A stretch of DNA of 64,000 bases from Rhodospirillales bacterium. Its GTDB lineage: Bacteria; Pseudomonadota; Alphaproteobacteria; MPNO01; UBA2964. Below the pieces are notes generated by a model. The model worked only from the letters and a program-made list of their open reading frames with translations, ran no database searches and had not been told where the DNA came from. Location of the stretch: positions 137,132 through 201,131 of the forward strand of contig JAYOLL010000003.1 in the NCBI GenBank assembly GCA_038120295.1. Reading direction: 5' to 3'. Positions 1 through 64,000 of the stretch are shown here, piece after piece (within the stretch, counting starts at the first letter, position 1; every line of letters starts with the position of its first letter). A program made the position numbers and the translations under genes.

Positions 1-107
1 GTTCTGGCTGGCCTGACGCGGCGGATCGACCGGGATCTTTCGGCGGTATCCGTTTCCGACGCCGAAAGCGTAGAAGCCTTTTTGAATTCGATCTGAACGG
101 GGGAAGC

Positions 108-845
108 ATGTTCGATTTATCCCAACGCGCGGTGCTGGTAACCGGTGCAAGCGGCGGCATCGGGAGCGCGATCGCAAGCGCCTTGCATGAACAGGGCGCG
201 ACGGTTTGCCTGACTGGCCGCAACGGAGATGCCCTGTCGTCGCTGGCGAATGCGCTGGGTGAGCGCGCTCACGTCATTGTCGCCGACCTCTCCGACAGCG
301 CGGCTGTAGACGGGCTGCTGAAAGAGGCTGAATCGGCGATGGGGACGGTTGACGTACTGGTCAACAACGCGGGCCTGACCCGCGATACCCTGGCCATGCG
401 GATGAAGGACGGGGACTGGGATGAGGTAATTGCGGTCAACCTGACCGCCGGATTCCGTCTCGCCCGGTCCGCGCTGCGCGGTATGATGCGTGCCCGTTTC
501 GGCAGGATCGTCAGCATCACCTCCGTGGTGGGGCATATCGGCAATCCGGGCCAGACGAACTATGTCGCGTCGAAGGCGGGGCTGGCGGGCATGACAAAGG
601 CGCTGGCCGCCGAGGTCGCGTCCCGCGGCATTACCGTAAACTGCGTCGCTCCGGGCTTTATCGAAACCGCCATGACGGATGCGCTCGGCGACGATCTCAG
701 GCAGTCCCTGATGGAAAAAATACCCGCTGGACGGTTTGGCAGCGCCGATGATGTCGCTGGATGCGTCGCGTTTCTGGCCAGTGACGAGGCCGGGTACGTG
801 ACCGGCCAAACTTTGCATGTCAACGGCGGTATGGCCATGATATAG
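108..845 (+). CDS. fabG: 3-oxoacyl-[ACP] reductase FabG (SDR family)
   Basis: 245 aa; TGASGGIGxAIA Rossmann motif, NNAG, catalytic YVASK; immediately upstream of acpP-fabF (canonical fab cluster order). Confidence 0.9.
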   Translation: MFDLSQRAVLVTGASGGIGSAIASALHEQGATVCLTGRNGDALSSLANALGERAHVIVADLSDSAAVDGLLKEAESAMGTVDVLVNNAGLTRDTLAMRMKDGDWDEVIAVNLTAGFRLARSALRGMMRARFGRIVSITSVVGHIGNPGQTNYVASKAGLAGMTKALAAEVASRGITVNCVAPGFIETAMTDALGDDLRQSLMEKIPAGRFGSADDVAGCVAFLASDEAGYVTGQTLHVNGGMAMI

Positions 846-990
846 AGCGCCGGCTCCGGGGGAGGGGCGGCGCTTGCCGATTCGTTTCCGGGGGTGTTTT
901 TGCAGGTCTGATTCGACATAAAGTTTGCTAGACGAACGTCGAATTGCGACGTGACTAACAGTAAAAGTCTTCAGTGAAGGGGAAGTTTAG

Positions 991-1224
991 ATGAGTGACA
1001 CAGCGGAACGCGTAAAGAAGATCGTAGTGGAACACCTCGGCGTCGAGGAAGCCAAGGTTACCGATAACGCCAGCTTTATTGACGATCTCGGCGCGGACAG
1101 CCTCGATACGGTCGAGCTGGTAATGGCGTTCGAAGAAGAGTTCGGTTGCGAAATCCCCGATGACGCGGCGGAAAAAATTCTTACTGTCCAGGATGCGATT
1201 TCCTTTATCGACGCGAATAGCTGA
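991..1224 (+). CDS. acpP: acyl carrier protein
   Basis: 77 aa; phosphopantetheine attachment site [20 protein letters not shown]; RBS-like GGGGAAG upstream. Confidence 0.95.
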
Positions 1225-1290
1225 CTGCGGGCTGCGCTGCACTGTCGCCGCTTTGCGGCAGGCGGCTTCGGTCTGCAGGGTTGAATTGAC

Positions 1291-2550
1291 ATGAGGCGTG
1301 TCGTCGTAACCGGCATGGGTCTGGTTTCGCCCCTGGCGTCCGGCGTTCAGGCAAGCTGGGACCGGGCGCTCGCCGGTGCCTGCGCAATCGATGTCGTTTC
1401 CTCGTTCGACGTTTCGGACCTGCCGGTAAAGATCGCCGCGCAGGTGCCGCGCGGCGACCAGGACGGGGAGTTCGACGCCGATGCCTGGATGGAGCCCAAG
1501 GAACAGCGGAAGAACGACGATTTCATCGTCTATGGCGTCGGCGCGGCGTCGATGGCTATGGAAGATTCGGGATGGGCCCCTGAAAGCGAAGAGGATCGTG
1601 CGCGCACGGGCGTCATGATCGGATCCGGGATCGGCGGCTTGCCGGGGATTTACGAAGCCTCGGTAACGCTTCTCGAACGCGGACCGCGTCGTGTGTCTCC
1701 GTTCTTTATCCCTTCGACCCTTATCAATCTTGTGACCGGGCAGGTGTCGATACGGTTCGGTCTCACCGGACCCAATCACGCAGTTGCGACGGCTTGCGCC
1801 ACTGGTGCGCATGCGATCGGCGATGCGGCCCGGATGATCCAGATGGACGATGTGGATGTCATGGTGGCGGGCGGCGCGGAAGCCGCGGTCTGCAGAATCG
1901 GTATCGCCGGTTTTTCAGCGGCGCGGGCGCTGGCCGGCAAGTTCAATGACAACCCGAAAGCGGCATCTCGGCCCTGGGATGTAGAACGGGACGGGTTTGT
2001 CATGGGCGAGGGGGCCGGCGTCCTGATTCTCGAAGAACTCGAGCACGCGAAGGCACGCGGCGCGAAAATCTATGCGGAGGTATGCGGATACGGTCTGTCG
2101 AGCGATGCGCATCACGTTACGGCGCCGGCGCCGGACGGCGGTGGCGCAAAGCGCGCGATGGCGATGGCCCTTAAACGAGCGGAAATGGCGCCTGACGGAA
2201 TCGACTATATTAACGCCCACGGCACCTCAACCCCGCTTGGCGATGAAATAGAACTCCGCGCCGTAAAGGAAATTTTCGGCGATCACGCCTATTCGCTGTC
2301 GATGTCGTCCACCAAATCGGCGATCGGTCACCTGCTCGGTGCTGCCGGCGCGGTAGAGGCTGTCTTCTCGGTCCTTGCGATCCGGGACGGTGTCGCGCCG
2401 CCGACGCTTAACCTCGATAATCCGTCCGAAGGGTGCGACATTGATCTCGTCCCGCATCAGGCGAAGGAACGCCCGATCCGAGCGGCCATGTCGAACTCAT
2501 TCGGCTTCGGCGGCACCAACGCGACGTTGATCTTTAAAGCCTTTTCGTGA
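1291..2550 (+). CDS. fabF: beta-ketoacyl-ACP synthase II
   Basis: 419 aa; KAS II signatures ATACATGAHAIG (active Cys), NAHGTSTPLGD and SxKSxIGHLLGAAG His motifs. Confidence 0.9.
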   Translation: MRRVVVTGMGLVSPLASGVQASWDRALAGACAIDVVSSFDVSDLPVKIAAQVPRGDQDGEFDADAWMEPKEQRKNDDFIVYGVGAASMAMEDSGWAPESEEDRARTGVMIGSGIGGLPGIYEASVTLLERGPRRVSPFFIPSTLINLVTGQVSIRFGLTGPNHAVATACATGAHAIGDAARMIQMDDVDVMVAGGAEAAVCRIGIAGFSAARALAGKFNDNPKAASRPWDVERDGFVMGEGAGVLILEELEHAKARGAKIYAEVCGYGLSSDAHHVTAPAPDGGGAKRAMAMALKRAEMAPDGIDYINAHGTSTPLGDEIELRAVKEIFGDHAYSLSMSSTKSAIGHLLGAAGAVEAVFSVLAIRDGVAPPTLNLDNPSEGCDIDLVPHQAKERPIRAAMSNSFGFGGTNATLIFKAFS

Positions 2551-3551
2551 CGTTTCCGATGCGAACCCTGGTTCGTGTCTCTCTCATCCTGGCCTTGATC
2601 GCGGTTGTGACCGTTCTTGCCGGCTTTCTGTATCTGCGGGAACAGTATCGGTCGCCGGGACCGTTGCAGGCGGAGAAGGCCGTGGTGATCGAGCGCGGTA
2701 TGAGCGTCGCCGGCATCGCCGATCTGTTGCGACGCGAAGGGATTATCGAGAGTCCGAGGGTGTTTCGCCTTGGTCTCAGATACGAAAATATTTATCACTC
2801 GCTGAAAGCCGGAGAGTTCGCCTTTCCGCCCCGGGTCAGCATGCAGCAGGCGGGTGCTGTCATCGCATTCGGCAAACCGGTTATCCGTCGACTTACGATC
2901 GCGGAGGGGTTGACGACGAACCAGGTTCTTCAGGCGGTCCGAGCGGCTGACGGTCTGACCGGCGATGTTTCAGACGGCGTCGCTGCCGAAGGGGCGCTGT
3001 TGCCCGAGACCTATTTCTATTCATGGGGCGACAGCCGGATGGGGCTGGTGAATCGTATGCGGACAGCCATGAAAGAGACGGTTATGCGCCTCTGGCCGAA
3101 ACGCAGGCCCTCGATCAGGCTCGAACGTCCCGAGGATGCGGTTATCCTGGCGTCAATAATTGAGAAAGAAACAGGGGTCGACGGCGAACGCGCCCGAATC
3201 TCGTCCGTTTTTCACAACAGGCTCAGGCTCGGCATGCGTCTGCAGTCCGACCCCACGGTGGTCTATGCGATCGCAGGGGGCGAAGGCGCTCTGGGCCGGG
3301 CGCTGACTCGCGCCGATCTCGCTGTGGATTCGCCATACAATACCTATTCGGCCTTCGGTCTCCCGCCGGGACCGATCGCCAATCCCGGCGTCGCATCGAT
3401 CGAGGCGGCGGTCAATCCGGGAGACGGTGACGAGCTGTACTTTGTCGCCGATGGGACCGGAGGGCATGCGTTCGCGAAAACCCTTGCCAGCCATAATCGC
3501 AATGTCGCTCGCTATCGGCGGTTTCTGCGGCAGCAAGAAACAGGCCGCTGA
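2547..3551 (+). CDS. mltG: endolytic murein transglycosylase MltG (YceG-like)
   Basis: 334 aa; N-terminal TM anchor, YceG domain (…PPGPIANPG… motifs); ATGA start overlap with fabF stop as in the fabF-yceG arrangement. Confidence 0.8.
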   Translation: MTFPMRTLVRVSLILALIAVVTVLAGFLYLREQYRSPGPLQAEKAVVIERGMSVAGIADLLRREGIIESPRVFRLGLRYENIYHSLKAGEFAFPPRVSMQQAGAVIAFGKPVIRRLTIAEGLTTNQVLQAVRAADGLTGDVSDGVAAEGALLPETYFYSWGDSRMGLVNRMRTAMKETVMRLWPKRRPSIRLERPEDAVILASIIEKETGVDGERARISSVFHNRLRLGMRLQSDPTVVYAIAGGEGALGRALTRADLAVDSPYNTYSAFGLPPGPIANPGVASIEAAVNPGDGDELYFVADGTGGHAFAKTLASHNRNVARYRRFLRQQETGR

Positions 3552-3757
3552 AAGCGGCCTTGGCGAAACAGAACGGGATTGACAGACAATTTTCCTCTCC
3601 TTATTGCCATTCTGTTTTCCGACGTCGGACAGGGCCTGAGGCTTTTATCAGGAAAGAGTAAGAAATGACGAAAGACGCAGAAGCGACAATGTAGACAATC
3701 ACTGAACTGGCGACCGTCTACGCGATCGACGTTGTCGGTGCGCTGGCGATCCTGATC

Positions 3758-4495
3758 ATGGGCTGGATCGTTGCGGGCTGGGCTGGCGGCAAAACGCGCA
3801 GCCTTCTCATGAAATCCAGCAATGTCGACGATACGCTCGCGCCTTTCCTCAGCAATGTCGTGCGTTACACCATTCTGGCTCTGGTCGTCGTCGCCGTACT
3901 CGCACAGTTCGGCATCCAGACGGCGAGCATTATCGCCGTTCTCGGAACGGTCGGTCTCGCTGTCGGTCTGGCTTTGCAGGGCACGCTGTCGCATTTCGCG
4001 GCGGGCGTGGTGCTTCTGATCCTGCGACCATTCCGGATCGGAGAAACCATCGATGCCGGCGGGACCGTCGGTAATGTTCAGGAAATCGGGCTGTTTGCGA
4101 CGATCCTGAAAACCGCCGATGGGCTGTTCGTTTACATCCCCAACGGCCAGCTTCTGAACGCGTCGATCAAGAATTTCTCCCGCAACCCGACCCGGCGTGT
4201 CGATGTTGTGGTCGGCATCGCCTACGGGGACGATGTCGAGAAAGGGCTTTCGATCGCCAAGGCCGTTCTGGAAGCCGAGAGCCGCGCGCTCAAGTATCCA
4301 GCGCCCGAATCAATGGTCGTCGGACTCGGCGACAATTCGGTAAACATCAATATGCGCTGCTGGATCAATGGCGGGGATTATTTCCCGGTCGTTGCGGACC
4401 TTCAGAAAGCGATCAAGCAGCGTTACGACGCCGAGGGAATTTCGATCCCGTTCCCGCAGCGCGATGTTCATATCATCGAGCACAAATCGGAGTGA
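3758..4495 (+). CDS. mechanosensitive ion channel (MscS family)
   Basis: 245 aa from first ATG; 3 TM helices then MscS beta-domain (GETIDAGGTVGNVQEIGLFATILKTADG…IPNGQL). Frame stays open back to a stop at 3692 with no ATG, so the true start may be a non-ATG codon upstream. Confidence 0.75.
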   Translation: MGWIVAGWAGGKTRSLLMKSSNVDDTLAPFLSNVVRYTILALVVVAVLAQFGIQTASIIAVLGTVGLAVGLALQGTLSHFAAGVVLLILRPFRIGETIDAGGTVGNVQEIGLFATILKTADGLFVYIPNGQLLNASIKNFSRNPTRRVDVVVGIAYGDDVEKGLSIAKAVLEAESRALKYPAPESMVVGLGDNSVNINMRCWINGGDYFPVVADLQKAIKQRYDAEGISIPFPQRDVHIIEHKSE

Positions 4496-4531
4496 TCTGA
4501 GCCGGGCGGCGTCCTTCCTTGCGCCGCCCTC

Positions 4532-5281
4532 TCACTCCTTTGTCGGAGACTTTCTTAGCAGATAGTCCCCCAGCCTCAGAGGCAGGGCGGCGACCAGCCG
4601 TGTCGCCAGATACATGGGCAGGGGAAAGGCTATTCTCGGCCTGTTGCGGGCAAGTCCGCGCCTGATAATTCCGGATGCTTTTTCCGCACTCATCAGCATG
4701 GGCATGGGGAATTCGTTGCGGTCCGTGATCCGGCTGACAACGAAACCCGGGCAGATGACGCTGACCTCTATTCCGTCGGCCGCGTGGCGGGCGCGCAGGG
4801 CTTCGCCCCAGGTTTTGACTGCCGCCTTGGACGCGGAATAGGCCGGTGCGCCAGGCAGTCCCCTGAAACCCGCCAGTGAACTCACAATACCGATCTGACC
4901 CTTTCGGCGTTTTTTCATGGCGTCGAGGGCCGGTTCGACCGTGTTGACGACCCCGTCGACATTGACCGCAAAGATCGTAGACGCATCGGCGCCGTCCGGG
5001 CCGCCTCCGGAAATCCCGGAATTCGCTATGACCAGGTCGAGCTGTGCGTCATCATCACACGCCGCTATCCAGTCCCGCATGCCCTCTTTGCTGCGTACGT
5101 CGAGGGAAACAGCGGTGACGGCGGCGCCGCTGCGCCCGCAATCGTCCGCGACCTGATCCAGCCTTTCGCTGTCGCGGCCGCTCAACGCCAGGGTCACGCC
5201 AGGCGCCGCAAAATCGCGCGCCAGCGCTGCACCAATTCCGCTCGACGCGCCAGTGATCAGGATTGAGGCTGGATTATCCAT
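4532..5281 (-). CDS. SDR family NAD(P)-dependent oxidoreductase
   Basis: 249 aa; ITGASSGIGAALA Rossmann motif, YSASK catalytic motif. Confidence 0.8.
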   Translation of the reverse strand: MDNPASILITGASSGIGAALARDFAAPGVTLALSGRDSERLDQVADDCGRSGAAVTAVSLDVRSKEGMRDWIAACDDDAQLDLVIANSGISGGGPDGADASTIFAVNVDGVVNTVEPALDAMKKRRKGQIGIVSSLAGFRGLPGAPAYSASKAAVKTWGEALRARHAADGIEVSVICPGFVVSRITDRNEFPMPMLMSAEKASGIIRRGLARNRPRIAFPLPMYLATRLVAALPLRLGDYLLRKSPTKE

Positions 5282-5367
5282 GTATTCCGAGCCGTTACGG
5301 CCTTGTTGCGTAATTTTCAGGCCAGTATAGTCGTGGCGTCTTTTGAACGTAAGAAGGTAGGACAGCG

Positions 5368-6255
5368 GTGACAGTTTCCAGCATGACCGGTTTTGCCCGC
5401 GCCGAGGGATCGGTGAACGGTTTTGGCTGGTCGTGGGAGGTCAGGAGCGTCAACTCGCGGTCGCTCGATATCCGGCTTCGTCTTCCCTCCGGGTTTGAAG
5501 CTGTTGAAGCCGGCGCACGGACAGCGATTTCCGGCCTGTTTGCACGGGGCTCGGTGAACGGCACACTGTCGCTGGACCGGAGCGGCAGGCCTCCCACGCT
5601 CTCGATAAATCAGAATGCGCTCGACCAGATCATCGAAATCGCGAATGAGCTATCCGGACGGGTCGATGCCGAGAAACCCAGGATAGACGGGTTACTTTCA
5701 ATTCGCGGGGTCGTCGAGGCGAACGACCGGGAAGACACGGCAGAGGAAAGAGCGGAACTCGAAGACGCGATTCGCAGGTCATTCGAAGAAGCGGTCCAGT
5801 CCTTACGCCGGGCGCGCAACGAAGAAGGGGCGCGGCTGGATGGCGTTGTCTCGAACCACATCGATGAAATCGAATCGCTGTCACAACAGGCAGCGTCTCT
5901 TGCCGCGATGCTGCCGGCGGCGCTGGAAAAGCGTCTGCACGAACAGATCGCCACGATCTGCCGTGAAGATCCGAAGCTGAGCGAAGAGCGGATTGCGCAG
6001 GAAGTCGCGCTGCTCCTGGTCAAGGCGGATGTCCGGGAAGAACTGGACAGGCTGTCTGCTCACGTCTCGGCGGCGCGCGACCTGTTAAAGGCCGACGAGC
6101 CCGTCGGACGACGGCTGGATTTTCTGTGTCAGGAATTCAACCGGGAGGCCAATACGCTGTGTTCGAAATCCTCCGATATCGAACTGACCCGCATCGGTCT
6201 CGATCTCAAGGCCTGCATCGATCGACTGCGCGAGCAGATACAGAATATCGAATAG
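5368..6255 (+). CDS. yicC: YicC family stress-induced protein
   Basis: 295 aa; conserved YicC N-terminus MTGFAR…SVNSR and C-terminal DUF1732-like region; immediately upstream of gmk as in many bacteria. Confidence 0.8.
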   Translation: MTVSSMTGFARAEGSVNGFGWSWEVRSVNSRSLDIRLRLPSGFEAVEAGARTAISGLFARGSVNGTLSLDRSGRPPTLSINQNALDQIIEIANELSGRVDAEKPRIDGLLSIRGVVEANDREDTAEERAELEDAIRRSFEEAVQSLRRARNEEGARLDGVVSNHIDEIESLSQQAASLAAMLPAALEKRLHEQIATICREDPKLSEERIAQEVALLLVKADVREELDRLSAHVSAARDLLKADEPVGRRLDFLCQEFNREANTLCSKSSDIELTRIGLDLKACIDRLREQIQNIE

Positions 6256-6268
6256 AACAAGGCACGTA

Positions 6269-6907
6269 ATGACGGAACAGGGAATAGATCGTAGAGGACT
6301 GATGCTTGTTCTTTCCTCTCCATCCGGGGCTGGAAAGACCACGATTTCCCGACTTTTGCTGGAACGGGATCAGACCCTGACGATGTCCGTCTCGGCCACC
6401 ACGCGTCCGAAAAGGCCCGGCGAGGTGGAAGGACGGGATTACTATTTCGTCGACCCCACCGATTTCAACCTGATGATCAACCGGCACGAACTGCTGGAGT
6501 ACGCCAAGGTATTCGACAATTACTACGGGACGCCGCGCGCGCCTGTAGAAGAGGCGCTGAAAGCGGGCCAGGATATCGTATTCGATATTGACTGGCAGGG
6601 CGCGCAGCAGCTTGCCCAGGAAGCCCGTCAGGATCTCGTAAGCGTCTTTATACTGCCGCCCTCAACGGAAGAGTTGGGTCGCCGCCTGCAGGGGAGGGCG
6701 AGCGATCCGCCCGATGTAGTCGCCAAGCGCATGGCGCGCGCGCCGGACGAGATGAGCCACTGGGCCGAGTACGATTTCATTATTGTCAACCGCGATGTCG
6801 AGGAAAGCGTCGCCCAGGTCCAGGCGATCCTCGCCGCCGAACGGCTGAGACGGCAGCGCCAGGTCGGCCTGTCGGCGTTCGTCAAGCATCTTCAGGTCGG
6901 TTACTGA
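6269..6907 (+). CDS. gmk: guanylate kinase
   Basis: 212 aa; P-loop SSPSGAGKTT, GMP-binding S…TTR…GEV…G.DYYFV motif. Confidence 0.9.
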   Translation: MTEQGIDRRGLMLVLSSPSGAGKTTISRLLLERDQTLTMSVSATTRPKRPGEVEGRDYYFVDPTDFNLMINRHELLEYAKVFDNYYGTPRAPVEEALKAGQDIVFDIDWQGAQQLAQEARQDLVSVFILPPSTEELGRRLQGRASDPPDVVAKRMARAPDEMSHWAEYDFIIVNRDVEESVAQVQAILAAERLRRQRQVGLSAFVKHLQVGY

Positions 6908-7788
6908 GCGCCGTCTATTCTGTCGCAGGCGCGCGCCAATGCGCAGAATTCCTCCACGCTCAGGTTTTCCGCCCGCAGGGTCGGGTCGATGCCGGAACTC
7001 TCCAACAGGGCGATTGGGTCGGTCGTCAGAGACCGGAGTGCCGAGCGAAGCATTTTTCGCCTTTGCCCAAAAGCTGCTGCGGTCACTCGTTCCAGCGTTC
7101 GGAAATCGGCTGGCGCCAGAGGTTCCGCGCGTGGCGTGAGACGAACGACCGTGGAGTTGACTTTTGGGGGCGGTACGAAAGCAGCCGGTGGCAGGTCGAA
7201 CAAGGTGTCGATTTCGCAAAGCCATGCGGTAATTACACTGAGCCGTCCATAGGCCTTGTCCCCTGTCGACGCTCTGAGCCGGTCAGCGACTTCTTTCTGG
7301 AACATCAGGGTCATTGACCGGATCGCAGCCAGATCGCGCAGCCATCCAACGAGCAGTTTCTGCGCGATGTTGTAGGGCAGGTTCGCAACGATGGTCAGGC
7401 TGTCGCCCTCGGAAATCAGGTCTGAAGGCAGAATGCCCAGCGCGTCGCCTTCGACAGGTTTAAGTCGTTCGGGATAGGCGTCTTCCAGAATTTTTAGCGC
7501 GGCGATGGCGCGAGAATCGCGCTCGATAGCGATGACGGCCTGCGCGGGCGATTCCAGCAAAGCCCGTGTCAGGCCGCCCGGACCGGGGCCGATTTCCAGG
7601 ACCGTTTCGCCATCAAAAGGTCCGGCCTCGCGGGCGATACGGCGCGTGATGTTCAGGTCGAGAAGAAAATGCTGGCCGAGCGATTTTCGGGCGCCGAGGT
7701 CGAACTGCGCAATTACTTCGCGCAGCGGCGGCAGGTCTGCGGCTGCCGCGCCGCGCTCAGACAAGAGCCGGGGCCGTACTGGCCGCAT
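6901..7788 (-). CDS. rsmA: 16S rRNA (adenine1518/1519-N6)-dimethyltransferase RsmA/KsgA
   Basis: 295 aa; LGQHFLLD, EIGPGPGGLT SAM motif, NLPYNI; convergent 7-nt overlap with gmk; classic pdxA-ksgA neighbourhood. N-terminal extent uncertain (overlaps pdxA 3' end by about 30 nt). Confidence 0.85.
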   Translation of the reverse strand: MRPVRPRLLSERGAAAADLPPLREVIAQFDLGARKSLGQHFLLDLNITRRIAREAGPFDGETVLEIGPGPGGLTRALLESPAQAVIAIERDSRAIAALKILEDAYPERLKPVEGDALGILPSDLISEGDSLTIVANLPYNIAQKLLVGWLRDLAAIRSMTLMFQKEVADRLRASTGDKAYGRLSVITAWLCEIDTLFDLPPAAFVPPPKVNSTVVRLTPRAEPLAPADFRTLERVTAAAFGQRRKMLRSALRSLTTDPIALLESSGIDPTLRAENLSVEEFCALARACDRIDGAQ

Positions 7789-8806
7789 CGTATCGGGCGC
7801 GATTGTCCGCCATGCGCCGGGCCTCAGTCAGTGCAGCCAGGAGGCTTCTGGGGCTGGCCTTCCCGGTTCCGGCAATGTCGAAGGCCGTGCCGTGGTCGGG
7901 CGAAGTCCTGACGATCGGGATGCCGAGCGTGATGTTCACGCCTCCGTCGAAATCCAGTGTCTTGATAGGGATCAGCGCCTGGTCGTGATAGAGGCAGACG
8001 GCAGCGTCGTACTCGCATCGCGCCCTTTCGTGAAACATCGTATCTGCCGGAAGCGGGCCCGACACGGACAGGCCATCCTGATGTAGCTGCGCGATCGCCG
8101 GGGCGACGATTTCGATTTCCTCCCGGCCCAGATAGCCGCGTTCTCCGGCATGAGGGTTAAGCCCGGCAATCGCCAGCCTGGGCGACCGGATGCCGAAATC
8201 ACGTGCCAGCGCCGCGGCGGCGACACGACAGCAATGGACGATGGAGTCCTCGCACAGCGCCGCGATGGCATCGCGCAGCGGAACGTGAATCGACGTCAGC
8301 ACGACACGGAGCTGCGGACAGGCAAGCATCATGACCGGTGGGCCCGAAGCGCCGGTCATTTCGGCGATGTATTCCGTATGACCGGGATGGCCGAATCCGG
8401 CGGAGAGCAGGGTCGCCTTGTGGATTGGATTGGTCACCATGGCGGCCGCCTCTCCGCGAACGACAAGCGAAATCGCCTGGTCGATCGACCCCAGAACCGC
8501 TGTGGCCGCTCTTTCGTCCGGCGCGCCGGGACTGACGGAACAGTCCAATGGTTGTGGCAGGACCGGAAGGGCGCCCGGAAAGACATCCAGTGCCTCGGCC
8601 GCGCTTTCGACAGGCCTGACCGTGATGTCCAGATCGAGGAGCCGGACCAGGGCGGACAGGCGATCCGGGTCGTCTATAACAAAGAATGCGGGGGTAGAAG
8701 GAAGCCGGTTTCGCCACGCCAGAAGGGTAATCTCACCGCCGATTCCTGCGGGGTCCCCCATGGTCAAAGCCAGGGGGAGCGATCCGCCTGTGTCGTCGGC
8801 GGTCAT
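7757..8806 (-). CDS. pdxA: 4-hydroxythreonine-4-phosphate dehydrogenase
   Basis: 349 aa; PdxA family motifs (MGDPAGIG…, HTEY…, GLNPHAGE, FDIAG); conserved surA-pdxA-ksgA operon. Confidence 0.9.
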   Translation of the reverse strand: MTADDTGGSLPLALTMGDPAGIGGEITLLAWRNRLPSTPAFFVIDDPDRLSALVRLLDLDITVRPVESAAEALDVFPGALPVLPQPLDCSVSPGAPDERAATAVLGSIDQAISLVVRGEAAAMVTNPIHKATLLSAGFGHPGHTEYIAEMTGASGPPVMMLACPQLRVVLTSIHVPLRDAIAALCEDSIVHCCRVAAAALARDFGIRSPRLAIAGLNPHAGERGYLGREEIEIVAPAIAQLHQDGLSVSGPLPADTMFHERARCEYDAAVCLYHDQALIPIKTLDFDGGVNITLGIPIVRTSPDHGTAFDIAGTGKASPRSLLAALTEARRMADNRARYDAASTAPALV

Positions 8807-10089
8807 GTTCTTACATCAACGACGGCTGCGTTCCGTAAATCCCGCATGAAACGTCTGGCAAGGTTGCTGACCCGTTCGTTTCGGAGTTGCGTCTCAATTT
8901 CCTCGCGGGATGGAAGGGTCGAAGGCGGCTCTTCCCGGGCGCAAACCATATAGATGGCAACCCCATCCGGTTCCCTCACCGGTCCGCTCGCCTTGTTAAT
9001 CGGCAAATTCGATACGGTGTCGCGGAGCGTACGGGAGAGATCCTTCAATTTTCGCTTTCCGAGACTGACGGGCTTGACCGCGGAGGCCTCCTCCGCCGCC
9101 CGTTCGAAATCGGGGCAGTCCGATACCGTCTCCGCGAGGATCCGGGCGAGGTTCGTCTGGGCCAGGACCGAGTCGGCGTCTGGCGTGGCGGCCAGCGGCA
9201 GCTTGATGCGTCTGAGTTCGACCGAAGTCTCCTCCGGCGAACTCGCGAGGACCTGTCGCGAGTCGACAAGCTGGATAATGCGAATACCCGCCTGGGTCTT
9301 GATCGGCCCGGCGACGGCGCCCTTAGCCATCTTGCGCACCAAAGGCGCGATATCCGCGTCGATGACCGTATCAGCTATCCAGCCCAGGTCGCCACCGACC
9401 GGTGCGCTGGCGGAATTCGACATCTGCTGGGCAACGGCGCCGAACTGCGCGCCGTCCTTGAGCTGGGAGATCAGACGACTGGCGGTATTCAGAACTTCCT
9501 TCTCCTGATCCGATTTTTCCACCGTCAGGAGAATTTCGGCAATTCTGTACTCTTTCTCTCCCTTTCGCGCCTTCAGCCGTTCCAGAGTCTCATCGATTTC
9601 CTCCGGCCCAACGGTTACGCGCCGCAGCAAAGTTCGCCGGATAAGCTTTTGCCAGACGATCTGAGCTCTGAGCTGTTCGTCGATCGCATCGCGTGGCAGC
9701 CCGTTTTGCCGGACAAAGTTGTTGAAAGAACCGGGTTTTATTCCGTTTCGTTTTTCCAGATTGGCATAGGCGCGCTGCATGTCGCGTTTCGTGGCCGTAA
9801 CATTGCGTCGCTTCGCTTCCTGCAACTGAAGCCGTTCGTCGATCAGGACGCGCAGTATCTGTTGCGCGAGACGACGCTGGAGCGCAGGGGTGGCCCTCAT
9901 GCCCGTTGACGCTATGACGAGGCGCATGCGCGACTGCAGGTCATGCATCGATACTATGTCGTCGTTGACGATGGCGGCGATCCTCTGAACCCCCTGGCCA
10001 ACAGCTGGAGACGAAATCACGCCGGACGCCCCCATCAGGACAACAGCGATCAAGCAGGAAATGCGGATTTTAAACGGCGTCATTATCAT
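8803..10089 (-). CDS. surA: periplasmic chaperone/peptidyl-prolyl isomerase SurA
   Basis: 428 aa; signal peptide, SurA N-domain and parvulin-type PPIase region; sits between lptD and pdxA. Confidence 0.8.
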   Translation of the reverse strand: MIMTPFKIRISCLIAVVLMGASGVISSPAVGQGVQRIAAIVNDDIVSMHDLQSRMRLVIASTGMRATPALQRRLAQQILRVLIDERLQLQEAKRRNVTATKRDMQRAYANLEKRNGIKPGSFNNFVRQNGLPRDAIDEQLRAQIVWQKLIRRTLLRRVTVGPEEIDETLERLKARKGEKEYRIAEILLTVEKSDQEKEVLNTASRLISQLKDGAQFGAVAQQMSNSASAPVGGDLGWIADTVIDADIAPLVRKMAKGAVAGPIKTQAGIRIIQLVDSRQVLASSPEETSVELRRIKLPLAATPDADSVLAQTNLARILAETVSDCPDFERAAEEASAVKPVSLGKRKLKDLSRTLRDTVSNLPINKASGPVREPDGVAIYMVCAREEPPSTLPSREEIETQLRNERVSNLARRFMRDLRNAAVVDVRT

Positions 10090-10151
10090 GCCCGGAGTCT
10101 AGTCAAGCGTTGTATCGGGGGCAATCGTTCAGGAGCGTTCGCGTAAATACA

Positions 10152-12293
10152 TCACGCGCCGGTCTGGATGGACCCGAGCGTCTTGAAGATCAGACGGATA
10201 AAAATCGAATCCGAGGGTTGCACATCTCTGTCCTGAGTAAACGTTCTGCTAAAGTCGACCCGGGTGGTGAAGCAGTCGCACTCATATTCCAGAAAGAACT
10301 GATGGCGTAACGATTCGCTGGTCTGCAGGTCGCGCAACGTCGAGCCGCCGACTTTCCAGTCAGGAGTAACCTGTGACGTGAATCCCAGGTGAATTTCTTC
10401 CCTGTCCGAGAATTCGCCCGAACCGGTACTCTCGTCGAAAAAGCCGTAATTGACTGTGACATTCAGGGCGCGCGGCCCTATCGACGCCGTCAGTTCGTTC
10501 CGGGCGGGAGAGAAATCATCCTTGTTAAGGCGAAACCGGTACTGAAAGCTCAGGGGCGCTGAGGGCTGGATATTCACCCTGCCAACGATATCGGAAAAAT
10601 GGTCATCCAGGCCGGACCTGACGTCGAAGGTGTCGTCTCTGCGTAGCCGGTAGCTCTGTCCGATGAAGGCATCCGAGTATCCGCTTTGGCCGTAGACCGC
10701 CATTTTTAGCCCGTAATAGGCCCTCTTCCCTCCTTCAACGCGGTCGAGGCCGGTAAACTTGTTGCGGCTCAGGAGGTTCGTGTCGTCGAATTCGAGGTCC
10801 TGGCTGTCTTCGTTTGAAATCGAGTCAGGGTTTCCGCCATTCGGGGCGATCATGAAGCCGGCGACAGGCTCCAGGACTTGCGTCATCGGACCATTGCTGC
10901 GTGACAGCGGGAACCGCCAGTCAAGTCCTGCGCGTGGAAAAGCCCGACCGCTGAAGCCGGATTTCAGATCGTTGGCGGGGCGACCGGGAACCCGTACGCT
11001 GTTGGACCAGTATGCGTCAGTCTGAAGGTCGACATACAGCCGGTACACTTCTCCGGTCCGGGCGATGTGTGGTAGTTCCCATCCGGTCTTGAGCGACAAC
11101 CGCCTGCTATCGGTCCCGCCCGTTCGCTGTAATACAAGGACATTACCGTCCACGAGCCATCGGCCGCCGGCAATACCGGGTTCGCTAACCCCGCTGAAAT
11201 CGAGTAAGGGGGCGACGATGGGCGTGTTTCCCGGGCTGTCCCGTTCTCGCAGGCCGCGCCAGTGATACGCCTGCATCGCTGCGTAGCTGTCTCCCCTGAA
11301 ACCTTCCAGAAAAAGGTGATTGGTCAGGGTATCCCGAGAATCGAACCCGTACCGGTTGAGATAGGTGTCGTCGCTAGCCAGCGCTATGTCCGCGCCCGTT
11401 CGCCAGGTCTGGTCAAGGTCGAACCTGACTTCGGAAAACAGATGACCGCGCGCAGAATCGTCATCGTTGGTGTCACTGCCCAAGGTGCCGCTGGCTTCCG
11501 CGGTCAGTTCGCCGTGGGCGAATCGCTGCCGATACTCTCCCGCCAGCACCGGGCCTTCATCCGTTGTCAGGATCGGACGAATCGTCGCGTCCTTGTCCGG
11601 GGCGATCGCCCAGTAATACGGAGTCTCGACGACGAAACCGAGATTGGAGTCGCTGCCAGCCCTCGGCGTCAGGAAGCCGCTCTGCCGACGCACCGTAGGG
11701 TCCGGATGGGACAGGTACGGGGTGTAGAATACCGGTATTCCCGCGAACTCGAGGAACGCATCCTGATACTCCACGATACGTTCTTTCTTGTTATGGCGGA
11801 TCTTCTCGGCCTTTACCTGCCATATTGGCTTATCGGCGATGCAGGTACGGCAGGGGGAGTAAACCGCCTTGTCCATGATGGTGACATTGCCCGCCGAGTG
11901 CCGCGCGCCCGCCGCCGCGATACGGGAGTCGTCGGCGAGCAGGACCCGAATATTCCTTACGACCCCGTCCTTCAGGTCTCCGGTCAGTTCGGCGTGATCC
12001 GCGAAGATGACGTCGCCGGTTCCCTGCATCAGGACGACATTTCCCGTGGCGGTTACGATTTCTTCCTTCTGGTTGTAGCTGACAGTGTCCGCACGGAGGA
12101 TGTTTTCACTGTGGACAATCTCTACATTGCCGCGCGCCGTAACGATGCCCAGCTCCTGCGCATAGTCGACGCTGTCCGCCTTGAACAGAAGGTCCAGCCC
12201 CTGACCGGAGGGGGCTGGCGCCTGGGCCGCTGCGCCCGACGTCAGGGCGCATTGCAGAACAAGCAGCCCAAGAATTTTCCGGATACGTTCCAA
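10152..12293 (-). CDS. lptD: LPS-assembly outer-membrane protein LptD
   Basis: 713 aa; signal peptide, OstA N-terminal domain followed by large beta-barrel region; lptD-surA-pdxA-rsmA synteny. Confidence 0.85.
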   Translation of the reverse strand: MERIRKILGLLVLQCALTSGAAAQAPAPSGQGLDLLFKADSVDYAQELGIVTARGNVEIVHSENILRADTVSYNQKEEIVTATGNVVLMQGTGDVIFADHAELTGDLKDGVVRNIRVLLADDSRIAAAGARHSAGNVTIMDKAVYSPCRTCIADKPIWQVKAEKIRHNKKERIVEYQDAFLEFAGIPVFYTPYLSHPDPTVRRQSGFLTPRAGSDSNLGFVVETPYYWAIAPDKDATIRPILTTDEGPVLAGEYRQRFAHGELTAEASGTLGSDTNDDDSARGHLFSEVRFDLDQTWRTGADIALASDDTYLNRYGFDSRDTLTNHLFLEGFRGDSYAAMQAYHWRGLRERDSPGNTPIVAPLLDFSGVSEPGIAGGRWLVDGNVLVLQRTGGTDSRRLSLKTGWELPHIARTGEVYRLYVDLQTDAYWSNSVRVPGRPANDLKSGFSGRAFPRAGLDWRFPLSRSNGPMTQVLEPVAGFMIAPNGGNPDSISNEDSQDLEFDDTNLLSRNKFTGLDRVEGGKRAYYGLKMAVYGQSGYSDAFIGQSYRLRRDDTFDVRSGLDDHFSDIVGRVNIQPSAPLSFQYRFRLNKDDFSPARNELTASIGPRALNVTVNYGFFDESTGSGEFSDREEIHLGFTSQVTPDWKVGGSTLRDLQTSESLRHQFFLEYECDCFTTRVDFSRTFTQDRDVQPSDSIFIRLIFKTLGSIQTGA

Positions 12294-12299
12294 GGTCCC

Positions 12300-13394
12300 T
12301 TACCCGTCCTCTTTGTGGAACAGCCAGCCGATACCCAGCAGCAGCCCGACAGTCGCCGGACTCCATGCTGCGAGCAGGGCAGGAAGACGGGCTGAAAGAC
12401 CGAGAGCATAGGCAACGTCGGTTGCAAAATAGATGACGAACCCTGTAACGACGCCAAGCGCAATTGTTGCTGTCGTTCCCCCTCTTCGATGCTGCTGCAG
12501 GGTGAAGATCGCAGCGAACAGGACCATCGCACAAAGAAGAGCCGGGTCCGCGATCTGGGAATACCAGTACAGCCTGTGGCGCAGACCGCTGAAGCCTGCA
12601 TTCTCGAGGACGGTGATAAAGCCTGGCAGCGCCCAGAAAGACATTGTTTCAGGTTTGGCGAAGCTGTCCTGAATGTTTTCGCGGGTCAGGTCCGTGTTCA
12701 GGTGGAGCGTGCCTGCCTCGGACGATCGGCGTTCGGGGGCGGACGTACGGGCGTGTCCCAGTCGCCACCGCCCTGCTTCGAGAAAGGCGTGTCGGGCGTC
12801 GATGCGGGAGACGAACCGCTCGTTCTTGTCGAACTGGAATACGATGACCCGGTCAAGCCGGGTAGCGTTGGGTTCGATTGCGTTCGCATGCAGGATGTAA
12901 TGGCCATTCGACGATTTTTGCTGGAGCCAGAGCCCTTCATCGTCCAGCGCCGCAAGACTTGTCTTCCCCTGGATGTACCGCGCCTCCAGCTGTTCAAAGC
13001 GAAATATCATGGCTGAAGAAAAGGGGCTGTAGATCGTGATCTTAACGACCCCCATGACAACCGCGACGATCAGTACCGGCGCCAGAATTTCCCACGCGGA
13101 AACGCCTGCCGCCCGCGCAACGACCAGTTCACGATGCCTGTTGAGCCGCCAGAACGCCATCATGCCGCCGAACAGAACGGTGAAGGGTATTGCCTTCTGG
13201 GCCATGTGCGGAAGTTTGAATGCCGCCATGGAGATCACATGAACGAAGGTGACGTCTTCCAGGCTCGACGTTCGGCGCTGGAGTTCGATTGTGTCGAACA
13301 GCGCGATTAGCGTCGTCAGGATCAGAAAAATACTGAACCACCAGAACAGAAACTGGCGGGCGACATATCCCGAAAATGTTGCACGAACTTTCAT
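12300..13394 (-). CDS. lptG: LPS export ABC permease LptG
   Basis: 364 aa; 6-TM YjgP/YjgQ permease family; second gene of the lptF-lptG pair. Confidence 0.8.
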   Translation of the reverse strand: MKVRATFSGYVARQFLFWWFSIFLILTTLIALFDTIELQRRTSSLEDVTFVHVISMAAFKLPHMAQKAIPFTVLFGGMMAFWRLNRHRELVVARAAGVSAWEILAPVLIVAVVMGVVKITIYSPFSSAMIFRFEQLEARYIQGKTSLAALDDEGLWLQQKSSNGHYILHANAIEPNATRLDRVIVFQFDKNERFVSRIDARHAFLEAGRWRLGHARTSAPERRSSEAGTLHLNTDLTRENIQDSFAKPETMSFWALPGFITVLENAGFSGLRHRLYWYSQIADPALLCAMVLFAAIFTLQQHRRGGTTATIALGVVTGFVIYFATDVAYALGLSARLPALLAAWSPATVGLLLGIGWLFHKEDG

Positions 13395-13407
13395 TTGCCG
13401 ATGGAGC

Positions 13408-14526
13408 TCAACCCGATTTCCCCAGCCTGTTTCCCGTCATCCACGAACGTCCAACCGGATGCCAGCCCGCCAAAACAAGAGCCGCAAAAATCGTCGGAAT
13501 CAGGGGGATCAGATACAGGACAATTGCGAGTTCGGTATATTTTTCCCCTATATTTTTGAAGGAAATCTGGGCGAGTTGTATCACGACGACGATACCGACC
13601 GCGGCCAGAATTCTTGAGGTTTGACCGCGCCGGTTCAGATCGCCGCTCAACAGGAGAGTCAGGGCGACCATCACGAAAGCGACGGGCAGCAACGGCTGAG
13701 CCAGACGGTAGTGGGCCTCGATATATAGCTTGTCTGCGAGCCATTCGTTCGGTTTGAGCCTGAAGAGCTCCGACAGATACCGCTCGCGCGGCTCGCGCCA
13801 GTTCCGTTGCTGGTTCCCTGAAACGGTCTGGATATCGAAGGAATATCGCTCGAAGTATAGCAAGGCCAGGCGACCGTCCTTTTCATCGACCTGCTGCCGG
13901 TTGCCGTTGACCATTTCGACCCGAGGTCCACTGGCGCCGCTAACGATTCTGCCGTGCTCAGCCATCATGGTGACCGGGCGTTTCGGATTTCTGGAATCAT
14001 GGACGAGGATTCCAAGCAGATCCCCGTTGGACCCTCGGCTCCGGACGTAAACGGTGACGCCCGAAGCTACCTTGTTGAAGACACCCTCCTGCAACAACAC
14101 GGCAGGGATGCTGTTCCGGATCGAATGTTGCAACTCCCTGAACTCACGGTATGTCGTCGGCATCAGGTAGGTTGTGAGAAAATAGCCCGCGATTACGACG
14201 AGCGCCGACAGGATGAGCGCCGGACGGGCAATATCGTATCTGCTGCACCCTCCGGCCCGCATGATGACGAGTTCGCTGTCCGATATCAGCCTGTTGTATA
14301 CGAACAGGGTCGAGGCGAATAACGCTATCGGCAGAATGATCGTCAAGAAGGTTGGCAGGAGCAGAAGGGTAAAATAAACGAACAGAGGCGCCGACAGTCC
14401 TCTGTTCACGATCATCTCGATAAACCGTAAGGACTGCGTCAGCCAGACGACGCAGGTAAGGGTTACGGTTACGAGAACCGTGCCTGTCAGCAGTTGGCCG
14501 AAAATATAGGAATCGATCCGTCGCAC
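13408..14526 (-). CDS. lptF: LPS export ABC permease LptF
   Basis: 372 aa; YjgP/YjgQ family, N-terminus MRRIDSYIFGQLL typical of LptF; first gene of the lptFG pair. Confidence 0.8.
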   Translation of the reverse strand: MRRIDSYIFGQLLTGTVLVTVTLTCVVWLTQSLRFIEMIVNRGLSAPLFVYFTLLLLPTFLTIILPIALFASTLFVYNRLISDSELVIMRAGGCSRYDIARPALILSALVVIAGYFLTTYLMPTTYREFRELQHSIRNSIPAVLLQEGVFNKVASGVTVYVRSRGSNGDLLGILVHDSRNPKRPVTMMAEHGRIVSGASGPRVEMVNGNRQQVDEKDGRLALLYFERYSFDIQTVSGNQQRNWREPRERYLSELFRLKPNEWLADKLYIEAHYRLAQPLLPVAFVMVALTLLLSGDLNRRGQTSRILAAVGIVVVIQLAQISFKNIGEKYTELAIVLYLIPLIPTIFAALVLAGWHPVGRSWMTGNRLGKSG

Positions 14527-14777
14527 GCGGAGATTATAGGCATTCAGGGCGTGGCTGTCATAAGAAAGCGCCGGGCTAAGGCGCCCGAATTACCGGCAAA
14601 TGCGTCGCGTGTCCGTGGGCTTCAGGATCCAGCCTGTTCGGATATCGATGGACGCCTGACTTCATTGGAGCCCGCGCCGGGTGATGAGTCCCGGGGCTCG
14701 ATTCGGCCCCCTGTTTTCGTCATGCCGGCTTTGTCATACCCTCGTGCGCGCAACGCGAAAGGGCGGAAGCAACCGAT

Positions 14778-15833
14778 ATGATTTACAGAGTCGTTTTCAT
14801 AAATCTGGGTATTCTGCTCGTGCTGCTCGTGATCGCCGAGCTGATCTTCGGGAACTGGCTGTGGGGCCCGAATTACGGGGCGATGAATATCCCCCGGAAC
14901 GTAGATCGCTATTTCGACACGTCAGGTCTGTACAAAAGCGGGGGGAGGTCCCGCTACAGCCGGGATGCTCTCGGGCTTCGGGGGCCATACGACGACGCAG
15001 GACGTATCGACGTCCTGACCATCGGCGGCAGTACGACCAACCAGCTCTTTATCGACGACGACAAAACATGGCAGGCCCATATGAGGCGTCGCTTTTCCGA
15101 GGCTGGTAAGCCGGCAATCGTAGTCGATGCGTCGGTGGACGGTCAGTCAGCGCGAGGCCATATCGCGGCGTTCGACCGTTGGCTTTCGCAGCTCCCGGGG
15201 CTAAAAGCGAAATACGTTCTGGCTTATGTCGGCATAAACGATGTTGCGCTCGACGACGCTGCCATATACGATTCGATGGAAGCAACCGACGCATCGCGCC
15301 GCTTCAGAAACGCGATCGCCAACAAGAGCGCGCTTTATGCCCTGTTTCGCACCATACGCGGCATGATCAGGGCCCGTGAAATGCATCTTGTGCACGGCAG
15401 CGCGCCGATACAGGGGCTTGACTGGGGAAAGTACCGTCCCGTCGAGGAACCCGCCCCGCCTGACCCGGCTCGTGAAAGGGATCTTGCCGCCTATGCCGAA
15501 CGGTTGACGGTGCTGATCGGAAGAATTCGGGCTTTCGGCTCGAAGGCAGTTCTTGTAACCCAGCCTACCGCAGAGTTTCGGGTGCGGGACGGCTGGGTCT
15601 GGGTTCCACGAAACAGGGATGGCGGTCTTAACCCGTCGGGATTTCACATCATGGACAGGTTCAACCGGGTAACCATGAGTACCTGCCGCGCTGCCGGCGC
15701 GATCTGCGTCGATCTGGCGCGTACCGTCGCATTTGAAGAAGGTGATTTTTACGATCGGGTACACAACACGCCGGCAGGCACTCGCAAGGTCGGCGAATTT
15801 CTGTACAGGCAGTTGAAGGACCGACTTCATTAG
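14778..15833 (+). CDS. membrane-anchored SGNH/GDSL-type hydrolase (putative esterase, deacylase or O-acyltransferase)
   Basis: 351 aa; N-terminal TM helix; SGNH blocks: I = LTIGGSTTNQ (Ser nucleophile in a GGS variant), II = DASVDGQS, III = YVGINDV (GxND), V = DRVHNT (DxxH). GC is lower than in flanking core genes. Confidence 0.6.
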   Translation: MIYRVVFINLGILLVLLVIAELIFGNWLWGPNYGAMNIPRNVDRYFDTSGLYKSGGRSRYSRDALGLRGPYDDAGRIDVLTIGGSTTNQLFIDDDKTWQAHMRRRFSEAGKPAIVVDASVDGQSARGHIAAFDRWLSQLPGLKAKYVLAYVGINDVALDDAAIYDSMEATDASRRFRNAIANKSALYALFRTIRGMIRAREMHLVHGSAPIQGLDWGKYRPVEEPAPPDPARERDLAAYAERLTVLIGRIRAFGSKAVLVTQPTAEFRVRDGWVWVPRNRDGGLNPSGFHIMDRFNRVTMSTCRAAGAICVDLARTVAFEEGDFYDRVHNTPAGTRKVGEFLYRQLKDRLH

Positions 15834-15972
15834 AAGGTCCTGGGCTGCCTGTTTTCCCGTCGCTGCCGCCCCGGCCCGGCCCGGCTCGGATAACCCGCTC
15901 GGACAACCCGGTGGACATTGAAAATCAGCCGATGCAGACTGAGCCAACATTGCGGATTTCGTCATCGGATTA

Positions 15973-16980
15973 ATGGTCACCAATGCTACGTCGGCGCCAA
16001 AGATCGCCGTCGTCATACCGAGCTATCGGGTTCGTGCAAATGTCGGGGCGGTGCTGAGCGCAATCGGTCCGGAGGTGTCGGCGATCTATGTCGTCGACGA
16101 TGCATGTCCTGAAGGCAGCGGCCGATATGTCGAGGAGATTTCGACAGACCCTCGTGTGTCCGTAATTTTTAATCCCAACAATCTCGGCGTGGGAGGCGCG
16201 ACGGTGGCCGGATTTCGGCAGGCTGTGGCCGATGGCGCTGAAGTGATCGTTAAAATCGATGGCGACGGCCAGATGAATCCGGCGGCCATTCGTGAATTTG
16301 TCGGCCCAATCCTGACGGGCGAAGCGGATTACACGAAAGGCAATCGTTTCTTCGATCCCGAAGGCGTCGCTTCGATGCCGGTTGTTCGGCTCATAGGGAA
16401 TGCCTGTTTGTCATTTATGGCGAAACTTTCAACGGGCTATTGGCACATTTTCGATCCGACAAACGGCTATTTCGCCATTCACGCCGATATCGTAAAGGTG
16501 ATGCCGCTGGAAAAAATTTCACAGCGTTATTTTTTTGAGACCGATCTTTTGTTCCGCTTGAATATATTGACCGCGCGGGTCGTCGATATCCCTATGCTGT
16601 CGCATTATGGTTCGGAGAACAGCGGGCTGAATCCTCTTCGGGAAGTTCTGCCTTTTGCGTGGGGGCATGCCCGTATTTTTTGCAAACGTATCCTGTATAA
16701 TTATTTTATTCGGAACTTCAGTGTCGCCTCGCTCGAACTTGTACTGGGTCTGTTGATGCTGGTTTTTGGCATCGTGTTCGGGGTCGTGAACTGGGGGACA
16801 GATGCGCCCGCTACGGCTGGCACCGTTATGGTGGCGGCGTTGCCCTCGATCCTGGGCATCCAGTTTTTGCTTGCGTTCGTCGGTTACGATATCCAGGCGG
16901 TGCCACGAACGGCGCTTCACCCGAAGCTGACATCGTATGCTGAAGCTCTGGCAGGCCCTGGCGATGAAGACGCGCCGTGA
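15973..16980 (+). CDS. GT2 polyprenyl-phosphate glycosyltransferase (GtrB/ArnC/DPM1-like)
   Basis: 335 aa; N-terminal GT-A domain (VVIPSY…, DDACPEGSG, KIDGDGQ DxD-type motif) and two C-terminal TM helices, the architecture of GtrB/ArnC. Confidence 0.75.
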   Translation: MVTNATSAPKIAVVIPSYRVRANVGAVLSAIGPEVSAIYVVDDACPEGSGRYVEEISTDPRVSVIFNPNNLGVGGATVAGFRQAVADGAEVIVKIDGDGQMNPAAIREFVGPILTGEADYTKGNRFFDPEGVASMPVVRLIGNACLSFMAKLSTGYWHIFDPTNGYFAIHADIVKVMPLEKISQRYFFETDLLFRLNILTARVVDIPMLSHYGSENSGLNPLREVLPFAWGHARIFCKRILYNYFIRNFSVASLELVLGLLMLVFGIVFGVVNWGTDAPATAGTVMVAALPSILGIQFLLAFVGYDIQAVPRTALHPKLTSYAEALAGPGDEDAP

Positions 16981-17122
16981 AAACAGGTTGTCCAGCATGT
17001 CGTGAGGCTTGTTTGCGGGAATCTGTATCCCTGTCGGCCAATATATATTTTGAGCTCTTCGAGACGGTAGACCGTCCTGGTTCGCCGGCATGTATCACGC
17101 CTTGTTCAATGTAGGAAAAATA

Positions 17123-17491
17123 ATGGCAAAGCTGGATCTGGTTTTGATTCTGTTCTCCGTGGCCGTAATCGGCATTGGACAGATTATTTTCAAGTTTGCT
17201 GCACGCGAAATGAAAATAGATTTTGGCCAGTCAACTATCCTTATCGTGAAGACAAACCTTTTTCCCCTGGGCCTCGTTCTTCTTACGGTAACTTTATACT
17301 GTATTTCGACTCTGGCGTGGGTATATGCGTTGAGAACGGTGCCATTATCGGTGGCTTACATGTTCAATTCCCTCGCCTTCGTCCTTGTGCCTCTGGCCGG
17401 GTTTCTCATGTTCGGGGAACAGATGCCCAGATATTTCATCCTTGGGCTCGTAATGATTATCGGCGGTATATATTTTATTTCGCGTGCGTGA
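17123..17491 (+). CDS. small 4-TM DMT/SMR-like membrane protein (ArnE/ArnF-like putative polyprenyl-P-sugar flippase subunit)
   Basis: 122 aa from the ATG with AGGAAAA RBS (ORF track starts at 17090); four hydrophobic helices, GQIIFKFAA … VPLSVAYMFNSLAFVLVPLAGFLMFGE … GGIYFI pattern as in ArnE/EamA-like small permeases; strikingly low GC (about 46%). Confidence 0.6.
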   Translation: MAKLDLVLILFSVAVIGIGQIIFKFAAREMKIDFGQSTILIVKTNLFPLGLVLLTVTLYCISTLAWVYALRTVPLSVAYMFNSLAFVLVPLAGFLMFGEQMPRYFILGLVMIIGGIYFISRA

Positions 17492-17520
17492 TGCCGGTAG
17501 CGCTCGCTCTTGGCGCCGCG

Positions 17521-19440
17521 CTATTCGGCTGGATGAGGCCAGCTTTCTTCCGGCACCCATTTTCCGCTGTCTTTTCTGAGCAACCAGGAGCGGCTTGCCT
17601 TCAGGTCGACCCCCAGGGCCTGTTTCAGAGACGGGGTGAAATCATATAGCCAGATATGGCTTATCTGTTTGTCTTCTATGCGTTTTCGAACGGATTCCGG
17701 AGTCAGGCGGTTCCATGATGTGACCCTGTCAACCAGGGCTGTCACCGGCAACAGGTGATATCGCATGATGATCAGGTACTGGCCATTATCGCTGGCGTCG
17801 ACGAGCAGGATCCGGTCGCCGGCAGCTAGCCGGTCGGCAAGCGCGCGACCGGTTTCCCAAGCATACTGGTAACGCGGATGCGTATCGAAGCGCAGTTTTT
17901 TCGCCATACCGACCGGAAGGGCGATAACCAGCACGATGGCTGCCATATGTGCCCATGACGGCATTCTGCCGGGCAGGTAGCGCCGCCAGAGCAGGGCTGC
18001 GCTGAATGCCGCGAAAAGGAGGCAAACGCCCCCCAGATGCGTGTTGTAGCGCCAGTAAGATGCGGCATACAGGGCTTCGCCGCTGCCGAACGCTGTCACA
18101 TAGGCGAACAGAAGGAAAAAATTGTAGGACAGGAACATCGTCCCGGTGATGATGGCGAGGCGGCTGAAAGCCCCCCTGTATCGCCAAATCGCGAGGACAC
18201 CGGCCACGACCGCTATTGTCATGACGCCGAAATATCCCCCTTTCTTACTGGCGATCAGCGCCATACGCGCGATGATCTGCGGGATTTCCCGGATAAGCCA
18301 CTCGGAATAGGGCAGGAACTCAAAATCGCCTTCAGTAATGTGAAAAGCGACATGCAGCTTCCAGAGAAGGTAAACGATCAAGGGAAACAGGAATATCCTG
18401 GCGGCGAGCCGCGCCGTCGCTTTCCACCGGATGGCAGGATCTCGTAACACCAGGATGCTAAGCGCAAGTCCGAGCGCCATCAGAAAAACGATATTGACCT
18501 GTTTGAGCCCGATCATGGCCATCGACACCAGCCCAGCCTGCCAGGCAAGAGACCGGGCCTCGTCTTCGTTGTCGATCGCGAGCGCGTTTGTTGACAGCCA
18601 GACCAGGGCCGCTGCGAATCCGACGAGGACGCCGGTTGGGGCATCCGCATAGGCGCTAAAGACCAGTCGTGTAACGTATGTCGGGTTAAGGATGGTGACC
18701 GCCAGCGCTCCCAGCGCGCACACCGCCCAGCCGGCCCGAGTTGCGTTAAGCGTATCGTTTGTCGGACCTGCGCCGTCCGATGTCCGGGACGCGGTAGAGA
18801 CAATAATCCGCGATATCAGAAGCCCGAATGAGAGAAGCAGCAGGACCGAAAAGATCGTCGACGCATTGATGACGAAAGCGCCGGTCACTCTGCTCGCCAT
18901 AAAAGCTACAAGTGAGTTGCCGTAGGGGTAGGCTGGAAAGACTGCGAAGCTCCTGGGCAGGTCCGAGCGTGGGACCGAATCGTGCTCGAAGAGATATCTG
19001 GCATGGGCCAGCCAGTGCGAAAACTCATCCCACTGTGTAGGAAGCATGGACGCGGCGATAGCAATGAGCGGGAGGGCGACAAGTGCGATACGGACAACTC
19101 CCGGATCCGTCAGGCGCCCGTTGCGTCGAAAGACGACGGTAGCGCCCGCGCATGCCCCCAACCCTAGCGCCGCCGCAACAGCAGTGAAGTGGGTTACGCC
19201 AATCGATGCGGCCAGTGTGAAGGCTGCTACAGCGATACCGAGACCAAAAACCAGGTCGCCCTCCGGGCGTCGTGTCGGGCCGCCTGCAAAAGCGCCGAGG
19301 CCGATCAGGAGGACGGCAACAGCCAGAACCGCTGCCAGCCCGCCGAGTTCGTTGGAGGATGGGATCAGAAGGTTTAGATGGGACAGCAACGTGAAGTCGT
19401 CCTGATGGCTGGGTGTGGCGGTCGCCCTGTACGGCAACAA
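17521..19440 (-). CDS. GT-C fold membrane glycosyltransferase (ArnT/PMT-like) with C-terminal soluble domain
   Basis: 639 aa; about 12 predicted TM segments over the first 470 aa then a hydrophilic C-terminal domain of about 170 aa; first extracytoplasmic loop carries WDEFSHWLAHARY (DE…ARY, reminiscent of the ArnT/PMT DExRYAE catalytic loop). Confidence 0.55.
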   Translation of the reverse strand: MLPYRATATPSHQDDFTLLSHLNLLIPSSNELGGLAAVLAVAVLLIGLGAFAGGPTRRPEGDLVFGLGIAVAAFTLAASIGVTHFTAVAAALGLGACAGATVVFRRNGRLTDPGVVRIALVALPLIAIAASMLPTQWDEFSHWLAHARYLFEHDSVPRSDLPRSFAVFPAYPYGNSLVAFMASRVTGAFVINASTIFSVLLLLSFGLLISRIIVSTASRTSDGAGPTNDTLNATRAGWAVCALGALAVTILNPTYVTRLVFSAYADAPTGVLVGFAAALVWLSTNALAIDNEDEARSLAWQAGLVSMAMIGLKQVNIVFLMALGLALSILVLRDPAIRWKATARLAARIFLFPLIVYLLWKLHVAFHITEGDFEFLPYSEWLIREIPQIIARMALIASKKGGYFGVMTIAVVAGVLAIWRYRGAFSRLAIITGTMFLSYNFFLLFAYVTAFGSGEALYAASYWRYNTHLGGVCLLFAAFSAALLWRRYLPGRMPSWAHMAAIVLVIALPVGMAKKLRFDTHPRYQYAWETGRALADRLAAGDRILLVDASDNGQYLIIMRYHLLPVTALVDRVTSWNRLTPESVRKRIEDKQISHIWLYDFTPSLKQALGVDLKASRSWLLRKDSGKWVPEESWPHPAE

Positions 19441-19499
19441 CCTATCAAACAGGTTCGATTCGTCCTACGGAACAGGCTTCGTCACAGCTTGTCGGTCCG

Positions 19500-20249
19500 C
19501 TAGTCGCGGAGTTCGATTACGAAAACCAGGTTCGAGACGATCCCCAAAAGCCGTATCGTTTCCAGACGACAGGATTTGATCCTTTCCCGCCGGTCGTTCG
19601 CTTCGATGATGGTTCGGAGTTCTTTCGCATCAAGGAGGTTCAGATTCGCTTCCTGAGCGAAAAAACTGAATCCCATCGATCTGAGAATTCTCCTGTGCCA
19701 CCGGCGGGGCAGCCAATGGAGGAAAGGCAGTCGCGTATGGAATTCCAGCGGGTGCCAGCGATTCGGCGTTGTAATGATCACGTAACGCCGGGCTGCGCCG
19801 ATGCAGCAGGATATCATCCGGCGCTGGTCGTCCATGGTTCCGACATGCTCGATTGTCGCGCTCGACATAACCAGGTCGTAGCGCCCGGTAGCGGAGTCGA
19901 TACGGGACGCGTCTCCAATGAGGACTCCGGAGACGGGGAAATCGATGTCGCGCTGCGGGTCGATCTGCTGATCCGAGAAGAGCGTGACGCGGGCATTTTC
20001 CACCAGCTTGCGGGCGAAGAAATTCGATGACCGGTGGTCGCTGTCCTTGGTTGAACCCACGTCGAGCACGTCATCTACAGTATCCAGCCTGACAAGGTCC
20101 GGCCTGAATATCCGGCTGAATATTTCGTCGCGTTTACGGGTGACGACACTGTCGACAAAACGGTCGAGCCGGTTGAAGAGGTTGACGGTGTATACGTTTT
20201 CGTTGATCGGCGACATTTCGATGGAACGGATTATGTGGTAGCACGACAA
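19500..20249 (-). CDS. class I SAM-dependent methyltransferase
   Basis: 249 aa; motif I VLDVGS, motif post-I/II YDLVMSSATIEHV; GC lower than core. Confidence 0.65.
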   Translation of the reverse strand: MSCYHIIRSIEMSPINENVYTVNLFNRLDRFVDSVVTRKRDEIFSRIFRPDLVRLDTVDDVLDVGSTKDSDHRSSNFFARKLVENARVTLFSDQQIDPQRDIDFPVSGVLIGDASRIDSATGRYDLVMSSATIEHVGTMDDQRRMISCCIGAARRYVIITTPNRWHPLEFHTRLPFLHWLPRRWHRRILRSMGFSFFAQEANLNLLDAKELRTIIEANDRRERIKSCRLETIRLLGIVSNLVFVIELRD

Positions 20250-20332
20250 TACCGGATTAATGGCCCTGGTCAGAGACTAATCTGATAGGTCTTTGCCGGC
20301 GCCTCGAACGATATACTGAATGGAGCCATCGG

Positions 20333-21835
20333 ATGCGACTGACCTTTTCCAGGATCGACCTGAAGCGCCAGGGGGCGATCGTCGCCCTTGTTTCCCAGAA
20401 CAAAACCCTTTCAGCCAGTGCGCAGGCGCTCGACAAGGCTACTGGCGGCGCGGTCGGAAACGCGATCGCCGCCAGCCGTTTTACCGGCGCCCTGGACCAA
20501 ACGCTTACCATCATGGCGCCGAATGGGATGAAGGCAGGTCGTATCCTGCTGATTGGCGTAGGCAAACCCGAAGATATCGACGAACTTGCCGCCCAGCGTA
20601 TCGGCGGTCGTATTGTTGCGGCGCTTGCCGATAGCGGAGAAAAAACGGCTTCTGTCGCGGTGGATGCGATCAAGGGAGTCAAGCTTTCCGCCGCGACAGT
20701 CGCAGCCAACGCAGCCTGTGGCGCGCGCCTCAGGAGCTATCGCTTCGATAAGTACCGAACGACGGAGAAAGCGGACAAGAAGCCGTCGCTCAACGCGGTC
20801 GCTTTCATGGTTCGCGACGACGCAGGCGCCCGCCGCCAGTTCGTTCCCCTGGAAAAGGTCGCCGACGGCGTTTTCTTCACCCGGGACCTGGTTTCAGAGC
20901 CGGCGAACGTCATCTACCCTGCAAGCTTCGCGCAGCGCGCGCGGGCACTCGCCAAGCTGGGCGTCAAGCTGCGCATACTCGACGAGGCGCAGATGAAAAA
21001 GCTGGGTATGGGTGCGCTTCTCGGCGTCGCCCAGGGCAGCGCCAACAAGCCCAGGATCGTCGCCATGAGCTGGAACGGCGCGCCGCGCGCCAAGGACAAG
21101 GCGCCAATCTGCTTTGTCGGCAAGGGCGTGACGTTCGATACGGGCGGTATTTCCATTAAGCCGGCCGGCGGCATGGAAGACATGAAATGGGACATGGCCG
21201 GCGCCGGTGTGGTGGCCGGACTCATGCATGCGCTTGCCGCGCGCAAGGCCAGGGTCAACGCGGTCGGCGTCGTCGGTCTGGTCGAGAACATGCCGTCGGG
21301 CACGGCCCAGCGCCCCGGCGATGTCGTCAAGACGATGTCGGGCCAGACGATCGAGGTGATCAACACCGATGCCGAGGGCCGACTGGTCCTGGCCGACGCC
21401 ATGTGGTGGGCGCAGAAGACTTTCAAGCCGCATACTCTGATCGACCTCGCGACGCTGACCGGCGCCATCATCATCTCGCTGGGCCATCATCACGCGGGCA
21501 TGTTCAGCAACAACGATGCGCTGTGCGATCAGCTCGCCGCAGCCGGCAAGGCGACCGGCGAGCCGGTCTGGCGGCTGCCGCTCGGTCCCGAGTACGACAG
21601 ACAGGTGACCTCACAGATCGCCGACATGAAGAATGTCGGCGGTCGCGATGCCGGAAGCATCACGGCGGCGCAGATCCTGCAACGCTTTATTCAGAAGGAT
21701 GTCGCCTGGGCGCATCTCGACATAGCCGGCGTCGCCTGGTCGAATTCGGCAAGCCCCATCGTGCCCAGGGGCGGGACAGCATTCGGCGTCCGCCTACTCG
21801 ACAGGCTGGTGGCGGATCACTACGAAAACAGGTAA
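20333..21835 (+). CDS. pepA: leucyl aminopeptidase
   Basis: 500 aa; M17 peptidase signature NTDAEGRLVLADA and metal-binding region; followed by holC as in most alpha-proteobacteria. Confidence 0.9.
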   Translation: MRLTFSRIDLKRQGAIVALVSQNKTLSASAQALDKATGGAVGNAIAASRFTGALDQTLTIMAPNGMKAGRILLIGVGKPEDIDELAAQRIGGRIVAALADSGEKTASVAVDAIKGVKLSAATVAANAACGARLRSYRFDKYRTTEKADKKPSLNAVAFMVRDDAGARRQFVPLEKVADGVFFTRDLVSEPANVIYPASFAQRARALAKLGVKLRILDEAQMKKLGMGALLGVAQGSANKPRIVAMSWNGAPRAKDKAPICFVGKGVTFDTGGISIKPAGGMEDMKWDMAGAGVVAGLMHALAARKARVNAVGVVGLVENMPSGTAQRPGDVVKTMSGQTIEVINTDAEGRLVLADAMWWAQKTFKPHTLIDLATLTGAIIISLGHHHAGMFSNNDALCDQLAAAGKATGEPVWRLPLGPEYDRQVTSQIADMKNVGGRDAGSITAAQILQRFIQKDVAWAHLDIAGVAWSNSASPIVPRGGTAFGVRLLDRLVADHYENR

Positions 21836-21853
21836 CGGCGTCGGCTTTTTCCG

Positions 21854-22309
21854 GTGACTGAAATCGGCTTTTACCATCTGACCCGGACACCTATCGACCG
21901 CGCCTTGCCGCAAATCCTAAAAAAGGCGGCGTCGGCGGGGAAGCGGTCGCTGGTCCGAACCGGGTCCGAAGAACGGGTAGCCGTTCTCAATATGCTGCTC
22001 TGGACATACGATCCCGCGTCCTTTTTACCTCACGGTACAGTGCAGGACGGAGATCCGGCGGATCATCCCGTTTTCCTGTCGACGTCTGAAAACAACGCCA
22101 ATAACGCGGAGGTCCTGATTCTGACGGATGGCGTGGAGGCAGAGCAGCCCGAGGCGTTCGAGCGCTGTCTCGAGATGTTCGATGGAGGCGATCCGGCTGC
22201 CGTCGACCGCGCCCGCGCGCATTGGCGGATTTACAGGGATAAGGGCTATTCGCTGACCTATTGGCAACAGTCTGAAACCGGCGGCTGGGAAAAGAAAGCT
22301 GACGGCTGA
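21854..22309 (+). CDS. holC: DNA polymerase III chi subunit
   Basis: 151 aa; HolC family N-terminus (IGFYHL…R), conserved pepA-holC pair. Confidence 0.8.
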
Positions 22310-22404
22310 CGTATGTCAGGAGGCTGTTGCCGACGGACCCGCGTCAGGCTATAAGGCCGCGCCTTCACAAAAACATCGGAAAATTACAAAGAGAGACTGG
22401 CTCC

Positions 22405-22827
22405 ATGGCCGTTGAACGAACGTTATCGATTATCAAGCCCGACGCCACGCGCCGTAACCTGACGGGCAAGATTGTAGCGATGCTGGAAGACGCTGGCCTG
22501 CGCGTTGTGGCGCAGAAAAGGATCCAGATGACTCGCGAAATGGCGGAAGGGTTCTATGCCGTTCACGCAGAACGCGCTTTCTTCGGCGATCTCTGCGAAT
22601 TCATGTGCTCCGGCCCGGTCGTGGTTCAGGTGCTCGAAGGGGAAAACGCCGTCGCGAAAAACCGTGAGGTGATGGGCGCGACAAACCCGGCGAATGCCGA
22701 TGAAGGGACCATCCGCGCCGAGTTCGCCGAATCGATCGAAGCCAACTCGGTCCATGGTTCGGATTCAGCGGAGAACGCCGCGATCGAAATAGCGTTTTTC
22801 TTTGCACAGGTTGAAATAGTCGGCTGA
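22405..22827 (+). CDS. ndk: nucleoside-diphosphate kinase
   Basis: 140 aa from ATG at 22405 (AGAGAG RBS); [14 protein letters not shown], active-site NxxHGSD (NSVHGSD). The ORF track's 22327 start is an unsupported upstream extension. Confidence 0.9.
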
Positions 22828-22853
22828 TTACGGTCGCCGGCTTCCAATATGCG

Positions 22854-22886
22854 AAAGGGCGGGTTTAAAACCCGCCCTTTATTTAT
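22854..22886 (+). terminator. rho-independent terminator downstream of ndk (bidirectional with the purN-side small ORF)
   Basis: AAAGGGCGGG-TTTAAAA-CCCGCCCTTT hairpin followed by TATTTAT. Confidence 0.7.
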
Positions 22887-22901
22887 CCGCACAACTTCGT
22901 T

Positions 22902-23027
22902 TCAGAGCATAAAATATGCCAGCAGCCCGAGCGCGGCGAAGACACCTGCGGTGCAGATAACTGCAAGGCGGCAGAAAATTCTCCAAACTTCCTGGCATTG
23001 GCGTGTAATAGCGTCGTCGTTCGCCAT
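22902..23027 (-). CDS. putative 41-aa single-TM small protein downstream of purN
   Basis: ATG..TGA ORF MANDDAITRQCQEVWRIFCRLAVICTAGVFAALGLLAYFML; one hydrophobic helix; sits between purN stop and the terminator hairpin, so it would be co-transcribed with purMN; weak RBS. Confidence 0.3.
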   Translation of the reverse strand: MANDDAITRQCQEVWRIFCRLAVICTAGVFAALGLLAYFML

Positions 23028-23071
23028 GTCGTTGCCCAATCAGCTTGCGGTTCCCGGATTCTATACCGTAA

Positions 23072-23752
23072 TTATGACGGTTTCGGAAGATGCGGCGTCC
23101 ACCCGTCGTCCGGATTAAGGTAAATCCGGTCCGTCAAATGCGTGCCTTCGATCCGTACGCGGCCGCCCTCGACGTGGGCGCGCCCCTCTGCGATTAGACG
23201 GAGGGCGAGGGGATAACAGCGATGCTCCGCTGTCAGCACGCGGGCGGCAAGCGTCTCGGCGTCGTCGTCCTCGTGAACCGGTACCGCCGCCTGGACGATA
23301 ATCGGGCCGTCGTCCATTGCGGGTCGGACGAAATGCACCGTGCAACCCGTAAAACGCACCCCGTCATCCAGTACACGCTGGTGCGTATCGAGGCCCTTAT
23401 AGGCCGGCAGCAATGACGGGTGGATGTTGATAAGCCGGTTCAGCCAATGTCCGACAAATTTCTCGGTTAGAAGCCGCATAAACCCGGCCAGGCAAACGAA
23501 TTCGATCCCGGCATCCGTCAGCCGATCGATGAGTGCGGCCTCGAACGGTTCGCGCCCGTCATAGTCCCGGTGGTTGATCGTCAATGTGGGGATGCCCGCG
23601 GCGGCAGCGCGTTCCAATCCGGCTGCACCCGGAACATTGGAAACGACGAGCGCGATCTCAGCCGGCGCGTCTTTCGGCGAGCAATCGTCGATAAGCGCCT
23701 GCATGTTGGTGCCGCGCCCCGATATCAGCACAGCCGTTTTCAGGCGCGGCAT
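23072..23752 (-). CDS. purN: phosphoribosylglycinamide formyltransferase
   Basis: 226 aa; [13 protein letters not shown], formyltransferase N…H…D motif (INIHPSLLP); overlaps purM stop. Confidence 0.9.
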
Positions 23753-24795
23753 AGGGATCCCGGATGCTCGATTGCCACCCGCTCGCCATCCGTTCTGACG
23801 ACCGTCCCGATCCTGAACACGGTTTCGCCGTGATCTTCGAGAATGGTTCCGGCCTCATCTGCGCCGTCCGGGGCAACCACAACCGCCATGCCGACGCCGC
23901 AGTTAAAGGTTCGCGCCATCTCGGACCCGGCGATACGTCCTTCGTCGGCCAGCCATCTGAACACCGGCGGCGCAGTCCAGGCTTCCGCGTTCAGCACGAC
24001 GCCGAGCCCATCGGGCAGAATGCGGGGTATATTTTCGATAAGACCGCCGCCGGTAATATGCGCAAGGCCGCGGACAAGGCCTGCCCGGTGTGCGGCCAGG
24101 CAGGCTTTTACATAAATCCGGGTCGGCGTCAGCAGGGACGCGCCGAGAGGGTCCCCGGAAAACGGTGCTGTCTCCGCGTAATCCAGTTCGAGCTCCTCGA
24201 CGATACGTCTGACGAGCGAAAATCCGTTCGAATGGACCCCCGATGAGGCGAGGGCCAGCACGATATCGCCTTCTTCGATGGTTGCGCCGGTCAGAATTTC
24301 ATCGCGCTCGGCGGCGCCGACAGAAAATCCGGCAAGATCGTAATCGTCGTTGGCGTACATGCCCGGCATTTCGGCTGTTTCGCCGCCGATCAGAGCGCAT
24401 CCTGCCTGCCTGCAGCCTTCCGCGATGCCGGCGATGACTTCTTCTGCACGCCTTGGGTCGAGCCGGCCCGTTGCGAAATAATCGAGAAAGAACAGGGGTT
24501 CCGCGCCCTGGACCACGAGATCGTTGACGCACATTGCGACAAGGTCGATCCCGACCTCGCTGTGGCGATTGGCGGACAAAGCGACCTTAAGCTTGGTTCC
24601 AACGCCATCCGTCGCGGCGACGAGGACGGGATCCCTGAAGCCCGCGGCAGCAATATCGAACAGGCCGCCGAAACCGCCGATTTCGACATCGGCGCCCGGC
24701 CGGGCGGTCGATCTTACGTGCGGTTTCAGCGCATCGACCAGCGCCGCGCCTGCTTCGACGTCGACGCCTGCATCCTTGTAATTACGTGTGTTAAT
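23740..24795 (-). CDS. purM: phosphoribosylformylglycinamidine cyclo-ligase (AIR synthetase)
   Basis: PurM sequence runs continuously (…[16 protein letters not shown]…GGFGGLFD…[15 protein letters not shown]…) upstream of the first in-frame ATG at 24579, up to a TGA at 24817-24819. There is no ATG, GTG or TTG in that stretch; upper coordinate set at an in-frame ATT (24793-24795) as a provisional initiator. Confidence 0.8.
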
Positions 24796-24885
24796 GGGTT
24801 CCTCGCTGGATTGAGATCATAGTATAATCGTTCCATGCCCGCGGCATGGTCTCTCACGAAAATACTTGATCCCGGACGTTTTGTA

Positions 24886-25989
24886 ATGCGCGTTCGCGCG
24901 TGGCTGGCTGCGGTCGCGATTTTTGCTATGACGGTCGCAGCGTCCAGCGGTTTTTCAGTTGCTCAGACAGGCGGCGCCTTTAAAGTCGTCGGGGTTCCAA
25001 TCGACCAGACAGCCGAATCGGCTGCCGCAGCCCGAACGCTTGCGCTGGCGGCAGGACAGCAGGAAGCCTATCGCAGACTCGTCCGCCGTCTGGCGCTCCT
25101 CGGCGATATCGGCACCGCGCCGGCAGCGTCACCCGCACTGTTGCGGGAAATCGTGTCCGGGATCGCGGTAGAATCCGAGAAAACCTCGTCGGTCCGTTAT
25201 CTCGCCAGCCTGACGGTGGATTTCGATCCGGCCGCGGTCAGAAAGCGGTTTCTTGCGGCGGGGCTTCGATGGGCGGAAACACAAAGCAAGCCGCTTGTCG
25301 TTCTGCCCGTATTCCGGACACAGGGAACGGTACAGCTCTGGGACAGGACGAATATCTGGCACCAGACCTGGCGGGACGCGCCGGAGAGCGATGGTCTGAT
25401 CAGACTGATTGTTCCTCCGGGCGAAACCAGCGACCTTGCGGCGATCAGCCCCTCGCAAGCGCTGTCAGGAGACGAGGCGCGGATTTCCGTCATCGCCGAA
25501 CAGTACGGCGCCGGCGGCGCGCTGCTGCTGGCCGCGACGCTTTCTTCCGAACCGGGCACCGGCCACGTTCTGGCTGTTTCGATCAACAGATTCAGTTCGG
25601 CCGGTTCGCACTGGGCGTCGACGCGAAGCTTTGCAGCGAATCCCGATACCACCGTATCTGAATTGATGACCCTGGCGGTTAACCAGGTGCGTCGGGATAT
25701 CGAGGAAGAGTGGAAATTCGACAATCTCCTGCGGTTCGGCGAACAGCAGGAACTGGTCGCGGTCGCACCGCTGTCGGGCTTGCGGGCATTGATCCGTATC
25801 AAGCGGCTGTTGCAGTCAGTAGCCGAAATCAGGTCATTCGAACTGATCTCGGTGACGCGGGAAGAAGCCAGATTCAGGTTACGCTATCTCGGCGATCCGG
25901 CGCAGCTTGAATTCGCCCTGGCGCAGAAGGATCTTGCGCTGACGCAGGGGGCGGTTGACTGGCGGCTTGCGCTCAAGGGGCCCGGATGA
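24886..25989 (+). CDS. DUF2066 domain-containing periplasmic protein
   Basis: 367 aa from the Met preceding a signal peptide (MRVRAWLAAVAIFAMTVAASSG); divergent from purM and upstream of a CDP-alcohol phosphatidyltransferase, the usual DUF2066 context in alpha-proteobacteria. The family assignment is recalled from memory, not searched. Confidence 0.55.
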   Translation: MRVRAWLAAVAIFAMTVAASSGFSVAQTGGAFKVVGVPIDQTAESAAAARTLALAAGQQEAYRRLVRRLALLGDIGTAPAASPALLREIVSGIAVESEKTSSVRYLASLTVDFDPAAVRKRFLAAGLRWAETQSKPLVVLPVFRTQGTVQLWDRTNIWHQTWRDAPESDGLIRLIVPPGETSDLAAISPSQALSGDEARISVIAEQYGAGGALLLAATLSSEPGTGHVLAVSINRFSSAGSHWASTRSFAANPDTTVSELMTLAVNQVRRDIEEEWKFDNLLRFGEQQELVAVAPLSGLRALIRIKRLLQSVAEIRSFELISVTREEARFRLRYLGDPAQLEFALAQKDLALTQGAVDWRLALKGPG

Positions 25990-26555
25990 GTCTGCCGAAC
26001 ATAATTTCACTGATCCGGCTGATGTCGGTCCCCATTGCGATCTATCTCATCCTCAACGGTCTCCTTAGCGCAGCGTTCTGGCTGTTTGTGGCTGCGGGCG
26101 TATCGGACGCGATGGACGGGTTTATCGCTAAGCGGTTCAACCAGGAAACGCCGCTTGGCCGTTACCTCGATCCGCTGGCTGACAAGGCGCTTCTGGTCGG
26201 CGTATACGTGACACTGGGCTATTCAGACTATCTTCCACTCTGGCTCGTGATTCTCGTGGTATTCAGGGACCTGCTGATCGTAGGAGGCGTGGTCCTCATG
26301 AATCTTTTCGGGCAGGACCTCAGGATGAATCCGCTGCGGATCAGCAAGATCAATACCGCTGCGCAAATCGTGCTGGTCACGGCGATACTGGGCGAACGGG
26401 CATTGAATGTCTCTCTGGTGCCGGAGGTCGTGACCATTCTGATCTATCTGACGGCCTTGACGACGGTTCTGTCGGGCGCGGCCTATATTCTTGGGTGGGG
26501 CCGCGAGGCAATGGCGGTCGCGGGCATCGATCAGACCGGGGACGGAACGAAATGA
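25986..26555 (+). CDS. CDP-alcohol phosphatidyltransferase family protein (PgsA-like)
   Basis: 189 aa; D-G-x2-A-R-x8-G-x3-D-x3-D motif (DGFIAKRFNQETPLGRYLDPLADK); multi-TM. Confidence 0.75.
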   Translation: MSLPNIISLIRLMSVPIAIYLILNGLLSAAFWLFVAAGVSDAMDGFIAKRFNQETPLGRYLDPLADKALLVGVYVTLGYSDYLPLWLVILVVFRDLLIVGGVVLMNLFGQDLRMNPLRISKINTAAQIVLVTAILGERALNVSLVPEVVTILIYLTALTTVLSGAAYILGWGREAMAVAGIDQTGDGTK

Positions 26556-27646
26556 CCACCCAGAGTTACATCCGGTACTGGACGGCGGGCATCGCCGTAT
26601 TTCTGTTTCTGGTGTGGTCGCTGTCGGATATTCTGTTCCCGTTCATTGTCGGGATCGTACTCGCCTATCTTCTCGACCCGCTGGTGGACAGACTCGAAGC
26701 CAGAAAATGCCCGCGGGCCGTTGCGTCAGCGATTGTGACGTTGTTGATGGCGCTGCTGGCCGTGGCCGCGGTGCTTCTGCTTGTGCCGCTGCTGCAGGCG
26801 CAATTCGTCGATTTTGCCGCGCGTGTCCCCGATTACGTCACGGCGCTGCGTGAACAGGCCACCGGCATGCTGCTCGCGCTTCAGGAAAGGCTGGGCGACG
26901 CCGAAGTCGCTTCGCTTCGTGAAAAACTCCAGGGCTTCGCCGGGCCGGACGCGATTGCCTGGGCGGGCAAGCTGCTGGGGCGCATCTGGGGCGGGGGGCT
27001 GGCGCTTCTCAACCTGCTTTCTTTGATGGTTATCACGCCGATCGTAATGTTCTACCTGCTCAGGGACTGGGATCTGATTGTCTCCGCTGTCGATGACTGG
27101 CTTCCGAGAAAACATGCGGACACAATTCGCGAACAAGTCGCGGCGATTGATGAGGTGCTCTCCGGCTTCATCAGGGGACAGTTCTCGGTCTGTCTGCTGC
27201 TTGGCGCGTTCTATGCATTGGGGCTGACAATGGTCGGTCTGGATTTCGGACTGGCGATTGGCGTCGTTGCCGGCCTTATCTCTTTCGTGCCCTATTTCGG
27301 AATGATCGTCGGGCTTTGCGTCGGGCTTGGCGTTGCGGTTGCGCAGTTCGGCGAATGGCAGCCGATTGCGATGGTCGCGGGCGTCTTCGCCGTCGGGCAG
27401 TTTCTCGAAGGAAATTTCATCACGCCGAAACTGGTCGGCGAGAAGGTAGGGCTTCACGCAGTGTGGATTATTTTCGCTCTGCTCGCCGGCGGCACCCTGT
27501 TCGGTTTTACCGGGATACTGCTGGCCGTGCCGACCGCTGCGGTGATTGGCGTACTTGGCCGTTTCGGGCTCAGAAAATACAAGGAAAGCGGGGCCTATTC
27601 CGGATCGTCGGTTTCGGCATCGGAAGACGACCCTGAATCGACCTGA
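26552..27646 (+). CDS. AI-2E family transporter (PerM/YhhT-like permease)
   Basis: 364 aa from ATG at 26552 (ATGA overlap with upstream stop); 7-8 TM helices and conserved AI-2E C-terminal region (GLLLAVPTAAV). Confidence 0.75.
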   Translation: MTTQSYIRYWTAGIAVFLFLVWSLSDILFPFIVGIVLAYLLDPLVDRLEARKCPRAVASAIVTLLMALLAVAAVLLLVPLLQAQFVDFAARVPDYVTALREQATGMLLALQERLGDAEVASLREKLQGFAGPDAIAWAGKLLGRIWGGGLALLNLLSLMVITPIVMFYLLRDWDLIVSAVDDWLPRKHADTIREQVAAIDEVLSGFIRGQFSVCLLLGAFYALGLTMVGLDFGLAIGVVAGLISFVPYFGMIVGLCVGLGVAVAQFGEWQPIAMVAGVFAVGQFLEGNFITPKLVGEKVGLHAVWIIFALLAGGTLFGFTGILLAVPTAAVIGVLGRFGLRKYKESGAYSGSSVSASEDDPEST

Positions 27647-28329
27647 TGGTCAGGACAGCCCATAGCCGACAGCTATTTTTCGATCTTGGGCATCGCCCGG
27701 CCCTTGAGCGCGAGGACTTTCTGGTGGCGCCGTGCAACCGGGAGGCTGTCGACTGGATCGACCGCTGGCCAGACTGGCCGTCTCCCGCGCTGGCGATTTC
27801 GGGCGCGCCGGAGAGCGGAAAGTCGCATCTGGCCGCCGTCTGGCAGGAACGCTCGGGCGGGAACCGGATTGACGCCGCCGATGTCGGGGACGCGATGCAC
27901 GACGTTTCGCCCGAAAACCGGCACTGGCTCGTTGATCCCGCCGACAAGACGCCCGACCAGGAAGGCCTGTTGCACCTTTATAACCGGATCGCCGAATTTG
28001 GCGGCAGTCTGCTCCTGACGGGGCAGATGCCGCCCGCGCGCTGGGGGATATCCCTGGCCGATCTGGCGTCGCGATTGCGAACGGCGCCCGTGGCGGTGAT
28101 CGGTCAGCCCGACGACGAACTGCTTGGCGGCGTTCTCGTCAAGCTGTTCTCCGATCGTCAGGTCAGGATCCGGCCCGAAGTCGTATCGTTCCTTCTGCCT
28201 CGGATGGAGAGAAGTTTCGACGCCGCGAGTGCTCTTGTCGAAATTCTCGACAGGCAGGCGCTCTCTCGGAAACGCCCGATCACTGTTCCATTCGTCCGCT
28301 CGGTACTCGACTTTCCCGAAGACGGTTAA
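27646..28329 (+). CDS. hda: DnaA regulatory inactivator Hda (HdaA-like)
   Basis: 227 aa; QLxLDLG-type N-terminus (QLFFDLGHRP), Walker A-like GAPESGKSHLA, DnaA-domain III-like fold. Confidence 0.7.
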   Translation: MVRTAHSRQLFFDLGHRPALEREDFLVAPCNREAVDWIDRWPDWPSPALAISGAPESGKSHLAAVWQERSGGNRIDAADVGDAMHDVSPENRHWLVDPADKTPDQEGLLHLYNRIAEFGGSLLLTGQMPPARWGISLADLASRLRTAPVAVIGQPDDELLGGVLVKLFSDRQVRIRPEVVSFLLPRMERSFDAASALVEILDRQALSRKRPITVPFVRSVLDFPEDG

Positions 28330-29474
28330 AGGTCGACAACCTTGATATTTTTACCGTTGGCGGTCAGCGCAAGGCGACCGTTCTTGAGCGCCAGCGCATC
28401 GTTGCCGAACAGTTCACGCCTCCAGCCACTGAGCGCCGGTACATCGGCATTGTCATCTGCCGAGATGGCCTCAAGGTCGGCGGTATTGGCGATCAAACGC
28501 TGCGCGACGCCATATTCCTCGCTCTTCAGCTTGGCGAGCACTTTCAGCAGGTCGATAGAAGGGCCGACCGGTGCTGTCGGCTGACGCGAACGCCCGACGT
28601 CAGGACATTCCTCGTCGGGCAGCTCGACGCCCCTTGCAACCGCGTCCAGTATAGCTTTTCCGATATGGCCCTGGGTCTGCCCCTTGTTGAGGCCGCGCAG
28701 GTTGGCCAGATCCTTTTCGGTTTTGGGCCGATGCGAGGCAAGCTCGAGGAGAGCATCGTCGCGTGCGATCCGGTTTCGCGGCAGGTCGCGTTTCTGCGCT
28801 TCTTCTTCACGCCATGCGGCGACTTCGCGCAGGATTGCCAGAAAGCGCGGTTTCGGATTGCGCGATTTGATCCGCTGCCAGGCTTCGCGCGGGTCGAACC
28901 GGTACAGATCGTCGCTGGTCAGGCCGGCCATCTCGTCTGCGACCCACTCCTCCCGGCCGTTCTCATCCAGTTTGGCTCTCAGCTTTTCGAATACCACGCG
29001 GAGATGGGTGACATCGGCCAGAGCATATTCGATCTGTTTGTCGCTGAGAGGGCGGCGCTGCCAGTCGGTGAACCGCATCGATTTGTCGATTTGCTGTCGT
29101 GCGAGCTTTGAGACGATGGTTTCGTACCCCACCTGGTCGCCGAACCCGCAGACCATCGCCGAGACCTGCGTATCGAAAACCGGGGCCGGTAATTCGCCCA
29201 TCAGCCGGTAGAAAATCTCGAAATCCTGGCGCGCGGCATGGAAGACCTTGAGGACGGAGCGATCGCTCATCAGTTCCAGCATCGGCGCGAGGTCGATTCC
29301 GTCCGCCAGAGCGTCGACGGCGGCGAATTCTTCCTCGCCCGCAAGCTGAACGAGGCAAAGTTTCGGCCAGTAGGTTCTATCGCGAATGAATTCGGTGTCG
29401 ACAGTGACGAAGTCGGACTGGCTCACGCGCTCGCAAAACGAAGCCAGCGCACCGGTGTCGGTGATCATGGACAT
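28326..29474 (-). CDS. rnd: ribonuclease D
   Basis: 382 aa from internal Met (MSMITDTG…); DEDDy 3'-5' exonuclease motifs (VDTEF, HAARQDFE, YALADV) plus HRDC region. The first 85 aa of the track ORF (Arg-rich, low complexity) are judged a spurious extension. Confidence 0.85.
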   Translation of the reverse strand: MSMITDTGALASFCERVSQSDFVTVDTEFIRDRTYWPKLCLVQLAGEEEFAAVDALADGIDLAPMLELMSDRSVLKVFHAARQDFEIFYRLMGELPAPVFDTQVSAMVCGFGDQVGYETIVSKLARQQIDKSMRFTDWQRRPLSDKQIEYALADVTHLRVVFEKLRAKLDENGREEWVADEMAGLTSDDLYRFDPREAWQRIKSRNPKPRFLAILREVAAWREEEAQKRDLPRNRIARDDALLELASHRPKTEKDLANLRGLNKGQTQGHIGKAILDAVARGVELPDEECPDVGRSRQPTAPVGPSIDLLKVLAKLKSEEYGVAQRLIANTADLEAISADDNADVPALSGWRRELFGNDALALKNGRLALTANGKNIKVVDL

Positions 29475-30571
29475 GGCGGTGCTATATAGGATTTGTCCAT
29501 CGGACGGAAGCGGCGCTTCTGTTCTGCGGGAATGCAGACGCCGCCGTCGGCCTTGATCGCGGCAGGAACGAGGTCGTCGCGCATCAGAGAAGTGAGCCTG
29601 TCCCGATAGCCCCCGATCCGGGTTCGTGCGGAACGGTCGGATGTGATGACGACCGTCATACCCAGCGATGGGATGACATAGACGAACTGACCGCCGAAAC
29701 CGCGTGCGTACGGCGCCGTATGGCCGCAAAAACCGGTCTTGAACCAGCCGTATCCGTACGGGTGCGCCGAAAAGCGCGAATGCGTGCGGGTTTCCCAGGA
29801 TTTCCTGATCCAGCCTTCCGACAGCACCTGCTTGCCGTCATGCAGACCGCCATTGCGGTACAGCTCTCCGAAGCGCAGCAGCGCGCGCGGCGACAGCAGC
29901 ATGTTATTGCCGCCGAGATAGATGCCCTGCGGATCGCGTTCCCAGGCCGGAATATCGATCCCGAGAGGTTCGCCCAGCCAGTCGCGCGCCAGCGCCAGCG
30001 TGCTGCGCCCCGCAGCCTTCGTCAGGATCGCCGACAGAAGGTGCGTACTGCCGGTGGAATAAAGCATCGAGCCGCCCGGTTCGTCGGCGAACGGGCGTGA
30101 GAGCGCGTGGCGCACCCAGTCGCGGCTTTGCACCCAGCGCCCGTAATTGCGTCCCGACGTCCGCTCCAGCCCCGCTTGCATCGACAGGAGGTTGCCGACG
30201 GTAATGCGCCTCAGGCGGGGATCGCCATTCCGGGGCATGTACTCGGCAAGGAAGGCGGAAGCAGGCTGGTCCGACCCTTCGATGACGCCCCGGTCGATGG
30301 CGATGCCAACAAGCGCCGAAATTATCGATTTGGATGCCGATTTGATATTCGTGGGACGGTTGAGGCCCGGGCCGCGAAAAGCGCGTTCGCGCATGATTTT
30401 TCCGTCGCGTGCGACGATCAGCGCGTGCAGGCGCTTCTGCCCGGCGGCATGCTCGAACGCCCGGTTGAGGAGGGCGGGATCGAGGCCGCGCGTCGTTTCG
30501 GCCCCGCTGGAATGCGCACTCAGCAGACAGCCGATTCCAAGCAAAACCGAGGCGACGGTCCGCTGGCGCAC
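29465..30571 (-). CDS. serine hydrolase (class C beta-lactamase/esterase family)
   Basis: 368 aa; signal peptide; S-x-x-K motif (SASKSI), YSTG and later HTG-like elements. Confidence 0.7.
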   Translation of the reverse strand: MRQRTVASVLLGIGCLLSAHSSGAETTRGLDPALLNRAFEHAAGQKRLHALIVARDGKIMRERAFRGPGLNRPTNIKSASKSIISALVGIAIDRGVIEGSDQPASAFLAEYMPRNGDPRLRRITVGNLLSMQAGLERTSGRNYGRWVQSRDWVRHALSRPFADEPGGSMLYSTGSTHLLSAILTKAAGRSTLALARDWLGEPLGIDIPAWERDPQGIYLGGNNMLLSPRALLRFGELYRNGGLHDGKQVLSEGWIRKSWETRTHSRFSAHPYGYGWFKTGFCGHTAPYARGFGGQFVYVIPSLGMTVVITSDRSARTRIGGYRDRLTSLMRDDLVPAAIKADGGVCIPAEQKRRFRPMDKSYIAPPCP

Positions 30572-30574
30572 GGC

Positions 30575-31906
30575 TTAGTCAGCCCTGAAAAACCGGTTCT
30601 CGGGCCGCGGCAGGCCGAGATTCTCGCGCAATGTTTTGCCTTCGTACTTTTCGCGGTAGATGCCGCGCTTCTGCAGTTCCGGCACCAGCCGATCGACGAA
30701 ATCGTCGAGCCCGCCCGGCAGATAGGGGAACTGGATCGTAAACCCGTCGCACGCGCCCGTGGTCAGCCATTCCTCCATCTGGTCGGCGACCATCTCCGGC
30801 GGGCCCATCAGGCAAAGGCTCGAATGCCCGCCCATGCGTTGCGCGAGCTGACGGACCGTCAGCCCGTCCTCCTCGGCGATCTTGATGGCCTTTTCGCGGC
30901 TCGACTGCCCGGCATTGGTTTCCGGAATCGGCGGCAGAGGGCCGTCGGGGTCGAATTCGGAGGCGTTGGTTCCCAGCGCGATCGAAAGCGAAGCGATGGC
31001 GCTCTCGTAATGTACGAGCGAATCGAGCTTTGCCCGCCTCGCCTTCGCCTCTTCCAGCGTATCGGCAACGATCACCATGCAGGCAGGCAGGATGATGACA
31101 TGGTCGGGATTGCGTCTCGCCGCTTTCGCCCGCTTCTTGACTTCGCCGTAATATTCGCGGGCGTGATCGATGGTCGGCTGCGAGGTAAAGACGGCGTCGG
31201 CGATTTCGGCGGCAACCTGTCGTCCGGCGTTGGAGGCGCCGGCCTGAACGATGACCGGCCAGCCCTGAATCGGTCGGGCGATGTTTAGCGGCCCGCGCGA
31301 TTTGAGATATTGCCCCTCGTGATTCAGGACATGCATCTTTTCGGGATCCATGAAAATCCCGCTTTCCTGGTCGCGGATAAAGGCGTCGTCGGCCCAGCTG
31401 TCCCAGAGTCCTGTGACGACATCGTAAAATTCGCGCGCGCGGGCGTAGCGCTCGTCGTGCTCCATCTGCTCGTCCATGCCGAAATTCTTCGACGCGTTCG
31501 GGTTGGACGTGGTCACGATATTCCAGCCTGCCCGGCCGCCGCTGATATGATCGAGCGAGGAAAACCGGCGGGCGATGTGATAAGGGGCGTCATAGGTCGT
31601 CGAGGCGGTTGCAATCAGCCCGAGATCCTTCGTCATCATCGCGAGCGCGGACAACAGCGTCAGCGGCTCGAATGATGTAGGGGTCGCGGACCGCTGCAGC
31701 GCCTCGATCGGCATGTTGAGCAAGGCCAGATGGTCGGCCATGAAGAAGGTGTCGAATTTCCCCTCTTCGAGCCTTTGCGCAAAATGGACGATATGGTTGA
31801 GATTGAAATTGGCGTCCGCATAGGAGCCAGGATAGCGCCAGCCGCCGGTATGGATGGTGGCGGGGCGCATGAAGGCGTTGAAGTGAAGTTTTCGCTTTTG
31901 GCTCAT
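30575..31906 (-). CDS. LLM-class flavin-dependent monooxygenase (NtaA/SnaA/DszA family)
   Basis: 443 aa; luciferase-like TIM barrel with the about 100-aa insertion typical of the NtaA/DszA subgroup (MSQKRKLHFNAFM…HTGGWR…). Confidence 0.8.
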   Translation of the reverse strand: MSQKRKLHFNAFMRPATIHTGGWRYPGSYADANFNLNHIVHFAQRLEEGKFDTFFMADHLALLNMPIEALQRSATPTSFEPLTLLSALAMMTKDLGLIATASTTYDAPYHIARRFSSLDHISGGRAGWNIVTTSNPNASKNFGMDEQMEHDERYARAREFYDVVTGLWDSWADDAFIRDQESGIFMDPEKMHVLNHEGQYLKSRGPLNIARPIQGWPVIVQAGASNAGRQVAAEIADAVFTSQPTIDHAREYYGEVKKRAKAARRNPDHVIILPACMVIVADTLEEAKARRAKLDSLVHYESAIASLSIALGTNASEFDPDGPLPPIPETNAGQSSREKAIKIAEEDGLTVRQLAQRMGGHSSLCLMGPPEMVADQMEEWLTTGACDGFTIQFPYLPGGLDDFVDRLVPELQKRGIYREKYEGKTLRENLGLPRPENRFFRAD

Positions 31907-32075
31907 GATCGACCCGGTAGTCCGAATTACGTTTAAAACAAACTATCATGCCCGTTATCCGACAGGAACGCGTTCGCGACAGCTGGTCAGTGACGCAACA
32001 TACTTGACAGAACAGGGCGTTCCATGGCCTTTCCCGGGCTCATCGCGCCCACCTCCGAACAGCCGGTAATCCCAG

Positions 32076-33857
32076 ATGCATCGATACAGAAGCCATAATT
32101 GCAACGAGTTGAGAATTGACAATGCGGGCGAGACCGCCCGACTTTCGGGCTGGGTCCATCGCAAGCGCGACCACGGCAATCTGCTGTTCATCGACCTGCG
32201 GGACCATTTCGGGCTGACCCAGTGCGTTGTCGACGTCTCCAGCGACGTTTTTCCGGTTCTGGAAGGCGTGCGTCTCGAATCCGTCATCTGCGTTACCGGC
32301 AAGATCGTCCGGCGCGACGACGAGACCATCAATCCGAACCTGCCGACCGGCGAGATCGAACTTCAGGTCGCGGAAGTCGAAATTCTCGGTCCGGCCGCGC
32401 CGCTGCCGCTTCAGGTCAATTCGGATGAGGATTACGGCGAGGAAACCCGGCTTCGCTACCGGTTCCTCGATCTTCGGCGGGACCGCATTCACCGCAATAT
32501 CACGCTCAGGTCTTCGGTAATTTCGTCCATACGCCGCCGTATGGTGGAGCAGGGCTTTACCGAGTTCCAGACGCCGATCCTGACCTCGACGTCGCCTGAG
32601 GGCGCGCGCGATTTCCTGGTGCCCAGCCGGCTGCATCCGGGAGAGTTCTATGCGCTGCCGCAGGCGCCGCAGCAGTTCAAGCAGCTCATCATGGTCGCCG
32701 GGTTCGACCGGTATTTCCAGATCGCGCCCTGCTTCCGGGATGAGGATGCGCGTGCCGACCGGTCGCCGGGCGAGTTCTATCAGCTTGATGTCGAGATGTC
32801 GTTTGTCACCCAGGACGATGTATTCGCCGCGCTTGAGCCGGTACTGCACGGCGTGTTCGAGGAATTTGCCGACGGGCGCGCCGTTTCGCCGACGCCGTTC
32901 CGGCGTATTCCTTACGCCGAGTCTATGAGCAAGTACGGTTCCGACAAGCCGGATCTGCGCAACCCCATCGAGATGAGCGACGCAACGCACATCTTCCGCG
33001 GTTCCGGCTTCAAGATCTTCGCCGGCATGATCGAGAAGGACGAGAATGTCCAGGTGTGGGCGATTCCCGCGCCCGGCGGGGGCTCGCGCGCGTTCTGCGA
33101 CCGGATGAACAGCTGGGCGCAGAAGGAAGGCCAGCCAGGTCTCGGTTATATCTTCTTCCGCGAGGGCGAAGGGGCAGGGCCGCTCGCCCGCAATATCGGC
33201 GAGGAACGCACAGAGCAGCTACGCACTGAACTCGGTCTGCAGGACGGCGACGCGGTCTTCTTCGTGGCCGGTGTGCCGAAACAGTTCGTGGCTTTTGCAG
33301 GGCAGGCGCGGACCCAGATCGGCGAACAGCTCGAGCTGATCGACGAAGGCCGGTTCGAGTTCTGCTGGATCGTCGATTACCCGATGTATGAGCTCGACGA
33401 GCGTACCGGGCAGATCGAGTTCAGCCATAATCCGTTCTCGATGCCGCAGGGCGGGCTGGAAGCGCTCGAGACGAAAGACCCGCTCGACGTGCTGGCCTAC
33501 CAGTATGACATCGTCTGTAACGGCGTGGAGCTTTCCAGCGGCGCGATCCGGAACCATTTGCCGGAAATCATGTACAAGGCGTTTTCGATCGCCGGTTACG
33601 ATCAGGAAGAGGTCGAAACGCGTTTCAGCGGCATGCTGAACGCACTGAAATACGGCGCGCCGCCGCATGGCGGCTCGGCGCCTGGGATCGACCGGATCGT
33701 CATGCTGCTGGCGGGCGAACAGAACATTCGTGAAGTGACATTGTTCCCGATGACCCAGCAGGCGCAGGACCTGATGATGGCGGCCCCGGCGCCGGTCAGC
33801 GACGATCGGCTGGAAGAGCTGCATATCCGGGTTGTAAAGCCGCCGGAAAAAGCCTGA
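32076..33857 (+). CDS. aspS: aspartate--tRNA ligase
   Basis: 593 aa; class II aaRS motifs (FRDEDxRxDR, QLDx[13 protein letters not shown]), N-terminal OB anticodon-binding domain. Confidence 0.95.
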
Positions 33858-33996
33858 GAGTTTGACCGGACGCGGTTTTAAGCCGCTGATTTCTCTCAGG
33901 AAATTATTTCAACGGTCGGTCGGCGTTCATCCTTTCTTGAAGGATTGACGGCATACTCATCCCATACCGCAACACGCTGGCTGGAAAGCGGGAACG

Positions 33997-34632
33997 ATGA
34001 GACTCGCCGGAATATTGATGCTGTCGCCCTTGCTGGCCGGTTGCGCCGTACCCGGCGCCATCGGTCTTGCAGGGATCGCAATCGAAGGCGCAAGCGTCAT
34101 CGCTACCGGTAAATCCGCGTCGGACCAGATCGTTTCTGCCGCCGTCGACAAGGATTGCGAACTGATCGAGGGGCTGACCCGCGGAAAGGCCTGCAAGGAC
34201 AGGAAGCAGGCGAAGAAGGAGGAGCAGCCGTCCACAGTAGCGAAGACGACTGAAAATACGCGCCCTGTCCGCCGGCACCGCTGGATACCCCGTACAAAGG
34301 TTGACGACCGATGGACATTTCATGTCGGGACATTTCGGGAGCTTGGCGAAGCGACAAAAAGGGCGCGGCTTGCCTCACCCGGAAAAGCGTCGATCTCTAG
34401 TACCGTTGTTGACGGCGAGGTCCATTATCGCGTGACCGTCGGGCTGTTTCCGTTCGCAAATGCCGACAGCGAGCGCGACCGGGTAGGAGGAGCCGGAACA
34501 GACAAGATGGCCGTACTCCGCGTCTGCCCCTCCTGGATGCAGGACGCGTCCTGTGTCAGCCTCGATCGCGTCATTCCGCAAAAAGTTTCGGAGCGGCGAA
34601 AGAAAACCGCCGAGAAAGGTGCGGGGAACTAA
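33997..34632 (+). CDS. SPOR domain-containing lipoprotein
   Basis: 211 aa; lipoprotein signal with LAGC lipobox; C-terminal SPOR-like segment (HYRVTVGLFPFANADSERDRV). Confidence 0.5.
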   Translation: MRLAGILMLSPLLAGCAVPGAIGLAGIAIEGASVIATGKSASDQIVSAAVDKDCELIEGLTRGKACKDRKQAKKEEQPSTVAKTTENTRPVRRHRWIPRTKVDDRWTFHVGTFRELGEATKRARLASPGKASISSTVVDGEVHYRVTVGLFPFANADSERDRVGGAGTDKMAVLRVCPSWMQDASCVSLDRVIPQKVSERRKKTAEKGAGN

Positions 34633-34647
34633 CCGCCTTGGTGGTGA

Positions 34648-34682
34648 CAAAAAAGCGGCGGCCTATTCGGCCGCCGTTTTTA
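34648..34682. terminator. bidirectional rho-independent terminator between the SPOR lipoprotein and the convergent GGDEF gene
   Basis: AAAAAA-GCGGCGGCC-TATT-CGGCCGCCG-TTTTT; overlaps the last codons of the minus-strand gene. Confidence 0.65.
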
Positions 34683-35439
34683 CATCCCGATGCACGGACT
34701 GCTTGCGTCGCTTGTTGTAGTACATGGCCATATCGGCTCGATGAATAAGGTCTTCGACATCGTCCTGCGGGCCGTAGGGTTCTATCCCCATACTGACCTG
34801 CAGCGGCAGGTCGTTGCCGCGATACACGATACCGGCGCTGTCGAGGCGCCATTGAAGCGTTCTCATCCGGCGGGCGCCGTTCTTCCAGCTCGTATTGACG
34901 AGAACGACGGCGAACTCGTCGCCGCCAAGGCGGCCGACAATGTCGAGATCCCGAACGGTCCCGATCAACGTATCGGCGGCGCATTTGACGAGTTCATCGC
35001 CGGCAAAGTGGCCCAGCGCGTCGTTGACCGTCTTGAGATTATCGAGGTCGCAATAGGCGATAACGCCAATCTCCCCGTATCGGCGGGATCGTGCGAGCGC
35101 GATTCCAAGTTCGTGTTCAAAACCACGGCGGTTCAGAAGGCCTGTCATCGGATCCGTACTCGACAGACTTTCCAGCTCCGCGATCCGGCTTTGCTGCTCC
35201 GCCATGCGCTGTTCGGTTTCGGCGGCATATTTGAGCGCGCGTTCAAGGAGCGCCTTCTGCCGGCCGCTTTCATCTCGGGGCAGGTCGCGCAAGAGACGCT
35301 CTGTCAGCGCGCCGATACGGGAGATAAGGCCGGTTTCGGTGAGGCAGGGGTTCCCCGGGAACCCCATCGCTATTGTCGTATCCATCTGTATGTACGGTCC
35401 TTTCCGGCGATTCTGGGTTTTTGCGTGTTGTCGATTCAC
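34663..35439 (-). CDS. GGDEF-domain diguanylate cyclase
   Basis: 258 aa; A-site GGDEF, I-site RDLD five residues upstream, N-terminal coiled-coil; real start may be the internal Met (MDTTIAMG). Confidence 0.8.
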   Translation of the reverse strand: MNRQHAKTQNRRKGPYIQMDTTIAMGFPGNPCLTETGLISRIGALTERLLRDLPRDESGRQKALLERALKYAAETEQRMAEQQSRIAELESLSSTDPMTGLLNRRGFEHELGIALARSRRYGEIGVIAYCDLDNLKTVNDALGHFAGDELVKCAADTLIGTVRDLDIVGRLGGDEFAVVLVNTSWKNGARRMRTLQWRLDSAGIVYRGNDLPLQVSMGIEPYGPQDDVEDLIHRADMAMYYNKRRKQSVHRDVKTAAE

Positions 35440-35632
35440 ACATGCAATCGGTGTGCCAAATAATATTCTATAAAAATCAATATCTTATTTTGTATCGGGT
35501 GGGCAGAATCTGCCTCCGGTGCAGTTCCTGCCGGTAGGGCTGGGGCGTGTATCGCACCTTGCAGGCGTATTTCTGCGTGGGATACTGTCGATCGAATGGT
35601 AAGGCGCAGTCTGGGGCGCCGGGGAGTATTCC

Positions 35633-36460
35633 GTGCGCGGTTTGTCTGGCTTTCTGGCATGTCTGGCAGTTTTTGCGCTCGCGATGGATGTCGCGAACGC
35701 TGCCCAGTCAATGCCCCATCGCGCTCTTTATGACGTCGCGCTTAAGTCCGCTCCAGACGGCGGCGTTTCCGGCGTGTCCGGCAAGATTTCCATAGAATGG
35801 CGGCACAGCTGCAGCGGCTGGACGTTCGAATACCGCTCGTTCATCAACGTTTCCCAACCGGAAACCGGGACAGTCCGCCTTTCGACAGCGGCGACCACAT
35901 GGGAATCGCGCGACGGCAGGCAATACCGTTTCAACGTACTCAATCGGGCTAACGGGCGCGAACTGGAAAAGGTCGAAGGATCCGCGGGCGTTGCGGCGGA
36001 CGGTTCCGGCGGCAAGGCGGTTTTCACCGCGCCTGCCAGGCGCGAAATCGATCTGCCGCCGGGTACGCTTTTTCCCGTTGCGCACGGTCAGGCCATTCTT
36101 GCCGCCGCAGCGTCCCGCAAACCGCCGATATTTCTGGCTGTTCCGGTTTTCGACGGGATGGATACGGATTCGCTCTATCTCGTGAACGCGGTTGTTGGTC
36201 GTGGGGGGGACAGCGAGTCCGCCGGCCCTTCGCAATCAGCCCCCGTCGACCCGGCTCTGAAAGGGTTGCGCCGCTGGCCGGTCGGCCTGGCCTATTTCAA
36301 GTCAGAAAAGCGGGAACCGGACCCGAGCCATGAGACCACCATGATGCTGTTCGAAAATGGTGTTTCCGACCGCCTGATCATGGATTTTTCAGATTTTCTG
36401 GTTCGTGCGACCCTGTCGAAGCTTGAGATTTATCCGCGAGCGGAGTGCGGCTCCGGATAG
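35633..36460 (+). CDS. secreted periplasmic protein, possibly DUF1849/EipB-like
   Basis: 275 aa; signal peptide; no catalytic motifs. The family guess rests on size, signal peptide and the PHRALYDV-type N-terminus only. Confidence 0.35.
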   Translation: MRGLSGFLACLAVFALAMDVANAAQSMPHRALYDVALKSAPDGGVSGVSGKISIEWRHSCSGWTFEYRSFINVSQPETGTVRLSTAATTWESRDGRQYRFNVLNRANGRELEKVEGSAGVAADGSGGKAVFTAPARREIDLPPGTLFPVAHGQAILAAAASRKPPIFLAVPVFDGMDTDSLYLVNAVVGRGGDSESAGPSQSAPVDPALKGLRRWPVGLAYFKSEKREPDPSHETTMMLFENGVSDRLIMDFSDFLVRATLSKLEIYPRAECGSG

Positions 36461-36478
36461 ACGGCAGGAAAAGCCGTT

Positions 36479-37399
36479 TTACCTCGCTTCGCGTGTTTCC
36501 TTATCCTTCCAGAGCCATGCCGCGCCTCGGACCCCGCTCGAATCTCCGTGTACAGGCGGCACAAGTTCCGTGTCGACAGCGTCGGAAAACACCCGCTGGG
36601 CCCAGATCGCCGGTACTGTCCGGTACAGGCGCCGGATGTTCGATAGCCCGCCCCCCAGGACGATCGCGTCCGGATCAATAATGTTGATCACTGCGGACAA
36701 AGCGGAAGCAAGTAGATGTTCGTAATCCGCCATGATCCGCTCGGCGCCCTGATCGCCGGCGTCTGCGCGCGACGCGATCTCGGAAGCTGTCAGGCGTTGA
36801 TCCGTTGCTTCCGCAAAGGTTCGTTCCAGCGCCGGCCCCGACAACCAGGTCTCGATGCAGTTTTGCCTGCCGCACCAGCACTGACGCGCTTTCAGTCCAG
36901 CCTGGGGGCTTTCTTGCGGAATGGGGTTGTGTCCCCATTCGCCGGCGATGAGGTTTCTTCCCGGAAGAATTTCGCCGTCGATCGCGATGCCTCCGCCGAC
37001 ACCTGTTCCAAGAATTACGCCAAACACGGTTCGAGCTTCCCGTGCTGCGCCGTCAACCGATTCTGACAGGGCAAAGCAGTTGGCGTCATTGGCGAGGCGA
37101 ACTTCGCGTTGGAGGGCTGCGGAAAGATCCTCGCCGAGGTCCTTACCATTGAGCCAGGTCGAATTCGCATTGCGAACCAGCCCCGAAGCGGGAGAGATCG
37201 AACCCGGAATGCCGATACCGACGGTTCCGGCCTCATTCAGCCGGGATTCCAGCCGTTCGACGCCCGCCCGGATGGCGTCGACCGTACCGAAGTAATCTTC
37301 CGCTGAAGTGGGGTGTCGAAACCGCTGCAGGATTTCTCCGGAGTCAGACAGGGCAATGAATTCAGTTTTGGTGCCGCCTAGGTCGACGCCAATCCGCAT
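36479..37399 (-). CDS. ROK family sugar kinase (N-acetylglucosamine kinase-like)
   Basis: 306 aa from MRIGVDLGGTKTE…; ROK Cys-rich zinc motif (…QCWCGRQNCIETW…). The track's 75-aa N-terminal extension (37624) is judged spurious. Confidence 0.75.
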   Translation of the reverse strand: MRIGVDLGGTKTEFIALSDSGEILQRFRHPTSAEDYFGTVDAIRAGVERLESRLNEAGTVGIGIPGSISPASGLVRNANSTWLNGKDLGEDLSAALQREVRLANDANCFALSESVDGAAREARTVFGVILGTGVGGGIAIDGEILPGRNLIAGEWGHNPIPQESPQAGLKARQCWCGRQNCIETWLSGPALERTFAEATDQRLTASEIASRADAGDQGAERIMADYEHLLASALSAVINIIDPDAIVLGGGLSNIRRLYRTVPAIWAQRVFSDAVDTELVPPVHGDSSGVRGAAWLWKDKETREAR

Positions 37400-37638
37400 T
37401 TTCCCTCCCTTACAGGCTGATCGAACGGCGATTTTTCCTGTGTCGACCGCGTATGGTAGGTACCGTAGCGGGCATGCCGCAGATTCCCTAGCCTTCGAGT
37501 GACGTTGATCACTTCTTTTTAACCTTTTTAAGGGTATTCTACTGACATGTTTTCGCAAAACTGACGCCGGTCTGGCGAGCGGCAGGAAATTAGCCCAATG
37601 AGTTTGAATCGGGTCGAAACGCATAGGGGATGGAAATC

Positions 37639-38009
37639 ATGGGTGACAGAAAAAAATCCTGATCGTCGAGGACAATGAGCTGAATATGAAGCTTTTCCAT
37701 GATCTGCTTGAAGTTCATGGCTATGAAACGTTTCAGACGAAAGACGGTCGTGAAGCGCTTGAACTGGTGCGCAAGTACCGACCGAACCTGATTCTGATGG
37801 ATATCCAGCTTCCCGAAGTGTCCGGGCTGGAGGTAACAAAATGGATCAAGGAAGACGATGAGCTGAAATCGATTCCGGTGATCGCCGTAACCGCCTTCGC
37901 GATGAAGGGCGACGAGGAAAAGATCAGGGACGGCGGTTGCGAGGCCTATATCGCCAAGCCGATTTCCGTGACGTCATTCCTGGAAACAATTGAGAAAGTC
38001 ATTCTCTGA
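37639..38009 (+). pseudogene. divK: essential single-domain response regulator DivK, interrupted by an apparent -1 frameshift in an A7 tract (or a homopolymer sequencing error)
   Basis: ATG at 37639 reads MGDRKK then hits TGA. One frame over, from 37647, the sequence reads [38 protein letters not shown]…[24 protein letters not shown]…[28 protein letters not shown], which is near-identical to Caulobacter DivK. The two frames are joined by adding one A to the 37650-37656 A run. Confidence 0.8.
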
Positions 38010-38034
38010 CCCGATTTTTACGGGGTAATTGCCT

Positions 38035-39453
38035 ATGACCGCCCGCATCCTTGTCGTCGATGACCTGCCGGTAAACGTAAAGCTTCTCGAAGCGAAACTG
38101 CTTGTCGAGTATTACGAAGTCGTCACTGCGAGCAACGGTCCTGAGGCGCTCAGGGCCGTTCGCGAGCACAACCCCGATATTGTTCTGCTGGATGTCATGA
38201 TGCCTGGAATGGACGGTTACCAGGTATGCGAAGCCATAAAGGGGGATCCCGACACGGCGCATATTCCCGTGGTTATGGTTACGGCGCTTGATGAAGTCAG
38301 TGACCGTGTGCGAGGCCTGGAAGCGGGGGCGGACGATTTTCTGACAAAGCCGCTCAACGATATCGCCCTGTTTGCTCGAATTCGTTCTCTGGTGCGCCTG
38401 AAACGGGCCAGCGACGAATGGCGCGCGCGGGAAGCTACGGCCGTGGAACTCGGCGTTTCGTCTTCTATGTGTCCTGTCGTCGACGAGAAGGCGCCGGGCT
38501 CGGTCCTGTTGATCGGAGATGGCATGGCGGACCGTGAGTCCGTCGGCAAGACGCTAGCCGATCAGGGGCATAGCGTAACGGTCGTCGAGACCGGCGAGGA
38601 GGCGCTTGAACAGGCCTCGGCAGACGATTTCGATCTCGTTCTCCTGTCCGACGGGGAAAGCAGCGGCGACGCGCTGAGGTTCTGCTCGCAGCTTCGGTCG
38701 CAGCCGGAATGGAGGACAAAGCCAATTCTGCTCGCTTTGGCGGGATCGGACACCGAGCGGCTGGCAAAGGCGCTGGAACTTGGCATCAATGACTACCTCG
38801 TCCGTCCCATCGAACATGATGAACTCATCGCCAGGTCATGGACTCAGATCCGTCGCAAACGCTACGAGGATCGCCTTCGGGACAACTTTACCTATAGCGT
38901 CAATGCTGCCGTTACAGACAGCCTGACCGGCATGTATAACCGGCGTTATCTTGAATCGCATTTTGCACGCGTTTGCGACCGGCTCGGCGCTGCCGGCAAA
39001 CCCATCTCGGTTCTCGTAATCGACGTCGATCATTTCAAGCTGATAAACGACCAGTTCGGTCACGATACCGGCGATCAGGTTCTTCAGAGCATCGCCAAGC
39101 GCGTCCAGAATGATGTCCGCGGCTTCGATACCGCTGTCCGTTACGGGGGCGAAGAGTTCATCGTCCTGCTGACCGATTCGTCCCAGGATGCGGCCCTATC
39201 GGCAGCGGAAAGGCTTCGTATGCAAGTATCGGCGACGCCTGTCCCGGTTTCAGGCCCTATCGATGATATAGCCGTTACCGTATCGATCGGCGTCGCTACG
39301 GCTGTAGCCGGCCAGGAAAGTCTCGATGAGTTGATTCAAAGAGGGGACCGGGCGCTTTACGATGCAAAGAATGCGGGCCGCAATCGAGTCGTTGCCGCGG
39401 CGGCTGCAGAACGGGATTCAGGAATTTCCAGCGCGGCGGTCGGGCAAAACTGA
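38035..39453 (+). CDS. pleD: response regulator PleD (two receiver domains plus GGDEF diguanylate cyclase)
   Basis: about 473 aa; ARILVVDD…LLDVMMPGMDG (D53-type receiver), second degenerate receiver, C-terminal GGEEF A-site and RxxD I-site; immediately downstream of divK as in the Caulobacter and Rhizobiales divK-pleD operon. Confidence 0.85.
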   Translation: MTARILVVDDLPVNVKLLEAKLLVEYYEVVTASNGPEALRAVREHNPDIVLLDVMMPGMDGYQVCEAIKGDPDTAHIPVVMVTALDEVSDRVRGLEAGADDFLTKPLNDIALFARIRSLVRLKRASDEWRAREATAVELGVSSSMCPVVDEKAPGSVLLIGDGMADRESVGKTLADQGHSVTVVETGEEALEQASADDFDLVLLSDGESSGDALRFCSQLRSQPEWRTKPILLALAGSDTERLAKALELGINDYLVRPIEHDELIARSWTQIRRKRYEDRLRDNFTYSVNAAVTDSLTGMYNRRYLESHFARVCDRLGAAGKPISVLVIDVDHFKLINDQFGHDTGDQVLQSIAKRVQNDVRGFDTAVRYGGEEFIVLLTDSSQDAALSAAERLRMQVSATPVPVSGPIDDIAVTVSIGVATAVAGQESLDELIQRGDRALYDAKNAGRNRVVAAAAAERDSGISSAAVGQN

Positions 39454-39518
39454 CGATTGGGAACTTGCGGCCTGCCCCCGAACCGACTCAAACTGCACCC
39501 TTGCGGGAGAGCCGCCAA

Positions 39519-39551
39519 ATAAAAAACCGCCGCGGTCATCGCGGCGGTTTT
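39519..39551. terminator. bidirectional rho-independent terminator between pleD and rpmG
   Basis: AAAAAA-CCGCCGCG-GTCAT-CGCGGCGG-TTTT. Confidence 0.7.
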
Positions 39552-39583
39552 CGTTAGAACGCAGGTAATTCCTGCCGGCGTTT

Positions 39584-39751
39584 CTACTTGATTTTTGCTT
39601 CCTTGAAGACGACGTGCTTGCGCGCGACCGGGTCGTATTTGCGCTTCTCCATCTTCTCGGTCAGGGTCCGCGGATTCTTGCGGGTGATGTAGTAGTAGCC
39701 TGTGTCGGCGCTGCTCACGAGGCGGATCTGGATCGAATTTGCTTTTGCCAT
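39584..39751 (-). CDS. rpmG: 50S ribosomal protein L33
   Basis: 55 aa, [55 protein letters not shown], a near-consensus L33. Absent from the ORF track (below its 60 aa cutoff). Confidence 0.9.
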
Positions 39752-39823
39752 GCCAAACAGTCCTTGGACGAAAATTTGCTTTCAGCCGCGCAACATACTG
39801 CGTGCCGCTCCGCTGTCAAGTTT

Positions 39824-41458
39824 CTAGCGTTCTGCGACGGCTGGCCCCGGCTCCGCGACCGCGATGGCGTATGCCGTTCCGTTCGAAAGCAGCAGTCTCG
39901 CTATGTCGATATCGTCGTCCTGCCTCGTGCTCGACGGCGGACAGGCCCGGCGACGGTCGGCGGAAAAATGGGAAAGCTGCCTTTGTATGGCGAATCCCGG
40001 CGCAGTGCGGACGTTGTCCGGGTTGGATCTGTCGGACAGGGATTTTCGGAGGACCTCCAGCTTTTCCGCAGACAGGTTGGTGCAGACGGCCGGCACAATT
40101 CCCTCTGATGCGAGCGTCTGGCCTGTTGGAGCGAGTATTCTGGCCCAGGTGATGTTCATTTCAGCCTTGTTCGGAAGGCGTACGATTGTCTGTACCGTGC
40201 CTTTGCCGAAAGACGTGGAGCCGATTACGACGGCCCGGCCCGAGTCGCGCAGGGCGACAGCTACGATTTCCGCCGCGGAAGCCGAACGCCCATTGATCAG
40301 GACCGCCATGGGTGTATCCGCGAGGATCCTGCCCGGAGTGGCGTCGAAAATCTGGTTGCTGCGGGGATGCCGTCCTGTGGTCGAGACGATGCGCCCCTGC
40401 TCGAGAAATAGATCGGCCACGGCGATCGCCTGATCCAGAAGGCCTCCCGGATTGTTCCTCAGGTCGAGAACAATGCCGGTCAGTTTCGAGCCGAGCTTAC
40501 GGACGGCATCCACGATAGAACGGCGTACTGCGCCGACCGTTCCCTGATTGAAGATGCTGACCGAAATCTCCAGTACGCCATCCTTTCGGCGGGTTGTAAC
40601 GCTGGGAGGGACGATATGATCACGAACAACCTCGTGATCGACCGGCAAGGCGCTGTCCGGACGTATGACGGTGATACGGACGGCATCGCCTATATTGCCG
40701 CGTAACATGGCCAGGACGTCGTTAAGTGACAGGCTAAGTACAGGCTTGCCGTCAATCCCGGTTATTCTGTCGCGCGACCTGAGGCCGGCCTTTTCAGCCG
40801 GCGTGTCCGATAGGACCTGCCTGATGACAAAATCGCCGTCATCCGCCTCGACCGTAATGCCAATGCCGCCATATCCGTCCCGGGTGGCGCGGCTTCGGCT
40901 TGCGGCGTCCGGAGAAAGATATCGCGAATACCGGTCGAGATCGTCGATCAGGCCTTTGAAGACTGTCCGGTAAATACCGTCCTGACCTTCAGCGCCAATT
41001 TCGCTGGAGGCGGCGCGCGCATCGCGAATTGCAGCGGCCCCAAGAACGGCCCAGTCATCTATTTCGCCGGATTCGGGTGAGGGATATTCGGAGATGACGT
41101 TGCCATCGAACACGACCCTGACGGCGCCGTCGGCCTGGAAAATCGCCAGCCGGTCGTCGATCGACGCCAGTTGCGCCAGTCCGCTGGTCATGGTTTTCCC
41201 GGTATCGATCTCGTCGATATATCTGTCCTTCAGGTTCTTGAGAGCGACTGAAAAGACCCTGCGGTCTCCCGGGTCGCCGCCGGCCTCGAATACAGGTGTC
41301 GCGCAGCCGCCAAGCAGCGAAACGATCGCGCCGACGATGACGACGCGCGTCGGTTTTGAGCGGACGCCGCTGGCCTGCTTCGCGGAAGAATGCCGTTTCA
41401 TGGAAGTATCCTGAGCGCCTCCGACCTTGGAATCAAGGCGTCTGACGCAGCCTGTCAT
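39824..41458 (-). CDS. ctpA: carboxy-terminal processing protease (S41 family) CtpA
   Basis: 544 aa (or 525 from the second Met); PDZ domain and S41 catalytic region (…GSTSFGKGTVQ… Ser/Lys dyad context). Confidence 0.8.
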   Translation of the reverse strand: MTGCVRRLDSKVGGAQDTSMKRHSSAKQASGVRSKPTRVVIVGAIVSLLGGCATPVFEAGGDPGDRRVFSVALKNLKDRYIDEIDTGKTMTSGLAQLASIDDRLAIFQADGAVRVVFDGNVISEYPSPESGEIDDWAVLGAAAIRDARAASSEIGAEGQDGIYRTVFKGLIDDLDRYSRYLSPDAASRSRATRDGYGGIGITVEADDGDFVIRQVLSDTPAEKAGLRSRDRITGIDGKPVLSLSLNDVLAMLRGNIGDAVRITVIRPDSALPVDHEVVRDHIVPPSVTTRRKDGVLEISVSIFNQGTVGAVRRSIVDAVRKLGSKLTGIVLDLRNNPGGLLDQAIAVADLFLEQGRIVSTTGRHPRSNQIFDATPGRILADTPMAVLINGRSASAAEIVAVALRDSGRAVVIGSTSFGKGTVQTIVRLPNKAEMNITWARILAPTGQTLASEGIVPAVCTNLSAEKLEVLRKSLSDRSNPDNVRTAPGFAIQRQLSHFSADRRRACPPSSTRQDDDIDIARLLLSNGTAYAIAVAEPGPAVAER

Positions 41459-43698
41459 CGACCGTGTTTTCTCCCCCGCCTGCCTCGAACCGGCTGTTTC
41501 CCCGGGCGGTTTCTGCTCCGACCACGGATATTCTCGCCGCCCTGCCGCTCGCCGTTCACGGGTTCCACTGCCAGACGGCCCGTTACGGTATCCGCTTCCG
41601 ACAGCCGGACTTCCATCCGGTCGCCGGCGGTATAGCGTTTCTTGCTTGTCTGTCCGGTCAGCGAGAGACGTCCCGCGTCGAACTCGAACCGTTCGTTGCC
41701 CAACAGAGAAACGGGGAGCAGGGCGCTGACGCCGTACTCGTCGATTTCGACGAAGAGCCCGAAACGCTCCACGCCGGTTACCCGGGCGAAAAACTGTGCG
41801 CCCACCCGATCCGACAGAAAGAGCGTGGCGAGACGGTCGAACGCATCGCGTTCCGCCGCCATGGCCCGCCGTTCGGTCATGGAGATATGTGCGCCGATCT
41901 CTTGGAACCTTTCGCCGGCTTTGGGCGGCAACGCCCCGTCACCCAGGCGCAGTCCCTTTATCAGCGCGCGATGAACCAGCAGGTCGGAATAACGACGAAT
42001 TGGCGACGTGAAATGTGCATAGTCTCGCAGCGCCAGCCCGAAATGACCAAGATTGTCCGGGCTGTAGACCGCTTGCGCCTGACAGCGGAGAATCGAGTCC
42101 TGAATGGCGTCCGCGTCCTTGCGGTCCTTGAGACGGGACACGAGCTGGGCGAAATGGCGCGGGCGGACTGCCTGTCCGCCGCCGAGCGACAGGCCGATCG
42201 TTCCCAGATAGCGCCGCAGGGCTTCCACCCGGTCGGCGGCGGGATCGTCGTGGACCCGGTACATACAGGGCTGGCCGGTCTGTTGCAGCGTTTCCGCGGC
42301 GCTGACATTGGCGAGGATCATGAATTCCTCGATCAGCCTGTGGCTATCGTGCCGAACGCGCGTCTCGACGCCTTCGATCTTTCCGTTTTCGCCGATGGAT
42401 ATGCGTCTTTCCGGCATGTCCAGATCGATAGCGCCCCGTTCCTTCCTCTTTTTCAGGAGCGCGCGGTAGGCGCCATACAGCGCGTTGAGCAGCCCTTCCG
42501 GCAAATCAGGGCTGTCCGTGTCGCGTTTGCCGTCGTGAAGAGCCTGGACGCGGTCGTATGTCATGCGGGCGGCGGACCGCATCATGGCGCGACCGAACCT
42601 GTGGCGAAGCTTGTGGCCGCCGGCGTCGATCCACATGTCGACCGTCAGACAGGGGCGGTCCTCGCCCGGTTTCAGGGAACACCATTCGTTGGATAGCGCT
42701 TCGGGAAGCATCGGAACGACCCGATTCGGCAGATAGACCGAATTGCCGCGTGTCTCCGCCGCTCTATCGAGCGCGTTGCCGGGACGCACGTACCAGGCGA
42801 CATCGGCAATCGCGACAATAAGATGCCAGCCGCCCTTGTTGTCGGGATCGGGGTCCGGTTCGGCCCAGACAGCGTCGTCGAAATCGCGGGCTGTAGCATC
42901 GTCGATTGTGATCAGGAGCAGTTCGCGCAGGTCTGTACGCGCGCCCATCGGCGCGGCCTCGGCATCGTCGGCTTCTGCCTGGGCCTCCTGCGAAAAATCT
43001 ACGGGGATATCGTTTTCCGCGATACACAGCTGCGTAATGGCGCCAGGGTCGTCGGCCGCGCCGATGCGGCCCGTAATCGAAGCGGTCGGCATGCCGAACT
43101 GTCGGCCTGGGAGGACGTCAGCGGTGACGAACTCCCCGTCTTCGGCGCTCCCCACGTCGTCGGTATCGACATGAAAATGGGTCTTCAGCTTGCGGCTGGC
43201 CGGTTCGATCTGGCCGCCTGACGGACTCTTCCTGAATATCCCGAAAATACTGGCGGGGCGGGATTCAAGACGCCGCATGATGTGCGCGACGTAATAGTTC
43301 TCGCTCTTGCGGTCCATCCGGGCGAGAACCCGGTCCCCGATACCCGGTGCGCGGCCTCGCTGTTTGCCGCGCGCGAGGTGAATACGGGGTGAGGCTGCGC
43401 CGGCGTCGCGGCCTGCGATGGCGAGGACCGGTTCGCCGTCGCGGTCCAGCCCGGTGACTTCCAGAACGCAGACCGACGGGATCTTTCGCCCGGCGCTGTA
43501 CCGTCGGTTGCGGGCGCGGTGGATGTCGCCGTTCTCTTCAAGGGCGTCGAGCATTTCGGAGAGGGCGGGTCTGTCGGTCGCCTGCAACCGGTATTCGCGT
43601 GCGATCTCTCGCTTGCCTAAGGGCGTGCGCTGCCCGCGTATGAATTCGAGCAATTCGTCCCGGGACGGAAGGATGCCGGTGCCCCGGGGCTTCGCCAT
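41455..43698 (-). CDS. rnr: ribonuclease R
   Basis: 747 aa; RNB catalytic domain with cold-shock and S1 domains; basic Arg/Lys-rich C-terminal tail. Confidence 0.85.
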   Translation of the reverse strand: MAKPRGTGILPSRDELLEFIRGQRTPLGKREIAREYRLQATDRPALSEMLDALEENGDIHRARNRRYSAGRKIPSVCVLEVTGLDRDGEPVLAIAGRDAGAASPRIHLARGKQRGRAPGIGDRVLARMDRKSENYYVAHIMRRLESRPASIFGIFRKSPSGGQIEPASRKLKTHFHVDTDDVGSAEDGEFVTADVLPGRQFGMPTASITGRIGAADDPGAITQLCIAENDIPVDFSQEAQAEADDAEAAPMGARTDLRELLLITIDDATARDFDDAVWAEPDPDPDNKGGWHLIVAIADVAWYVRPGNALDRAAETRGNSVYLPNRVVPMLPEALSNEWCSLKPGEDRPCLTVDMWIDAGGHKLRHRFGRAMMRSAARMTYDRVQALHDGKRDTDSPDLPEGLLNALYGAYRALLKKRKERGAIDLDMPERRISIGENGKIEGVETRVRHDSHRLIEEFMILANVSAAETLQQTGQPCMYRVHDDPAADRVEALRRYLGTIGLSLGGGQAVRPRHFAQLVSRLKDRKDADAIQDSILRCQAQAVYSPDNLGHFGLALRDYAHFTSPIRRYSDLLVHRALIKGLRLGDGALPPKAGERFQEIGAHISMTERRAMAAERDAFDRLATLFLSDRVGAQFFARVTGVERFGLFVEIDEYGVSALLPVSLLGNERFEFDAGRLSLTGQTSKKRYTAGDRMEVRLSEADTVTGRLAVEPVNGERQGGENIRGRSRNRPGKQPVRGRRGRKHGR

Positions 43699-43709
43699 GG
43701 GTGGGCTGC

Positions 43710-46370
43710 TCAGGCGTCAGTCGCGGCGTCAGCCGTTTTGGCGGCAGCTTTTGCCTTCGGGGTCTTCTTGCGGGCCGCTGTCTTCTTTCCGGCGGCTTTC
43801 TTGCGCGCCGCGGACTTCTTGGCAGCCCCCTTCTTTGCGGCCCCCTTCTTGGCAGCCCGCGCCGCAAGCAGCCCAACGGCCTCGTCGAGCGTGACGCTTT
43901 CTTCGGTAGAGGTCTTCGGCAGGGAGGCGTTGATCTTGCCATGTTTAACATAAGGCCCGTAGCGCCCCTTGTAGACGCCGACCGGCTTGCCGTCGTCAGG
44001 GTGAGGGCCGAGTTCGCGAAGCGCTGTCGAAGCGCCGCTTTTCTTAGGCGGTTTTTCGTTGATCAGCGTCACGGCGCGGTTGAGGCCGATGGCGAGCACG
44101 TCCTCGTCCGGTCCCAGGGAGACATACCCGCCGTCATAGCGGAGATAGGGGCCGAACCGGCCAATTCCGGCGGCGATTGTCTTGCCGGTTTCAGGATGGT
44201 CGCCGATCGTTCGGGGGAGGGCGAGCAGCGCCAGGGCGATTTCGAGCGTAACCTCGCCCGGCGCATGCGATTTAGGCAGTGTTGCGCGCTTCGGCTTGAT
44301 CTGGTTTTTGCCCTTGCCTTCCGCTTCGCCGAGCTGCACATAGCAGCCGAACGGCCCCTTGCGCAGCGAGACCGGCTTGCCGCTTTCCTGGTCATCGCCA
44401 AGCTGTATCGGAAAGACCATGGCGGCATCGTCGTCGTCATCGCCGGTTACAACCGACAGAGGGCGTGTATAGCCGCAGTCCGGATAGTTGCTGCAGCCGA
44501 TAAAGGGACCGCCCCTCCCGAGTTTGAGTCCCAGCCGCCCCGATTTGCAGACCGGGCACTGGCGCGCGTCCGAGCCGTCTTCGCGCGTCGGGAAGAAATG
44601 AGGTCCCAGGTCCGCATCGAGCGTATCGATAACATCGGAAATCTTGAGCGAGCTGGTTTCCTCCACCTTCTCGTGGAAGGCCCCCCAGAAATCCCGGAGC
44701 ACGGTCTTCCAGTTGGCATCGCCGGCGGCGACGCGATCGAGCGTATCTTCCAGGTTTGCGGTGAAATCGTACTCGACGTAGCGCGTGAAATAGCCCTCGA
44801 GAAATGCGGTGACGACACGGCCGCGATGCTCAGGAATGAAGCGCTTGCTTTCCAGCCGGACGTAATCCCGGTCCTGAAGGACCGAGATGATCGAGGCATA
44901 GGTCGACGGGCGTCCGATCCCCAGCTCCTCAAGCCGCTTGACCAGGCTTGCCTCGGTGAAGCGGGGCGGCGGCTTGGTAAAATGCTGCTCGGGGCGCACT
45001 GCCGAGGTCGATAGCCGTTCGTTCTCCGACACTTTCGGAAGGATGCGGTCGGCATCGCTGTCGTCGTCCGCCGGGTCGTCCCGGTCTTCGTGATAAAGCT
45101 TCAGAAAGCCGTCGAACACTACGACCGACCCGGTCGCGCGCAGGATCGTGTTGCGCTGTTCGTCCGCGGTATCAATCGCAACCTGTTCGAGTTGCGCCTT
45201 GTTCATCTGGCTGGCGATTGCGCGCTTCCAGATCAGTTCGTAAAGGCGTCGCTCGTCTTCGGCCAGGTAACCGCCGACATCCTGCGGCGTCCGAGACGGG
45301 TCGGTCGGACGGATCGCTTCATGCGCTTCCTGGGCGTTCTTGGCACGGGTCCGGTAGGTATTGGGCGAAGCCGGCACGTAATCCGGGCCGAACTGGCGAC
45401 CGATCAGCGAACGGCATCCGGTGACGGCTTCCTGCGCCATTTGGACGCTGTCCGTCCTCATATAGGTGATCAGCCCGACGGTTTCTCCGCCGATATCGAT
45501 GCCTTCGTAAAGCCGTTGTGCCGCCCGCATCGTCCGGCTGGCTGAAAAACCGAGCTTGCGTGACGCTTCCTGCTGCAGGGTAGAGGTAATGAAGGGCGGC
45601 AACGGGTTACGCGCGACCGATTTCCGCTCGATCGAAATCACGCTGAAATCGCCGGCCTTGACCGCCGCCTCGGCCCGTTTGGCGTCATCCTCATTGGCGA
45701 GCGAGAAGCGATCCAGCTTCTGTCCGTCGAGATGGGTCAGGCGAGACGTCAGCGTCTTTCCCGCCGCGGTCGCAAAATCGGCCTCTACTGTCCAGAACTC
45801 GGTCGGAATGAACTTCTCGATCTCGGATTCGCGTTCGCAGATCAGGCGGAGCGCAACCGACTGGACGCGCCCCGCAGACCGGCTGCCCGGCAACTTTCGC
45901 CACAGGACCGGCGACAGGGTGAATCCCACCAGATAGTCCAGCCCCCGCCGCGCGAGATAGGCTTCGACGAGCCGTTCATCGAGACCGCGCGGGTGCTGGA
46001 TCGCTTCAAGGATCGCTTCCTTGGTGATTTCGTGGAATACGATCCGCTGTACGTCGACGCCGTCCAGAGCATTCCGGTCGCCCAGAACTTCCTGCACGTG
46101 CCATGAAATCGCTTCGCCTTCCCTGTCAGGGTCAGTGGCCAGATAGAGCGTTCCGGCACCGCGAGTCGCTTCGGCGATGGCATTCAGATGCTTCTCCGAA
46201 TCCGAGCCGACCTGCCAGACCATATCGAAGTCGCTGTCGGGGTCTACAGAGCCGTTCTTGGGCGGGAGATCCCGGACATGCCCATAGCTGGCAAGCACGG
46301 TGAAATCGCTGCCGAGATACCGGTTGATGGTCTTTGCTTTTGCGGGAGACTCGACGACGACTACATCCAT
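43710..46370 (-). CDS. topA: DNA topoisomerase I
   Basis: 886 aa; TOPRIM (VVVESPAKAKTI), active-site Tyr region, Zn-ribbon-like repeats, Lys/Ala-rich C-terminal tail. Confidence 0.9.
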   Translation of the reverse strand: MDVVVVESPAKAKTINRYLGSDFTVLASYGHVRDLPPKNGSVDPDSDFDMVWQVGSDSEKHLNAIAEATRGAGTLYLATDPDREGEAISWHVQEVLGDRNALDGVDVQRIVFHEITKEAILEAIQHPRGLDERLVEAYLARRGLDYLVGFTLSPVLWRKLPGSRSAGRVQSVALRLICERESEIEKFIPTEFWTVEADFATAAGKTLTSRLTHLDGQKLDRFSLANEDDAKRAEAAVKAGDFSVISIERKSVARNPLPPFITSTLQQEASRKLGFSASRTMRAAQRLYEGIDIGGETVGLITYMRTDSVQMAQEAVTGCRSLIGRQFGPDYVPASPNTYRTRAKNAQEAHEAIRPTDPSRTPQDVGGYLAEDERRLYELIWKRAIASQMNKAQLEQVAIDTADEQRNTILRATGSVVVFDGFLKLYHEDRDDPADDDSDADRILPKVSENERLSTSAVRPEQHFTKPPPRFTEASLVKRLEELGIGRPSTYASIISVLQDRDYVRLESKRFIPEHRGRVVTAFLEGYFTRYVEYDFTANLEDTLDRVAAGDANWKTVLRDFWGAFHEKVEETSSLKISDVIDTLDADLGPHFFPTREDGSDARQCPVCKSGRLGLKLGRGGPFIGCSNYPDCGYTRPLSVVTGDDDDDAAMVFPIQLGDDQESGKPVSLRKGPFGCYVQLGEAEGKGKNQIKPKRATLPKSHAPGEVTLEIALALLALPRTIGDHPETGKTIAAGIGRFGPYLRYDGGYVSLGPDEDVLAIGLNRAVTLINEKPPKKSGASTALRELGPHPDDGKPVGVYKGRYGPYVKHGKINASLPKTSTEESVTLDEAVGLLAARAAKKGAAKKGAAKKSAARKKAAGKKTAARKKTPKAKAAAKTADAATDA

Positions 46371-46453
46371 GGCCGCTCAAAACTCATTAGTTTACAAGTG
46401 CTTCGGACCGCATCCGAAGCGGCGATGCTACCCGCCGGGCCTTGCCGGAAGGT

Positions 46454-47584
46454 TTACGAAATCAACGAAACCCGGTTTCCCGGGTGCCGTTCCAGACGTC
46501 CAGCGAGCTCCAGTTCGAGCAATGCCGTCAGGACGGTTGCGGGTGACAATTGGCACTCGCGAAGCAGTTCGTCAACACTTACCGCGACAGGGCCCAGCAA
46601 ATTCTCGATTTGGGCGTGCACCGGTGTTGTGTCCAAATCGCCTATGGAATCAACCGGTTGGAGCTTTAGCTGTGGCTGTTCTGGTTGGTCGAACCTGGGC
46701 GCAGCGGCAGCCAGAAGGTGCGAGGTCACATCGTCGGCTGTCTCCGCCAGGATCCCCCCGTCGCGGATCAGACCGTTCGTCCCCTTGTATCTCGGATCGA
46801 GCGGCGAACCGGGAACGGAGAAAACCTCCCGGCTCTGTTCCAGCGCCATGCGCGCCGTGATCAAAGAGCCAGAGCGCAAAGCCGCTTCGATAACCAGCGT
46901 GCCGAGGGACAGCCCGGAGACCAGCCGGTTGCGCGGCGGAAAGTGCCGGGCAGTCGGTTGCGTGCCGAGGCGCTGTTCGCCGATCACGGCGCCTTTCTCG
47001 ACGATCCGCTCGTACAGACCCTGATTCTCCTTCGGGTAAACCACGTCGACTCCCCCGGCGACGACGGCCACGGTCGTCGCGCTGAAGCCCGCGTCCAGCG
47101 CGCCGCCATGGGCCGCCGTATCGATTCCCCGGGCCAATCCGGAAATAACCTCGAAGCCATCGCGGCATATGCCGAATGCGAATTGCCGGGCGATCTTTCG
47201 TCCCGCCGCGGAGGCGTTGCGTGCGCCCACAATGGCAACCGATGGCCGTGACAGGCGGGCTGCATTTCCCAGCACCGAGAGGACCGGCGGTGGATCGTGA
47301 ATCGCTGCCAGCGCTTCGGGGTAGTCCGGTTCGCAAATGGCGATCATGCGTCCGCCGATCGCATTGAGCGCTTCGATCTCGTCTTCGGTCTGAGCCAGTC
47401 CTGCGATCCGGATAGCCCGCTTCCGGCCTCCTCGGCGCGACAGGTCGGGCGCAGCATCGATTGCGTCGGCGGCGTTGTCGAAATGGTCGATAAGCCGCAG
47501 GAAAGTCGCTGGCCCGACATTCTCGCTTCGGAACAGGCGCAGCCAGTCCCGGCGTTCGGTGTCGGTTAGCGTCTTCTTTTCCAT
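46454..47584 (-). CDS. dprA: DNA-processing protein DprA (Smf)
   Basis: 376 aa; Rossmann-like DprA domain (…VSGLARGIDTAAH…), C-terminal winged-helix; dprA-topA adjacency is conserved. Confidence 0.8.
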   Translation of the reverse strand: MEKKTLTDTERRDWLRLFRSENVGPATFLRLIDHFDNAADAIDAAPDLSRRGGRKRAIRIAGLAQTEDEIEALNAIGGRMIAICEPDYPEALAAIHDPPPVLSVLGNAARLSRPSVAIVGARNASAAGRKIARQFAFGICRDGFEVISGLARGIDTAAHGGALDAGFSATTVAVVAGGVDVVYPKENQGLYERIVEKGAVIGEQRLGTQPTARHFPPRNRLVSGLSLGTLVIEAALRSGSLITARMALEQSREVFSVPGSPLDPRYKGTNGLIRDGGILAETADDVTSHLLAAAAPRFDQPEQPQLKLQPVDSIGDLDTTPVHAQIENLLGPVAVSVDELLRECQLSPATVLTALLELELAGRLERHPGNRVSLIS

Positions 47585-47591
47585 CTTCGCG

Positions 47592-48203
47592 CTATTTCGC
47601 CCCGATCCGGCTTTCCTCGCCGCGGATCAACCGGCGGATATTTCCGGCATGCCGCATCCAGACGAGGACGGCGATCAAAGCGAAGAATTCGGCCAGTTGC
47701 TGCGTCGCGATGAACCAGGCGATCACCGGTGCGGCGGCGGCCGCCACCAGAGCGGCGAGCGACGAGTAGCGGAACAGCGCCGCAACAGCGATCCATACCA
47801 TCAACGCCGCCAGTCCCGCCTGCCAGCTCAGGGCAAGAATGACGCCGAGCGCCGTGGCGACGCCCCTGCCGCCGTGAAAGCGGAGCCAGACCGGAAACAG
47901 ATGGCCCAGCATGGCGCCCAATCCCGCAACGATGGCGATGTCGGGGCCGTAGAGATCGCCGAGCATGACGGTCAGCGCACCCTTGCCGGCATCCAGCAGG
48001 AGGGTCGCGGCGGCAAGGCTTTTCCTGCCCGTCCGGAGGACGTTGGTTGCGCCGATATTCCCCGATCCGATTCCCCGAATGTCGCCCAAACCGGCGAATC
48101 GCGTCAGGAGAAGGCCGAACGGTACGGAGCCCAAAAGATATCCACAGGCAAGGGCTACAGCGATGTAGGGCCAGGAATAAGACCAGCTGATCGGATCGAT
48201 CAA
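47592..48203 (-). CDS. plsY: glycerol-3-phosphate acyltransferase PlsY
   Basis: 203 aa; PlsY motifs GSGNIGATN, …HLFPVWL…GGRGVAT. Confidence 0.85.
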   Translation of the reverse strand: MIDPISWSYSWPYIAVALACGYLLGSVPFGLLLTRFAGLGDIRGIGSGNIGATNVLRTGRKSLAAATLLLDAGKGALTVMLGDLYGPDIAIVAGLGAMLGHLFPVWLRFHGGRGVATALGVILALSWQAGLAALMVWIAVAALFRYSSLAALVAAAAAPVIAWFIATQQLAEFFALIAVLVWMRHAGNIRRLIRGEESRIGAK

Positions 48204-48474
48204 GATTCACCTCACAATAACAAATAGTTGCCAGCTGATTTGGTAACTGTCCATTTTTCTGCCGCCCCGCATCGGTTCGAATACGTTGAAAACAGGGTGT
48301 CGTCGCGAAACAAAATGACTCGCAAAATTGTTACAGAGTCGCAAAAATTCTACACATCCTCATGCCGCTGCACTACTATGTCCGTGGCTAGGATAACCCG
48401 GTCTGCAATGGGTCGGGAGCCAAAGATAAATCAACATCCGGGCAGTCAGGCCCGGGGAAACAGGGGAGAAGGCG

Positions 48475-48795
48475 ATGCAGTTCGATCCGAGTGTTCGGGA
48501 AATGACGAATATGGCGGCGATCGCCGGCGAGGTCACCTTGTTCCGCGCGGTTATCGCTAGGGCATTTCACGACGCGCTCAACCGGCGTGGCGAAGATAGC
48601 AAAGCGGCCGATAGCGAGGCCCGCGAAGCGAGGCTGTTGCGGGAAGAAGCGCGTGAATGGCTGCTCAGCGACAGCGTGGATTTTCGACGGGTGTGCCAGT
48701 GGGCATTGCTGGAGCCCGAAGCGGTTCGCGACTCGGCGCGCTGTTCCCTCAACGTCTTCGAAGACGTAGGTAGCGCCGGCCGCAACGCGGCCTGA
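48475..48795 (+). CDS. hypothetical protein
   Basis: 106 aa; good RBS (GGAGAAGG); no recognisable motif; follows a low-GC 270-bp divergent region. Confidence 0.4.
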   Translation: MQFDPSVREMTNMAAIAGEVTLFRAVIARAFHDALNRRGEDSKAADSEAREARLLREEAREWLLSDSVDFRRVCQWALLEPEAVRDSARCSLNVFEDVGSAGRNAA

Positions 48796-48853
48796 CGCGT
48801 TTCCGACAAAACAGCGTTTAAAGGCTCCGTTCGCGTTTTCGCGGGCGGAGCCT

Positions 48854-49714
48854 TTATTTTGAAGCCCGCTGGCTCCGTTTCAGGATTTCGATCTGCCGGC
48901 TCAGTTCCAGGGCGATTTCCCTGTCCCGCTGCGATGGAACGCGGGGTGCAAGGGCTGCGCGGCGGATACGTTGGTATTTCCGAATTGTCGCCTCCGGATC
49001 GCCGTTTACCTCCGTAAAGTCGAACGACGTAATGCCGCTTACGGCGTATTGCTTGCCCAGCGGCCCGGTAACCAGCCAGTATTCCGGTAATTGCGAATAG
49101 GGCAGACCGGCGCGGTAATGCTCGGTTTCGTGATCGCGCACCTCCCTGTCGATCCGGATCAATTCACGCTCCAGCGCGTTTTCCCGTGCGGTTAGCCCAC
49201 GCGAATCGACTGGAGCCCCCTTATCCTTGGCCAGGGACTCTTCTTTCAGAATTCGGTCTATATCGGCCTGATGGCTGGCCGCGCGACGTCGATGCAGAGC
49301 GCGGTCCTGCAAGGACTGCAAGGGACGCGGATCGAAGGCCGGATTCGCGACCTCCGGAGTCTTTTCCGCGTCGGGTGGTCTGAAGCCTGGTAAGGGCTCC
49401 GTTTCGGGAGGGCGTGTGGCGTTCTCCGGTGGCAGGACGCTCGGCGTTCCCGCCTTTGGCATGTTTTCGGGGGGCGTTGCCGGTGACGGATTCGGTGTGG
49501 CCGAGACTTCTTCACCCGGCGAAATATGGATCAGAACGCCATCCGGTCCGCGCCGCAACGTACCGATCTCTCCCGGCGCCGACGGAAGCCCGGGCGCCGT
49601 TTGCGATCGTTTTTCCAGAATCGGGTCGGCAACCGCCACGGTGTGCGGCCACGACAGGCATAGGAAAACCGAAAGTGCGGTTCCTGCGATTTGAGGTCCG
49701 GTCGCCCGGATCAC
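48854..49714 (-). CDS. secreted proline-rich protein with C-terminal HExxH motif (putative zinc metallopeptidase)
   Basis: 286 aa; signal peptide; Pro-rich low-complexity middle; HETEH near residue 195. Confidence 0.4.
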   Translation of the reverse strand: MIRATGPQIAGTALSVFLCLSWPHTVAVADPILEKRSQTAPGLPSAPGEIGTLRRGPDGVLIHISPGEEVSATPNPSPATPPENMPKAGTPSVLPPENATRPPETEPLPGFRPPDAEKTPEVANPAFDPRPLQSLQDRALHRRRAASHQADIDRILKEESLAKDKGAPVDSRGLTARENALERELIRIDREVRDHETEHYRAGLPYSQLPEYWLVTGPLGKQYAVSGITSFDFTEVNGDPEATIRKYQRIRRAALAPRVPSQRDREIALELSRQIEILKRSQRASK

Positions 49715-49718
49715 CGGC

Positions 49719-50039
49719 TTATTCGGTACGCTGGATCAGGTGATATCCAAAGGCGGTTTCGACGACATCGCTCAACCCGCCGACATCGAGGCCGAAGGCA
49801 GCCTGTTCGAATTCGGGCACCATCTGACCGCGCCCAAACGAGCCGAGATCGCCGCCTGACGAGCCCGACGGACAGTCGGAATGCTCCTGGGCAAGGGCGC
49901 CGAAATCCTCTCCGCCCGAAATCTTTTCCCGAAGCGCAGAGATTTCCTCACCGGCTTCCTCCTTGGTGCGGGAAACGGTGGCGTGAGAGGCGCCGGCATA
50001 GGCGAGAAGAATATGGGACGCGCGTACCTGGTCGGTCAT
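49719..50039 (-). CDS. parvulin-type peptidyl-prolyl cis-trans isomerase (PpiC-like)
   Basis: 106 aa; ASHILL…, GGDLGSF…, GYHLI parvulin signatures. Confidence 0.75.
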   Translation of the reverse strand: MTDQVRASHILLAYAGASHATVSRTKEEAGEEISALREKISGGEDFGALAQEHSDCPSGSSGGDLGSFGRGQMVPEFEQAAFGLDVGGLSDVVETAFGYHLIQRTE

Positions 50040-50075
50040 TGGTAACTCCTGAAAACTGTAGTGGTGGGGGACGGA

Positions 50076-50747
50076 TTACTCCGCCGCTTGAGTGGTCGTT
50101 TCGCCGGCAGAGGTCGGGTTGTACCGCTCCTCGACCGTCATCTTCTTCATCGAGAACACGTTATCGACGGTCGTGTAATCCATATAGCCGAGCCGCGCGA
50201 TGATCTTCATCTTGAGCGTGTCGACCAGCCCGTCCTCGGTGATGAAGTCGTCGTCTATGTGGACAGCGACGACTTTGCCGAACACGACATGGTGTTCCGC
50301 CTCGGGCGCATTGCTCGGCAAGGTATAGGTGCCGTGATAAAGGCATTCGAACTGGGCTGGCGACTCCGCTACTCTCACCGGTTTGACCAGCTTCGACGGC
50401 GCCGCAGTGAGCCCCACTTCCGCGAGCTCGTCGACCTCGGAATCGAGGATCCAGCTTGTGTCGGACATCTGCTGTCGCGTATCCCAGGTCGCCAGATTAT
50501 AGACGAATTCTCCGGTTTCCTCGGCGTTCCGAACCGTATCCTTCTTGCTGCCGTCTTCGTTGCAGCCGCCCGAAAACATCACGAAGGGCGGGTTGTAGGA
50601 CAGGCCGTTGAAATAGCTGTATGGAGAGAGATTGCCGATTCCATCCTTGCTGATGGTGCTGATCCAGCCTATGGGGCGCGGTACGGTGAGCGCCTTGATC
50701 GGGTTGTAGGGAAGACCGTGATCGTTCTTGTCGGTTTCGAAATACAT
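50076..50747 (-). CDS. flavin reductase family protein
   Basis: 223 aa; flavin-reductase-like split-barrel N-terminus (PRPIGWISTIS…). Confidence 0.65.
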   Translation of the reverse strand: MYFETDKNDHGLPYNPIKALTVPRPIGWISTISKDGIGNLSPYSYFNGLSYNPPFVMFSGGCNEDGSKKDTVRNAEETGEFVYNLATWDTRQQMSDTSWILDSEVDELAEVGLTAAPSKLVKPVRVAESPAQFECLYHGTYTLPSNAPEAEHHVVFGKVVAVHIDDDFITEDGLVDTLKMKIIARLGYMDYTTVDNVFSMKKMTVEERYNPTSAGETTTQAAE

Positions 50748-50833
50748 GTGAATCAGTTTCCTGAATGCGCCGTCAATCAGGGACGCCTATTAGCACAGCC
50801 GGGGGGGATGAGTCCCGCTTTGAAGGTCGGGGG

Positions 50834-51472
50834 TCAAACGCCGACCGCCCGATAGTGGATGAGGCGGATCGGCGTGAGCTTGAAAGCATTGACCTTGTTC
50901 CTGTCCTGGGCGCAGTTCGAAATGGCCACCAGCAGATCCATCTCTGCCGTGAAGTCTGCGTAATCGCCCGGCCTCGATTTCGGAAAATCGATCTCGTACC
51001 GCCCGTCCGCGCCGACCGGTACGTTCATAAAGACATTGATAGGGTAGGGGACATCCTTCCATTCGAGGCCCCAGGGCTCCACCGCCATGGCGAAATTGTC
51101 CCGGCAGTTGGCTCCGCGCCCGTCGCCATAGCGGCGTTCGTTCATGTGGCTGGAGCAGGCGCCGGCAATCATGGCATGGGTGCCGCAGCTATCGGCCGTC
51201 ATGGTCATCATCAACCCGGCCTCGTCCGAATAGAGCCCGTAGCCGATCCCGGGATAAATCTGCCGGTTGAGGCCAAGGGTATTCGGGGATGACAGCTTTT
51301 CTTCGAGCCTGCCCAGATTGAAACAGGCGAGCCCCGCGACCTGCTGGCCCTCGATGTCGACGATGCGAACGACCTCGCCGCGTTTTACTTCAAGGGCCCT
51401 GTAGCCCGCCGGCGCTATGGTCTCTTCCAGTAATATGACACCGGAAATCGCGTCGTGTTCAGCCTGACCCAT
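50834..51472 (-). CDS. DUF1989 (urea carboxylase-associated-like) family protein
   Basis: 212 aa; pattern VKRGEVVRIVDIEGQQVAGLACFN…TADSCGTH typical of DUF1989. Confidence 0.5.
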   Translation of the reverse strand: MGQAEHDAISGVILLEETIAPAGYRALEVKRGEVVRIVDIEGQQVAGLACFNLGRLEEKLSSPNTLGLNRQIYPGIGYGLYSDEAGLMMTMTADSCGTHAMIAGACSSHMNERRYGDGRGANCRDNFAMAVEPWGLEWKDVPYPINVFMNVPVGADGRYEIDFPKSRPGDYADFTAEMDLLVAISNCAQDRNKVNAFKLTPIRLIHYRAVGV

Positions 51473-51545
51473 TGCAGACCTCCCGAAACTGTCTGTCAGG
51501 GCGATCAGTAGAACACGGAGGTAAGCCGGCGCGCGAGTCCTGCCG

Positions 51546-52481
51546 TCAGGGGAGTCCCATTCTGGATTTTGCCCAGTATACGACGACCGGCACCGCGATC
51601 GCCGATAGCAGCGTCTGCATTGAAAGGATCGCTGCCATCAGGGGCGCGTCGCCGCCCAGCTGTCGGGCAAGCACGTAAGAGGCGGGGGAGGCAGGTGTCG
51701 CCGAGAAAAGCATAACAATCGCGAAGGCAAGAGAATTGAGGCCGAAATAGAGCGCAATCGGCGCAGCAATGATCGGCATCGCGACGAGTTTCAGGACGCA
51801 GGCGAGGCCCAGCCCGAAAGCACGGGCTCCGTCGAATGTCAGCATCAGTCCTGCGCCCACACAAAGGAGGGCTATCGGTAAGGCAGCGCCCGCCAGGATC
51901 GACATGGTTTCCAGCAGCCAGCCTGGCAGAGGCAAGGACACCATGTTGATCAGCCCGCCGAGCAGACAGGCCAGGATGATTGGATTACGCGCGATTTCGC
52001 GTGGGACGTTGCGCCAGCCGGGGCGCCCCTCGGCTGGGACGACGAATGACATGACAATGATCGCGATGACGTTCACGGTTGGAATCATGATGCCGACGAA
52101 CAGGGACGCAATCACCAGCCCTTCCGTTCCGAACACCGCTTCCGAAACCGCGAACCCGACATAGGAGTTGAGGCGCACCGCCCCCTGAAAAACCGAGGTG
52201 TAGGCCGCGCCGCCCATAGGCAGGAGCGGTTTCAGCGCGAGAATAAGAAGTCCCATCGCCGTCGCCAGCAGCAGAAGAACGACAGCGAACGCGCCGAGGT
52301 CGACGTTCGAGAGATCGGCCCCTCCGAGGTTGCGGACGATGAGGACGGGCAGCAGTACGTAATAGGAAAGCCGCTCCGCCGACCGCCAGAAATCGTCGCC
52401 GAAGAAACCGGTTCGCTTGAATGCGTACCCGGTCATGATCAGCAGAAAAATCGGCGCGATGGTCAGCGCGATCGCTATCAT
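51546..52481 (-). CDS. AEC (auxin efflux carrier/MdcF-like) family transporter
   Basis: 311 aa; 10 TM in a 5+5 arrangement; AEC N-terminus MIAIALTIAPIFLLIMTGY. Confidence 0.75.
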   Translation of the reverse strand: MIAIALTIAPIFLLIMTGYAFKRTGFFGDDFWRSAERLSYYVLLPVLIVRNLGGADLSNVDLGAFAVVLLLLATAMGLLILALKPLLPMGGAAYTSVFQGAVRLNSYVGFAVSEAVFGTEGLVIASLFVGIMIPTVNVIAIIVMSFVVPAEGRPGWRNVPREIARNPIILACLLGGLINMVSLPLPGWLLETMSILAGAALPIALLCVGAGLMLTFDGARAFGLGLACVLKLVAMPIIAAPIALYFGLNSLAFAIVMLFSATPASPASYVLARQLGGDAPLMAAILSMQTLLSAIAVPVVVYWAKSRMGLP

Positions 52482-52972
52482 GAGGCGGGATCGTCCGACA
52501 GGTTGGCCCTCTGGTTTGCCAAATAGTCCAGCGCGCCCTGCAATATGTACGAGGCGGCCATCTTGTCGACGACTTCCTTCTGACGGGCGCGCGACAGATC
52601 GGCTTCGAGCATGGTTCTTGTGACGGCAACGGTCGACAGCCGTTCGTCCCAGAACGCGATATCGATATCGAAAACGGCTTCGAAATTGGTTGCGAAGGCG
52701 CGCGCCGACTGGCAGCGCGGCCCTTCGGTCCCGTCCATGTTGACCGGGAGGCCGATGATCAGCCCGGCGACGTCATGCTCCGCACAGATGTCGAGCAGCT
52801 TCATGAAATCGTCGCCGAACTTGCCTCGCGAGAGCGTTTCCAGCGGAGTGGCGACGATGCGCATCACGTCGGACAGCGCAAGTCCGATGGTGCGGCTTCC
52901 CAGGTCGAGCCCCAGGAGGCGTCGGTTGGGAGGCAGGATCAAAGCGAGGTCGGGGAGCTTGCGAACGGTCAT
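52478..52972 (-). CDS. ruvX: Holliday junction resolvase-like RNase RuvX (YqgF)
   Basis: 164 aa; LGLDLGSRTIGLALSD RNase H-fold motif. Confidence 0.85.
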   Translation of the reverse strand: MTVRKLPDLALILPPNRRLLGLDLGSRTIGLALSDVMRIVATPLETLSRGKFGDDFMKLLDICAEHDVAGLIIGLPVNMDGTEGPRCQSARAFATNFEAVFDIDIAFWDERLSTVAVTRTMLEADLSRARQKEVVDKMAASYILQGALDYLANQRANLSDDPAS

Positions 52973-53061
52973 GGCCGGTGATAGTTTCCGCGCGTTTTGC
53001 GGCGGAAATCAATGGGTTCCGCCCAAGCGCCTTTCTTTCGATACGTGCAGACGAATACGCC

Positions 53062-53352
53062 ATGTCGGTCGACAAATCCACCGTTCAACGCATCGCCAGC
53101 CTTGCCCGCATCCGGGTGCCGGAGGAAGAGCTCGAAACCCTGGCCGGCGAGCTTTCGCAAATTCTCGACTGGGTCGAACAGCTCGAAGAGGTCGATACCG
53201 ATGGCGTCACGCCAATGGCCTCTTCTGCCGAAGGCATGGAACTGCGCTGGCGCGACGATGTCGTGACCGACGGCAACAAGGCGGATGACGTTCTGGCCAA
53301 CGCGCCCGATACGCGGAACGGCTATTTCGTCGTTCCCAAGGTGATCGAGTGA
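53062..53352 (+). CDS. gatC: Asp/Glu-tRNA amidotransferase subunit C
   Basis: 96 aa from ATG at 53062 (track ORF begins at an upstream GTG); [19 protein letters not shown]… is a typical GatC. Confidence 0.85.
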
Positions 53353-54833
53353 CGCATATGGCGGAACTGACTGGTCTCACCATTGCCGAGGCCCGCAACG
53401 GGCTGGCGGCGAAGGATTTCTCGGCACGGGAGCTTGCGGAGGCGCATCTCTCGGCGATGGAAGGCGCGCGCGACCTTAACGCTTTCATCGTGGAGACGCC
53501 GGAACGCGCGCTGGAAGACGCCGACGCGTCCGATGCGCGCCGGGCCGCGGGAAACGCTGGCGCGCTGGATGGCGTCCCGCTCGCCATCAAGGATCTGTTC
53601 TGCACCGAAGGCGTTCTCTCGACCGCCTGCTCGCACATTCTCGACGGATTCAGGCCACCATACGAATCCACCGTCACCGCCCGCCTGCGGCAGGCCGGTA
53701 CGGTGATGCTCGGCAAGACCAACATGGACGAGTTCGCGATGGGCTCGTCGAACGAGACCAGCTATTACGGCCCGGTCGTAAACCCGTGGCGGCGTCGCGG
53801 CGACAACCGCGATCTCGTGCCGGGCGGCTCTTCCGGCGGTTCCGCTTCGGCGGTTGCGGCTCGCCTCTGCTTAGGCGCGGTCGGCACCGATACCGGCGGT
53901 TCGATCCGTCAGCCTGCATCCTTCTGCGGCATTGTCGGCATGAAGCCGACTTATGGGCGCTGTTCGCGCTGGGGCATCATCGCCTTCGCCTCGTCTCTCG
54001 ATCAGGCCGGACCGATGACGCGCACGGTCAGGGATTCCGCCGCCATGCTGACCGTGATGGCCGGGTTCGATGCCGGTGATTCCACCTCCGCCAATCTTCC
54101 CGTGCCGGATTTCGAGGCGGCGCTGGGACAGGGGGTGAAAGGGCTGAAGATCGGCATTCCCGCGGAATACCGGGTCGATGGCATGGATTCGGAAATCGCA
54201 GCCCTGTGGGACAAGGGGATTGGCTGGCTGCGGGACGAGGGCGCGGAAATCGTCGATATCTCGCTGCCGCGCACCAAATACGCCCTGCCCACCTACTACA
54301 TCATTGCGCCCGCCGAGGCGTCGTCCAACCTCGCGCGCTATGACGGCATGCGCTACGGGCTGCGCGTCGACGGGTCGACCCCCGCGGAGACCTACGAAGC
54401 GACGCGCGCGGAGGGTTTCGGGGCTGAAGTTCGGCGGCGAATCCTGATCGGCACTTACGTACTGTCGGCCGGCTATTACGATGCCTATTACCTGAAAGGA
54501 CAGAAGGTCCGCGCGCTGATCGCGCAGGAATTTTCCAATGCGTTCGAGAGCGTCGACGCGATCTTGACACCGACCGCGCCGTCCGCTGCCTTCGCCCGGG
54601 GTGAAAAATCGGACGATCCGATCGCGATGTATCTCAACGATGTGCTGACCGTTCCCGCCAGCCTCGCGGGGCTTCCGGCGATCTCGGTTCCCGCAGGACT
54701 TTCCGGGGACGGACTGCCGCTGGGACTGCAGATCATTACGCGCGCGTTCGATGAGGAAACACTGTTCCGGGTTGCGGAAACCGTCGAACAGGCTGCCGGG
54801 TTCGACGCGCGGCCCGACGTGAAGACGGCGTAG
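53349..54833 (+). CDS. gatA: Asp/Glu-tRNA amidotransferase subunit A
   Basis: 494 aa; amidase signature GGSSGGSA…, Ser-cisSer-Lys triad context. Confidence 0.9.
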
Positions 54834-54837
54834 GCCC

Positions 54838-55161
54838 ATGCGGTATCATTTCTGGTACGTGCTGATCCATATCGGCCTCGGGCTGATCGGCTGGCAGATT
54901 TTCACCTTTACCAATATCGGCGGGCTTTATGCATTTGGCGCAGCGGGCGTTGTGCAGGCCTATGCGATTTTTGAAATACACCGCGACGCCCGTCCGAAGT
55001 TCAACGCCATGCAGGCGCAGACCGACAGCATGCTCGAGCGGCAACAGAACGAGCAGGATTATCGCAAGAGGCTGACCCGGACGTGGTTTTTCCGGTCCTG
55101 CATCTACGCGCTGCTGACCCTGATCGCAGCGATGGCGACGCAGGGCGCAACGGTCCAGTAG
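54838..55161 (+). CDS. small 2-3 TM membrane protein of unknown function (between gatA and gatB)
   Basis: 107 aa; hydrophobic segments [44 protein letters not shown]. Confidence 0.45.
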
Positions 55162-55184
55162 TTGGCGAAGTAGGAGGTACGGCG

Positions 55185-56636
55185 ATGGCGACGATTGAGG
55201 GCCGGACCGGCGAGTGGGAAATCGTGATCGGACTCGAAGTCCATGCCCAGGCGACGTCCGAGGCGAAGCTGTTCTCGGGCGCTTCAACCGCGTTCGGGGC
55301 CGACCCCAATGCAAATGTCTCGCTGGTCGATGCCGCCATGCCGGGCATGCTGCCGGTCATTAACGGTCGCGCGGTCGAACAGGCGGTCAGGACCGGGCTC
55401 GGCCTGAACGCAGAGATCAACCGGCGCTCGGTGTTCGACAGAAAGAACTATTTTTATCCCGACCTGCCGCAGGGGTACCAGATTTCCCAGTTCAGCGACC
55501 CTGTTGTCGGCAAGGGCGAGGTCGAGATCACGCTGGAGGACGGCGAGACGCGGACAATCGGCCTGACGCGCATCCATCTCGAACAGGATGCCGGAAAGTC
55601 GATTCATGATCAGGACCCCAGTTCGACTTTCGTCGATCTCAACCGGTCGGGAGTGATCCTGATGGAGATCGTGTCGGAGCCAGACATGCGGTCGTCGGAA
55701 GAGGCCGCCGCCTATGTCTCCAAGCTGCGTTCCACCATGCGCTATCTTGGCACCTGCGACGGCAACATGGAGGAGGGCAGTCTCCGTTGCGACGCCAACG
55801 TGTCGGTACGTCGTCCGGGAGAGGAATTCGGTACGCGTTGCGAGATCAAGAACGTCAACTCGATCCGTTTTCTGCGCCAGGCCATCGATTATGAGGCGCG
55901 CCGTCAGGTCCAGGTTCTCGAGGAAGGCGGAACCATCGACCAGGAGACGCGGTTGTTCGATGCGGACAAGGGCGTGACCCGGTCAATGCGGTCCAAGGAA
56001 GAAGCGCACGATTACCGCTATTTCCCCGATCCCGACCTGCTGCCGCTGACGATCTCGGACGACTATATCGAGAAAATTCGAGCCGAACTGCCGGAACTGC
56101 CCGAACAGAAAAAGGTCCGCTACGTCGAGGAGCTCGGCCTGTCGGCCTACGACGCGGAAGTCCTCGTCGCGGAACGGCCGATTGCGGAATTCTTCGAGGA
56201 AGCCGCCGCCGGTCGTGACGCCAAGACCGCCGCCAACTGGGTCACCAGTGAGCTGTTCGGCCAGCTAAACCGGCACGGGCTGGAAATCGAGGATTCGCCG
56301 GTTTCTGCCACGTCGCTCGGCGGGCTGATTGATCTTATATCGGACGGAACGATCTCCGGCCGTATCGCCCGTGACGTGTTCGAGGAAATGTGGACATCCG
56401 GCAAGGATGCCGCCGACATCGTCGAAGAGAAAGGCCTCAAGCAGGTCTCGGATACGGGCGCGATTGAGGCCGCTGTGGACGAAGCGATTGCTAACGGGGC
56501 AGCACAGGTCGAACAGTTCCGCGCCGGCAACGAAAAGATTCTCGGCTGGTTCGTCGGCCAGGTCATGAAAGCCACCCAGGGCAAGGCGAATCCGCAGATG
56601 GTCAACGAAATCCTGCGGAAGAAGCTTTCCGGCTGA
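55185..56636 (+). CDS. gatB: Asp/Glu-tRNA amidotransferase subunit B
   Basis: 483 aa from ATG at 55185 (TAGGAGG RBS); [22 protein letters not shown]…; the track's upstream extension is rejected. Confidence 0.9.
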
Positions 56637-56743
56637 CCGGACCAGGTTCTGACCTTCATCAAAGTTTCATGCCGCTCGCGGAACCGTGAATTGCTCCGTG
56701 AGCAAGGCGCTGCGATATTTCCTTCAAGTCATAGGAACGACCG

Positions 56744-57463
56744 ATGATCGATCTTTATACTTGGGCCACGCCCAACGGCCACAAGGTCCACATCATGCTC
56801 GAGGAAACCGGGCTGGATTACACGGTGCATGGCATCAATATCCGCGCGGGAGACCAGTTCGAAGACGATTTTCTCAGAATCAGTCCCAACAACCGGATTC
56901 CGGCCATCGTCGACCGCGACGGACCGGGGGGAAAGGAACTGTCGCTGTTTGAGACCGGCGCGATCCTGATTTATCTGGGCGACAAGACAGGGCAGTTCAT
57001 GCCCGGTCTGGAGGACGACGCGCATGGGCGCTACAATGTAATGCAGTGGCTGATGTGGCAGATGGGCGGCGTCGGCCCGATGTTCGGTCAGGCCAGTCAT
57101 TTCACGGGATATGCGCGCGAACGCCACAGCGACGCGGAACTTCAGTACGGCATTGATCGCTATACCAACGAGGCCAACCGGCTTTACGGCGTGATGGATC
57201 GCCGGCTTGCGGAAGCCGAGTATCTTGCTGGCGACTATTCGATCGCGGACATGGCGGTCTGGCCGTGGTGCCGGGAACCGTCGCGACGCGGCGTCGATCC
57301 GTCCGATTATCCCAACGTGCAGCGCTGGTTCGATGCGATCGAAGCGCGGCCCGCGGTGCAACGCGCGGTAAAGATCCTCGCCGAGGAATCGGTGCGGCCC
57401 GTCAAACATGACGACAGGGCCTGGTCGATCATGTTCGGCGACCGGCAGTTTCAGCGTAACTAG
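56744..57463 (+). CDS. glutathione S-transferase family protein (YghU/YfcG-like, Nu class)
   Basis: 239 aa; thioredoxin-like N-domain (LYTWATPNGHKV), C-terminal GST helical domain. Confidence 0.75.
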   Translation: MIDLYTWATPNGHKVHIMLEETGLDYTVHGINIRAGDQFEDDFLRISPNNRIPAIVDRDGPGGKELSLFETGAILIYLGDKTGQFMPGLEDDAHGRYNVMQWLMWQMGGVGPMFGQASHFTGYARERHSDAELQYGIDRYTNEANRLYGVMDRRLAEAEYLAGDYSIADMAVWPWCREPSRRGVDPSDYPNVQRWFDAIEARPAVQRAVKILAEESVRPVKHDDRAWSIMFGDRQFQRN

Positions 57464-57493
57464 TCAGCAAGCAAAAGGGAGAACGAGAAAGCA

Positions 57494-58090
57494 ATGTTCG
57501 TGAGAAAACTTAAATCAGTCCTGCCGGCGATTGCCGTCGCCGTCGGGCTGACGTTGTCGGGGGCGTCGCTTGCGGCGGGTCCGAACGATACGCTCGACAA
57601 GGGGCCGAAAGTCGGGGCCACGATCCCGCACATGCTCAAGACGGTCGATCACCAGAACCAGCACCAGGATTTCAAGGCTCTGGCCCGGAAGAAGGGCCTG
57701 ATTGTCCTTTTTTCCCGCTCGGTCGGGTGGTGACCGCACTGCAAGATCCAGGCGGTCGCCTGGAACGACAAGTACGATGAATTCAAGGCGCTGGGTTATA
57801 ACGTCACCATCGTGACGCATGACAAGACGGACGTTCTGGCGAGTTTTGTCCAGAACGAGAACATCAGGTTCAGGATGCTGTCCGATGCGAAGACGGAAAT
57901 CGTTCCGGCCTTCGGCCTCGTAAACGAACGTTTCGAGAAAGGATCGGCCTGGTATGGAACGGCCCATCCGATGATCTTTGTGGTCAATCCGAAAGGCGTG
58001 ATCACGCATCGCTTCTCCGGCACCAGCGTATCGCAAAGACCTGCGGTCAATCTGGTGCTTGGGACTCTTAAGAAGGAAGCAGGCGGCTGA
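57494..58090 (+). CDS. periplasmic thioredoxin-fold redoxin (TlpA/AhpC-TSA-like) with in-frame UGA at the first redox-motif position; candidate selenoprotein (W-U-P-H-C)
   Basis: Track ORFs 57494..57733 and 57812..58090 are in the same frame. The only stop between them is TGA 57731-57733, exactly where the first Cys of WCxxC is expected (…LIVLFSRSVGW[TGA]PHCKIQAVAWND…). The continuous read-through product is 198 aa with a signal peptide. A hairpin with a GGUC apical loop lies 20 nt downstream and a terminator follows at 58116. Confidence 0.55.
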
Positions 58091-58115
58091 GAACGCTGGA
58101 CTTTTCGTACCACGA

Positions 58116-58148
58116 ACGGCGGCTCCAGGAGCCGCCGTTTTCGTTTGA
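58116..58148 (+). terminator. rho-independent terminator after the redoxin gene
   Basis: ACGGCGGCT-CCAGG-AGCCGCCGT followed by TTTCGTTT. Confidence 0.65.
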
Positions 58149-58202
58149 AGGGTTCCGATTGTATCCTTCCGGTTCGACAGGGAAAGTTGAAAGGATATCG
58201 CC

Positions 58203-59132
58203 ATGGCCGTTCTGCTGGCTTCAACCGTCGGACCGCACGAACCCTGGGAGAAGGCGCTGCGCGACGCAATGCCGGAGGAGGATCTGCGCATCTACCCCGA
58301 TGTCGAATCGCTCGCCGACATCGACGTGGCATTGTTCGCGCACCGCCGCCCCGGCGTCTTTCCACGGCTAAACAACCTGAAGCTGATCGTCGGGCTGCAG
58401 GCCGGGGTCGACAGTCTTCTGACGGACCCGGAGCTTCCCGCGGATATCCCCATCGTGCGCGCCTGCCAGGAGGGCGGGGATCGGCTGATTGCCGAGTACA
58501 TGCTTATGCAGGTCCTCATGCATCACCGTCATATTGGCAGCTATATCGACGACCAGCGCAGCGCCATATGGGAGAAACGGCCGGTCTATCTGGCGAGCGA
58601 GACGCGCGTCGGCTATATGGGAGTCGGCATGATCGGCCGCGCCTGCGCAGAGATCGTGCGCGATGTCGGGTTCAACGTGGCGTCCTGGACGCGGACGCCG
58701 AACGACATTCCGGGCGTCGAGAATTTCAATGGGCCGGACGGGCTCGTCCCGTTTCTGGCCCGCACCGACATTCTGGTGAATATCCTGCCGCTAACGCCTG
58801 AGACGGAGAATATCCTGAACTCGGAGTTGTTCGCCGGGCTTCCCCAGGGCGCGCGGATCATAAACATAGGCCGTGGCCAGCATGTGAACGACGGTGACCT
58901 GATGGCGGCGCTCGATTCAGGGCATCTGGCGGCGGCCACACTCGACGTGTTCCGCAAGGAACCGTTGCCAGCCGACGATCCATTATGGCGTCACCCGAAG
59001 ATCGTGATTACGCCGCACACGGCGCGCAAATCGCGGCCCGCCAACGCCGCGCCGCAGGTGGCCGAGGCGATCCGCTGTCTCCGGGCGGGTAAACCACTGC
59101 CGCAGCTGGTGGACCGTAACGCCGGTTACTAG
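58203..59132 (+). CDS. D-isomer-specific 2-hydroxyacid dehydrogenase (GhrA/glyoxylate-hydroxypyruvate reductase-like)
   Basis: 309 aa; NAD-binding GVGMIGRA, catalytic Arg/Glu/His context (…GRGQHV…, …PHTA…). Confidence 0.75.
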   Translation: MAVLLASTVGPHEPWEKALRDAMPEEDLRIYPDVESLADIDVALFAHRRPGVFPRLNNLKLIVGLQAGVDSLLTDPELPADIPIVRACQEGGDRLIAEYMLMQVLMHHRHIGSYIDDQRSAIWEKRPVYLASETRVGYMGVGMIGRACAEIVRDVGFNVASWTRTPNDIPGVENFNGPDGLVPFLARTDILVNILPLTPETENILNSELFAGLPQGARIINIGRGQHVNDGDLMAALDSGHLAAATLDVFRKEPLPADDPLWRHPKIVITPHTARKSRPANAAPQVAEAIRCLRAGKPLPQLVDRNAGY

Positions 59133-60355
59133 CGTTCGATATTCCCGCTGCGGACAGGGACGCCGAATTCGCGGCGGCAAACATCGGCGAGTCTCGCGAC
59201 GCCTCCTCGGATGTCTTCGATGGTGGAACTGGCGTAGCACAGCCGCAGCCGGTGCTTTCCGGCGGCCGCATCGGCCATCCATTCCTCGCCGGGGTTGATC
59301 GCGACGCCTTCTTCCAGCGCGGCCTCATACAGCTTCATCGTGTCGACATTGTCGGGAAGCGTCACCCAGACGACGATGCCGCCCTCGGGCATCGCGACTT
59401 CGGCGGCGGTACCGAACTCGGCGGCGAGCGTTTCGATCATGGTCTCGCATTTCACTTTCAGCGTCTGCTGAAGCGCGGTCACGTGATCGTCGAAATCGGT
59501 CGCGCAGTATTCCGCCATGATCATCTGCGACAGGGCATCGGTGCCGGCGTCGGTTTTCATCGGCAGGATACGCGACATCAGCGGCCAGTCGGCGACCAGG
59601 AAGCCGAGCCGTAGCGCAGGCGCAATGGTCTTGGAGAACGAGCCGCAATAGACCACCTGCTGTCCGCCGTCATCGAGCGCCCGGATCGAGCGTGGTCGCG
59701 TGCCGTCGAAGGTCAGGTCGGCGTAGCAGTCGTCCTCGAAAATGACGGTGTCGTAGGCGCGGGCGAGGCGCAGCAACTCCAGCCGCCGGTCTTCCGTCAT
59801 CACCGAGCCGGTCGGATTCTGAACGGTCGGAACGGTATAGATGTATTTGGGCGTCACACCTTTCGATTTCAGGTCCGACAGGATGGCGTCCAGCGAGTCC
59901 ATCCGGATTCCCCCATCATCGAGCGGTGCGCCGACGACGTTCGCACCGAGGCGCTGTAGCCGGGAAATCGCGCCCTGATAGGTCGCTTCCTCGACGATCA
60001 CCGTGTCGCCCTCGCCGACAAATACTGCGTTGACCAGATCGAGCGCTTGCAAAGAGCCGGAGACGATCAGAACGTCATCGGCGCTGCCATCCATGCCGGT
60101 TCGCTGGCGCAGCGTATCCGCGACGAACTGTCGCAACGGCCTGTATCCCAGCGGCCCGTCGCCGACGCCGTAATGGGCGAGGGTGGGGCCTTCACGGGTC
60201 AGTACCGAGCGCGAGGCTTCGATGAACCCCTCGACGGGAAAATGTTCCGCGTCGTTGTGTCCGCCGACGAAATTGTAGCGGGGAAAGCCTTCGCGCCGAC
60301 CGGGTGCGGCGGGCGGAAGGTCGGGACGAAGCAGGGGGGTAAAATCGAATGACAC
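59129..60355 (-). CDS. PLP-dependent aminotransferase (class I/II fold)
   Basis: 408 aa; aminotransferase I/II core with SFSK PLP-lysine motif. Confidence 0.7.
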   Translation of the reverse strand: MSFDFTPLLRPDLPPAAPGRREGFPRYNFVGGHNDAEHFPVEGFIEASRSVLTREGPTLAHYGVGDGPLGYRPLRQFVADTLRQRTGMDGSADDVLIVSGSLQALDLVNAVFVGEGDTVIVEEATYQGAISRLQRLGANVVGAPLDDGGIRMDSLDAILSDLKSKGVTPKYIYTVPTVQNPTGSVMTEDRRLELLRLARAYDTVIFEDDCYADLTFDGTRPRSIRALDDGGQQVVYCGSFSKTIAPALRLGFLVADWPLMSRILPMKTDAGTDALSQMIMAEYCATDFDDHVTALQQTLKVKCETMIETLAAEFGTAAEVAMPEGGIVVWVTLPDNVDTMKLYEAALEEGVAINPGEEWMADAAAGKHRLRLCYASSTIEDIRGGVARLADVCRREFGVPVRSGNIER

Positions 60356-60364
60356 GGGAATTCC

Positions 60365-61360
60365 TCAGGCAGTGATCGGAAGATCGCCCTTCTTGGCGTC
60401 GATCAGGATGATGGCGAGGCGGCACGTCTCTGTCCCGCGGTTGATCCAGCTATGGTTCGTTCCCTGCTGGACCATGATGTCTCCCGGGTTCAGGTGCACT
60501 TCGGCGCCGTCGTCCAGTTCCATGTCAATCTCGCCCGAAACGCAGAAGATTATGTCCAGCGTGTCCGTGCGGTGCATCCGGCCCGGCATTCCCGCCGGGT
60601 AATCGTTGATGGTGAAGCGGTTCCCGCGCGGCGGCGGCTGGGTGCCGAGGCGGCGCGCACCGTAATCTTCATCTGTCCACATCTCGCAGGGGGATTCGTC
60701 CATCGACCAGATCAGGGTCGAGACCATGCCGCGTCCCGACCATTTGTGATTGGATGCGACGCCATCCATCCCGACCACTGCTTTGCCGTTCGCGTCATGC
60801 GTGGTGACGATGCGGCGGATCGGGGGATTGGGCGGCTCGCCCGTGCCGTCATGCGGCTTGCTCGGCGGCGGGGCGGTTTCGCCCGGACCGGGTTCGTTCT
60901 TGGCGTCCATCAGAACGAAACCGAGCCGACAGGGCTCGGTGCCGCGATTGACCCAGCTATGGTTGGTGCCCTGCTGCACCATGACGTCGCCAGCCTTCAT
61001 ATGGACCGAAGCGCCGTCATCCATGTCCATATCGATTTCGCCCGACAGGCAGATGACGTAATCCAGCGTGTCGGTGCGGTGCATGTTTCCAGGGCAACCC
61101 GGCAGGAACTCGATCACACAGATGCGCGCGCCGTTGGGTTCCGGTTCGCGGTTGACGATACGCTGGCCGAAATCCTCGTCCGACCAGATTTCCACCGGCA
61201 TCTCGTCGGCGTACCAGACCAGGGTCGAAACGCTCTGGTTATGCTTTGGCCATTTATGGTTGGTCGCGGGACCGTCCATCGTGACGACGGCCTTCATGTT
61301 CTCGTCGTGGCCCGTGACGATGCGCCGGATCGGCGGATCGGGCAGCAGGGGATCAGCCAT
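60365..61360 (-). CDS. bicupin protein (two tandem cupin domains)
   Basis: 331 aa from ATG at 61360 (AAGGAG RBS); two homologous halves (PPIRRIVTGHDENMKAVV…GEIDMDMDDGASVHMKAGDVMVQQGTNHSWVNRGTEPCRL and PPIRRIVTTHDANGKAVV…GEIDMELDDGAEVHLNPGDIMVQQGTNHSWINRGTETCRL). The track's 109-aa Arg-rich N-terminal extension is rejected. Confidence 0.7.
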   Translation of the reverse strand: MADPLLPDPPIRRIVTGHDENMKAVVTMDGPATNHKWPKHNQSVSTLVWYADEMPVEIWSDEDFGQRIVNREPEPNGARICVIEFLPGCPGNMHRTDTLDYVICLSGEIDMDMDDGASVHMKAGDVMVQQGTNHSWVNRGTEPCRLGFVLMDAKNEPGPGETAPPPSKPHDGTGEPPNPPIRRIVTTHDANGKAVVGMDGVASNHKWSGRGMVSTLIWSMDESPCEMWTDEDYGARRLGTQPPPRGNRFTINDYPAGMPGRMHRTDTLDIIFCVSGEIDMELDDGAEVHLNPGDIMVQQGTNHSWINRGTETCRLAIILIDAKKGDLPITA

Positions 61361-61380
61361 TCTCAATTCTCCTTTCGGGA

Positions 61381-61935
61381 TCAGTCGGCGAGCGGCTTCG
61401 GGCCGCCGTCGGGAATATCGACATCGAACGACACCAGCACGACCGCGACCATGGTGTAGAACCCGATGATGGTGACGAGGTCGAGTACGGTCTGTTCGCC
61501 CAGAACCTCGACCGCCTTTGCGTAGGTCGTATCCGACAGCGACCGGTCGTGCGACAGCTCCTTCGCCACCCGGTAGACGATTTTCTCGTCGTCCTTTTCG
61601 ATGACGGGTTCCCGGCGCTCGCGGATGGCGTCGGCTATTGCGGGATCGAGTCCGACCTTTTCGACATATTTTTCGTGTGCGTACCATTCGTACTGCGCCG
61701 TGTAGGTCCGTGCGATGACGAGGACGGCGAGTTCGACGAGACGCTGCGGCACCGATGTTTCGTGCCGAAGGTGGCTGCCGAAAAGATTCGCCTTGTCAGC
61801 AAGCTCGGGCGTCCTGAGCCATAGCGCGAACGGCCCCTTGGCCGCGCCGCCGCCGCGCGTACCGGCGATCTCGTCATTGATGCGTTTCTGTTCCGCCGTC
61901 ATCTCGTCGAGCGGAATGGGGTCGATGCGGGCCAT
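61381..61935 (-). CDS. carboxymuconolactone decarboxylase (AhpD-like/CMD) family protein
   Basis: 184 aa; CMD fold pattern (…VELAVLVIARTYTAQYEWYAH…). Confidence 0.65.
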   Translation of the reverse strand: MARIDPIPLDEMTAEQKRINDEIAGTRGGGAAKGPFALWLRTPELADKANLFGSHLRHETSVPQRLVELAVLVIARTYTAQYEWYAHEKYVEKVGLDPAIADAIRERREPVIEKDDEKIVYRVAKELSHDRSLSDTTYAKAVEVLGEQTVLDLVTIIGFYTMVAVVLVSFDVDIPDGGPKPLAD

Positions 61936-62046
61936 GCGGCGCCTCCCTGAAATAGTTGTTGCGCAAAGTCTGCCGCAGAGGCGGAAGGCGGTCTACCTTG
62001 CCGCCGGTTTTTGCTATAATCCCCGAAACGAATAAGGAGATGGGCG

Positions 62047-62913
62047 ATGGCGACTGTACTCGAAGAGATGACTCCGAAACCGCTTTCCGATGCGCTCGGC
62101 GCGGAGATCAGCGGCATTGACGTGCGTGGGCTGGATGATTCGGAATTCGACCGGCTGCGTGACATTTTTCACGACAATCTGGTCCTGGTGGTGAAGGACC
62201 AGAAGCTCTCGCCCGCGGAACAGACCGACTTCGCTGCTCGTTTCGGCGATATCCAGTATCACATCTCGCCAGAATATCTGATGGACGGACAGCCGGAGGT
62301 GATGATCCTTTCCAACGAGATTGAGAATGGAAAGAATGTGGGCATTCCCGATGCCGGCAGCGACCCGCATTCGGACCATTCCTATGTCGACGTGCCGACC
62401 GCCTACACGATGCTGTACGCGCTCAAGGTCCCGAAGGACGGCGGCGATACCGAGTGGACCAACATGATAGCCGCCTACGAGGCGCTGTCGGACGAGATGA
62501 AGGAGCGGCTCGACGGGCTGATCGGCATCCACAGCTTCAACCGGCTGCGCAATCCGCGCATGACGGTCGGTGACCGCCACGGCGACGGGCAGGATTATTA
62601 CAAGCGGTCGCCGCCCGATGCGTTTCACCCGATCGTCCGCACTCACCCGGCGACGGGCAGGAAAGCGCTGTATATCTCGCCGCGCTTCACCATCGGCATC
62701 AGGGATATGGACGATGCCGAGGCGCAGCCTTTGCTGGACGAGCTGTTCGCACATATCGCGCAGCGGCAATTCATCTATCGCCACCGCTGGACGGTCGGAG
62801 ACCTCCTGATGTGGGACAACCGCACCACGTTGCATCTCGCCCTCGGCGGTGTGCCGAAAGGGCAGGCGCGGCGTATGCACCGCGTGACGGTGCAGGGGGA
62901 AGTGCCGGTTTAG
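62047..62913 (+). CDS. TauD/TfdA family Fe(II)/2-oxoglutarate-dependent dioxygenase
   Basis: 288 aa; HxD…H facial triad context (HSDHSY…, …HLALGG), R for 2-OG binding near the C-terminus. Confidence 0.75.
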   Translation: MATVLEEMTPKPLSDALGAEISGIDVRGLDDSEFDRLRDIFHDNLVLVVKDQKLSPAEQTDFAARFGDIQYHISPEYLMDGQPEVMILSNEIENGKNVGIPDAGSDPHSDHSYVDVPTAYTMLYALKVPKDGGDTEWTNMIAAYEALSDEMKERLDGLIGIHSFNRLRNPRMTVGDRHGDGQDYYKRSPPDAFHPIVRTHPATGRKALYISPRFTIGIRDMDDAEAQPLLDELFAHIAQRQFIYRHRWTVGDLLMWDNRTTLHLALGGVPKGQARRMHRVTVQGEVPV

Positions 62914-62932
62914 GATTTTTGGTGTCGGCACT

Positions 62933-63012
62933 GGCCCTCTCCCCCATCCGGCCACCGACTAGGTTACTGGCCCATGAATCCATAGGGGGTGGCCGGGTGG
63001 GTGAGAGGGCCG
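62933..63012. repeat. 80-bp imperfect palindromic (REP/MITE-like) element in the intergenic region
   Basis: GGCCCTCTCCCCCATCCGGCCACC … GGTGGCCGGGTGGGTGAGAGGGCC, arms about 24 nt with 2 mismatches and a loop of about 32 nt; a second nested hairpin AGTGCCGG…CGGCACT (62901-62932) spans the tauD-like stop. Confidence 0.55.
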
Positions 63013-63036
63013 CAAAACGTTTCGTGGGCGATGCTG

Positions 63037-63055
63037 AGTAAGCGGCTTACTTTTT
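63037..63055 (+). terminator. terminator-like hairpin overlapping the MFS gene stop
   Basis: AGTAAGC-G-GCTTACT followed by TTTTTG. Confidence 0.45.
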
Positions 63056-64000
63056 GAACGACGGCGACAGCGCGACCCATATCGACAGCAGAGCCAGCGC
63101 CACGACCCCGGCGATGCCGACGATGTAGAACGCGCTGGCCAGCCCTTCGGTCGGGCTCGTCCCTTCCGCCCGGCTTATGAAGTCGGCCAGCGCGCCCATG
63201 CCGGGCGGCACCAGAAGCCCGCCGAACCGGTTGAAGGATATACGCAGCGCCGTGACGCGCCCCTGCAGATGCGGCGCGACATTGTTCGACAGGATCACGA
63301 TCATCAGCGGCAGGTTGAGCCCCTGGGCGAAACCCCGGACGCTGATCGCGCCGGCCAGGGTAATCAGCAGCAGCGTCGTATAGTTCGTGCCGAACAAGGG
63401 CGTGATTGCGATGGCGACGACCGAGACGCCGATCATGACGATCAGCAGCCAGTGGGCGGTAAAGCGCTTAAGCAGCGGTCCGGTACACAGCGCGGCTACG
63501 GCCGACGCCGCGCTGGCGCCGCCGATCAGCCAGCCGATGGTGGCGCCCGAAACGCCGATATGTTCGCCCAGCCAGACGACGTAGAACGAGCTTTGTACGC
63601 CCGAGCCGGTCTGCCGCATGACGGTGACCATGATGACCATGGCGACCGCCGGCACGAGCAGAAGCCGGTAGGCTTCGCCCAGATTCGACTTTTTCTTCGG
63701 TGTTGAGGTTTCCGATTTCCGGTCGGCGGCGTCGGCCTTGTCCTGTGAGTCCCTGGTCGCGTCGCGCGTATCGGGCAGGAACGACGCGGCGATCATCCCG
63801 CCGGCGATCCACGCGGCCAGCAGGCTGAACGCCCCCCATGGACCGAAGAAATCCCAGATATAGCCGACCGTCGGCGGCCCGAGAATGCCGCCGATCCGGG
63901 CGACGAAGGTCATGCGCCCGGCATAGACCGGGTGCCCCTTCATGAGCTGGCCGACCAGAGTCTGGCTGCCGATCCAGGCGGTCGCTTCGGTAAAACCCGA
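63047..64000 (-). CDS. MFS transporter (3' part; gene continues beyond the window end)
   Basis: Frame is open on the minus strand through 64000; multiple TM helices, MFS-like loop motifs; C-terminus ends SPSFKK. Confidence 0.6.
   Translation of the reverse strand, partial: SGFTEATAWIGSQTLVGQLMKGHPVYAGRMTFVARIGGILGPPTVGYIWDFFGPWGAFSLLAAWIAGGMIAASFLPDTRDATRDSQDKADAADRKSETSTPKKKSNLGEAYRLLLVPAVAMVIMVTVMRQTGSGVQSSFYVVWLGEHIGVSGATIGWLIGGASAASAVAALCTGPLLKRFTAHWLLIVMIGVSVVAIAITPLFGTNYTTLLLITLAGAISVRGFAQGLNLPLMIVILSNNVAPHLQGRVTALRISFNRFGGLLVPPGMGALADFISRAEGTSPTEGLASAFYIVGIAGVVALALLSIWVALSPSFKK

What the first reader, a model, noticed from the sequence alone, without database searches (positions are those of the whole stretch)
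14527..20332. Five-gene, compositionally mosaic glycan-modification cassette inserted in the lptF|pepA divergent intergenic region
In many alpha-proteobacteria lptF-lptG and pepA-holC are direct divergent neighbours. Here 5.8 kb carrying five genes lies between them. The genes are a TM-anchored SGNH hydrolase; a GtrB/ArnC-like GT2 (polyprenyl-phosphate sugar synthase architecture: GT-A domain plus a C-terminal TM pair); an ArnE/ArnF-like 4-TM small permease; a 12-TM GT-C transferase with a DE…ARY loop motif and a periplasmic C-terminal domain (ArnT/PMT-like); and a class I SAM methyltransferase. GT2, small flippase, GT-C and a deacylase is the logic of known lipid A and envelope modification pathways: ArnC/ArnD/ArnEF/ArnT (Ara4N), Bordetella LgmABC (GlcN), Francisella FlmF2/NaxD/FlmK (GalN), Shigella GtrABC. 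Here the deacetylase slot is filled by an SGNH-fold enzyme rather than a CE4 or YdjC enzyme, and a methyltransferase is added. I cannot match the combination to a described system. Its position next to the LPS exporter genes lptFG-lptD points to lipid A or core as the target, but a periplasmic protein or another glycoconjugate is equally possible.
Basis: partly seen in the sequence, partly recalled or inferred. Interest (0 to 1): 0.75.

Follow-up and report, generated by a model that had tools for sequence, protein, structure and literature searches.

The report
Layered periplasmic sugar-transfer locus beside lptF
Between the LPS-export gene lptF and pepA, a Rhodospirillales bacterium carries a lipid-carrier-dependent system for adding a sugar to an envelope molecule, built around a membrane glycosyltransferase family that no database describes, with its donor-making genes swapped in from another lineage.

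Summary
Four family calls hold. These are a membrane-anchored SGNH enzyme with an intact catalytic set, a GT2 of the polyprenyl-phosphate-sugar synthase type, a 4-TM ArnE/F/EamA-like permease, and a class I methyltransferase fold with an atypical SAM loop.

This is not one inserted cassette. It has three layers:
- g4 is an old resident of the pepA|lptF junction across a Rhodospirillales clade.
- g5 is shared only with the closest relatives.
- g1-g2-g3 (about 3 kb) replaces the AglJ-like GT2 that relatives carry downstream of g4.

g2 and g3 are 69% and 55% identical to a Mesorhizobium GT2-MT-EamA module and have low GC3.

The best reading is a three-component periplasmic glycosylation system. 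LPS is the favoured acceptor but this is unproven, and lptF keeps its own conserved promoter-like site. The SGNH enzyme is predicted periplasmic, so it does not fill an ArnD-like deacylase slot.

This is a new variant of a known kind, of moderate interest.

The parts
13408..14526 (-). lptF, the left flank (not part of the system). lptG and lptD follow it.
   Evidence: TIGR04407 at 3.9e-77 and PF03739 at 1.3e-73.
14533..14561 (-). Promoter-like site of lptF (ATGACA-17-TATAAT), inside a block that is conserved upstream of lptF in relatives.
   Evidence: Matches 11 of 12 consensus positions. The block CGCTTTCTTATGACAG...TATA(A/G)T...GTG is conserved in the window, L081, L001 and L002 although the upstream gene differs.
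14576..17520 (.). The species-specific replacement segment (g1-g2-g3). It stands where relatives carry a single AglJ-like 'type A' GT2 downstream of g4.
   Evidence: Homology to relatives stops at the lptF promoter block and at the g4 stop codon. g2 and g3 have low GC3.
14778..15833 (+). g1: an SGNH/GDSL hydrolase or acyltransferase with an N-terminal signal-anchor, predicted to face the periplasm.
   Evidence: PF13472 at 1.2e-12. S85, G122, N154, D326 and H329 are invariant in 20 homologs. A hydrophobic helix spans residues 5-23. A homolog lies beside G4 and a type A GT2 in L025, and another lies directly upstream of lptF in L095.
15973..16980 (+). g2: a GT2 polyprenyl-phosphate sugar synthase ('type B'; a GT-A domain followed by 2 C-terminal TM helices).
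   Evidence: PF00535 at 1.5e-16. Pyrococcus DPMS 5mlz at 3e-13. TM helices at 254-272 and 285-303. It is 65-71% identical to Mesorhizobium, Aminobacter, Xanthobacter and Aestuariivirga GT2s. It is 45-50% identical to GT2s beside G4 in L030, L047, L065 and L079. GC3 is 0.60.
17123..17491 (+). g3: a 4-TM EamA/ArnE-F-like small permease, the presumed flippase for the lipid-linked sugar. The longest ORF starts at 17090.
   Evidence: EamA at 4.2e-8, above the cut-off. ArnF 4.7e-13 and ArnE 9e-12, below the cut-offs. It is 55% identical to the EamA gene of the Mesorhizobium GT2-MT-EamA module. Gene callers give 122 aa. GC3 is 0.545.
17521..19389 (-). g4: a GT-C-fold membrane glycosyltransferase of an undescribed family, with a roughly 100-aa C-terminal periplasmic alpha/beta domain.
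19500..20216 (-). g5: a class I methyltransferase-fold protein with an atypical motif I (LDVGSTKD).
   Evidence: Methyltransf_23 reaches only E 0.008. Homologs at about 40% identity carry PF08241 and PF13649, and one is fused to GtrA PF04138. The motifs were read from the alignment. AlphaFold pLDDT is 80.5, and all top Foldseek hits are SAM methyltransferases such as NodS, ChlM and BioC. The gene is present upstream of g4 in L001, L081 and the P0003 contig.
20333..21835 (+). pepA, the right flank (not part of the system). holC follows it.
   Evidence: NF002077 at 7e-221.

Best explanation
The locus is a three-component periplasmic glycosylation system that uses a polyprenyl-phosphate-linked sugar. 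It is centred on g4, a GT-C-fold transferase of an undescribed family.

Proposed steps:
1. g2 loads a sugar from a nucleotide sugar onto undecaprenyl phosphate at the cytoplasmic face. The architecture is shown; the activity is inferred.
2. g3 flips the lipid-linked sugar. This is inferred from family and context.
3. g4 transfers the sugar to an acceptor in the periplasm, using the invariant Asp of the QWDEF loop. The fold is shown; the chemistry is inferred.
4. g5, a cytoplasmic methyltransferase fold, probably methylates the sugar or the lipid-linked donor.
5. g1, a periplasmic membrane-anchored SGNH enzyme, probably adds or removes an acyl or acetyl group on the product.

The acceptor is most likely LPS (lipid A or core). 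I put this at about 0.45 within this model, and it is not shown.

Historically the locus has three layers. g4 is an old resident of the pepA|lptF junction. g5 was added in the closest clade. In this species, an imported SGNH + type B GT2 + flippase block replaced the usual AglJ-like GT2 partner.
For: - g2 has a GT-A domain plus 2 C-terminal TM helices. Its best solved relative is a Dol-P-Man synthase.
- g3 is related to EamA and ArnE/F.
- A GT2 lies directly beside G4 in 17 loci. It is type A in L001-L007, L081, the P0003 contig, L025, L045 and L050. It is type B in the window, L030, L047, L065 and L079.
- The type A GT2 is AglJ-like (6e-60) and also has 2 C-terminal TM helices. The swap therefore exchanged one donor synthase for another.
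- In Mesorhizobium the g2 and g3 orthologs form GT2-MT-EamA, convergent with a large polytopic membrane protein. That is the same geometry as g2-g3 against g4 here.
- The SGNH catalytic residues are invariant. An SGNH homolog sits beside G4 and a type A GT2 in L025.
- A methylating enzyme of some kind recurs beside G4: the g5 type, a class I MT, or a B12 radical SAM enzyme.
- The three-component paradigm with 4-TM flippases is established (PMC11127046).
Against: - No enzyme activity, sugar identity or acceptor is shown.
- G4 is also adjacent to pepA where lptF is absent (L022, L028, L072). It lies beside groESL in 11 loci. The lptF adjacency may therefore be an inherited accident of where the gene first inserted.
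- lptF has its own conserved promoter-like block, so co-transcription with lptFG is not implied.
- g1-g3 and g5-g4 are convergent units. None of the G4 loci other than this species' own contigs carries a g3 homolog.
- The glycine loop of g5 is non-canonical, so SAM binding is unproven.
- Foldseek ranks oligosaccharyltransferases above ArnT, so a protein acceptor is not excluded.
Confidence: 0.65

Rival explanations
1. The machinery is the same, but the acceptor is not LPS. g4 would instead glycosylate another periplasmic or envelope molecule: an O-antigen or capsule side chain, osmoregulated glucans, peptidoglycan, or a protein (OST- or PMT-like). On this reading the position beside lptF is a historical accident.
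For: - Foldseek's top hits are STT3A, AglB and PglB at E 7.5e-5 to 1.7e-3.
- The usual partner GT2 is AglJ-like.
- G4 stays beside pepA when lptF is absent (L022, L028, L072).
- G4 lies beside groESL or polysaccharide genes (WbuX-like, Wzx-like) elsewhere.
- lptF has its own conserved promoter-like block.
Against: - The g4 sequence has no WWDxG motif (read directly), and its C-terminal domain is only about 100 aa.
- The junction arrangement with lptFG-lptD is kept across g4 identities of 36-63%.
- An SGNH homolog lies directly upstream of lptF in an unrelated lineage.
Confidence: 0.25
2. There are two unrelated units. g5-g4 would work with a donor made elsewhere in the genome. The imported g1-g2-g3 block would serve a different GT-C or pathway and merely landed here.
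For: - The two units are convergent.
- g2 and g3 have different GC3 and their closest relatives are in Hyphomicrobiales.
- In Mesorhizobium the g2/g3 module pairs with a different large membrane protein carrying DUF7024.
- g2-type GT2s also occur alone or with other partners.
Against: - The block sits exactly where the relatives' partner GT2 was, and no type A GT2 remains in the 64-kb window.
- Type B GT2s lie directly beside G4 in four other lineages.
- The SGNH homolog is linked to G4 in L025.
- The arrangement is fixed in every contig of this species.
Confidence: 0.1
3. This is the first reader's specific model: an Arn/Lgm/Flm-like cationic-sugar modification of lipid A, in which the SGNH enzyme replaces the CE4/YdjC deacylase that unmasks an amino sugar on the lipid carrier.
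For: - g3 is nearest to ArnF and ArnE among the NCBIfam models.
- The locus is adjacent to lptFG-lptD.
Against: - g1 has a signal-anchor and is predicted periplasmic. The known deacylases act before flipping, on the cytoplasmic face (my own knowledge of ArnD and NaxD).
- g2 does not hit the ArnC model PRK10714, although a Mesorhizobium paralog does so weakly.
- No ArnA-like or ArnB-like genes were found in the parts of the window that I annotated.
- The g4 profile is unrelated to the ArnT/PMT_2 family.
- The SGNH homolog also accompanies the other GT2 type (L025).
Confidence: 0.07

Closest known systems
Gtr-type three-component O-antigen glucosylation (GtrB GT2, GtrA flippase, serotype-specific GT-C) of Shigella and Salmonella phages
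   Same: It uses a polyprenyl-phosphate GT2 with C-terminal TM helices, a small 4-TM flippase and a GT-C transferase, encoded side by side. The GT-C partner can be swapped modularly.
   Different: The flippase here is EamA/ArnE-F-like, not GtrA (PF04138). The GT-C belongs to a family with no Pfam model. The locus is chromosomal and housekeeping, not prophage-borne. SGNH and methyltransferase-fold genes are added.
Arn pathway (ArnC, ArnD, ArnE/ArnF, ArnT) for lipid A Ara4N
   Different: There is no ArnA or ArnB. g2 does not match the ArnC model. The g4 profile shows no sequence relation to ArnT/PMT_2. The extra hydrolase is a periplasmic SGNH enzyme, not a cytoplasmic-face CE4 deformylase.
Rhizobium/Mesorhizobium Rgt system (RgtE GT2 with RgtA-D/RgtF GT-C GalA transferases acting on lipid A and core)
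   Same: It is an alphaproteobacterial system in which a lipid-linked sugar donor is used by periplasmic GT-C enzymes that decorate LPS. UniRef labels two Paramagnetospirillum G4 homologs with a name beginning 'Glycosyltransferase R', cut short in the output; I read this as the 'RgtA/B/C/D-like' label.
   Different: Rgt GT-Cs are PMT_2-type proteins, whereas g4 has no PF13231 hit. No orthology to any rgt gene was shown here.
Citrobacter youngae pentofuranose three-component system (polyprenyl-phosphoribose synthase, EmrE/ArnE-like flippase, GT136 GT-C; PMC11127046)
   Same: It shows that new GT-C families paired with 4-TM EmrE/ArnE-like flippases carry out post-polymerisation periplasmic glycosylation.
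   Different: Its donor is made from PRPP by a UbiA-type enzyme, not by a GT2, and it lies inside an O-antigen cluster.
Uncharacterised Hyphomicrobiales module GT2 - class I MT - EamA, convergent with a DUF7024 membrane protein (Mesorhizobium opportunistum CP002279, about 2.70 Mb)
   Same: g2 is 69% and g3 is 55% identical to its GT2 and EamA genes. The convergent geometry with a large polytopic protein is the same, and a methyltransferase is part of the set.
   Different: The window lacks the internal MT gene. Its large membrane partner is g4, not a DUF7024 protein. Its methyltransferase-fold gene (g5) is unrelated by BLAST and lies upstream of g4. No function is published for this module.

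Membership tests
Three-component periplasmic glycosylation system (Gtr/Arn logic) | A GT2 polyprenyl-phosphate sugar synthase, made of a GT-A domain with C-terminal TM helices | tested here: met
   PF00535 at 1.5e-16. Two TM helices at 254-303. DPMS 5mlz at 3e-13.
Three-component periplasmic glycosylation system (Gtr/Arn logic) | A small multi-TM candidate flippase encoded beside the GT2 | tested here: met
   g3 has 4 TM helices. EamA scores above the cut-off; ArnF 5e-13 and ArnE 9e-12 fall below their cut-offs. Flipping itself cannot be tested here.
Three-component periplasmic glycosylation system (Gtr/Arn logic) | A GT-C-fold transferase with an acidic residue in the first periplasmic loop | tested here: met
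Three-component periplasmic glycosylation system (Gtr/Arn logic) | Transfer of the lipid-linked sugar to a periplasmic acceptor | not testable with these tools
   This needs genetics or biochemistry.
ArnT / PMT_2 (GT83/GT39-type) sequence family | A match to PF13231/PF02366 or to the ArnT NCBIfam model | tested here: not met
   No Pfam or NCBIfam hit at E<=0.01. The A1 profile gives 0 hits against PDB sequences at E<=10. hhalign against the co-resident PMT_2 family gives 3.9% probability.
Arn pathway | ArnC equivalog, an ArnD-type deformylase, and ArnA/ArnB sugar-nucleotide enzymes | tested here: not met
   g2 does not hit PRK10714. No CE4 or YdjC gene lies in the locus. No ArnA/B-like genes were found in the annotated parts of the window, but the whole genome was not available.
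Oligosaccharyltransferase (STT3/AglB/PglB) | A WWDxG motif and a large C-terminal periplasmic domain | tested here: not met
   The g4 sequence has no WWD. The C-terminal domain is about 100 aa. There is fold similarity only, with Foldseek TM about 0.4.
SGNH/GDSL hydrolase superfamily (g1) | Block I Ser, block II Gly, block III Asn and block V Asp-x-x-His | tested here: met
   S85, G122, N154, D326 and H329 are invariant in 20 homologs. PF13472 scores above its cut-off.
Class I SAM-dependent methyltransferase (g5) | A Rossmann-like MTase fold | tested here: met
   AlphaFold pLDDT 80.5. 212 PDB matches at E<=1e-3, and the top 50 are SAM methyltransferases or relatives with the same fold.
Class I SAM-dependent methyltransferase (g5) | Canonical motif I, (D/E)xGxGxG | tested here: not met
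   The whole family has LDVG[SAV]TxD, whereas the GDA..PF..FD.V.S...EHV motifs are kept. Pfam support for g5 itself is only E 0.008.
Mobile or genomic-island insertion | Flanking repeats, an integrase or transposase, or a tRNA target | tested here: not met
   There are no meaningful direct or inverted repeats at the borders. The neighbouring genes are housekeeping.

The most novel reading that the evidence does not exclude
The G4 family is a previously unrecognised LPS (lipid A or inner core) glycosyltransferase of Rhodospirillales. It would be kept at the lptFG-lptD locus because modification is coupled to export. It would install a methylated and/or O-acylated sugar whose lipid-linked donor is tailored before flipping (by g5, B12 radical SAM enzymes or class I MTs) and after transfer (by the periplasmic SGNH enzyme). 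If so, the donor swap in this species changed the envelope chemistry of one marine lineage.
Probability: 0.15. Interest if true: 0.65.

Novelty: new variant of a known kind. Interest (0 to 1): 0.45.

Why it matters
The work defines a GT-C family that Pfam, NCBIfam and PDB sequence searches all miss. The family has about 480 clusters at 50% identity with E<=1e-30 and occurs in 170 GTDB species, mostly Rhodospirillales.

The work also gives the family a testable role, a usual partner (an AglJ-like GT2) and a candidate pathway. It shows a natural exchange of donor modules around a fixed GT-C. That bears on how envelope glycan diversity arises and on glycoengineering.

If the acceptor is lipid A or core, this would be a new LPS modification route in abundant marine and freshwater alphaproteobacteria, whose LPS is almost unstudied.

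Tried and rejected
- Sequence searches for g4 found nothing. I tried Pfam, NCBIfam, phmmer against PDB, and the profile against PDB. Only the fold comparison was informative.
- hhalign of the G4 profile against the ArnT-like PMT_2 proteins encoded in the same genomes gave 3.9% probability, so I rejected sequence-level ArnT membership.
- BLAST of g4 against the Mesorhizobium DUF7024 membrane protein, and of g5 against the Mesorhizobium methyltransferases, showed no similarity.
- The afdb50 fold library was not available.
- The search for mobile-element signatures found no border repeats.
- The Rfam scan of 9000-24000 found nothing at E<=0.1.
- Six literature searches found only the general three-component paradigm and nothing on this family. 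The topics were lptF/pepA glycosyltransferases, DUF7024, rgtE/rgtF, ArnT in Alphaproteobacteria, and methyltransferase + GT-C.
- The contexts of SGNH homologs in metagenomes were heterogeneous: Rieske oxygenase, histidine kinase, carbamoyltransferase + MT, and a second SGNH. They gave no consistent partner beyond L025 and L095.
- I considered an operon with lptFG and downgraded the idea after finding the conserved lptF promoter-like block.


Full report
**1. Observation**

The region 14527-20332 holds five genes between lptF and pepA.

The left flank is lptF at 13408-14526 on the minus strand (TIGR04407, 3.9e-77), followed by lptG and lptD. The right flank is pepA at 20333-21835 on the plus strand (NF002077, 7e-221), followed by holC.

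In E. coli K-12, holC-pepA and lptF-lptG are direct divergent neighbours. The junction here is therefore occupied by extra DNA.

The five genes form two convergent units: g1, g2 and g3 on the plus strand, and g5 followed by g4 on the minus strand. Only 29 bp separate the stop codons of g3 and g4.

**2. What each gene is**

| Gene | Coordinates | Size | Main evidence |
|---|---|---|---|
| g1 | 14778-15833 (+) | 351 aa | SGNH/GDSL enzyme, PF13472 at 1.2e-12 |
| g2 | 15973-16980 (+) | 335 aa | GT2, PF00535 at 1.5e-16 |
| g3 | 17123-17491 (+) | 122 aa as called, 133 aa as longest ORF | EamA, above cut-off |
| g4 | 17521-19389 (-) | 622 aa | GT-C fold; no sequence-family hit |
| g5 | 19500-20216 (-) | 238 aa | class I methyltransferase fold |

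*g1.* The catalytic residues S85, G122, N154, D326 and H329 are invariant in 20 homologs. The protein has a single N-terminal hydrophobic helix at residues 5-23. By the positive-inside rule this places the catalytic domain in the periplasm. That placement is an inference.

*g2.* It has two C-terminal TM helices. Its best solved relative is the Pyrococcus dolichol-phosphate mannose synthase 5mlz, at 3e-13. Its weak NCBIfam hits are AglJ, PpgS and dolichyl-phosphate hexose transferase. This is the architecture of a polyprenyl-phosphate sugar synthase.

*g3.* It is a 4-TM protein with an EamA match above the Pfam cut-off. Its best NCBIfam matches are ArnF (5e-13) and ArnE (9e-12), both below their cut-offs.

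*g4.* The start codon position is conserved in relatives. The protein has no Pfam, NCBIfam or PDB sequence match, even when searched as a 30-sequence profile at E<=10.
- The AlphaFold model is confident, with pLDDT 91.5 and pTM 0.92.
- Foldseek ranks STT3A, AglB and PglB first, at E 7.5e-5 and TM about 0.4.
- g4 is therefore a GT-C-fold protein whose nearest family is ambiguous.
D121 is invariant.
- The sequence has no WWDxG motif, and the C-terminal periplasmic domain is only about 100 residues.
- A profile comparison with the ArnT-like PMT_2 proteins encoded in the same genomes gives 3.9% probability.

*g5.* It scores only E 0.008 against Methyltransf_23.
- Its homologs at about 40% identity carry PF08241 and PF13649, and one is fused to a GtrA domain.
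- Its model (pLDDT 80.5) matches only class I SAM methyltransferases such as NodS, ChlM and BioC.
- The whole family has LDVG[SAV]TxD in place of the usual GxGxG loop.

**3. The locus is layered, not a single insertion**

The G4 family is of moderate size. It has 480 representatives at E<=1e-30 among 1.84 billion cluster representatives. It was found in 170 GTDB species, nearly all Rhodospirillales or unclassified alphaproteobacterial MAGs.

Mapping the window's proteins onto 80 of these loci gave the following arrangements:

| Relatives | g4 identity | Arrangement |
|---|---|---|
| L001, L081, P0003 contig | 59-63% | pepA \| g5-like, g4, GT2, lptF, lptG, lptD, surA |
| L002, L003, L005, L007 (L006 ends after the GT2) | 41-45% | pepA \| g4, GT2, lptF (no g5) |
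| L010-L012, L014-L016 | 36-41% | pepA \| g4, lptF |
| More distant members | lower | Beside groES-groEL, a B12 radical SAM gene, or WbuX-like and Wzx-like genes; sometimes beside pepA without lptF |

The GT2 of these relatives, which I call type A, is AglJ-like (6e-60) and also has two C-terminal TM helices. It shares only about 20-26% identity with g2. tblastn with g2 does not find it even at E 0.1.

In the window this type A GT2 is absent. In its place, in inverted orientation, stand g1, g2 and g3. Homology to the relatives resumes exactly at a block upstream of lptF. The species-specific segment is therefore about 14576-17520, roughly 3 kb and not 5.8 kb.

**4. Origin of the replacement block**

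- The closest homologs of g2 (65-71% identity) are in Mesorhizobium, Aminobacter, Xanthobacter and Aestuariivirga.
- In Mesorhizobium opportunistum the g2 ortholog heads a module of GT2, a class I methyltransferase and EamA. The module is convergent with a 702-aa polytopic protein whose C-terminus is DUF7024. The EamA gene is 55% identical to g3.
- A similar GT2-MT-small permease set occurs in Aestuariivirga and in a MAG.
- GC3 is 0.60 for g2 and 0.545 for g3, against 0.70 (sd 0.06) for the window. g1, g4 and g5 are ordinary.
- No repeats or mobility genes mark the borders.
- The five-gene layout is identical in every contig of this species that was recovered.

**5. Do the parts work together?**

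A GT2 lies directly beside G4 in 17 loci.
- It is type A in L001-L007, L081, the P0003 contig, L025, L045 and L050.
- It is type B (g2-like, 45-50% identity) in the window, L030, L047, L065 and L079.

The GT2-G4 partnership is therefore recurrent and tolerates both donor synthases.

The g1-type SGNH gene lies beside G4 and a type A GT2 in L025, at 43% identity. It tracks the GT-C and not the donor gene.

A methylating enzyme recurs beside G4 in three unrelated forms. These are g5 in the closest clade, a class I methyltransferase in three loci, and a B12-binding radical SAM protein in about ten loci. The Mesorhizobium module also carries a methyltransferase. This suggests that the transferred sugar is methylated. 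That is an inference.

VTT/DedA genes and an ArnT-like PMT_2 gene with its own GT2 also recur nearby.

**6. Mechanism**

The best-supported model is the established three-component scheme (PMC11127046, read).
1. g2 charges undecaprenyl phosphate with a sugar in the cytoplasm.
2. g3 flips the lipid-linked sugar.
3. g4 transfers the sugar in the periplasm.
4. g5 acts in the cytoplasm, and g1 acts in the periplasm, as tailoring enzymes.

What is shown: the families, the folds, the catalytic residues and the gene linkage. What is inferred: every activity, the sugar and the acceptor.

LPS is the favoured acceptor for four reasons.
- The junction with lptFG-lptD is kept across deep divergence of g4.
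- An SGNH homolog lies directly upstream of, and co-directional with, lptF in an unrelated lineage (L095).
- G4 neighbours O-antigen-type genes in other genomes.

Three points count against this.
- lptF carries a near-consensus promoter-like site, ATGACA-17-TATAAT. It lies within a block conserved in four lineages whatever gene is upstream, so co-transcription is not implied.
- G4 stays with pepA when lptF is elsewhere.
- Foldseek favours oligosaccharyltransferases.

**7. Comparison with known systems**

The locus works like the Gtr, Arn and Rgt systems, but it is not a member of any of them.
- It has no GtrA.
- It has no match to the ArnC, ArnD, ArnA or ArnB models.
- g4 has no PMT_2 signature.

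It also conflicts with its association with G4 regardless of GT2 type.

**8. Verdict**

The locus is real and correctly described gene by gene. It is a layered locus around a resident, undescribed GT-C family, with a recent swap of the donor module. It is a new variant of a known kind, and interest is moderate at 0.45. The main open question is the acceptor.

Noticed in passing
window 14533-14575 (-); L081 10880-10930; L001 12850-12900; L002 12880-12930: The block CGCTTTCTTATGACAG-N17-TATA(A/G)T lies just upstream of the lptF GTG start. It is conserved in four lineages although the gene upstream differs. It is probably the lptFG promoter.
   Followed up: partly
window ~19425-19470 (the g5-g4 spacer); L081 7920-7960; L001 9925-9965: A conserved motif, GGACGAATCG...TTTGATAG, lies in the 110-nt spacer between g5 and g4 in three lineages. 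It may be an internal promoter or a regulatory site.
   Followed up: no
L083 (Mesorhizobium opportunistum CP002279) 8001-17071: There are two tandem paralogous modules. The first is GT2-MT-EamA, convergent with a 702-aa DUF7024 membrane protein. The second is GT2-MT-296-aa membrane protein, convergent with a membrane protein of at least 578 aa that has no Pfam hit. I found no published function.
   Followed up: partly
L053, L066, L078: Two G4 paralogs occur in one locus. They are either in tandem or separated by WbuX-like amidotransferase and Wzx-like flippase genes.
   Followed up: no
L028, L039, L042, L044, L046, L047, L063, L064, L077, L080: A B12-binding radical SAM protein lies directly beside G4. 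Its best but sub-threshold NCBIfam hits are P-methyltransferase, BchE and HpnJ models. Its role is unknown.
   Followed up: partly
L020, L031, L048, L053, L054, L059, L061, L063, L064, L074, L076: In many distant lineages G4 lies immediately downstream of groES-groEL. Upstream there is often a VTT/DedA gene, an ArnT-like PMT_2 gene and a GT2.
   Followed up: partly
L095 1034-8682: A g1-type SGNH gene (42% identity) lies directly upstream of, and co-directional with, lptF-lptG-lptD-surA in an unrelated lineage. An acyl-CoA dehydrogenase gene precedes it, not pepA.
   Followed up: partly
L086 1957-12327: A g2-type GT2 lies beside MBOAT, AlgX-like and Acyl_transf_3 genes (an O-acetylation set), a 144-aa small protein, a 543-aa protein with no Pfam hit, and ManC.
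   Followed up: no
L088 7941-8406: The last 466 nt of this 8.4-kb metagenome contig, inside pepA, do not align with the window. The rest is 99% identical. This is either strain variation or an assembly join.
   Followed up: no
window 38029-39453 (+): A response-regulator-GGDEF protein is encoded in the window. GGDEF genes also lie beside G4 in L047 and L050. This is probably a coincidence.
   Followed up: no

What the first reader, a model, noticed from the sequence alone, without database searches (positions are those of the whole stretch)
57494..58090. Candidate selenoprotein: periplasmic redoxin with in-frame UGA at the first Cys position of its W-C-P-H-C motif
The two track ORFs 57494..57733 and 57812..58090 are in the same frame and separated by no stop other than TGA 57731-57733. 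The TGA falls precisely where thioredoxin-fold redoxins (TlpA/ResA/AhpC-TSA-like: …FWASWCxPC…) carry the nucleophilic Cys, here …LFSRSVGW-[UGA]-PHCKIQAVAWND…. Sec replacing the attacking Cys in a UxxC redox motif is the hallmark of bacterial Prx-like and thioredoxin-like selenoproteins. The downstream portion continues as a well-formed redoxin domain with no further stops, and a terminator follows the full-length ORF at 58116. The alternative explanation is a Cys-to-stop pseudogene or a TGC/TGT-to-TGA sequencing error.
Basis: partly seen in the sequence, partly recalled or inferred. Interest (0 to 1): 0.8.

Follow-up and report, generated by a model that had tools for sequence, protein, structure and literature searches.

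The report
Selenocysteine redoxin gene split by annotation
This is very probably a real selenoprotein gene: an exported peroxiredoxin-fold redox protein whose in-frame UGA, followed by a conserved RNA hairpin, encodes selenocysteine. It belongs to a selenoprotein family already predicted from ocean metagenomes, so it is a sound but unsurprising find.

Summary
ORF 57494..58090 (+) has one in-frame TGA (57731-57733) inside a W-U-P-H-C motif, and the read-through product matches Pfam AhpC/TSA across the TGA.

The selenocysteine reading is strongly supported:
- 16 distinct homologues from alpha- and gammaproteobacterial assemblies have TGA at the same column, and 7 fetched loci encode relatives with Cys there.
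- Protein-level constraint is equal before and after the TGA (pN/pS 0.50 on both sides).
- A 6-bp hairpin begins 14 nt after the TGA (57748-57763, loop GGUC). It is paired in 84 of 84 cells, 3 of its 6 pairs show double compensatory changes between clades, and G-U is invariant in the loop.
- Synonymous sites are frozen there only in the Sec forms.
- The exact 79-aa fragment ending at the TGA recurs in many independent assemblies, so a sequencing error is excluded.

The protein is 31% identical (E 2e-28) to a published "Prx-like 1" selenoprotein. That family (Prx-like thiol:disulfide oxidoreductase, PF00578, UxxC) is predicted but not validated biochemically. The scaffold is BCP/PrxQ-like, but the catalytic Pro, Thr and Arg of peroxiredoxins are replaced.

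Not testable here: whether selA/B/C/D exist in this genome (none are in the window).

Verdict: a new member of a known kind, of modest interest. The practical point is that public annotation systematically splits this gene.

The parts
57475..57481 (+). Shine-Dalgarno-like AAGGGAG, 12 nt upstream of the ATG
   Evidence: Read directly from the sequence; inference only.
57494..58090 (+). Full-length selenoprotein CDS of 198 codons plus stop. Codon 80 is UGA (Sec). The product is a Prx-like thiol:disulfide oxidoreductase with an AhpC/TSA fold.
   Evidence: Gene callers split it into 79-aa and 92-aa ORFs.
57494..57574 (+). Predicted Sec-type signal peptide: MFVRKLK, then a hydrophobic core, then SGASLA with the cleavage site before AG. 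The cleavage site is inferred.
   Evidence: Inspection of the translation. The same n/h/c-region layout ending in an AxA-type site occurs in every Sec and Cys family member. No signal-peptide predictor was available.
57731..57733 (+). In-frame UGA = selenocysteine codon (residue 80), first position of the U-P-H-C motif
   Evidence: There is TGA at this column in 16 distinct homologues and TGT/TGC in the Cys forms.
57740..57742 (+). TGC encoding Cys83, the resolving partner in UxxC. It aligns with the peroxidatic Cys of BCP.
   Evidence: HMMER alignment to 2cx3; invariant in the family.
57748..57763 (+). SECIS-like hairpin. The stem is 57748-57753 paired with 57758-57763, and the loop GGUC is 57754-57757. 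An optional seventh U-A pair is 57747/57764. It starts 14 nt after the UGA.
   Evidence: All 84 cells are paired across 14 sequences, with compensatory changes at 3 of 6 pairs. Synonymous identity here is 1.00 against 0.60 gene-wide.
57968..57970 (+). CCG encoding Pro159, invariant in the family. It aligns where peroxiredoxins have their catalytic Arg and is the candidate thioredoxin-fold cis-Pro.
   Evidence: The cis-Pro role is inferred.
58115..58146 (+). Terminator-like hairpin (11-bp GC-rich stem, loop CAG) followed by UUCGUUU, just after the full-length ORF
   Evidence: MFE -24.8 kcal/mol for the 60-nt stretch 58091-58150 that contains it, z = -3.08. Not called by the consensus scanner.

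Best explanation
The region 57494..58090 is one gene for an exported selenoprotein with a peroxiredoxin (BCP/PrxQ-like) scaffold and a thioredoxin-type U-x-x-C redox centre.

Proposed mechanism:
1. [quoted passage not shown] Selenocysteine is inserted as residue 80 instead of termination.
2. The N-terminal signal peptide directs the protein across the inner membrane.
3. In the mature protein Sec80 sits at the N-cap of helix 1 and acts as the attacking nucleophile. Cys83 resolves the intermediate by forming a selenenylsulfide. The protein therefore works as a thiol:disulfide (selenol/selenenylsulfide) oxidoreductase in the cell envelope, possibly with peroxide as one substrate.

Shown here: the single ORF, the Sec/Cys pairing across homologues, selection on both halves, the conserved and covarying hairpin, and family membership. 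Inferred: SelB dependence, export, the roles of the two residues, and the substrate.
For: - One open frame with a single TGA; AhpC/TSA matches across it.
- TGA at the same column in 16 distinct sequences from alphaproteobacterial (Paracoccaceae, UBA830, Rhodospirillaceae) MAGs, unbinned metagenome contigs and a gammaproteobacterial clade whose members are labelled Gammaproteobacteria/Pseudomonadales. TGT/TGC in 7 fetched Cys-form loci.
- In 10 of 13 TGA forms tabulated the true stop is TAA or TAG, while the internal codon is always TGA.
- The 26 codons between the TGA and the next start codon include family-invariant residues (C83, Q86, W90, L100, G101).
- pN/pS is 0.50 upstream and 0.50 downstream of the TGA.
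- Hairpin: 100% paired in 9 alpha sequences. Across 14 sequences 84/84 cells are paired, against 10-50% when the register is slid. Double compensatory changes occur at pairs 1, 5 and 6, with G-U intermediates, and G and U are invariant at loop positions 25 and 26.
- Synonymous codon identity is 1.00 in the windows starting 5 and 6 codons after the TGA, against 0.60 overall, in Sec forms. Cys forms drop to 0.35-0.5 at the same place.
- Hairpin energy averages -9.8 kcal/mol in Sec forms and -4.6 in Cys forms.
- Not an error: contig L006 is 99.82% identical and keeps the TGA, and the exact 79-aa fragment is indexed in 51 blocks across ENA, JGI, Logan and NCBI.
- TGA is the ordinary stop of 29 of 56 genes in the window, so there is no global recoding.
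- Family: 31% identity, E 2e-28, to GOS 'Prx-like 1' read JCVI_READ_486929. The family is listed as PF00578/UxxC in PMC2398784, PMC1088965, PMC9312934 and PMC13188914.
- The model of Cys homologue P0006 (pLDDT 83.8) is closest to BCP/PrxQ structures, and its CxxC lies at the start of helix 75-86.
Against: - No tRNA-Sec, selA, selB or selD lies in the 64-kb window, and the rest of the genome could not be searched. Sec competence of this organism is therefore assumed, not shown.
- The hairpin lacks the bulged U of the E. coli fdhF SECIS and sits 2-3 nt further from the UGA. No Rfam model matches it.
- Within the alpha clade alone there are only one-sided (G-U) changes and no double compensatory ones. 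The covariation appears only between clades.
- Some close relatives carry extra in-frame TAG codons (L002, L004, L018), so the gene decays in some lineages.
- The family has never been validated biochemically.
- Export and the enzymatic direction rest on inference.
Confidence: 0.85

Rival explanations
1. It is a pseudogene. A Cys codon mutated to TGA, the gene is dead, and only the 79-aa N-terminal fragment, if anything, is made.
For: Gene callers and public annotation treat it as two fragments. A few relatives (L002, L004, L018) carry additional in-frame TAG stops, which suggests decay in some lineages.
Against: The TGA is conserved at the same column in 16 distinct sequences whose identity to the window protein runs from about 62% (alpha clade) down to about 30% (gamma clade), across two proteobacterial classes. 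Downstream pN/pS equals upstream (0.50 and 0.50). The window copy has no other stop or frameshift. A covarying hairpin with frozen synonymous sites follows the TGA only in TGA forms.
Confidence: 0.03
2. It is a sequencing or assembly error, with TGC/TGT misread as TGA.
For: A single-base change would suffice. The window appears to come from metagenome-derived assemblies.
Against: An independent contig differing at 12 of 6,594 bases keeps the TGA. The exact 79-aa product ending at the TGA is indexed in 51 blocks from ENA, JGI, Logan and NCBI assemblies. The orthologues also have TGA.
Confidence: 0.01
3. The UGA is read through by a mechanism that does not involve Sec, such as near-cognate Trp or Cys insertion or hairpin-stimulated leaky termination. 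The product would be a non-selenium protein.
For: The Sec machinery was not found in the window. Downstream hairpins can stimulate read-through in general. The hairpin lacks the fdhF bulged U.
Against: The position is the redox-active Cys of a CxxC motif, where Sec/Cys exchange is the rule in selenoprotein families. The loop G-U is invariant at the spacing expected for SelB recognition. The family is a recognised predicted selenoprotein family. TGA is the commonest true stop in the window.
Confidence: 0.04
4. It is an intact selenoprotein gene in a host that has recently lost Sec decoding, or in which it is silent. The gene would look functional but be truncated in vivo.
For: Selenoprotein and Sec-trait loss is dynamic in bacteria (PMC1794560, listed). 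Sec machinery was not observed here. Relatives show signs of decay.
Against: The gene and its SECIS are intact, and the exact 79-aa fragment ending at the TGA recurs in assemblies from many samples. L006, the one near-identical contig compared base by base, keeps the TGA and the downstream sequence. Selection downstream of the TGA is undiminished among relatives.
Confidence: 0.05
5. These are two separate small genes: a 79-aa secreted peptide and a 92-aa C-terminal redoxin fragment that starts at GTG 57812.
For: This is how automatic gene calling annotates the locus.
Against: Neither fragment would contain codons 81-106, which include the invariant Cys83, Q86, W90, L100 and G101. The AhpC/TSA domain and the predicted fold need both halves. 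Cys-form homologues are single proteins of 190-250 aa.
Confidence: 0.02

Closest known systems
Prx-like thiol:disulfide oxidoreductase selenoprotein family, also called 'Prx-like protein' (Sargasso Sea, PMC1088965) and 'Prx-like 1' (GOS, PMC2398784). PF00578, UxxC/UxxU.
   Same: Same Pfam domain. Same UxxC motif, which takes the place of the TxxU/TxxC motif of true peroxiredoxins. Same W-U-P-x-C signature (WUPHC, WUPYC and WUPFC all occur in the GOS dataset). 31% identity and E 2e-28 to a published member. Both Sec and Cys forms exist. It occurs in marine Proteobacteria.
   Different: This alphaproteobacterial sub-clade (…RS[LV]xW-U-P-[HYF]-C-K-[IA]-QAVAW…) has its own almost invariant SECIS sequence, CCAGGC-GGUC-GCCUGG. 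The string UPHCK was not found in the stored (truncated) part of the GOS supplement. This is a difference at sub-family level, not a difference in kind.
E. coli fdhF-type bacterial SECIS element
   Same: A stem-loop inside the ORF directly 3' of the UGA, with G-U in the apical loop. The alpha-clade loop sequence GGUC is, as I recall it, the same as the fdhF loop. The spacing is similar: G25/U26 here against G23/U24 in fdhF.
   Different: There is no bulged U17 equivalent. The stem is a simple 6-7 bp helix that starts 14 nt (13 with the extra pair) after the UGA rather than 11 nt. No Rfam family matches it.
BCP/PrxQ peroxiredoxins (for example M. tuberculosis BcpB 5epf and Xanthomonas PrxQ 5iiz)
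   Same: They are the closest solved folds to the family model (TM up to 0.86 over the target). Cys83 aligns with the peroxidatic Cys. A second Arg-Pro (R182-P183) is conserved near the C-terminus. I recall it aligning with the second conserved Arg of typical peroxiredoxins, but that alignment was not run.
   Different: The catalytic residues are replaced: Pro by Ser76, Thr/Ser by Sec80, and Arg by the invariant Pro159. The NCBIfam BCP model scores 60 bits against a cut-off of 140.
ResA/TlpA/CcmG-type extracytoplasmic thiol-disulfide oxidoreductases
   Same: W-C-x-x-C motif at the helix N-cap, an export signal, and an invariant Pro at the cis-Pro position. The best PDB sequence hit is ResA (3c71, WCPHCK, E 1e-5).
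   Different: Overall sequence and fold are closer to peroxiredoxins. The ResA and DsbE NCBIfam models score far below their cut-offs (33 against 170 bits and 17 against 123 bits). There is no link to cytochrome c maturation genes in the neighbourhood.

Membership tests
Prx-like thiol:disulfide oxidoreductase selenoproteins (Prx-like 1) | AhpC/TSA (PF00578) domain | tested here: met
   PF00578 E 6.1e-22, residues 50-172, above the gathering score.
Prx-like thiol:disulfide oxidoreductase selenoproteins (Prx-like 1) | UxxC motif, with U encoded by an in-frame TGA that aligns with Cys in homologues and takes the place of the Prx TxxC threonine | tested here: met
   W-TGA-P-H-C in the window. The Cys forms WCPVC and WCVYC (DNA checked) and WCPFC and WCPYC (protein only) align at that column. 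The U aligns with the Ser of SxxC in BCP 2cx3.
Prx-like thiol:disulfide oxidoreductase selenoproteins (Prx-like 1) | Significant sequence similarity to published members | tested here: met
   BLASTP against GOS JCVI_READ_486929: 31% identity over 151 aa, E 2e-28. The motif strings occur in the GOS supplement under '#Prx-like 1'.
Prx-like thiol:disulfide oxidoreductase selenoproteins (Prx-like 1) | SECIS-like stem-loop immediately downstream of the UGA | tested here: met
   Hairpin at 57748-57763. All 84 cells are paired, 3 of 6 pairs covary between clades, and synonymous sites are frozen.
Prx-like thiol:disulfide oxidoreductase selenoproteins (Prx-like 1) | Host encodes Sec machinery (selA, selB, selC, selD) | not testable with these tools
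   None is in the 64-kb window or in the flanks of related loci. Alphaproteobacteria as a class are known to have the Sec trait.
Prx-like thiol:disulfide oxidoreductase selenoproteins (Prx-like 1) | Actual selenium incorporation | not testable with these tools
   This needs 75Se labelling or mass spectrometry. The family itself is only 'predicted with high confidence'.
E. coli fdhF-type bacterial SECIS | Stem-loop within the ORF close to the UGA (upper stem about 11 nt after the UGA) | tested here: met
   The stem starts 14 nt after the UGA (13 with the U-A pair). This is close to the E. coli value but not identical.
E. coli fdhF-type bacterial SECIS | Conserved G-U in the apical loop (G23/U24) | tested here: met
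   G and U are invariant at nt 25 and 26 in 14 of 14 sequences, in loops GGUC, GGUCC and CGUGA.
E. coli fdhF-type bacterial SECIS | Bulged U (U17) on the 5' side of the stem | tested here: not met
   The stem is a continuous 6-7 bp helix without a bulge in every clade.
E. coli fdhF-type bacterial SECIS | Binding by SelB | not testable with these tools
   This requires a biochemical or genetic assay.
Canonical peroxiredoxin (BCP/PrxQ) | Prx fold | tested here: met
   The AF2 model of Cys homologue P0006 (pLDDT 83.8) has BcpB, PrxQ and Bcp4 as top PDB matches, with TMt 0.78-0.86. The model is of a 38%-identical relative, not of the window protein.
Canonical peroxiredoxin (BCP/PrxQ) | PxxxT/SxxC active-site motif | tested here: not met
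   The aligned residues are S76…U80..C83. Pro is replaced by an invariant Ser and Thr/Ser by Sec or Cys.
Canonical peroxiredoxin (BCP/PrxQ) | Catalytic Arg contacting the peroxidatic Cys | tested here: not met
   In the HMMER alignment to 2cx3 the Arg column holds the invariant Pro159.
Canonical peroxiredoxin (BCP/PrxQ) | NCBIfam equivalog score above cut-off | tested here: not met
   PRK09437 scores 60.3 bits against a cut-off of 140. PrxQ, AhpC and PrxU are far below theirs.
ResA/TlpA/DsbE extracytoplasmic thiol-disulfide oxidoreductases | WCxxC motif plus cis-Pro loop | tested here: inconclusive
   The W-U-P-H-C motif is present, and Pro159 is invariant at the expected place. The cis conformation and its proximity to the motif were not measured.
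ResA/TlpA/DsbE extracytoplasmic thiol-disulfide oxidoreductases | Family model score above cut-off | tested here: not met
   ResA scores 33.4 bits against 170 and DsbE 17.3 against 123.

The most novel reading that the evidence does not exclude
The alphaproteobacterial WUP[HYF]CK-QAVAW clade may be a distinct exported, periplasmic selenoenzyme. It would be decoded through a minimal SECIS without a bulge (6-bp stem plus GGUC tetraloop), and so define a SelB-recognition mode different from fdhF. Its Cys-form sister clade (WCVYC) still carries a fossil of that SECIS, which would record a recent Sec-to-Cys replacement. The protein's envelope role (peroxide or disulfide reduction) might be new biochemistry for a peroxiredoxin scaffold that has lost its catalytic Arg, Thr and Pro.
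Probability: 0.15. Interest if true: 0.45.

Novelty: new member of a known kind. Interest (0 to 1): 0.3.

Why it matters
This adds a well-supported member and an alphaproteobacterial sub-clade to a selenoprotein family that has been predicted since 2004-2008 but never characterised biochemically. It also gives cross-clade covariation evidence for that family's SECIS.

The main practical value is for annotation. The gene is systematically split into a 'hypothetical protein' and a truncated 'peroxiredoxin' or 'redoxin domain-containing protein' in NCBI, JGI, ENA and Logan assemblies. One gammaproteobacterial fragment alone is indexed in 238 blocks of the collection. No NCBIfam model reaches its cut-off. 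A dedicated model with a Sec-aware rule would repair these calls.

Biologically, an exported Sec-containing redoxin on a peroxiredoxin scaffold without the peroxiredoxin catalytic residues is a reasonable target for testing what selenium contributes to envelope redox chemistry.

Tried and rejected
- Rfam search at permissive E-value over 57400-58200: no SECIS family. The only hit is a weak one to the unrelated sRNA model MH_s15.
- Consensus terminator scan: no call. I used folding instead.
- Search for Sec machinery: no tRNA at all in the window, no tRNA-Sec in 31 related loci, and no SelA/SelB/SelD among 20 size-compatible or neighbouring ORFs. This is uninformative rather than negative, because the window is only 64 kb.
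- Conserved gene neighbourhood: none beyond the near-identical contig. The adjacent gatB and GST genes are therefore not a conserved operon.
- Scan of the window for other TGA-interrupted coding regions with a downstream hairpin: 57731 is the only candidate that has a G-rich-loop hairpin at the right distance and lies outside the other mapped genes.
I modelled the natural Cys homologue P0006 instead.
- Naming the host organism through exact-match cluster look-ups: no organism names were returned.
- MAFFT could not place the 1-nt loop-length difference between the alpha and gamma hairpins. I did the pair count with an explicit register in a script.
- Global UGA reassignment: rejected, because TGA ends 29 of 56 genes in the window.

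Full report
**1. The observation**

The + strand between 57494 and 58090 is a single open frame of 199 codons. Its only internal stop is TGA at 57731-57733. Read through, it encodes 198 residues:
- an N-terminus that looks like a Sec-type signal peptide (MFVRKLK, a hydrophobic core, then SGASLA before AG);
- a domain that Pfam AhpC/TSA (PF00578) matches in one stretch, residues 50-172, spanning the TGA (E 6e-22).

The local motif is …LFSRSVGW-[TGA]-PHCK… HMMER alignments to solved structures place the TGA on the first Cys of ResA's WCPHCK. They also place it on the Ser of the S-x-x-C motif of a BCP peroxiredoxin, with Cys83 on the peroxidatic Cys. A GC-rich 11-bp hairpin followed by a U-run lies at 58115-58146, just after the full-length ORF (fold z = -3.1). 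The simple scanner did not call it.

**2. Not an error and not a recoded genome**

An independent metagenome contig (L006) differs from the window at 12 of 6,594 bases and keeps the TGA. The exact 79-aa peptide that ends at the TGA is indexed in 51 blocks of the public assembly collection, from ENA, JGI, Logan and NCBI samples. In the six places listed the gene was called as a 79-aa ORF followed by a 92-aa AhpC-TSA fragment. TGA is the ordinary stop of 29 of the 56 genes I mapped in the window, so UGA is not reassigned globally.

**3. Sec/Cys pairing in homologues**

Scans of genome and metagenome collections, plus look-ups of database fragments, gave 16 distinct homologues with TGA at exactly this column. 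They come from alphaproteobacterial MAGs (Paracoccaceae, UBA830, Rhodospirillaceae), from unbinned metagenome contigs, and from a large gammaproteobacterial clade. In 10 of the 13 TGA forms tabulated the true stop is TAA or TAG, while the internal codon is always TGA.

Relatives with Cys at that column are WCPVC and WCVYC (seven fetched loci, DNA checked) and WCPFC and WCPYC (database proteins). All are single proteins of 190-250 aa.

In the protein database most family hits are gene-caller artefacts: 107-116 aa C-terminal pieces that start at the first Met after the motif, or 83-99 aa N-terminal pieces that end in …SVDW or …SLDW.

The 26 codons between the TGA and the next possible start include family-invariant residues (C83, Q86, W90, L100, G101). 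This rules out two separate genes. Among eight Sec forms pN/pS is 0.50 upstream and 0.50 downstream of the TGA, so the downstream half is under the same protein-level selection as the upstream half. This rules out a pseudogene truncated at the TGA.

**4. The RNA element**

Fourteen nucleotides after the TGA lies CCAGGC-GGUC-GCCUGG (57748-57763).

- In nine distinct alpha-clade Sec forms, whose identity to the window protein runs from about 43% to 62%, it is 100% paired. The only two variable pairs change to G·U.
- Synonymous-codon identity in those Sec forms is 0.60 gene-wide but 1.00 (150/150 and 156/156) in the six-codon windows starting 5 and 6 codons after the TGA.
- The Cys forms encode nearly the same peptide (E/Q-A-V-A/D-W), yet their identity falls to 0.35-0.5 there against 0.76 overall.
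- Synonymous divergence is 0.23 in codons +1 to +12 and 0.60 elsewhere.

The gammaproteobacterial Sec forms have a hairpin at the same codon position with a different sequence: CCAGUU-GGUCC-AACUGG and UCAGUU-CGUGA-AACUGA. Across 14 sequences:
- 84 of 84 stem cells are paired, against 10-50% when the register is slid;
- three of the six pairs show double compensatory changes (C-G to U-A, G-C to U-A, C-G to U-A);
- G and U are invariant at loop positions 25 and 26, counting the U of UGA as 1.

The hairpin region folds at a mean of -9.8 kcal/mol in Sec forms and -4.6 in Cys forms.

The E. coli fdhF SECIS, as summarised in PMC8659212, has an upper stem-loop at nt 15-31 that starts 11 nt after the UGA. 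G23/U24 in its loop and a bulged U17 are essential. The element here shares the location, the loop G-U and, as I recall it, the GGUC loop sequence. It lies 2-3 nt further downstream and has no bulged U. No Rfam model matches it.

**5. What the protein is**

A model of the natural Cys homologue P0006 (38% identical; mean pLDDT 83.8) is closest to BCP/PrxQ peroxiredoxin structures (TM up to 0.86 over the target). Its CxxC sits at the N-terminus of the first long helix.

The residues that define peroxiredoxin catalysis are replaced. The motif Pro is an invariant Ser76, the Thr/Ser is Sec80 (Cys in the Cys forms), and the catalytic Arg column holds the invariant Pro159, at the position of the thioredoxin-fold cis-Pro. 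No NCBIfam peroxiredoxin, ResA or DsbE model approaches its cut-off. The protein therefore has a peroxiredoxin scaffold with a thioredoxin-type U-x-x-C centre.

That is exactly how the literature describes the family:
- GOS 'Prx-like 1': pfam00578, UxxC, 225 Sec sequences and 2,740 Cys homologues (PMC2398784).
- 'Prx-like thiol:disulfide oxidoreductase' in the 2022 and 2026 reviews, listed as predicted with high confidence.

The GOS supplement contains WUPHC, WUPYC and WUPFC sequences under '#Prx-like 1'. One of them is 31% identical to the window protein (E 2e-28).

**6. Mechanism (part shown, part inferred)**

Shown: one gene, a UGA at the redox Cys position, a conserved and covarying hairpin at SECIS distance, and selection on both halves.

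Inferred from established knowledge of bacterial Sec decoding: SelB·GTP·Sec-tRNASec binds the hairpin and delivers Sec to the UGA.

Inferred from the sequence: Sec-pathway export, with cleavage after Ala27. Every family member has the same signal-peptide-like layout.

Inferred from thioredoxin-fold chemistry: Sec80 at the helix N-cap attacks a substrate disulfide or a peroxide. Cys83 then resolves the intermediate to a selenenylsulfide, which an unknown envelope reductant recycles. The x-x dipeptide varies (PH, PY, PF), so the redox direction cannot be fixed from sequence alone.

**7. What could not be settled**

The window has no tRNA genes and no SelA, SelB or SelD among the ORFs tested. The flanks of related loci have no tRNA-Sec. 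The organism could not be named. Sec competence of the host is therefore assumed. Alphaproteobacteria as a group do have the trait.

The gene neighbourhood is not conserved beyond near-identical contigs. It comprises gatCAB, a YfcG/YghU-like GST, a GhrA-like 2-hydroxyacid dehydrogenase and an aminotransferase.

**8. Verdict**

The locus is a high-confidence, in-silico selenoprotein gene that belongs to an already described predicted family, so it is a new member of a known kind. Interest is modest. The useful outputs are the cross-clade SECIS evidence and the demonstration that public annotation pipelines systematically split this family.

Noticed in passing
L002:4195; L004:6127; L018 (same site, 81 nt upstream of its TGA at 1707) and L018:1854: Some relatives' copies carry extra in-frame TAG codons where close relatives have sense codons: TCG at the L002 site, CAG at the site shared by L004 and L018, and a T-to-A change in L018. 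L004 and L018 are independent assemblies that share one of these. This may be strain-level pseudogenisation of the selenoprotein gene.
   Followed up: partly
L013 and L014, codons +6 to +10 after the Cys codon: The Cys-form clade (WCVYC) keeps remnants of the Sec-form hairpin. L013 reads GAG GCG GTC GCC TGG, one base away from the SECIS sequence CAG GCG GTC GCC TGG. L014 keeps 5 of 6 pairs. This looks like a fossil SECIS and suggests a Sec-to-Cys replacement in that lineage.
   Followed up: partly
window 56744-57463 (+); L039-L041 1504-2493: A GST-family gene lies directly upstream of the redoxin in the window (YfcG/YghU-like GSH-dependent disulfide oxidoreductase, 30-nt gap). The same is true in one gammaproteobacterial clade (a 329-aa GST_N_2 protein). 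It is absent from the other loci, so this may be coincidence or a loose functional link.
   Followed up: partly
window 58097-58200 (+): There is a weak partial Rfam match to MH_s15 (Mesorhizobial sRNA 15): 23.5 bits against a gathering score of 123, E 0.001. It lies in the intergenic region that contains the terminator hairpin and is probably not significant.
   Followed up: no
window 57494-57733 and 57812-58090; P0057 and relatives: Public sources name the two halves 'hypothetical protein' (79 aa) and 'peroxiredoxin' (92 aa). The gammaproteobacterial fragment P0057 (112 aa, 'redoxin domain-containing protein') is indexed in 238 blocks of the collection. No NCBIfam model covers the family, so the split annotation is systematic.
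   Followed up: yes
window 60365-61687 (-): The 440-aa bicupin ORF has an internal duplication: residues 116-263 match the second half at about 61% identity in tblastn. Gene callers start it later, giving 331 aa. No NCBIfam family matched it.
   Followed up: no
window 54838-55161 (+): A 107-aa ORF with no Pfam hit is consistently called between gatA and gatB in all the near-identical contigs. This is an unusual insertion in the gatCAB cluster.
   Followed up: no
window 17521-19440 (-), 14778-15833 (+), 24835-25989 (+): Three sizeable ORFs (639, 351 and 384 aa) with coding-like GC3 have no NCBIfam match at E 1e-8 to 1e-10.
   Followed up: no

What the first reader, a model, noticed from the sequence alone, without database searches (positions are those of the whole stretch)
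57747..57764. bSECIS-like hairpin with GGUC apical loop 20 nt downstream of the in-frame UGA
Immediately 3' of the UGA the mRNA can form UCCAGGC-GGUC-GCCUGGA (7-bp stem, 4-nt loop GGUC, loop at 57754-57757). From memory, the E. coli fdhF SECIS has a GGUC apical loop whose G and U are the SelB contacts, with about 18 nt between UGA and the loop; here the spacing is 20 nt. No bulged U is evident, so the match is suggestive rather than canonical.
Basis: partly seen in the sequence, partly recalled or inferred. Interest (0 to 1): 0.6.

Follow-up and report, generated by a model that had tools for sequence, protein, structure and literature searches.

The report
Selenocysteine insertion hairpin in redoxin gene
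The hairpin is real and is almost certainly the RNA signal that tells the ribosome to read the UGA 20 bases upstream as selenocysteine in an exported peroxiredoxin-like redox protein; this is an ordinary new example of a well-known mechanism and protein family.

Summary
The hairpin UCCAGGC-GGUC-GCCUGGA is at 57747-57764, and its loop starts 20 nt after the in-frame UGA (57731-57733). That UGA lies in a 198-codon AhpC/TSA redoxin gene (57494-58090). It replaces the first Cys of a W-C-P-x-C redox motif, giving W-U-P-H-C. Twenty-five UGA-containing homologues, which are 39-83% identical in protein, keep the 6-bp core CCAGGC/GCCUGG and the GGUC loop. All 138 pair cells are paired. There are two G-C to A-U double changes at synonymous sites and three G-U wobbles. 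Third-codon-position entropy falls to 0.12 bit across the hairpin, against 1.24 bit elsewhere. Three distant Cys homologues lack the hairpin. One Cys form nested inside the Sec clade keeps it, probably as a leftover signal. All four structural criteria of the published bacterial SECIS consensus are met. The bulged U and 11-nt spacer of the E. coli fdhF type are absent. In naked RNA a rival hairpin that buries the UGA (57729-57760) is more stable, at -20.5 against -12.8 kcal/mol. Its upper part is not conserved, and its 5' arm would be inside a ribosome that is decoding the UGA. Verdict: a genuine bSECIS of a known Prx-like UxxC selenoprotein family. It is a new member of a known kind and of modest interest. 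SelB binding and the organism's Sec machinery could not be tested.

The parts
57494..58090 (+). Selenoprotein gene: 198 codons plus a UGA stop at 58088-58090. It encodes an AhpC/TSA (Prx-like) thiol:disulfide oxidoreductase with redox motif W-U-P-H-C (Sec80, Cys83). The N-terminus looks like a signal peptide.
   Evidence: Translation. Pfam AhpC-TSA 6e-22 and Redoxin 1e-13 with U replaced by C. The frame is conserved on both sides of the UGA in 25 homologous genes. The signal peptide (MFVRKLKSVLPAIAVAVGLTLSGASLAA) is inferred from the sequence only.
57731..57733 (+). In-frame UGA read as selenocysteine (residue 80). It aligns with the first Cys of W-C-P-x-C in Cys homologues and is followed by C, giving UGA-C.
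   Evidence: Alignment A1. TGA is at the same codon in all 25 Sec-form genes, and TGC or TGT is there in L006, L032, L033 and L034.
57740..57742 (+). UGC codon of the resolving Cys83 in the UxxC motif.
   Evidence: Invariant UGC in the 21 Sec-form sequences analysed.
57748..57763 (+). Conserved SECIS core: the 6-bp helix CCAGGC/GCCUGG closing the GGUC tetraloop at 57754-57757. This is the proposed SelB-binding minihelix. It is encoded by the third base of the Ile codon plus the codons Q-A-V-A-W.
   Evidence: 138 of 138 pair cells are paired in 23 distinct sequences. Pair 57751-57760 is GC:20, AU:2, GU:1, and pair 57752-57759 is GC:21, GU:2. dG is -10.1 kcal/mol. The loop is invariant.
57747..57764 (+). 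The extra outer pair U57747-A57764 exists in the window but is not conserved.
   Evidence: U-A is present in 11 of 19 distinct sequences and unpaired in 8.
57729..57760 (+). Mutually exclusive alternative hairpin B: GGUGACCGC-A-CUG [CAAGAUC] CAG-GCGGUCGCC. It buries the UGA and the GGUC bases in a stem and is the MFE fold of the naked RNA in the window.
   Evidence: dG -20.5 kcal/mol with pair probability 0.95. The lower 7 bp are invariant, but every base there is already fixed by the W-U-P codons or by hairpin A. Pair 57736-57753 is broken in 17 of 23 sequences, 57737-57752 in 4 of 23 and 57739-57751 in 2 of 23, with no compensatory change.
57737..57766 (+). Zone of suppressed synonymous variation (codons +2 to +11 after the UGA), marking RNA-level selection.
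   Evidence: Mean third-position entropy is 0.37 bit over codons +1..+11 and 0.12 bit over +5..+10, against 1.24 bit in the rest of the gene. Synonymous codon identity is 94% against 56%.

Best explanation
The gene at 57494-58090 encodes an exported Prx-like thiol:disulfide oxidoreductase whose attacking redox residue is selenocysteine, encoded by UGA 57731-57733. The hairpin 57748-57763 (6-bp core with a GGUC loop; 7 bp in this window) is its bacterial SECIS element. The proposed mechanism is inferred by analogy with E. coli. When the ribosome places the UGA in its A site, the 13-14 nt after the UGA lie in the mRNA channel. The hairpin then sits at the channel entrance and presents the loop bases G57755 and U57756, the counterparts of G23 and U24 in fdhF. 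SelB-GTP-Sec-tRNA(Sec) binds the hairpin and delivers Sec to the UGA in competition with RF2. In untranslated mRNA the 3' half of the element can instead pair with the UGG-UGA-CC codons (hairpin B). Ribosome advance melts that pairing and lets the SECIS hairpin form. Shown here: the sequence, the fold energetics, the conservation, the covariation and the Sec/Cys alignment. Inferred: SelB binding and actual Sec insertion.
For: (1) The UGA aligns with the first Cys of the W-C-P-x-C redox site of an AhpC/TSA domain, and the frame continues for 118 codons. (2) Twenty-five homologous genes, 39-83% identical in protein and found in Rhodospirillales, Rhodospirillaceae, Paracoccaceae and other MAGs and metagenomes, all carry TGA at this codon, with CCAGGCGGUCGCCUGG or a pairing-preserving variant at the same offset. 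(3) All 138 core pair cells are paired. Two sequences (L035 and L042, only 52% identical to each other) changed G-C to A-U through two synonymous substitutions (CAG to CAA and GCC to GCU). Three others show G-U wobbles. Only 9 of 500 shuffles reach the observed covariation. (4) Third-position entropy is 0.12 bit in the hairpin codons against 1.24 bit elsewhere. The base at 57748 stays C although the codon changes among Ile, Asn, Arg, Ala, Ser, His and Val. (5) Sec forms all read Q-A-V-A/V-W here, whereas Cys forms vary freely. The distant Cys genes L032, L033 and L034 have no hairpin (0 to -0.6 kcal/mol). (6) All four structural bSECIS criteria quoted in PMC13188914 are met: a 4-nt loop, a 6-7 bp stem, a G followed by G/U at the loop start, 20-nt spacing, and dG of -7.5 or lower. 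(7) The loop is identical to the E. coli fdhF GGUC loop. (8) With the bases up to 12 nt past the UGA (UGA+12) made unavailable, the hairpin's probability rises from 0.04 to 0.96.
Against: In the window's free RNA the hairpin is not the MFE structure; hairpin B is 7.7 kcal/mol more stable, and RNAalifold also picks a B-like consensus. The covariation rests on few events: one variable pair has double changes, and the shuffle control is not a probability. The E. coli hallmarks are missing, namely the bulged U17 and the 11-nt spacer, and the G-U dinucleotide lies 2 nt further from the UGA than in fdhF or in the predicted S. meliloti fdoG element. No selA, selB, selC or selD and no tRNA-Sec were seen in the 64-kb window or in any fetched flank, so Sec capability of the organism is assumed. 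Relaxed bSECIS criteria alone pass 6 of 105 open-frame TGAs in this window, so the structural match by itself is weak evidence.
Confidence: 0.85

Rival explanations
1. The functional recoding structure is hairpin B (57729-57760), an extended stem-loop with the UGA inside the stem. On this view hairpin A is a by-product.
For: B is the MFE fold in the window (-20.5 kcal/mol, probability 0.95). RNAalifold chooses a B-like consensus. Its lower 7 bp are paired in all 23 distinct sequences. The E. coli fdhF element also pairs its UGA in a lower stem (fold of the fdhF sequence).
Against: Every base of B's lower stem is already fixed by the W-U-P codons or by hairpin A, so its invariance says nothing independent. 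B's upper part decays: 57736-57753 is broken in 17 of 23 sequences, and there are no compensatory changes. The L035 and L042 changes that preserve A break a B pair. B's apical loop (CAAGAUC) varies in sequence among homologues, has no G in its first two positions and starts only 8 nt after the UGA, so it fails the bSECIS consensus. Its 5' arm would be inside the ribosome when the UGA is decoded. In several homologues A is already favoured in free RNA (L009, L019, L021, L036 and L039, probability 0.94 or higher).
Confidence: 0.07
2. The hairpin is a coding by-product. On this view Q-A-V-A-W is conserved for protein reasons, GC-rich codon bias makes it look like a hairpin, and the UGA is a genuine stop or a pseudogene lesion.
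For: CAG, GCG, GUC and GCC are preferred codons in a 60% GC genome. Public gene callers treat the UGA as a stop and annotate only the 92-aa C-terminal piece. One Cys form (L006) has the same 18 nt.
Against: Cys-form relatives do not conserve Q-A-V-A-W. Four-fold degenerate Ala and Val third positions are invariant in 21 Sec forms, while other conserved Ala, Gly, Pro and Leu codons in the same genes show 1-1.8 bit. The double synonymous changes keep pairing. TGA is conserved at one codon across 25 genes with an intact downstream frame, and the domain is split in mid-fold if it is read as a stop. L006 is 75% identical to the Sec form L023, so it is nested in the Sec clade and is best read as a recent Sec-to-Cys conversion.
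Confidence: 0.03
3. The hairpin stimulates UGA read-through, or pauses the ribosome, without SelB. This would be a structure-stimulated stop-codon suppression that inserts Trp or Cys.
For: The UGA-C context is known to terminate poorly (established knowledge for E. coli RF2). Stable downstream hairpins can promote read-through. No Sec machinery was seen in the available sequence.
Against: The invariant GGUC loop, identical to the SelB-contacted loop of fdhF, is not needed for a purely steric effect. The UGA replaces a catalytic Cys, which is the classic Sec/Cys pair. The family (Prx-like, PF00578, UxxC) is an established selenoprotein family (PMC13188914, PMC2398784).
Confidence: 0.05

Closest known systems
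Bacterial SECIS consensus (bSECISearch model of Zhang and Gladyshev, as summarised in PMC13188914)
   Same: It lies immediately 3' of an in-frame UGA inside the coding region. [quoted passage not shown]
   Different: Nothing structural differs. Function (SelB binding and Sec insertion) is untested.
E. coli fdhF SECIS (read from NC_000913; features from PMC8659212 and PMC10945757)
   Same: The GGUC apical loop is identical. The G-U dinucleotide that SelB contacts is exposed in the loop. UGA is followed by C. The spacing is similar (18 nt in fdhF, 20 nt here).
   Different: There is no bulged U (U17 is essential in E. coli). The helix is a perfect 6-bp G+C-rich stem (-10.1 kcal/mol, against -4.2 for the 17-nt fdhF minihelix). 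The spacer to the helix is 13-14 nt instead of 11 nt, and G-U sits at positions 25-26 instead of 23-24. The UGA is not in a lower stem continuous with the SelB-binding helix but in a mutually exclusive alternative hairpin.
Predicted SECIS of Sinorhizobium meliloti pSymA fdoG (Alphaproteobacteria; L045, TGA at 1965)
   Same: It comes from the same bacterial class. It is a hairpin just 3' of UGA-C with G-U at the start of the apical loop and a spacing of 19 nt, against 20 nt here.
   Different: The fdoG element is predicted to keep the E. coli geometry: a bulged U17, a 3-nt GUU loop with G23 and U24, and a long lower stem. The element here has no bulge and no lower stem. The fdoG fold is only an MFE prediction.
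Prx-like thiol:disulfide oxidoreductase selenoproteins (PF00578, UxxC; 'Prx-like 1' of the GOS survey, PMC2398784; Table 1 of PMC13188914)
   Same: It has an AhpC/TSA domain, a UxxC redox motif aligned with CxxC homologues, and an origin in environmental or marine-type bacteria.
   Different: This is a distinct subgroup (W-U-P-x-C-x-x-Q-A-V-A-W, with a signal peptide) found here mostly in Alphaproteobacteria MAGs. No NCBIfam model reaches its cut-off. Public annotation holds only truncated fragments. I could not compare it directly with the published reference sequences.

Membership tests
Bacterial SECIS (bSECIS consensus model) | It lies directly downstream of an in-frame UGA that aligns with Cys in homologues | tested here: met
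   The UGA at 57731 aligns with the first Cys of W-C-P-x-C.
Bacterial SECIS (bSECIS consensus model) | Apical loop of 3-9 nt on an upper stem of 4-16 bp | tested here: met
   A 4-nt loop at 57754-57757. The stem is 6 bp conserved (7 bp in the window).
Bacterial SECIS (bSECIS consensus model) | G in one of the first two loop positions, usually followed by G or U | tested here: met
   The loop is GGUC, invariant in 25 of 25 Sec-form sequences.
Bacterial SECIS (bSECIS consensus model) | 16-37 nt between UGA and the apical loop | tested here: met
   20 nt (57734-57753), identical in all homologues, whose alignment is gapless.
Bacterial SECIS (bSECIS consensus model) | Hairpin free energy of -7.5 kcal/mol or lower | tested here: met
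   -10.1 for the 6-bp core and -12.0 to -12.8 for the 7-bp form. The weakest variants, at -7.4 and -7.7, are borderline.
Bacterial SECIS (bSECIS consensus model) | It is the favoured local fold | tested here: inconclusive
   In the window's free RNA the probability is 0.04 because of hairpin B, and it is 0.96 once the ribosome-covered bases are masked. Among homologues the free-RNA probability ranges from 0 to 1.
Bacterial SECIS (bSECIS consensus model) | It binds SelB and directs Sec insertion | not testable with these tools
   This needs biochemistry or genetics.
Bacterial SECIS (bSECIS consensus model) | The host genome encodes selA, selB, selC and selD | not testable with these tools
   There is no tRNA in the window, no sel domains in the 20 large ORFs scanned, and no tRNA-Sec in 16 related loci. 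The rest of the genome is not available.
E. coli fdhF-type SECIS | GGUC-type loop exposing G23 and U24 | tested here: met
   The loop sequence is identical, but G-U lies at +25/+26 from the U of UGA rather than at +23/+24.
E. coli fdhF-type SECIS | Bulged U (U17) in the 5' strand of the upper stem | tested here: not met
   The 6-bp helix is perfect with no bulge in any of the 25 sequences.
E. coli fdhF-type SECIS | The minihelix starts 11 nt after the UGA | tested here: not met
   13 nt to the window's 7-bp stem and 14 nt to the conserved core.
Prx-like thiol:disulfide oxidoreductase selenoprotein (PF00578, UxxC) | AhpC/TSA (PF00578) domain | tested here: met
   E = 6.1e-22 and 78.3 bits against a cut-off of 26.
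Prx-like thiol:disulfide oxidoreductase selenoprotein (PF00578, UxxC) | UxxC motif at the position of the CxxC redox centre | tested here: met
   W-U-P-H-C against W-C-P-x-C in the Cys homologues P0002, P0009, P0012 and others.
Prx-like thiol:disulfide oxidoreductase selenoprotein (PF00578, UxxC) | Direct homology to the published family representatives (for example WP_010940744.1) | not tested
   The reference sequence could not be fetched with these tools.

The most novel reading that the evidence does not exclude
The element may be a two-state switch rather than a static SECIS. In untranslated mRNA the SelB-binding loop GGUC and the 3' arm are sequestered by pairing with the UGG-UGA-CC codons themselves (hairpin B). 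The SECIS then becomes available to SelB only when an approaching ribosome unwinds the 5' arm. This would couple SelB recruitment to translation and hide both the UGA and the SelB site on idle mRNA. Because a GGUC loop is complementary to (U)GA-CC, such masking would be built into any Sec-Pro context.
Probability: 0.15. Interest if true: 0.5.

Novelty: new member of a known kind. Interest (0 to 1): 0.3.

Why it matters
It fixes the annotation of this gene. Public gene calls keep only a 92-residue C-terminal fragment named 'peroxiredoxin', whereas the real product is a 198-residue exported selenoprotein. It shows that a clade found here mainly in Alphaproteobacteria MAGs uses Sec in a periplasmic-type redoxin; a 2006 genome survey found only FdhA as a selenoprotein in that class (PMC1794560). 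It also gives a clean natural data set for what a non-enterobacterial SelB may require: an invariant GGUC loop on a bulge-less 6-bp helix, 20 nt from the UGA. The same clade contains a Sec-to-Cys convert that still carries the hairpin. None of this changes the understanding of the mechanism.

Tried and rejected
- **Rfam.** Neither the gathering scan of the whole window nor a permissive scan of 57400-58100 found a SECIS family; the only hit was a chance sRNA match at E = 8.8.
- **Homologue searches.** The word-indexed protein search with the full protein found one fragment only. Two alignments were too diverse for locus scanning.
- **Sec machinery.** I looked for sel genes, tRNA-Sec and other selenoprotein genes in the window and in the flanks of related loci and found none.
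- **Window scan with relaxed bSECIS criteria.** The scan flagged 5 other TGAs (22825, 26553, 49381 on the + strand; 61901, 3414 on the - strand). I set them aside: 22825 is followed by a strong G+C-rich hairpin and looks like a genuine gene end, 26553 and 61901 are out of frame with the nearest long listed ORF on their strand, and 49381 and 3414 have no 250-aa-or-longer ORF listed over them on their own strand.
- **Lower stem.** I looked for a lower stem flanking hairpin A, as in the 40-nt fdhF element. None was predicted, and the flanks are not conserved after codon +11.
- **The 7-bp stem.** I considered it as the conserved unit and rejected that, because the outer pair is not conserved.
- **Liu et al. 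1998.** The paper on the minimal SECIS could not be read, so secondary sources were used.

Full report
**1. The observation**

Window 57747-57764 reads TCCAGGC-GGTC-GCCTGGA, a perfect 7-bp inverted repeat around a 4-nt loop at 57754-57757. It lies inside a 198-codon frame (57494-58090, + strand) that has a single internal TGA at 57731-57733. Exactly 20 nt separate that TGA from the loop. The isolated hairpin has -12.0 kcal/mol, and the 6-bp core has -10.1.

In the 128 kb of both strands there are 12 perfect 7-bp tetraloop hairpins, against about 14 expected from a first-order Markov model, so such hairpins are not rare in themselves. This one is the only hairpin of 6 bp or more with a GGUC loop, where 0.33 (6-bp stem) or 0.03 (7-bp stem) are expected.

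**2. The gene**

With U replaced by C, the protein matches Pfam AhpC-TSA (6e-22) and Redoxin (1e-13). The UGA sits at the first position of the thioredoxin-fold redox motif, giving ...SRSVGW-U-PHC-KIQAVAW... The N-terminus (MFVRKLKSVLPAIAVAVGLTLSGASLAA) looks like a signal peptide; this is inferred from the sequence alone.

An exhaustive HMMER search with the C-terminal 118 residues found 577 relatives. They fall into two groups:
- Full-length proteins with W-C-P-x-C.
- Many fragments of 85-115 residues that start just after the motif. These are what gene callers leave when they stop at a Sec-UGA.

The window's own C-terminal 92-residue ORF is in the public collection as such a fragment, and one source names it 'peroxiredoxin'. 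No NCBIfam model reaches its cut-off.

The neighbouring genes are ordinary alphaproteobacterial chromosome genes: gatA and gatB homologues (Amidase and GatB domains), a GST, a 2-hydroxyacid dehydrogenase and an aminotransferase. Further away lie lptD, topA, rnr and aspS. No tRNA or sel gene is in the window.

**3. Relatives with DNA**

Scans of genome and metagenome contigs, keyed on a C-terminal peptide far from the hairpin (WYGx[AI][HL]P...), and look-ups of fragment proteins gave two groups:
- 25 distinct genes with TGA at the same codon. Over the compared segment (codons -40 to +62 around the UGA) they are 39-83% identical in protein to the window's gene; one extra locus, L008, is 99% identical over the whole protein. 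They come from Rhodospirillales, Rhodospirillaceae, Paracoccaceae and unclassified Alphaproteobacteria MAGs and from several metagenomes.
- Four Cys forms: L006, L032, L033 and L034.

**4. Conservation and covariation**

In the 25 Sec forms the stretch is gapless. The 6-bp core 57748-57753/57758-57763 pairs in 138 of 138 cells:

| Pair | Types observed | Variant sequences |
|---|---|---|
| G57751-C57760 | GC:20, AU:2, GU:1 | A-U in L035 and L042, G-U in L040 |
| G57752-C57759 | GC:21, GU:2 | L025 and L043a |

- The two A-U cases arise from two synonymous changes each (CAG to CAA and GCC to GCU).
- L035 and L042 are only 52% identical to each other, no closer than either is to G-C-bearing genes, so the events are probably independent.
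- Only 9 of 500 shuffles reach the observed covariation. This control is indicative and is not a probability.
- The outer pair U57747-A57764 is kept in only 11 of 19 distinct sequences, so the conserved unit is 6 bp.

Third-position entropy is 0.12 bit over codons +5..+10 and 1.24 bit in the rest of the gene. Synonymous codon identity is 94% against 56%. Base 57748 remains C although its codon changes among Ile, Asn, Arg, Ala, Ser, His and Val. The Pro third base 57736 varies freely among G, C and U.

Sec forms all read Q-A-V-A/V-W, while Cys forms vary at these residues. This suggests the RNA constraint drives the peptide conservation. The three distant Cys genes have no hairpin, at 0 to -0.6 kcal/mol. 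The fourth, L006 (an Acidobacteriota MAG), keeps the identical 18 nt. It is 75% identical to the Sec form L023 and so nested in the Sec clade, and it is best read as a recent Sec-to-Cys conversion with a leftover SECIS.

**5. The competing fold**

It gives hairpin B at 57729-57760, GGUGACCGC-A-CUG[CAAGAUC]CAG-GCGGUCGCC, at -20.5 kcal/mol and probability 0.95. RNAalifold also prefers a B-like consensus.

Several points reduce the weight of this result:
- B's lower 7 bp consist only of bases already fixed by the W-U-P codons or by hairpin A, so their invariance is not independent evidence.
- Its upper part decays. Pair 57736-57753 is broken in 17 of 23 sequences, 57737-57752 in 4 and 57739-57751 in 2, and these last two are exactly the sequences whose changes preserve hairpin A. 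There is no compensatory change.
- In six homologues A is already dominant in free RNA.
- When the bases up to 12 nt past the UGA (UGA+12) are made unavailable, as they would be in a ribosome with the UGA in its A site, A rises to probability 0.96 in the window and to 0.85 or more in 10 of the 15 Sec forms tested.

I therefore take A as the SelB-binding element. B is either incidental or a resting-state conformation. In part the complementarity comes for free, because a GGUC loop is complementary to GA-CC.

**6. Comparison with known elements**

The published bSECIS consensus (PMC13188914, read) requires a 3-9 nt loop, a 4-16 bp stem, a G in the first two loop positions (mostly followed by G or U), 16-37 nt spacing, and dG of -7.5 or lower. 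All of these are met. These criteria alone are not specific: a relaxed scan passes 6 of 105 open-frame TGAs in this window. The comparative data carry the weight.

Against the E. coli fdhF type (PMC8659212), the loop is identical. The essential bulged U17 is absent, the spacer is 13-14 nt rather than 11 nt, and G-U lies 2 nt further from the UGA. The predicted SECIS of S. meliloti pSymA fdoG keeps the E. coli geometry, with a bulged U17 and a GUU loop at 19 nt. The element here is therefore a different, simpler variant within the same bacterial class.

The protein belongs to the long-known Prx-like UxxC selenoprotein group. 'Prx-like 1', PF00578, has 225 sequences in the GOS survey (PMC2398784), and the group appears in Table 1 of PMC13188914.

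**7. Mechanism and verdict**

The likely mechanism, inferred by analogy, is as follows. The ribosome reaches UGA-C, and the hairpin at the mRNA entrance recruits SelB-GTP-Sec-tRNA(Sec) through the exposed G-U of the loop. Sec80 is inserted, and together with Cys83 it forms the selenenylsulfide redox centre of an exported thiol:disulfide oxidoreductase.

The sequence, energetics, conservation, covariation and Sec/Cys pairing are shown here. SelB binding, Sec insertion and the presence of sel genes are not.

This is a new member of a known kind and of modest interest (0.3). The most novel reading not excluded is a ribosome-triggered switch from B to A that masks the UGA and the SelB site on idle mRNA (probability about 0.15).

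Noticed in passing
L006:1524-1580 (Acidobacteriota MAG JASFRZ010000461.1): This is a Cys-containing homologue (TGC, W-C-A-F-C) that still carries the identical CTCCAGGCGGTCGCCTGGAAT hairpin. It is 75% identical to the Sec form L023. It looks like a recent Sec-to-Cys conversion with a leftover SECIS, found in a different phylum from most Sec forms.
   Followed up: partly
L043:84 and L043:789; L044:106 and L044:789 (ENA ERZ23497164 scaffold; NCBI GCA_038106755.1): Two tandem paralogues of this redoxin, about 51% identical, each have their own UGA and SECIS hairpin. One has the G-U variant GUCUGG. The upstream part of the second copy in L044 appears frame-disrupted.
   Followed up: partly
L001:820-1164 (Logan SRR26909571, 1466-bp contig): This is a C-terminal relic of the gene that begins at the hairpin (GUCAGGCGGUCGCCUGGC, with a U-G wobble and a G-C outer pair). 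It has no UGA, no redox motif and no N-terminal half upstream. It is a truncated pseudogene, a rearrangement or a chimeric assembly.
   Followed up: no
L021:~591 (codon -33 relative to the UGA at 690): An extra in-frame TAG sits where relatives have Ser, Asp or Met (IPH*LAV). It is a sequencing error or an inactivated copy.
   Followed up: no
window 57812-58090 and public protein clusters P0157, P0166 and P0167: Public gene calls for this gene and its relatives contain only the 84-115 aa C-terminal fragment; one is named 'peroxiredoxin'. The selenoprotein is systematically mis-annotated as a truncated ORF.
   Followed up: yes
window 58088-58090: The gene's own terminator codon is also UGA, 119 codons after the Sec-UGA. 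The same codon therefore serves both meanings within one mRNA.
   Followed up: no
window 22825-22890 (+): A TGA is followed 35 nt later by a strong G+C-rich hairpin, AAAGGGCGGG-UUUAAAA-CCCGCCCUUU (-14.2 kcal/mol). It looks like an intrinsic terminator at a gene end. It passes relaxed bSECIS criteria as a false positive.
   Followed up: no
window 17521-19440 (-), 50061-50855 (+), 62014-62955 (-): These are large ORFs (639, 264 and 313 aa) with no Pfam match at E of 1e-5 or lower. Whether they are real genes was not examined.
   Followed up: no
window 60365-61687 (-): This is a tandem double-cupin protein. The listed ORF has a roughly 110-residue Arg-rich N-terminal extension that looks non-coding, so the true start is probably further downstream.
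   Followed up: no
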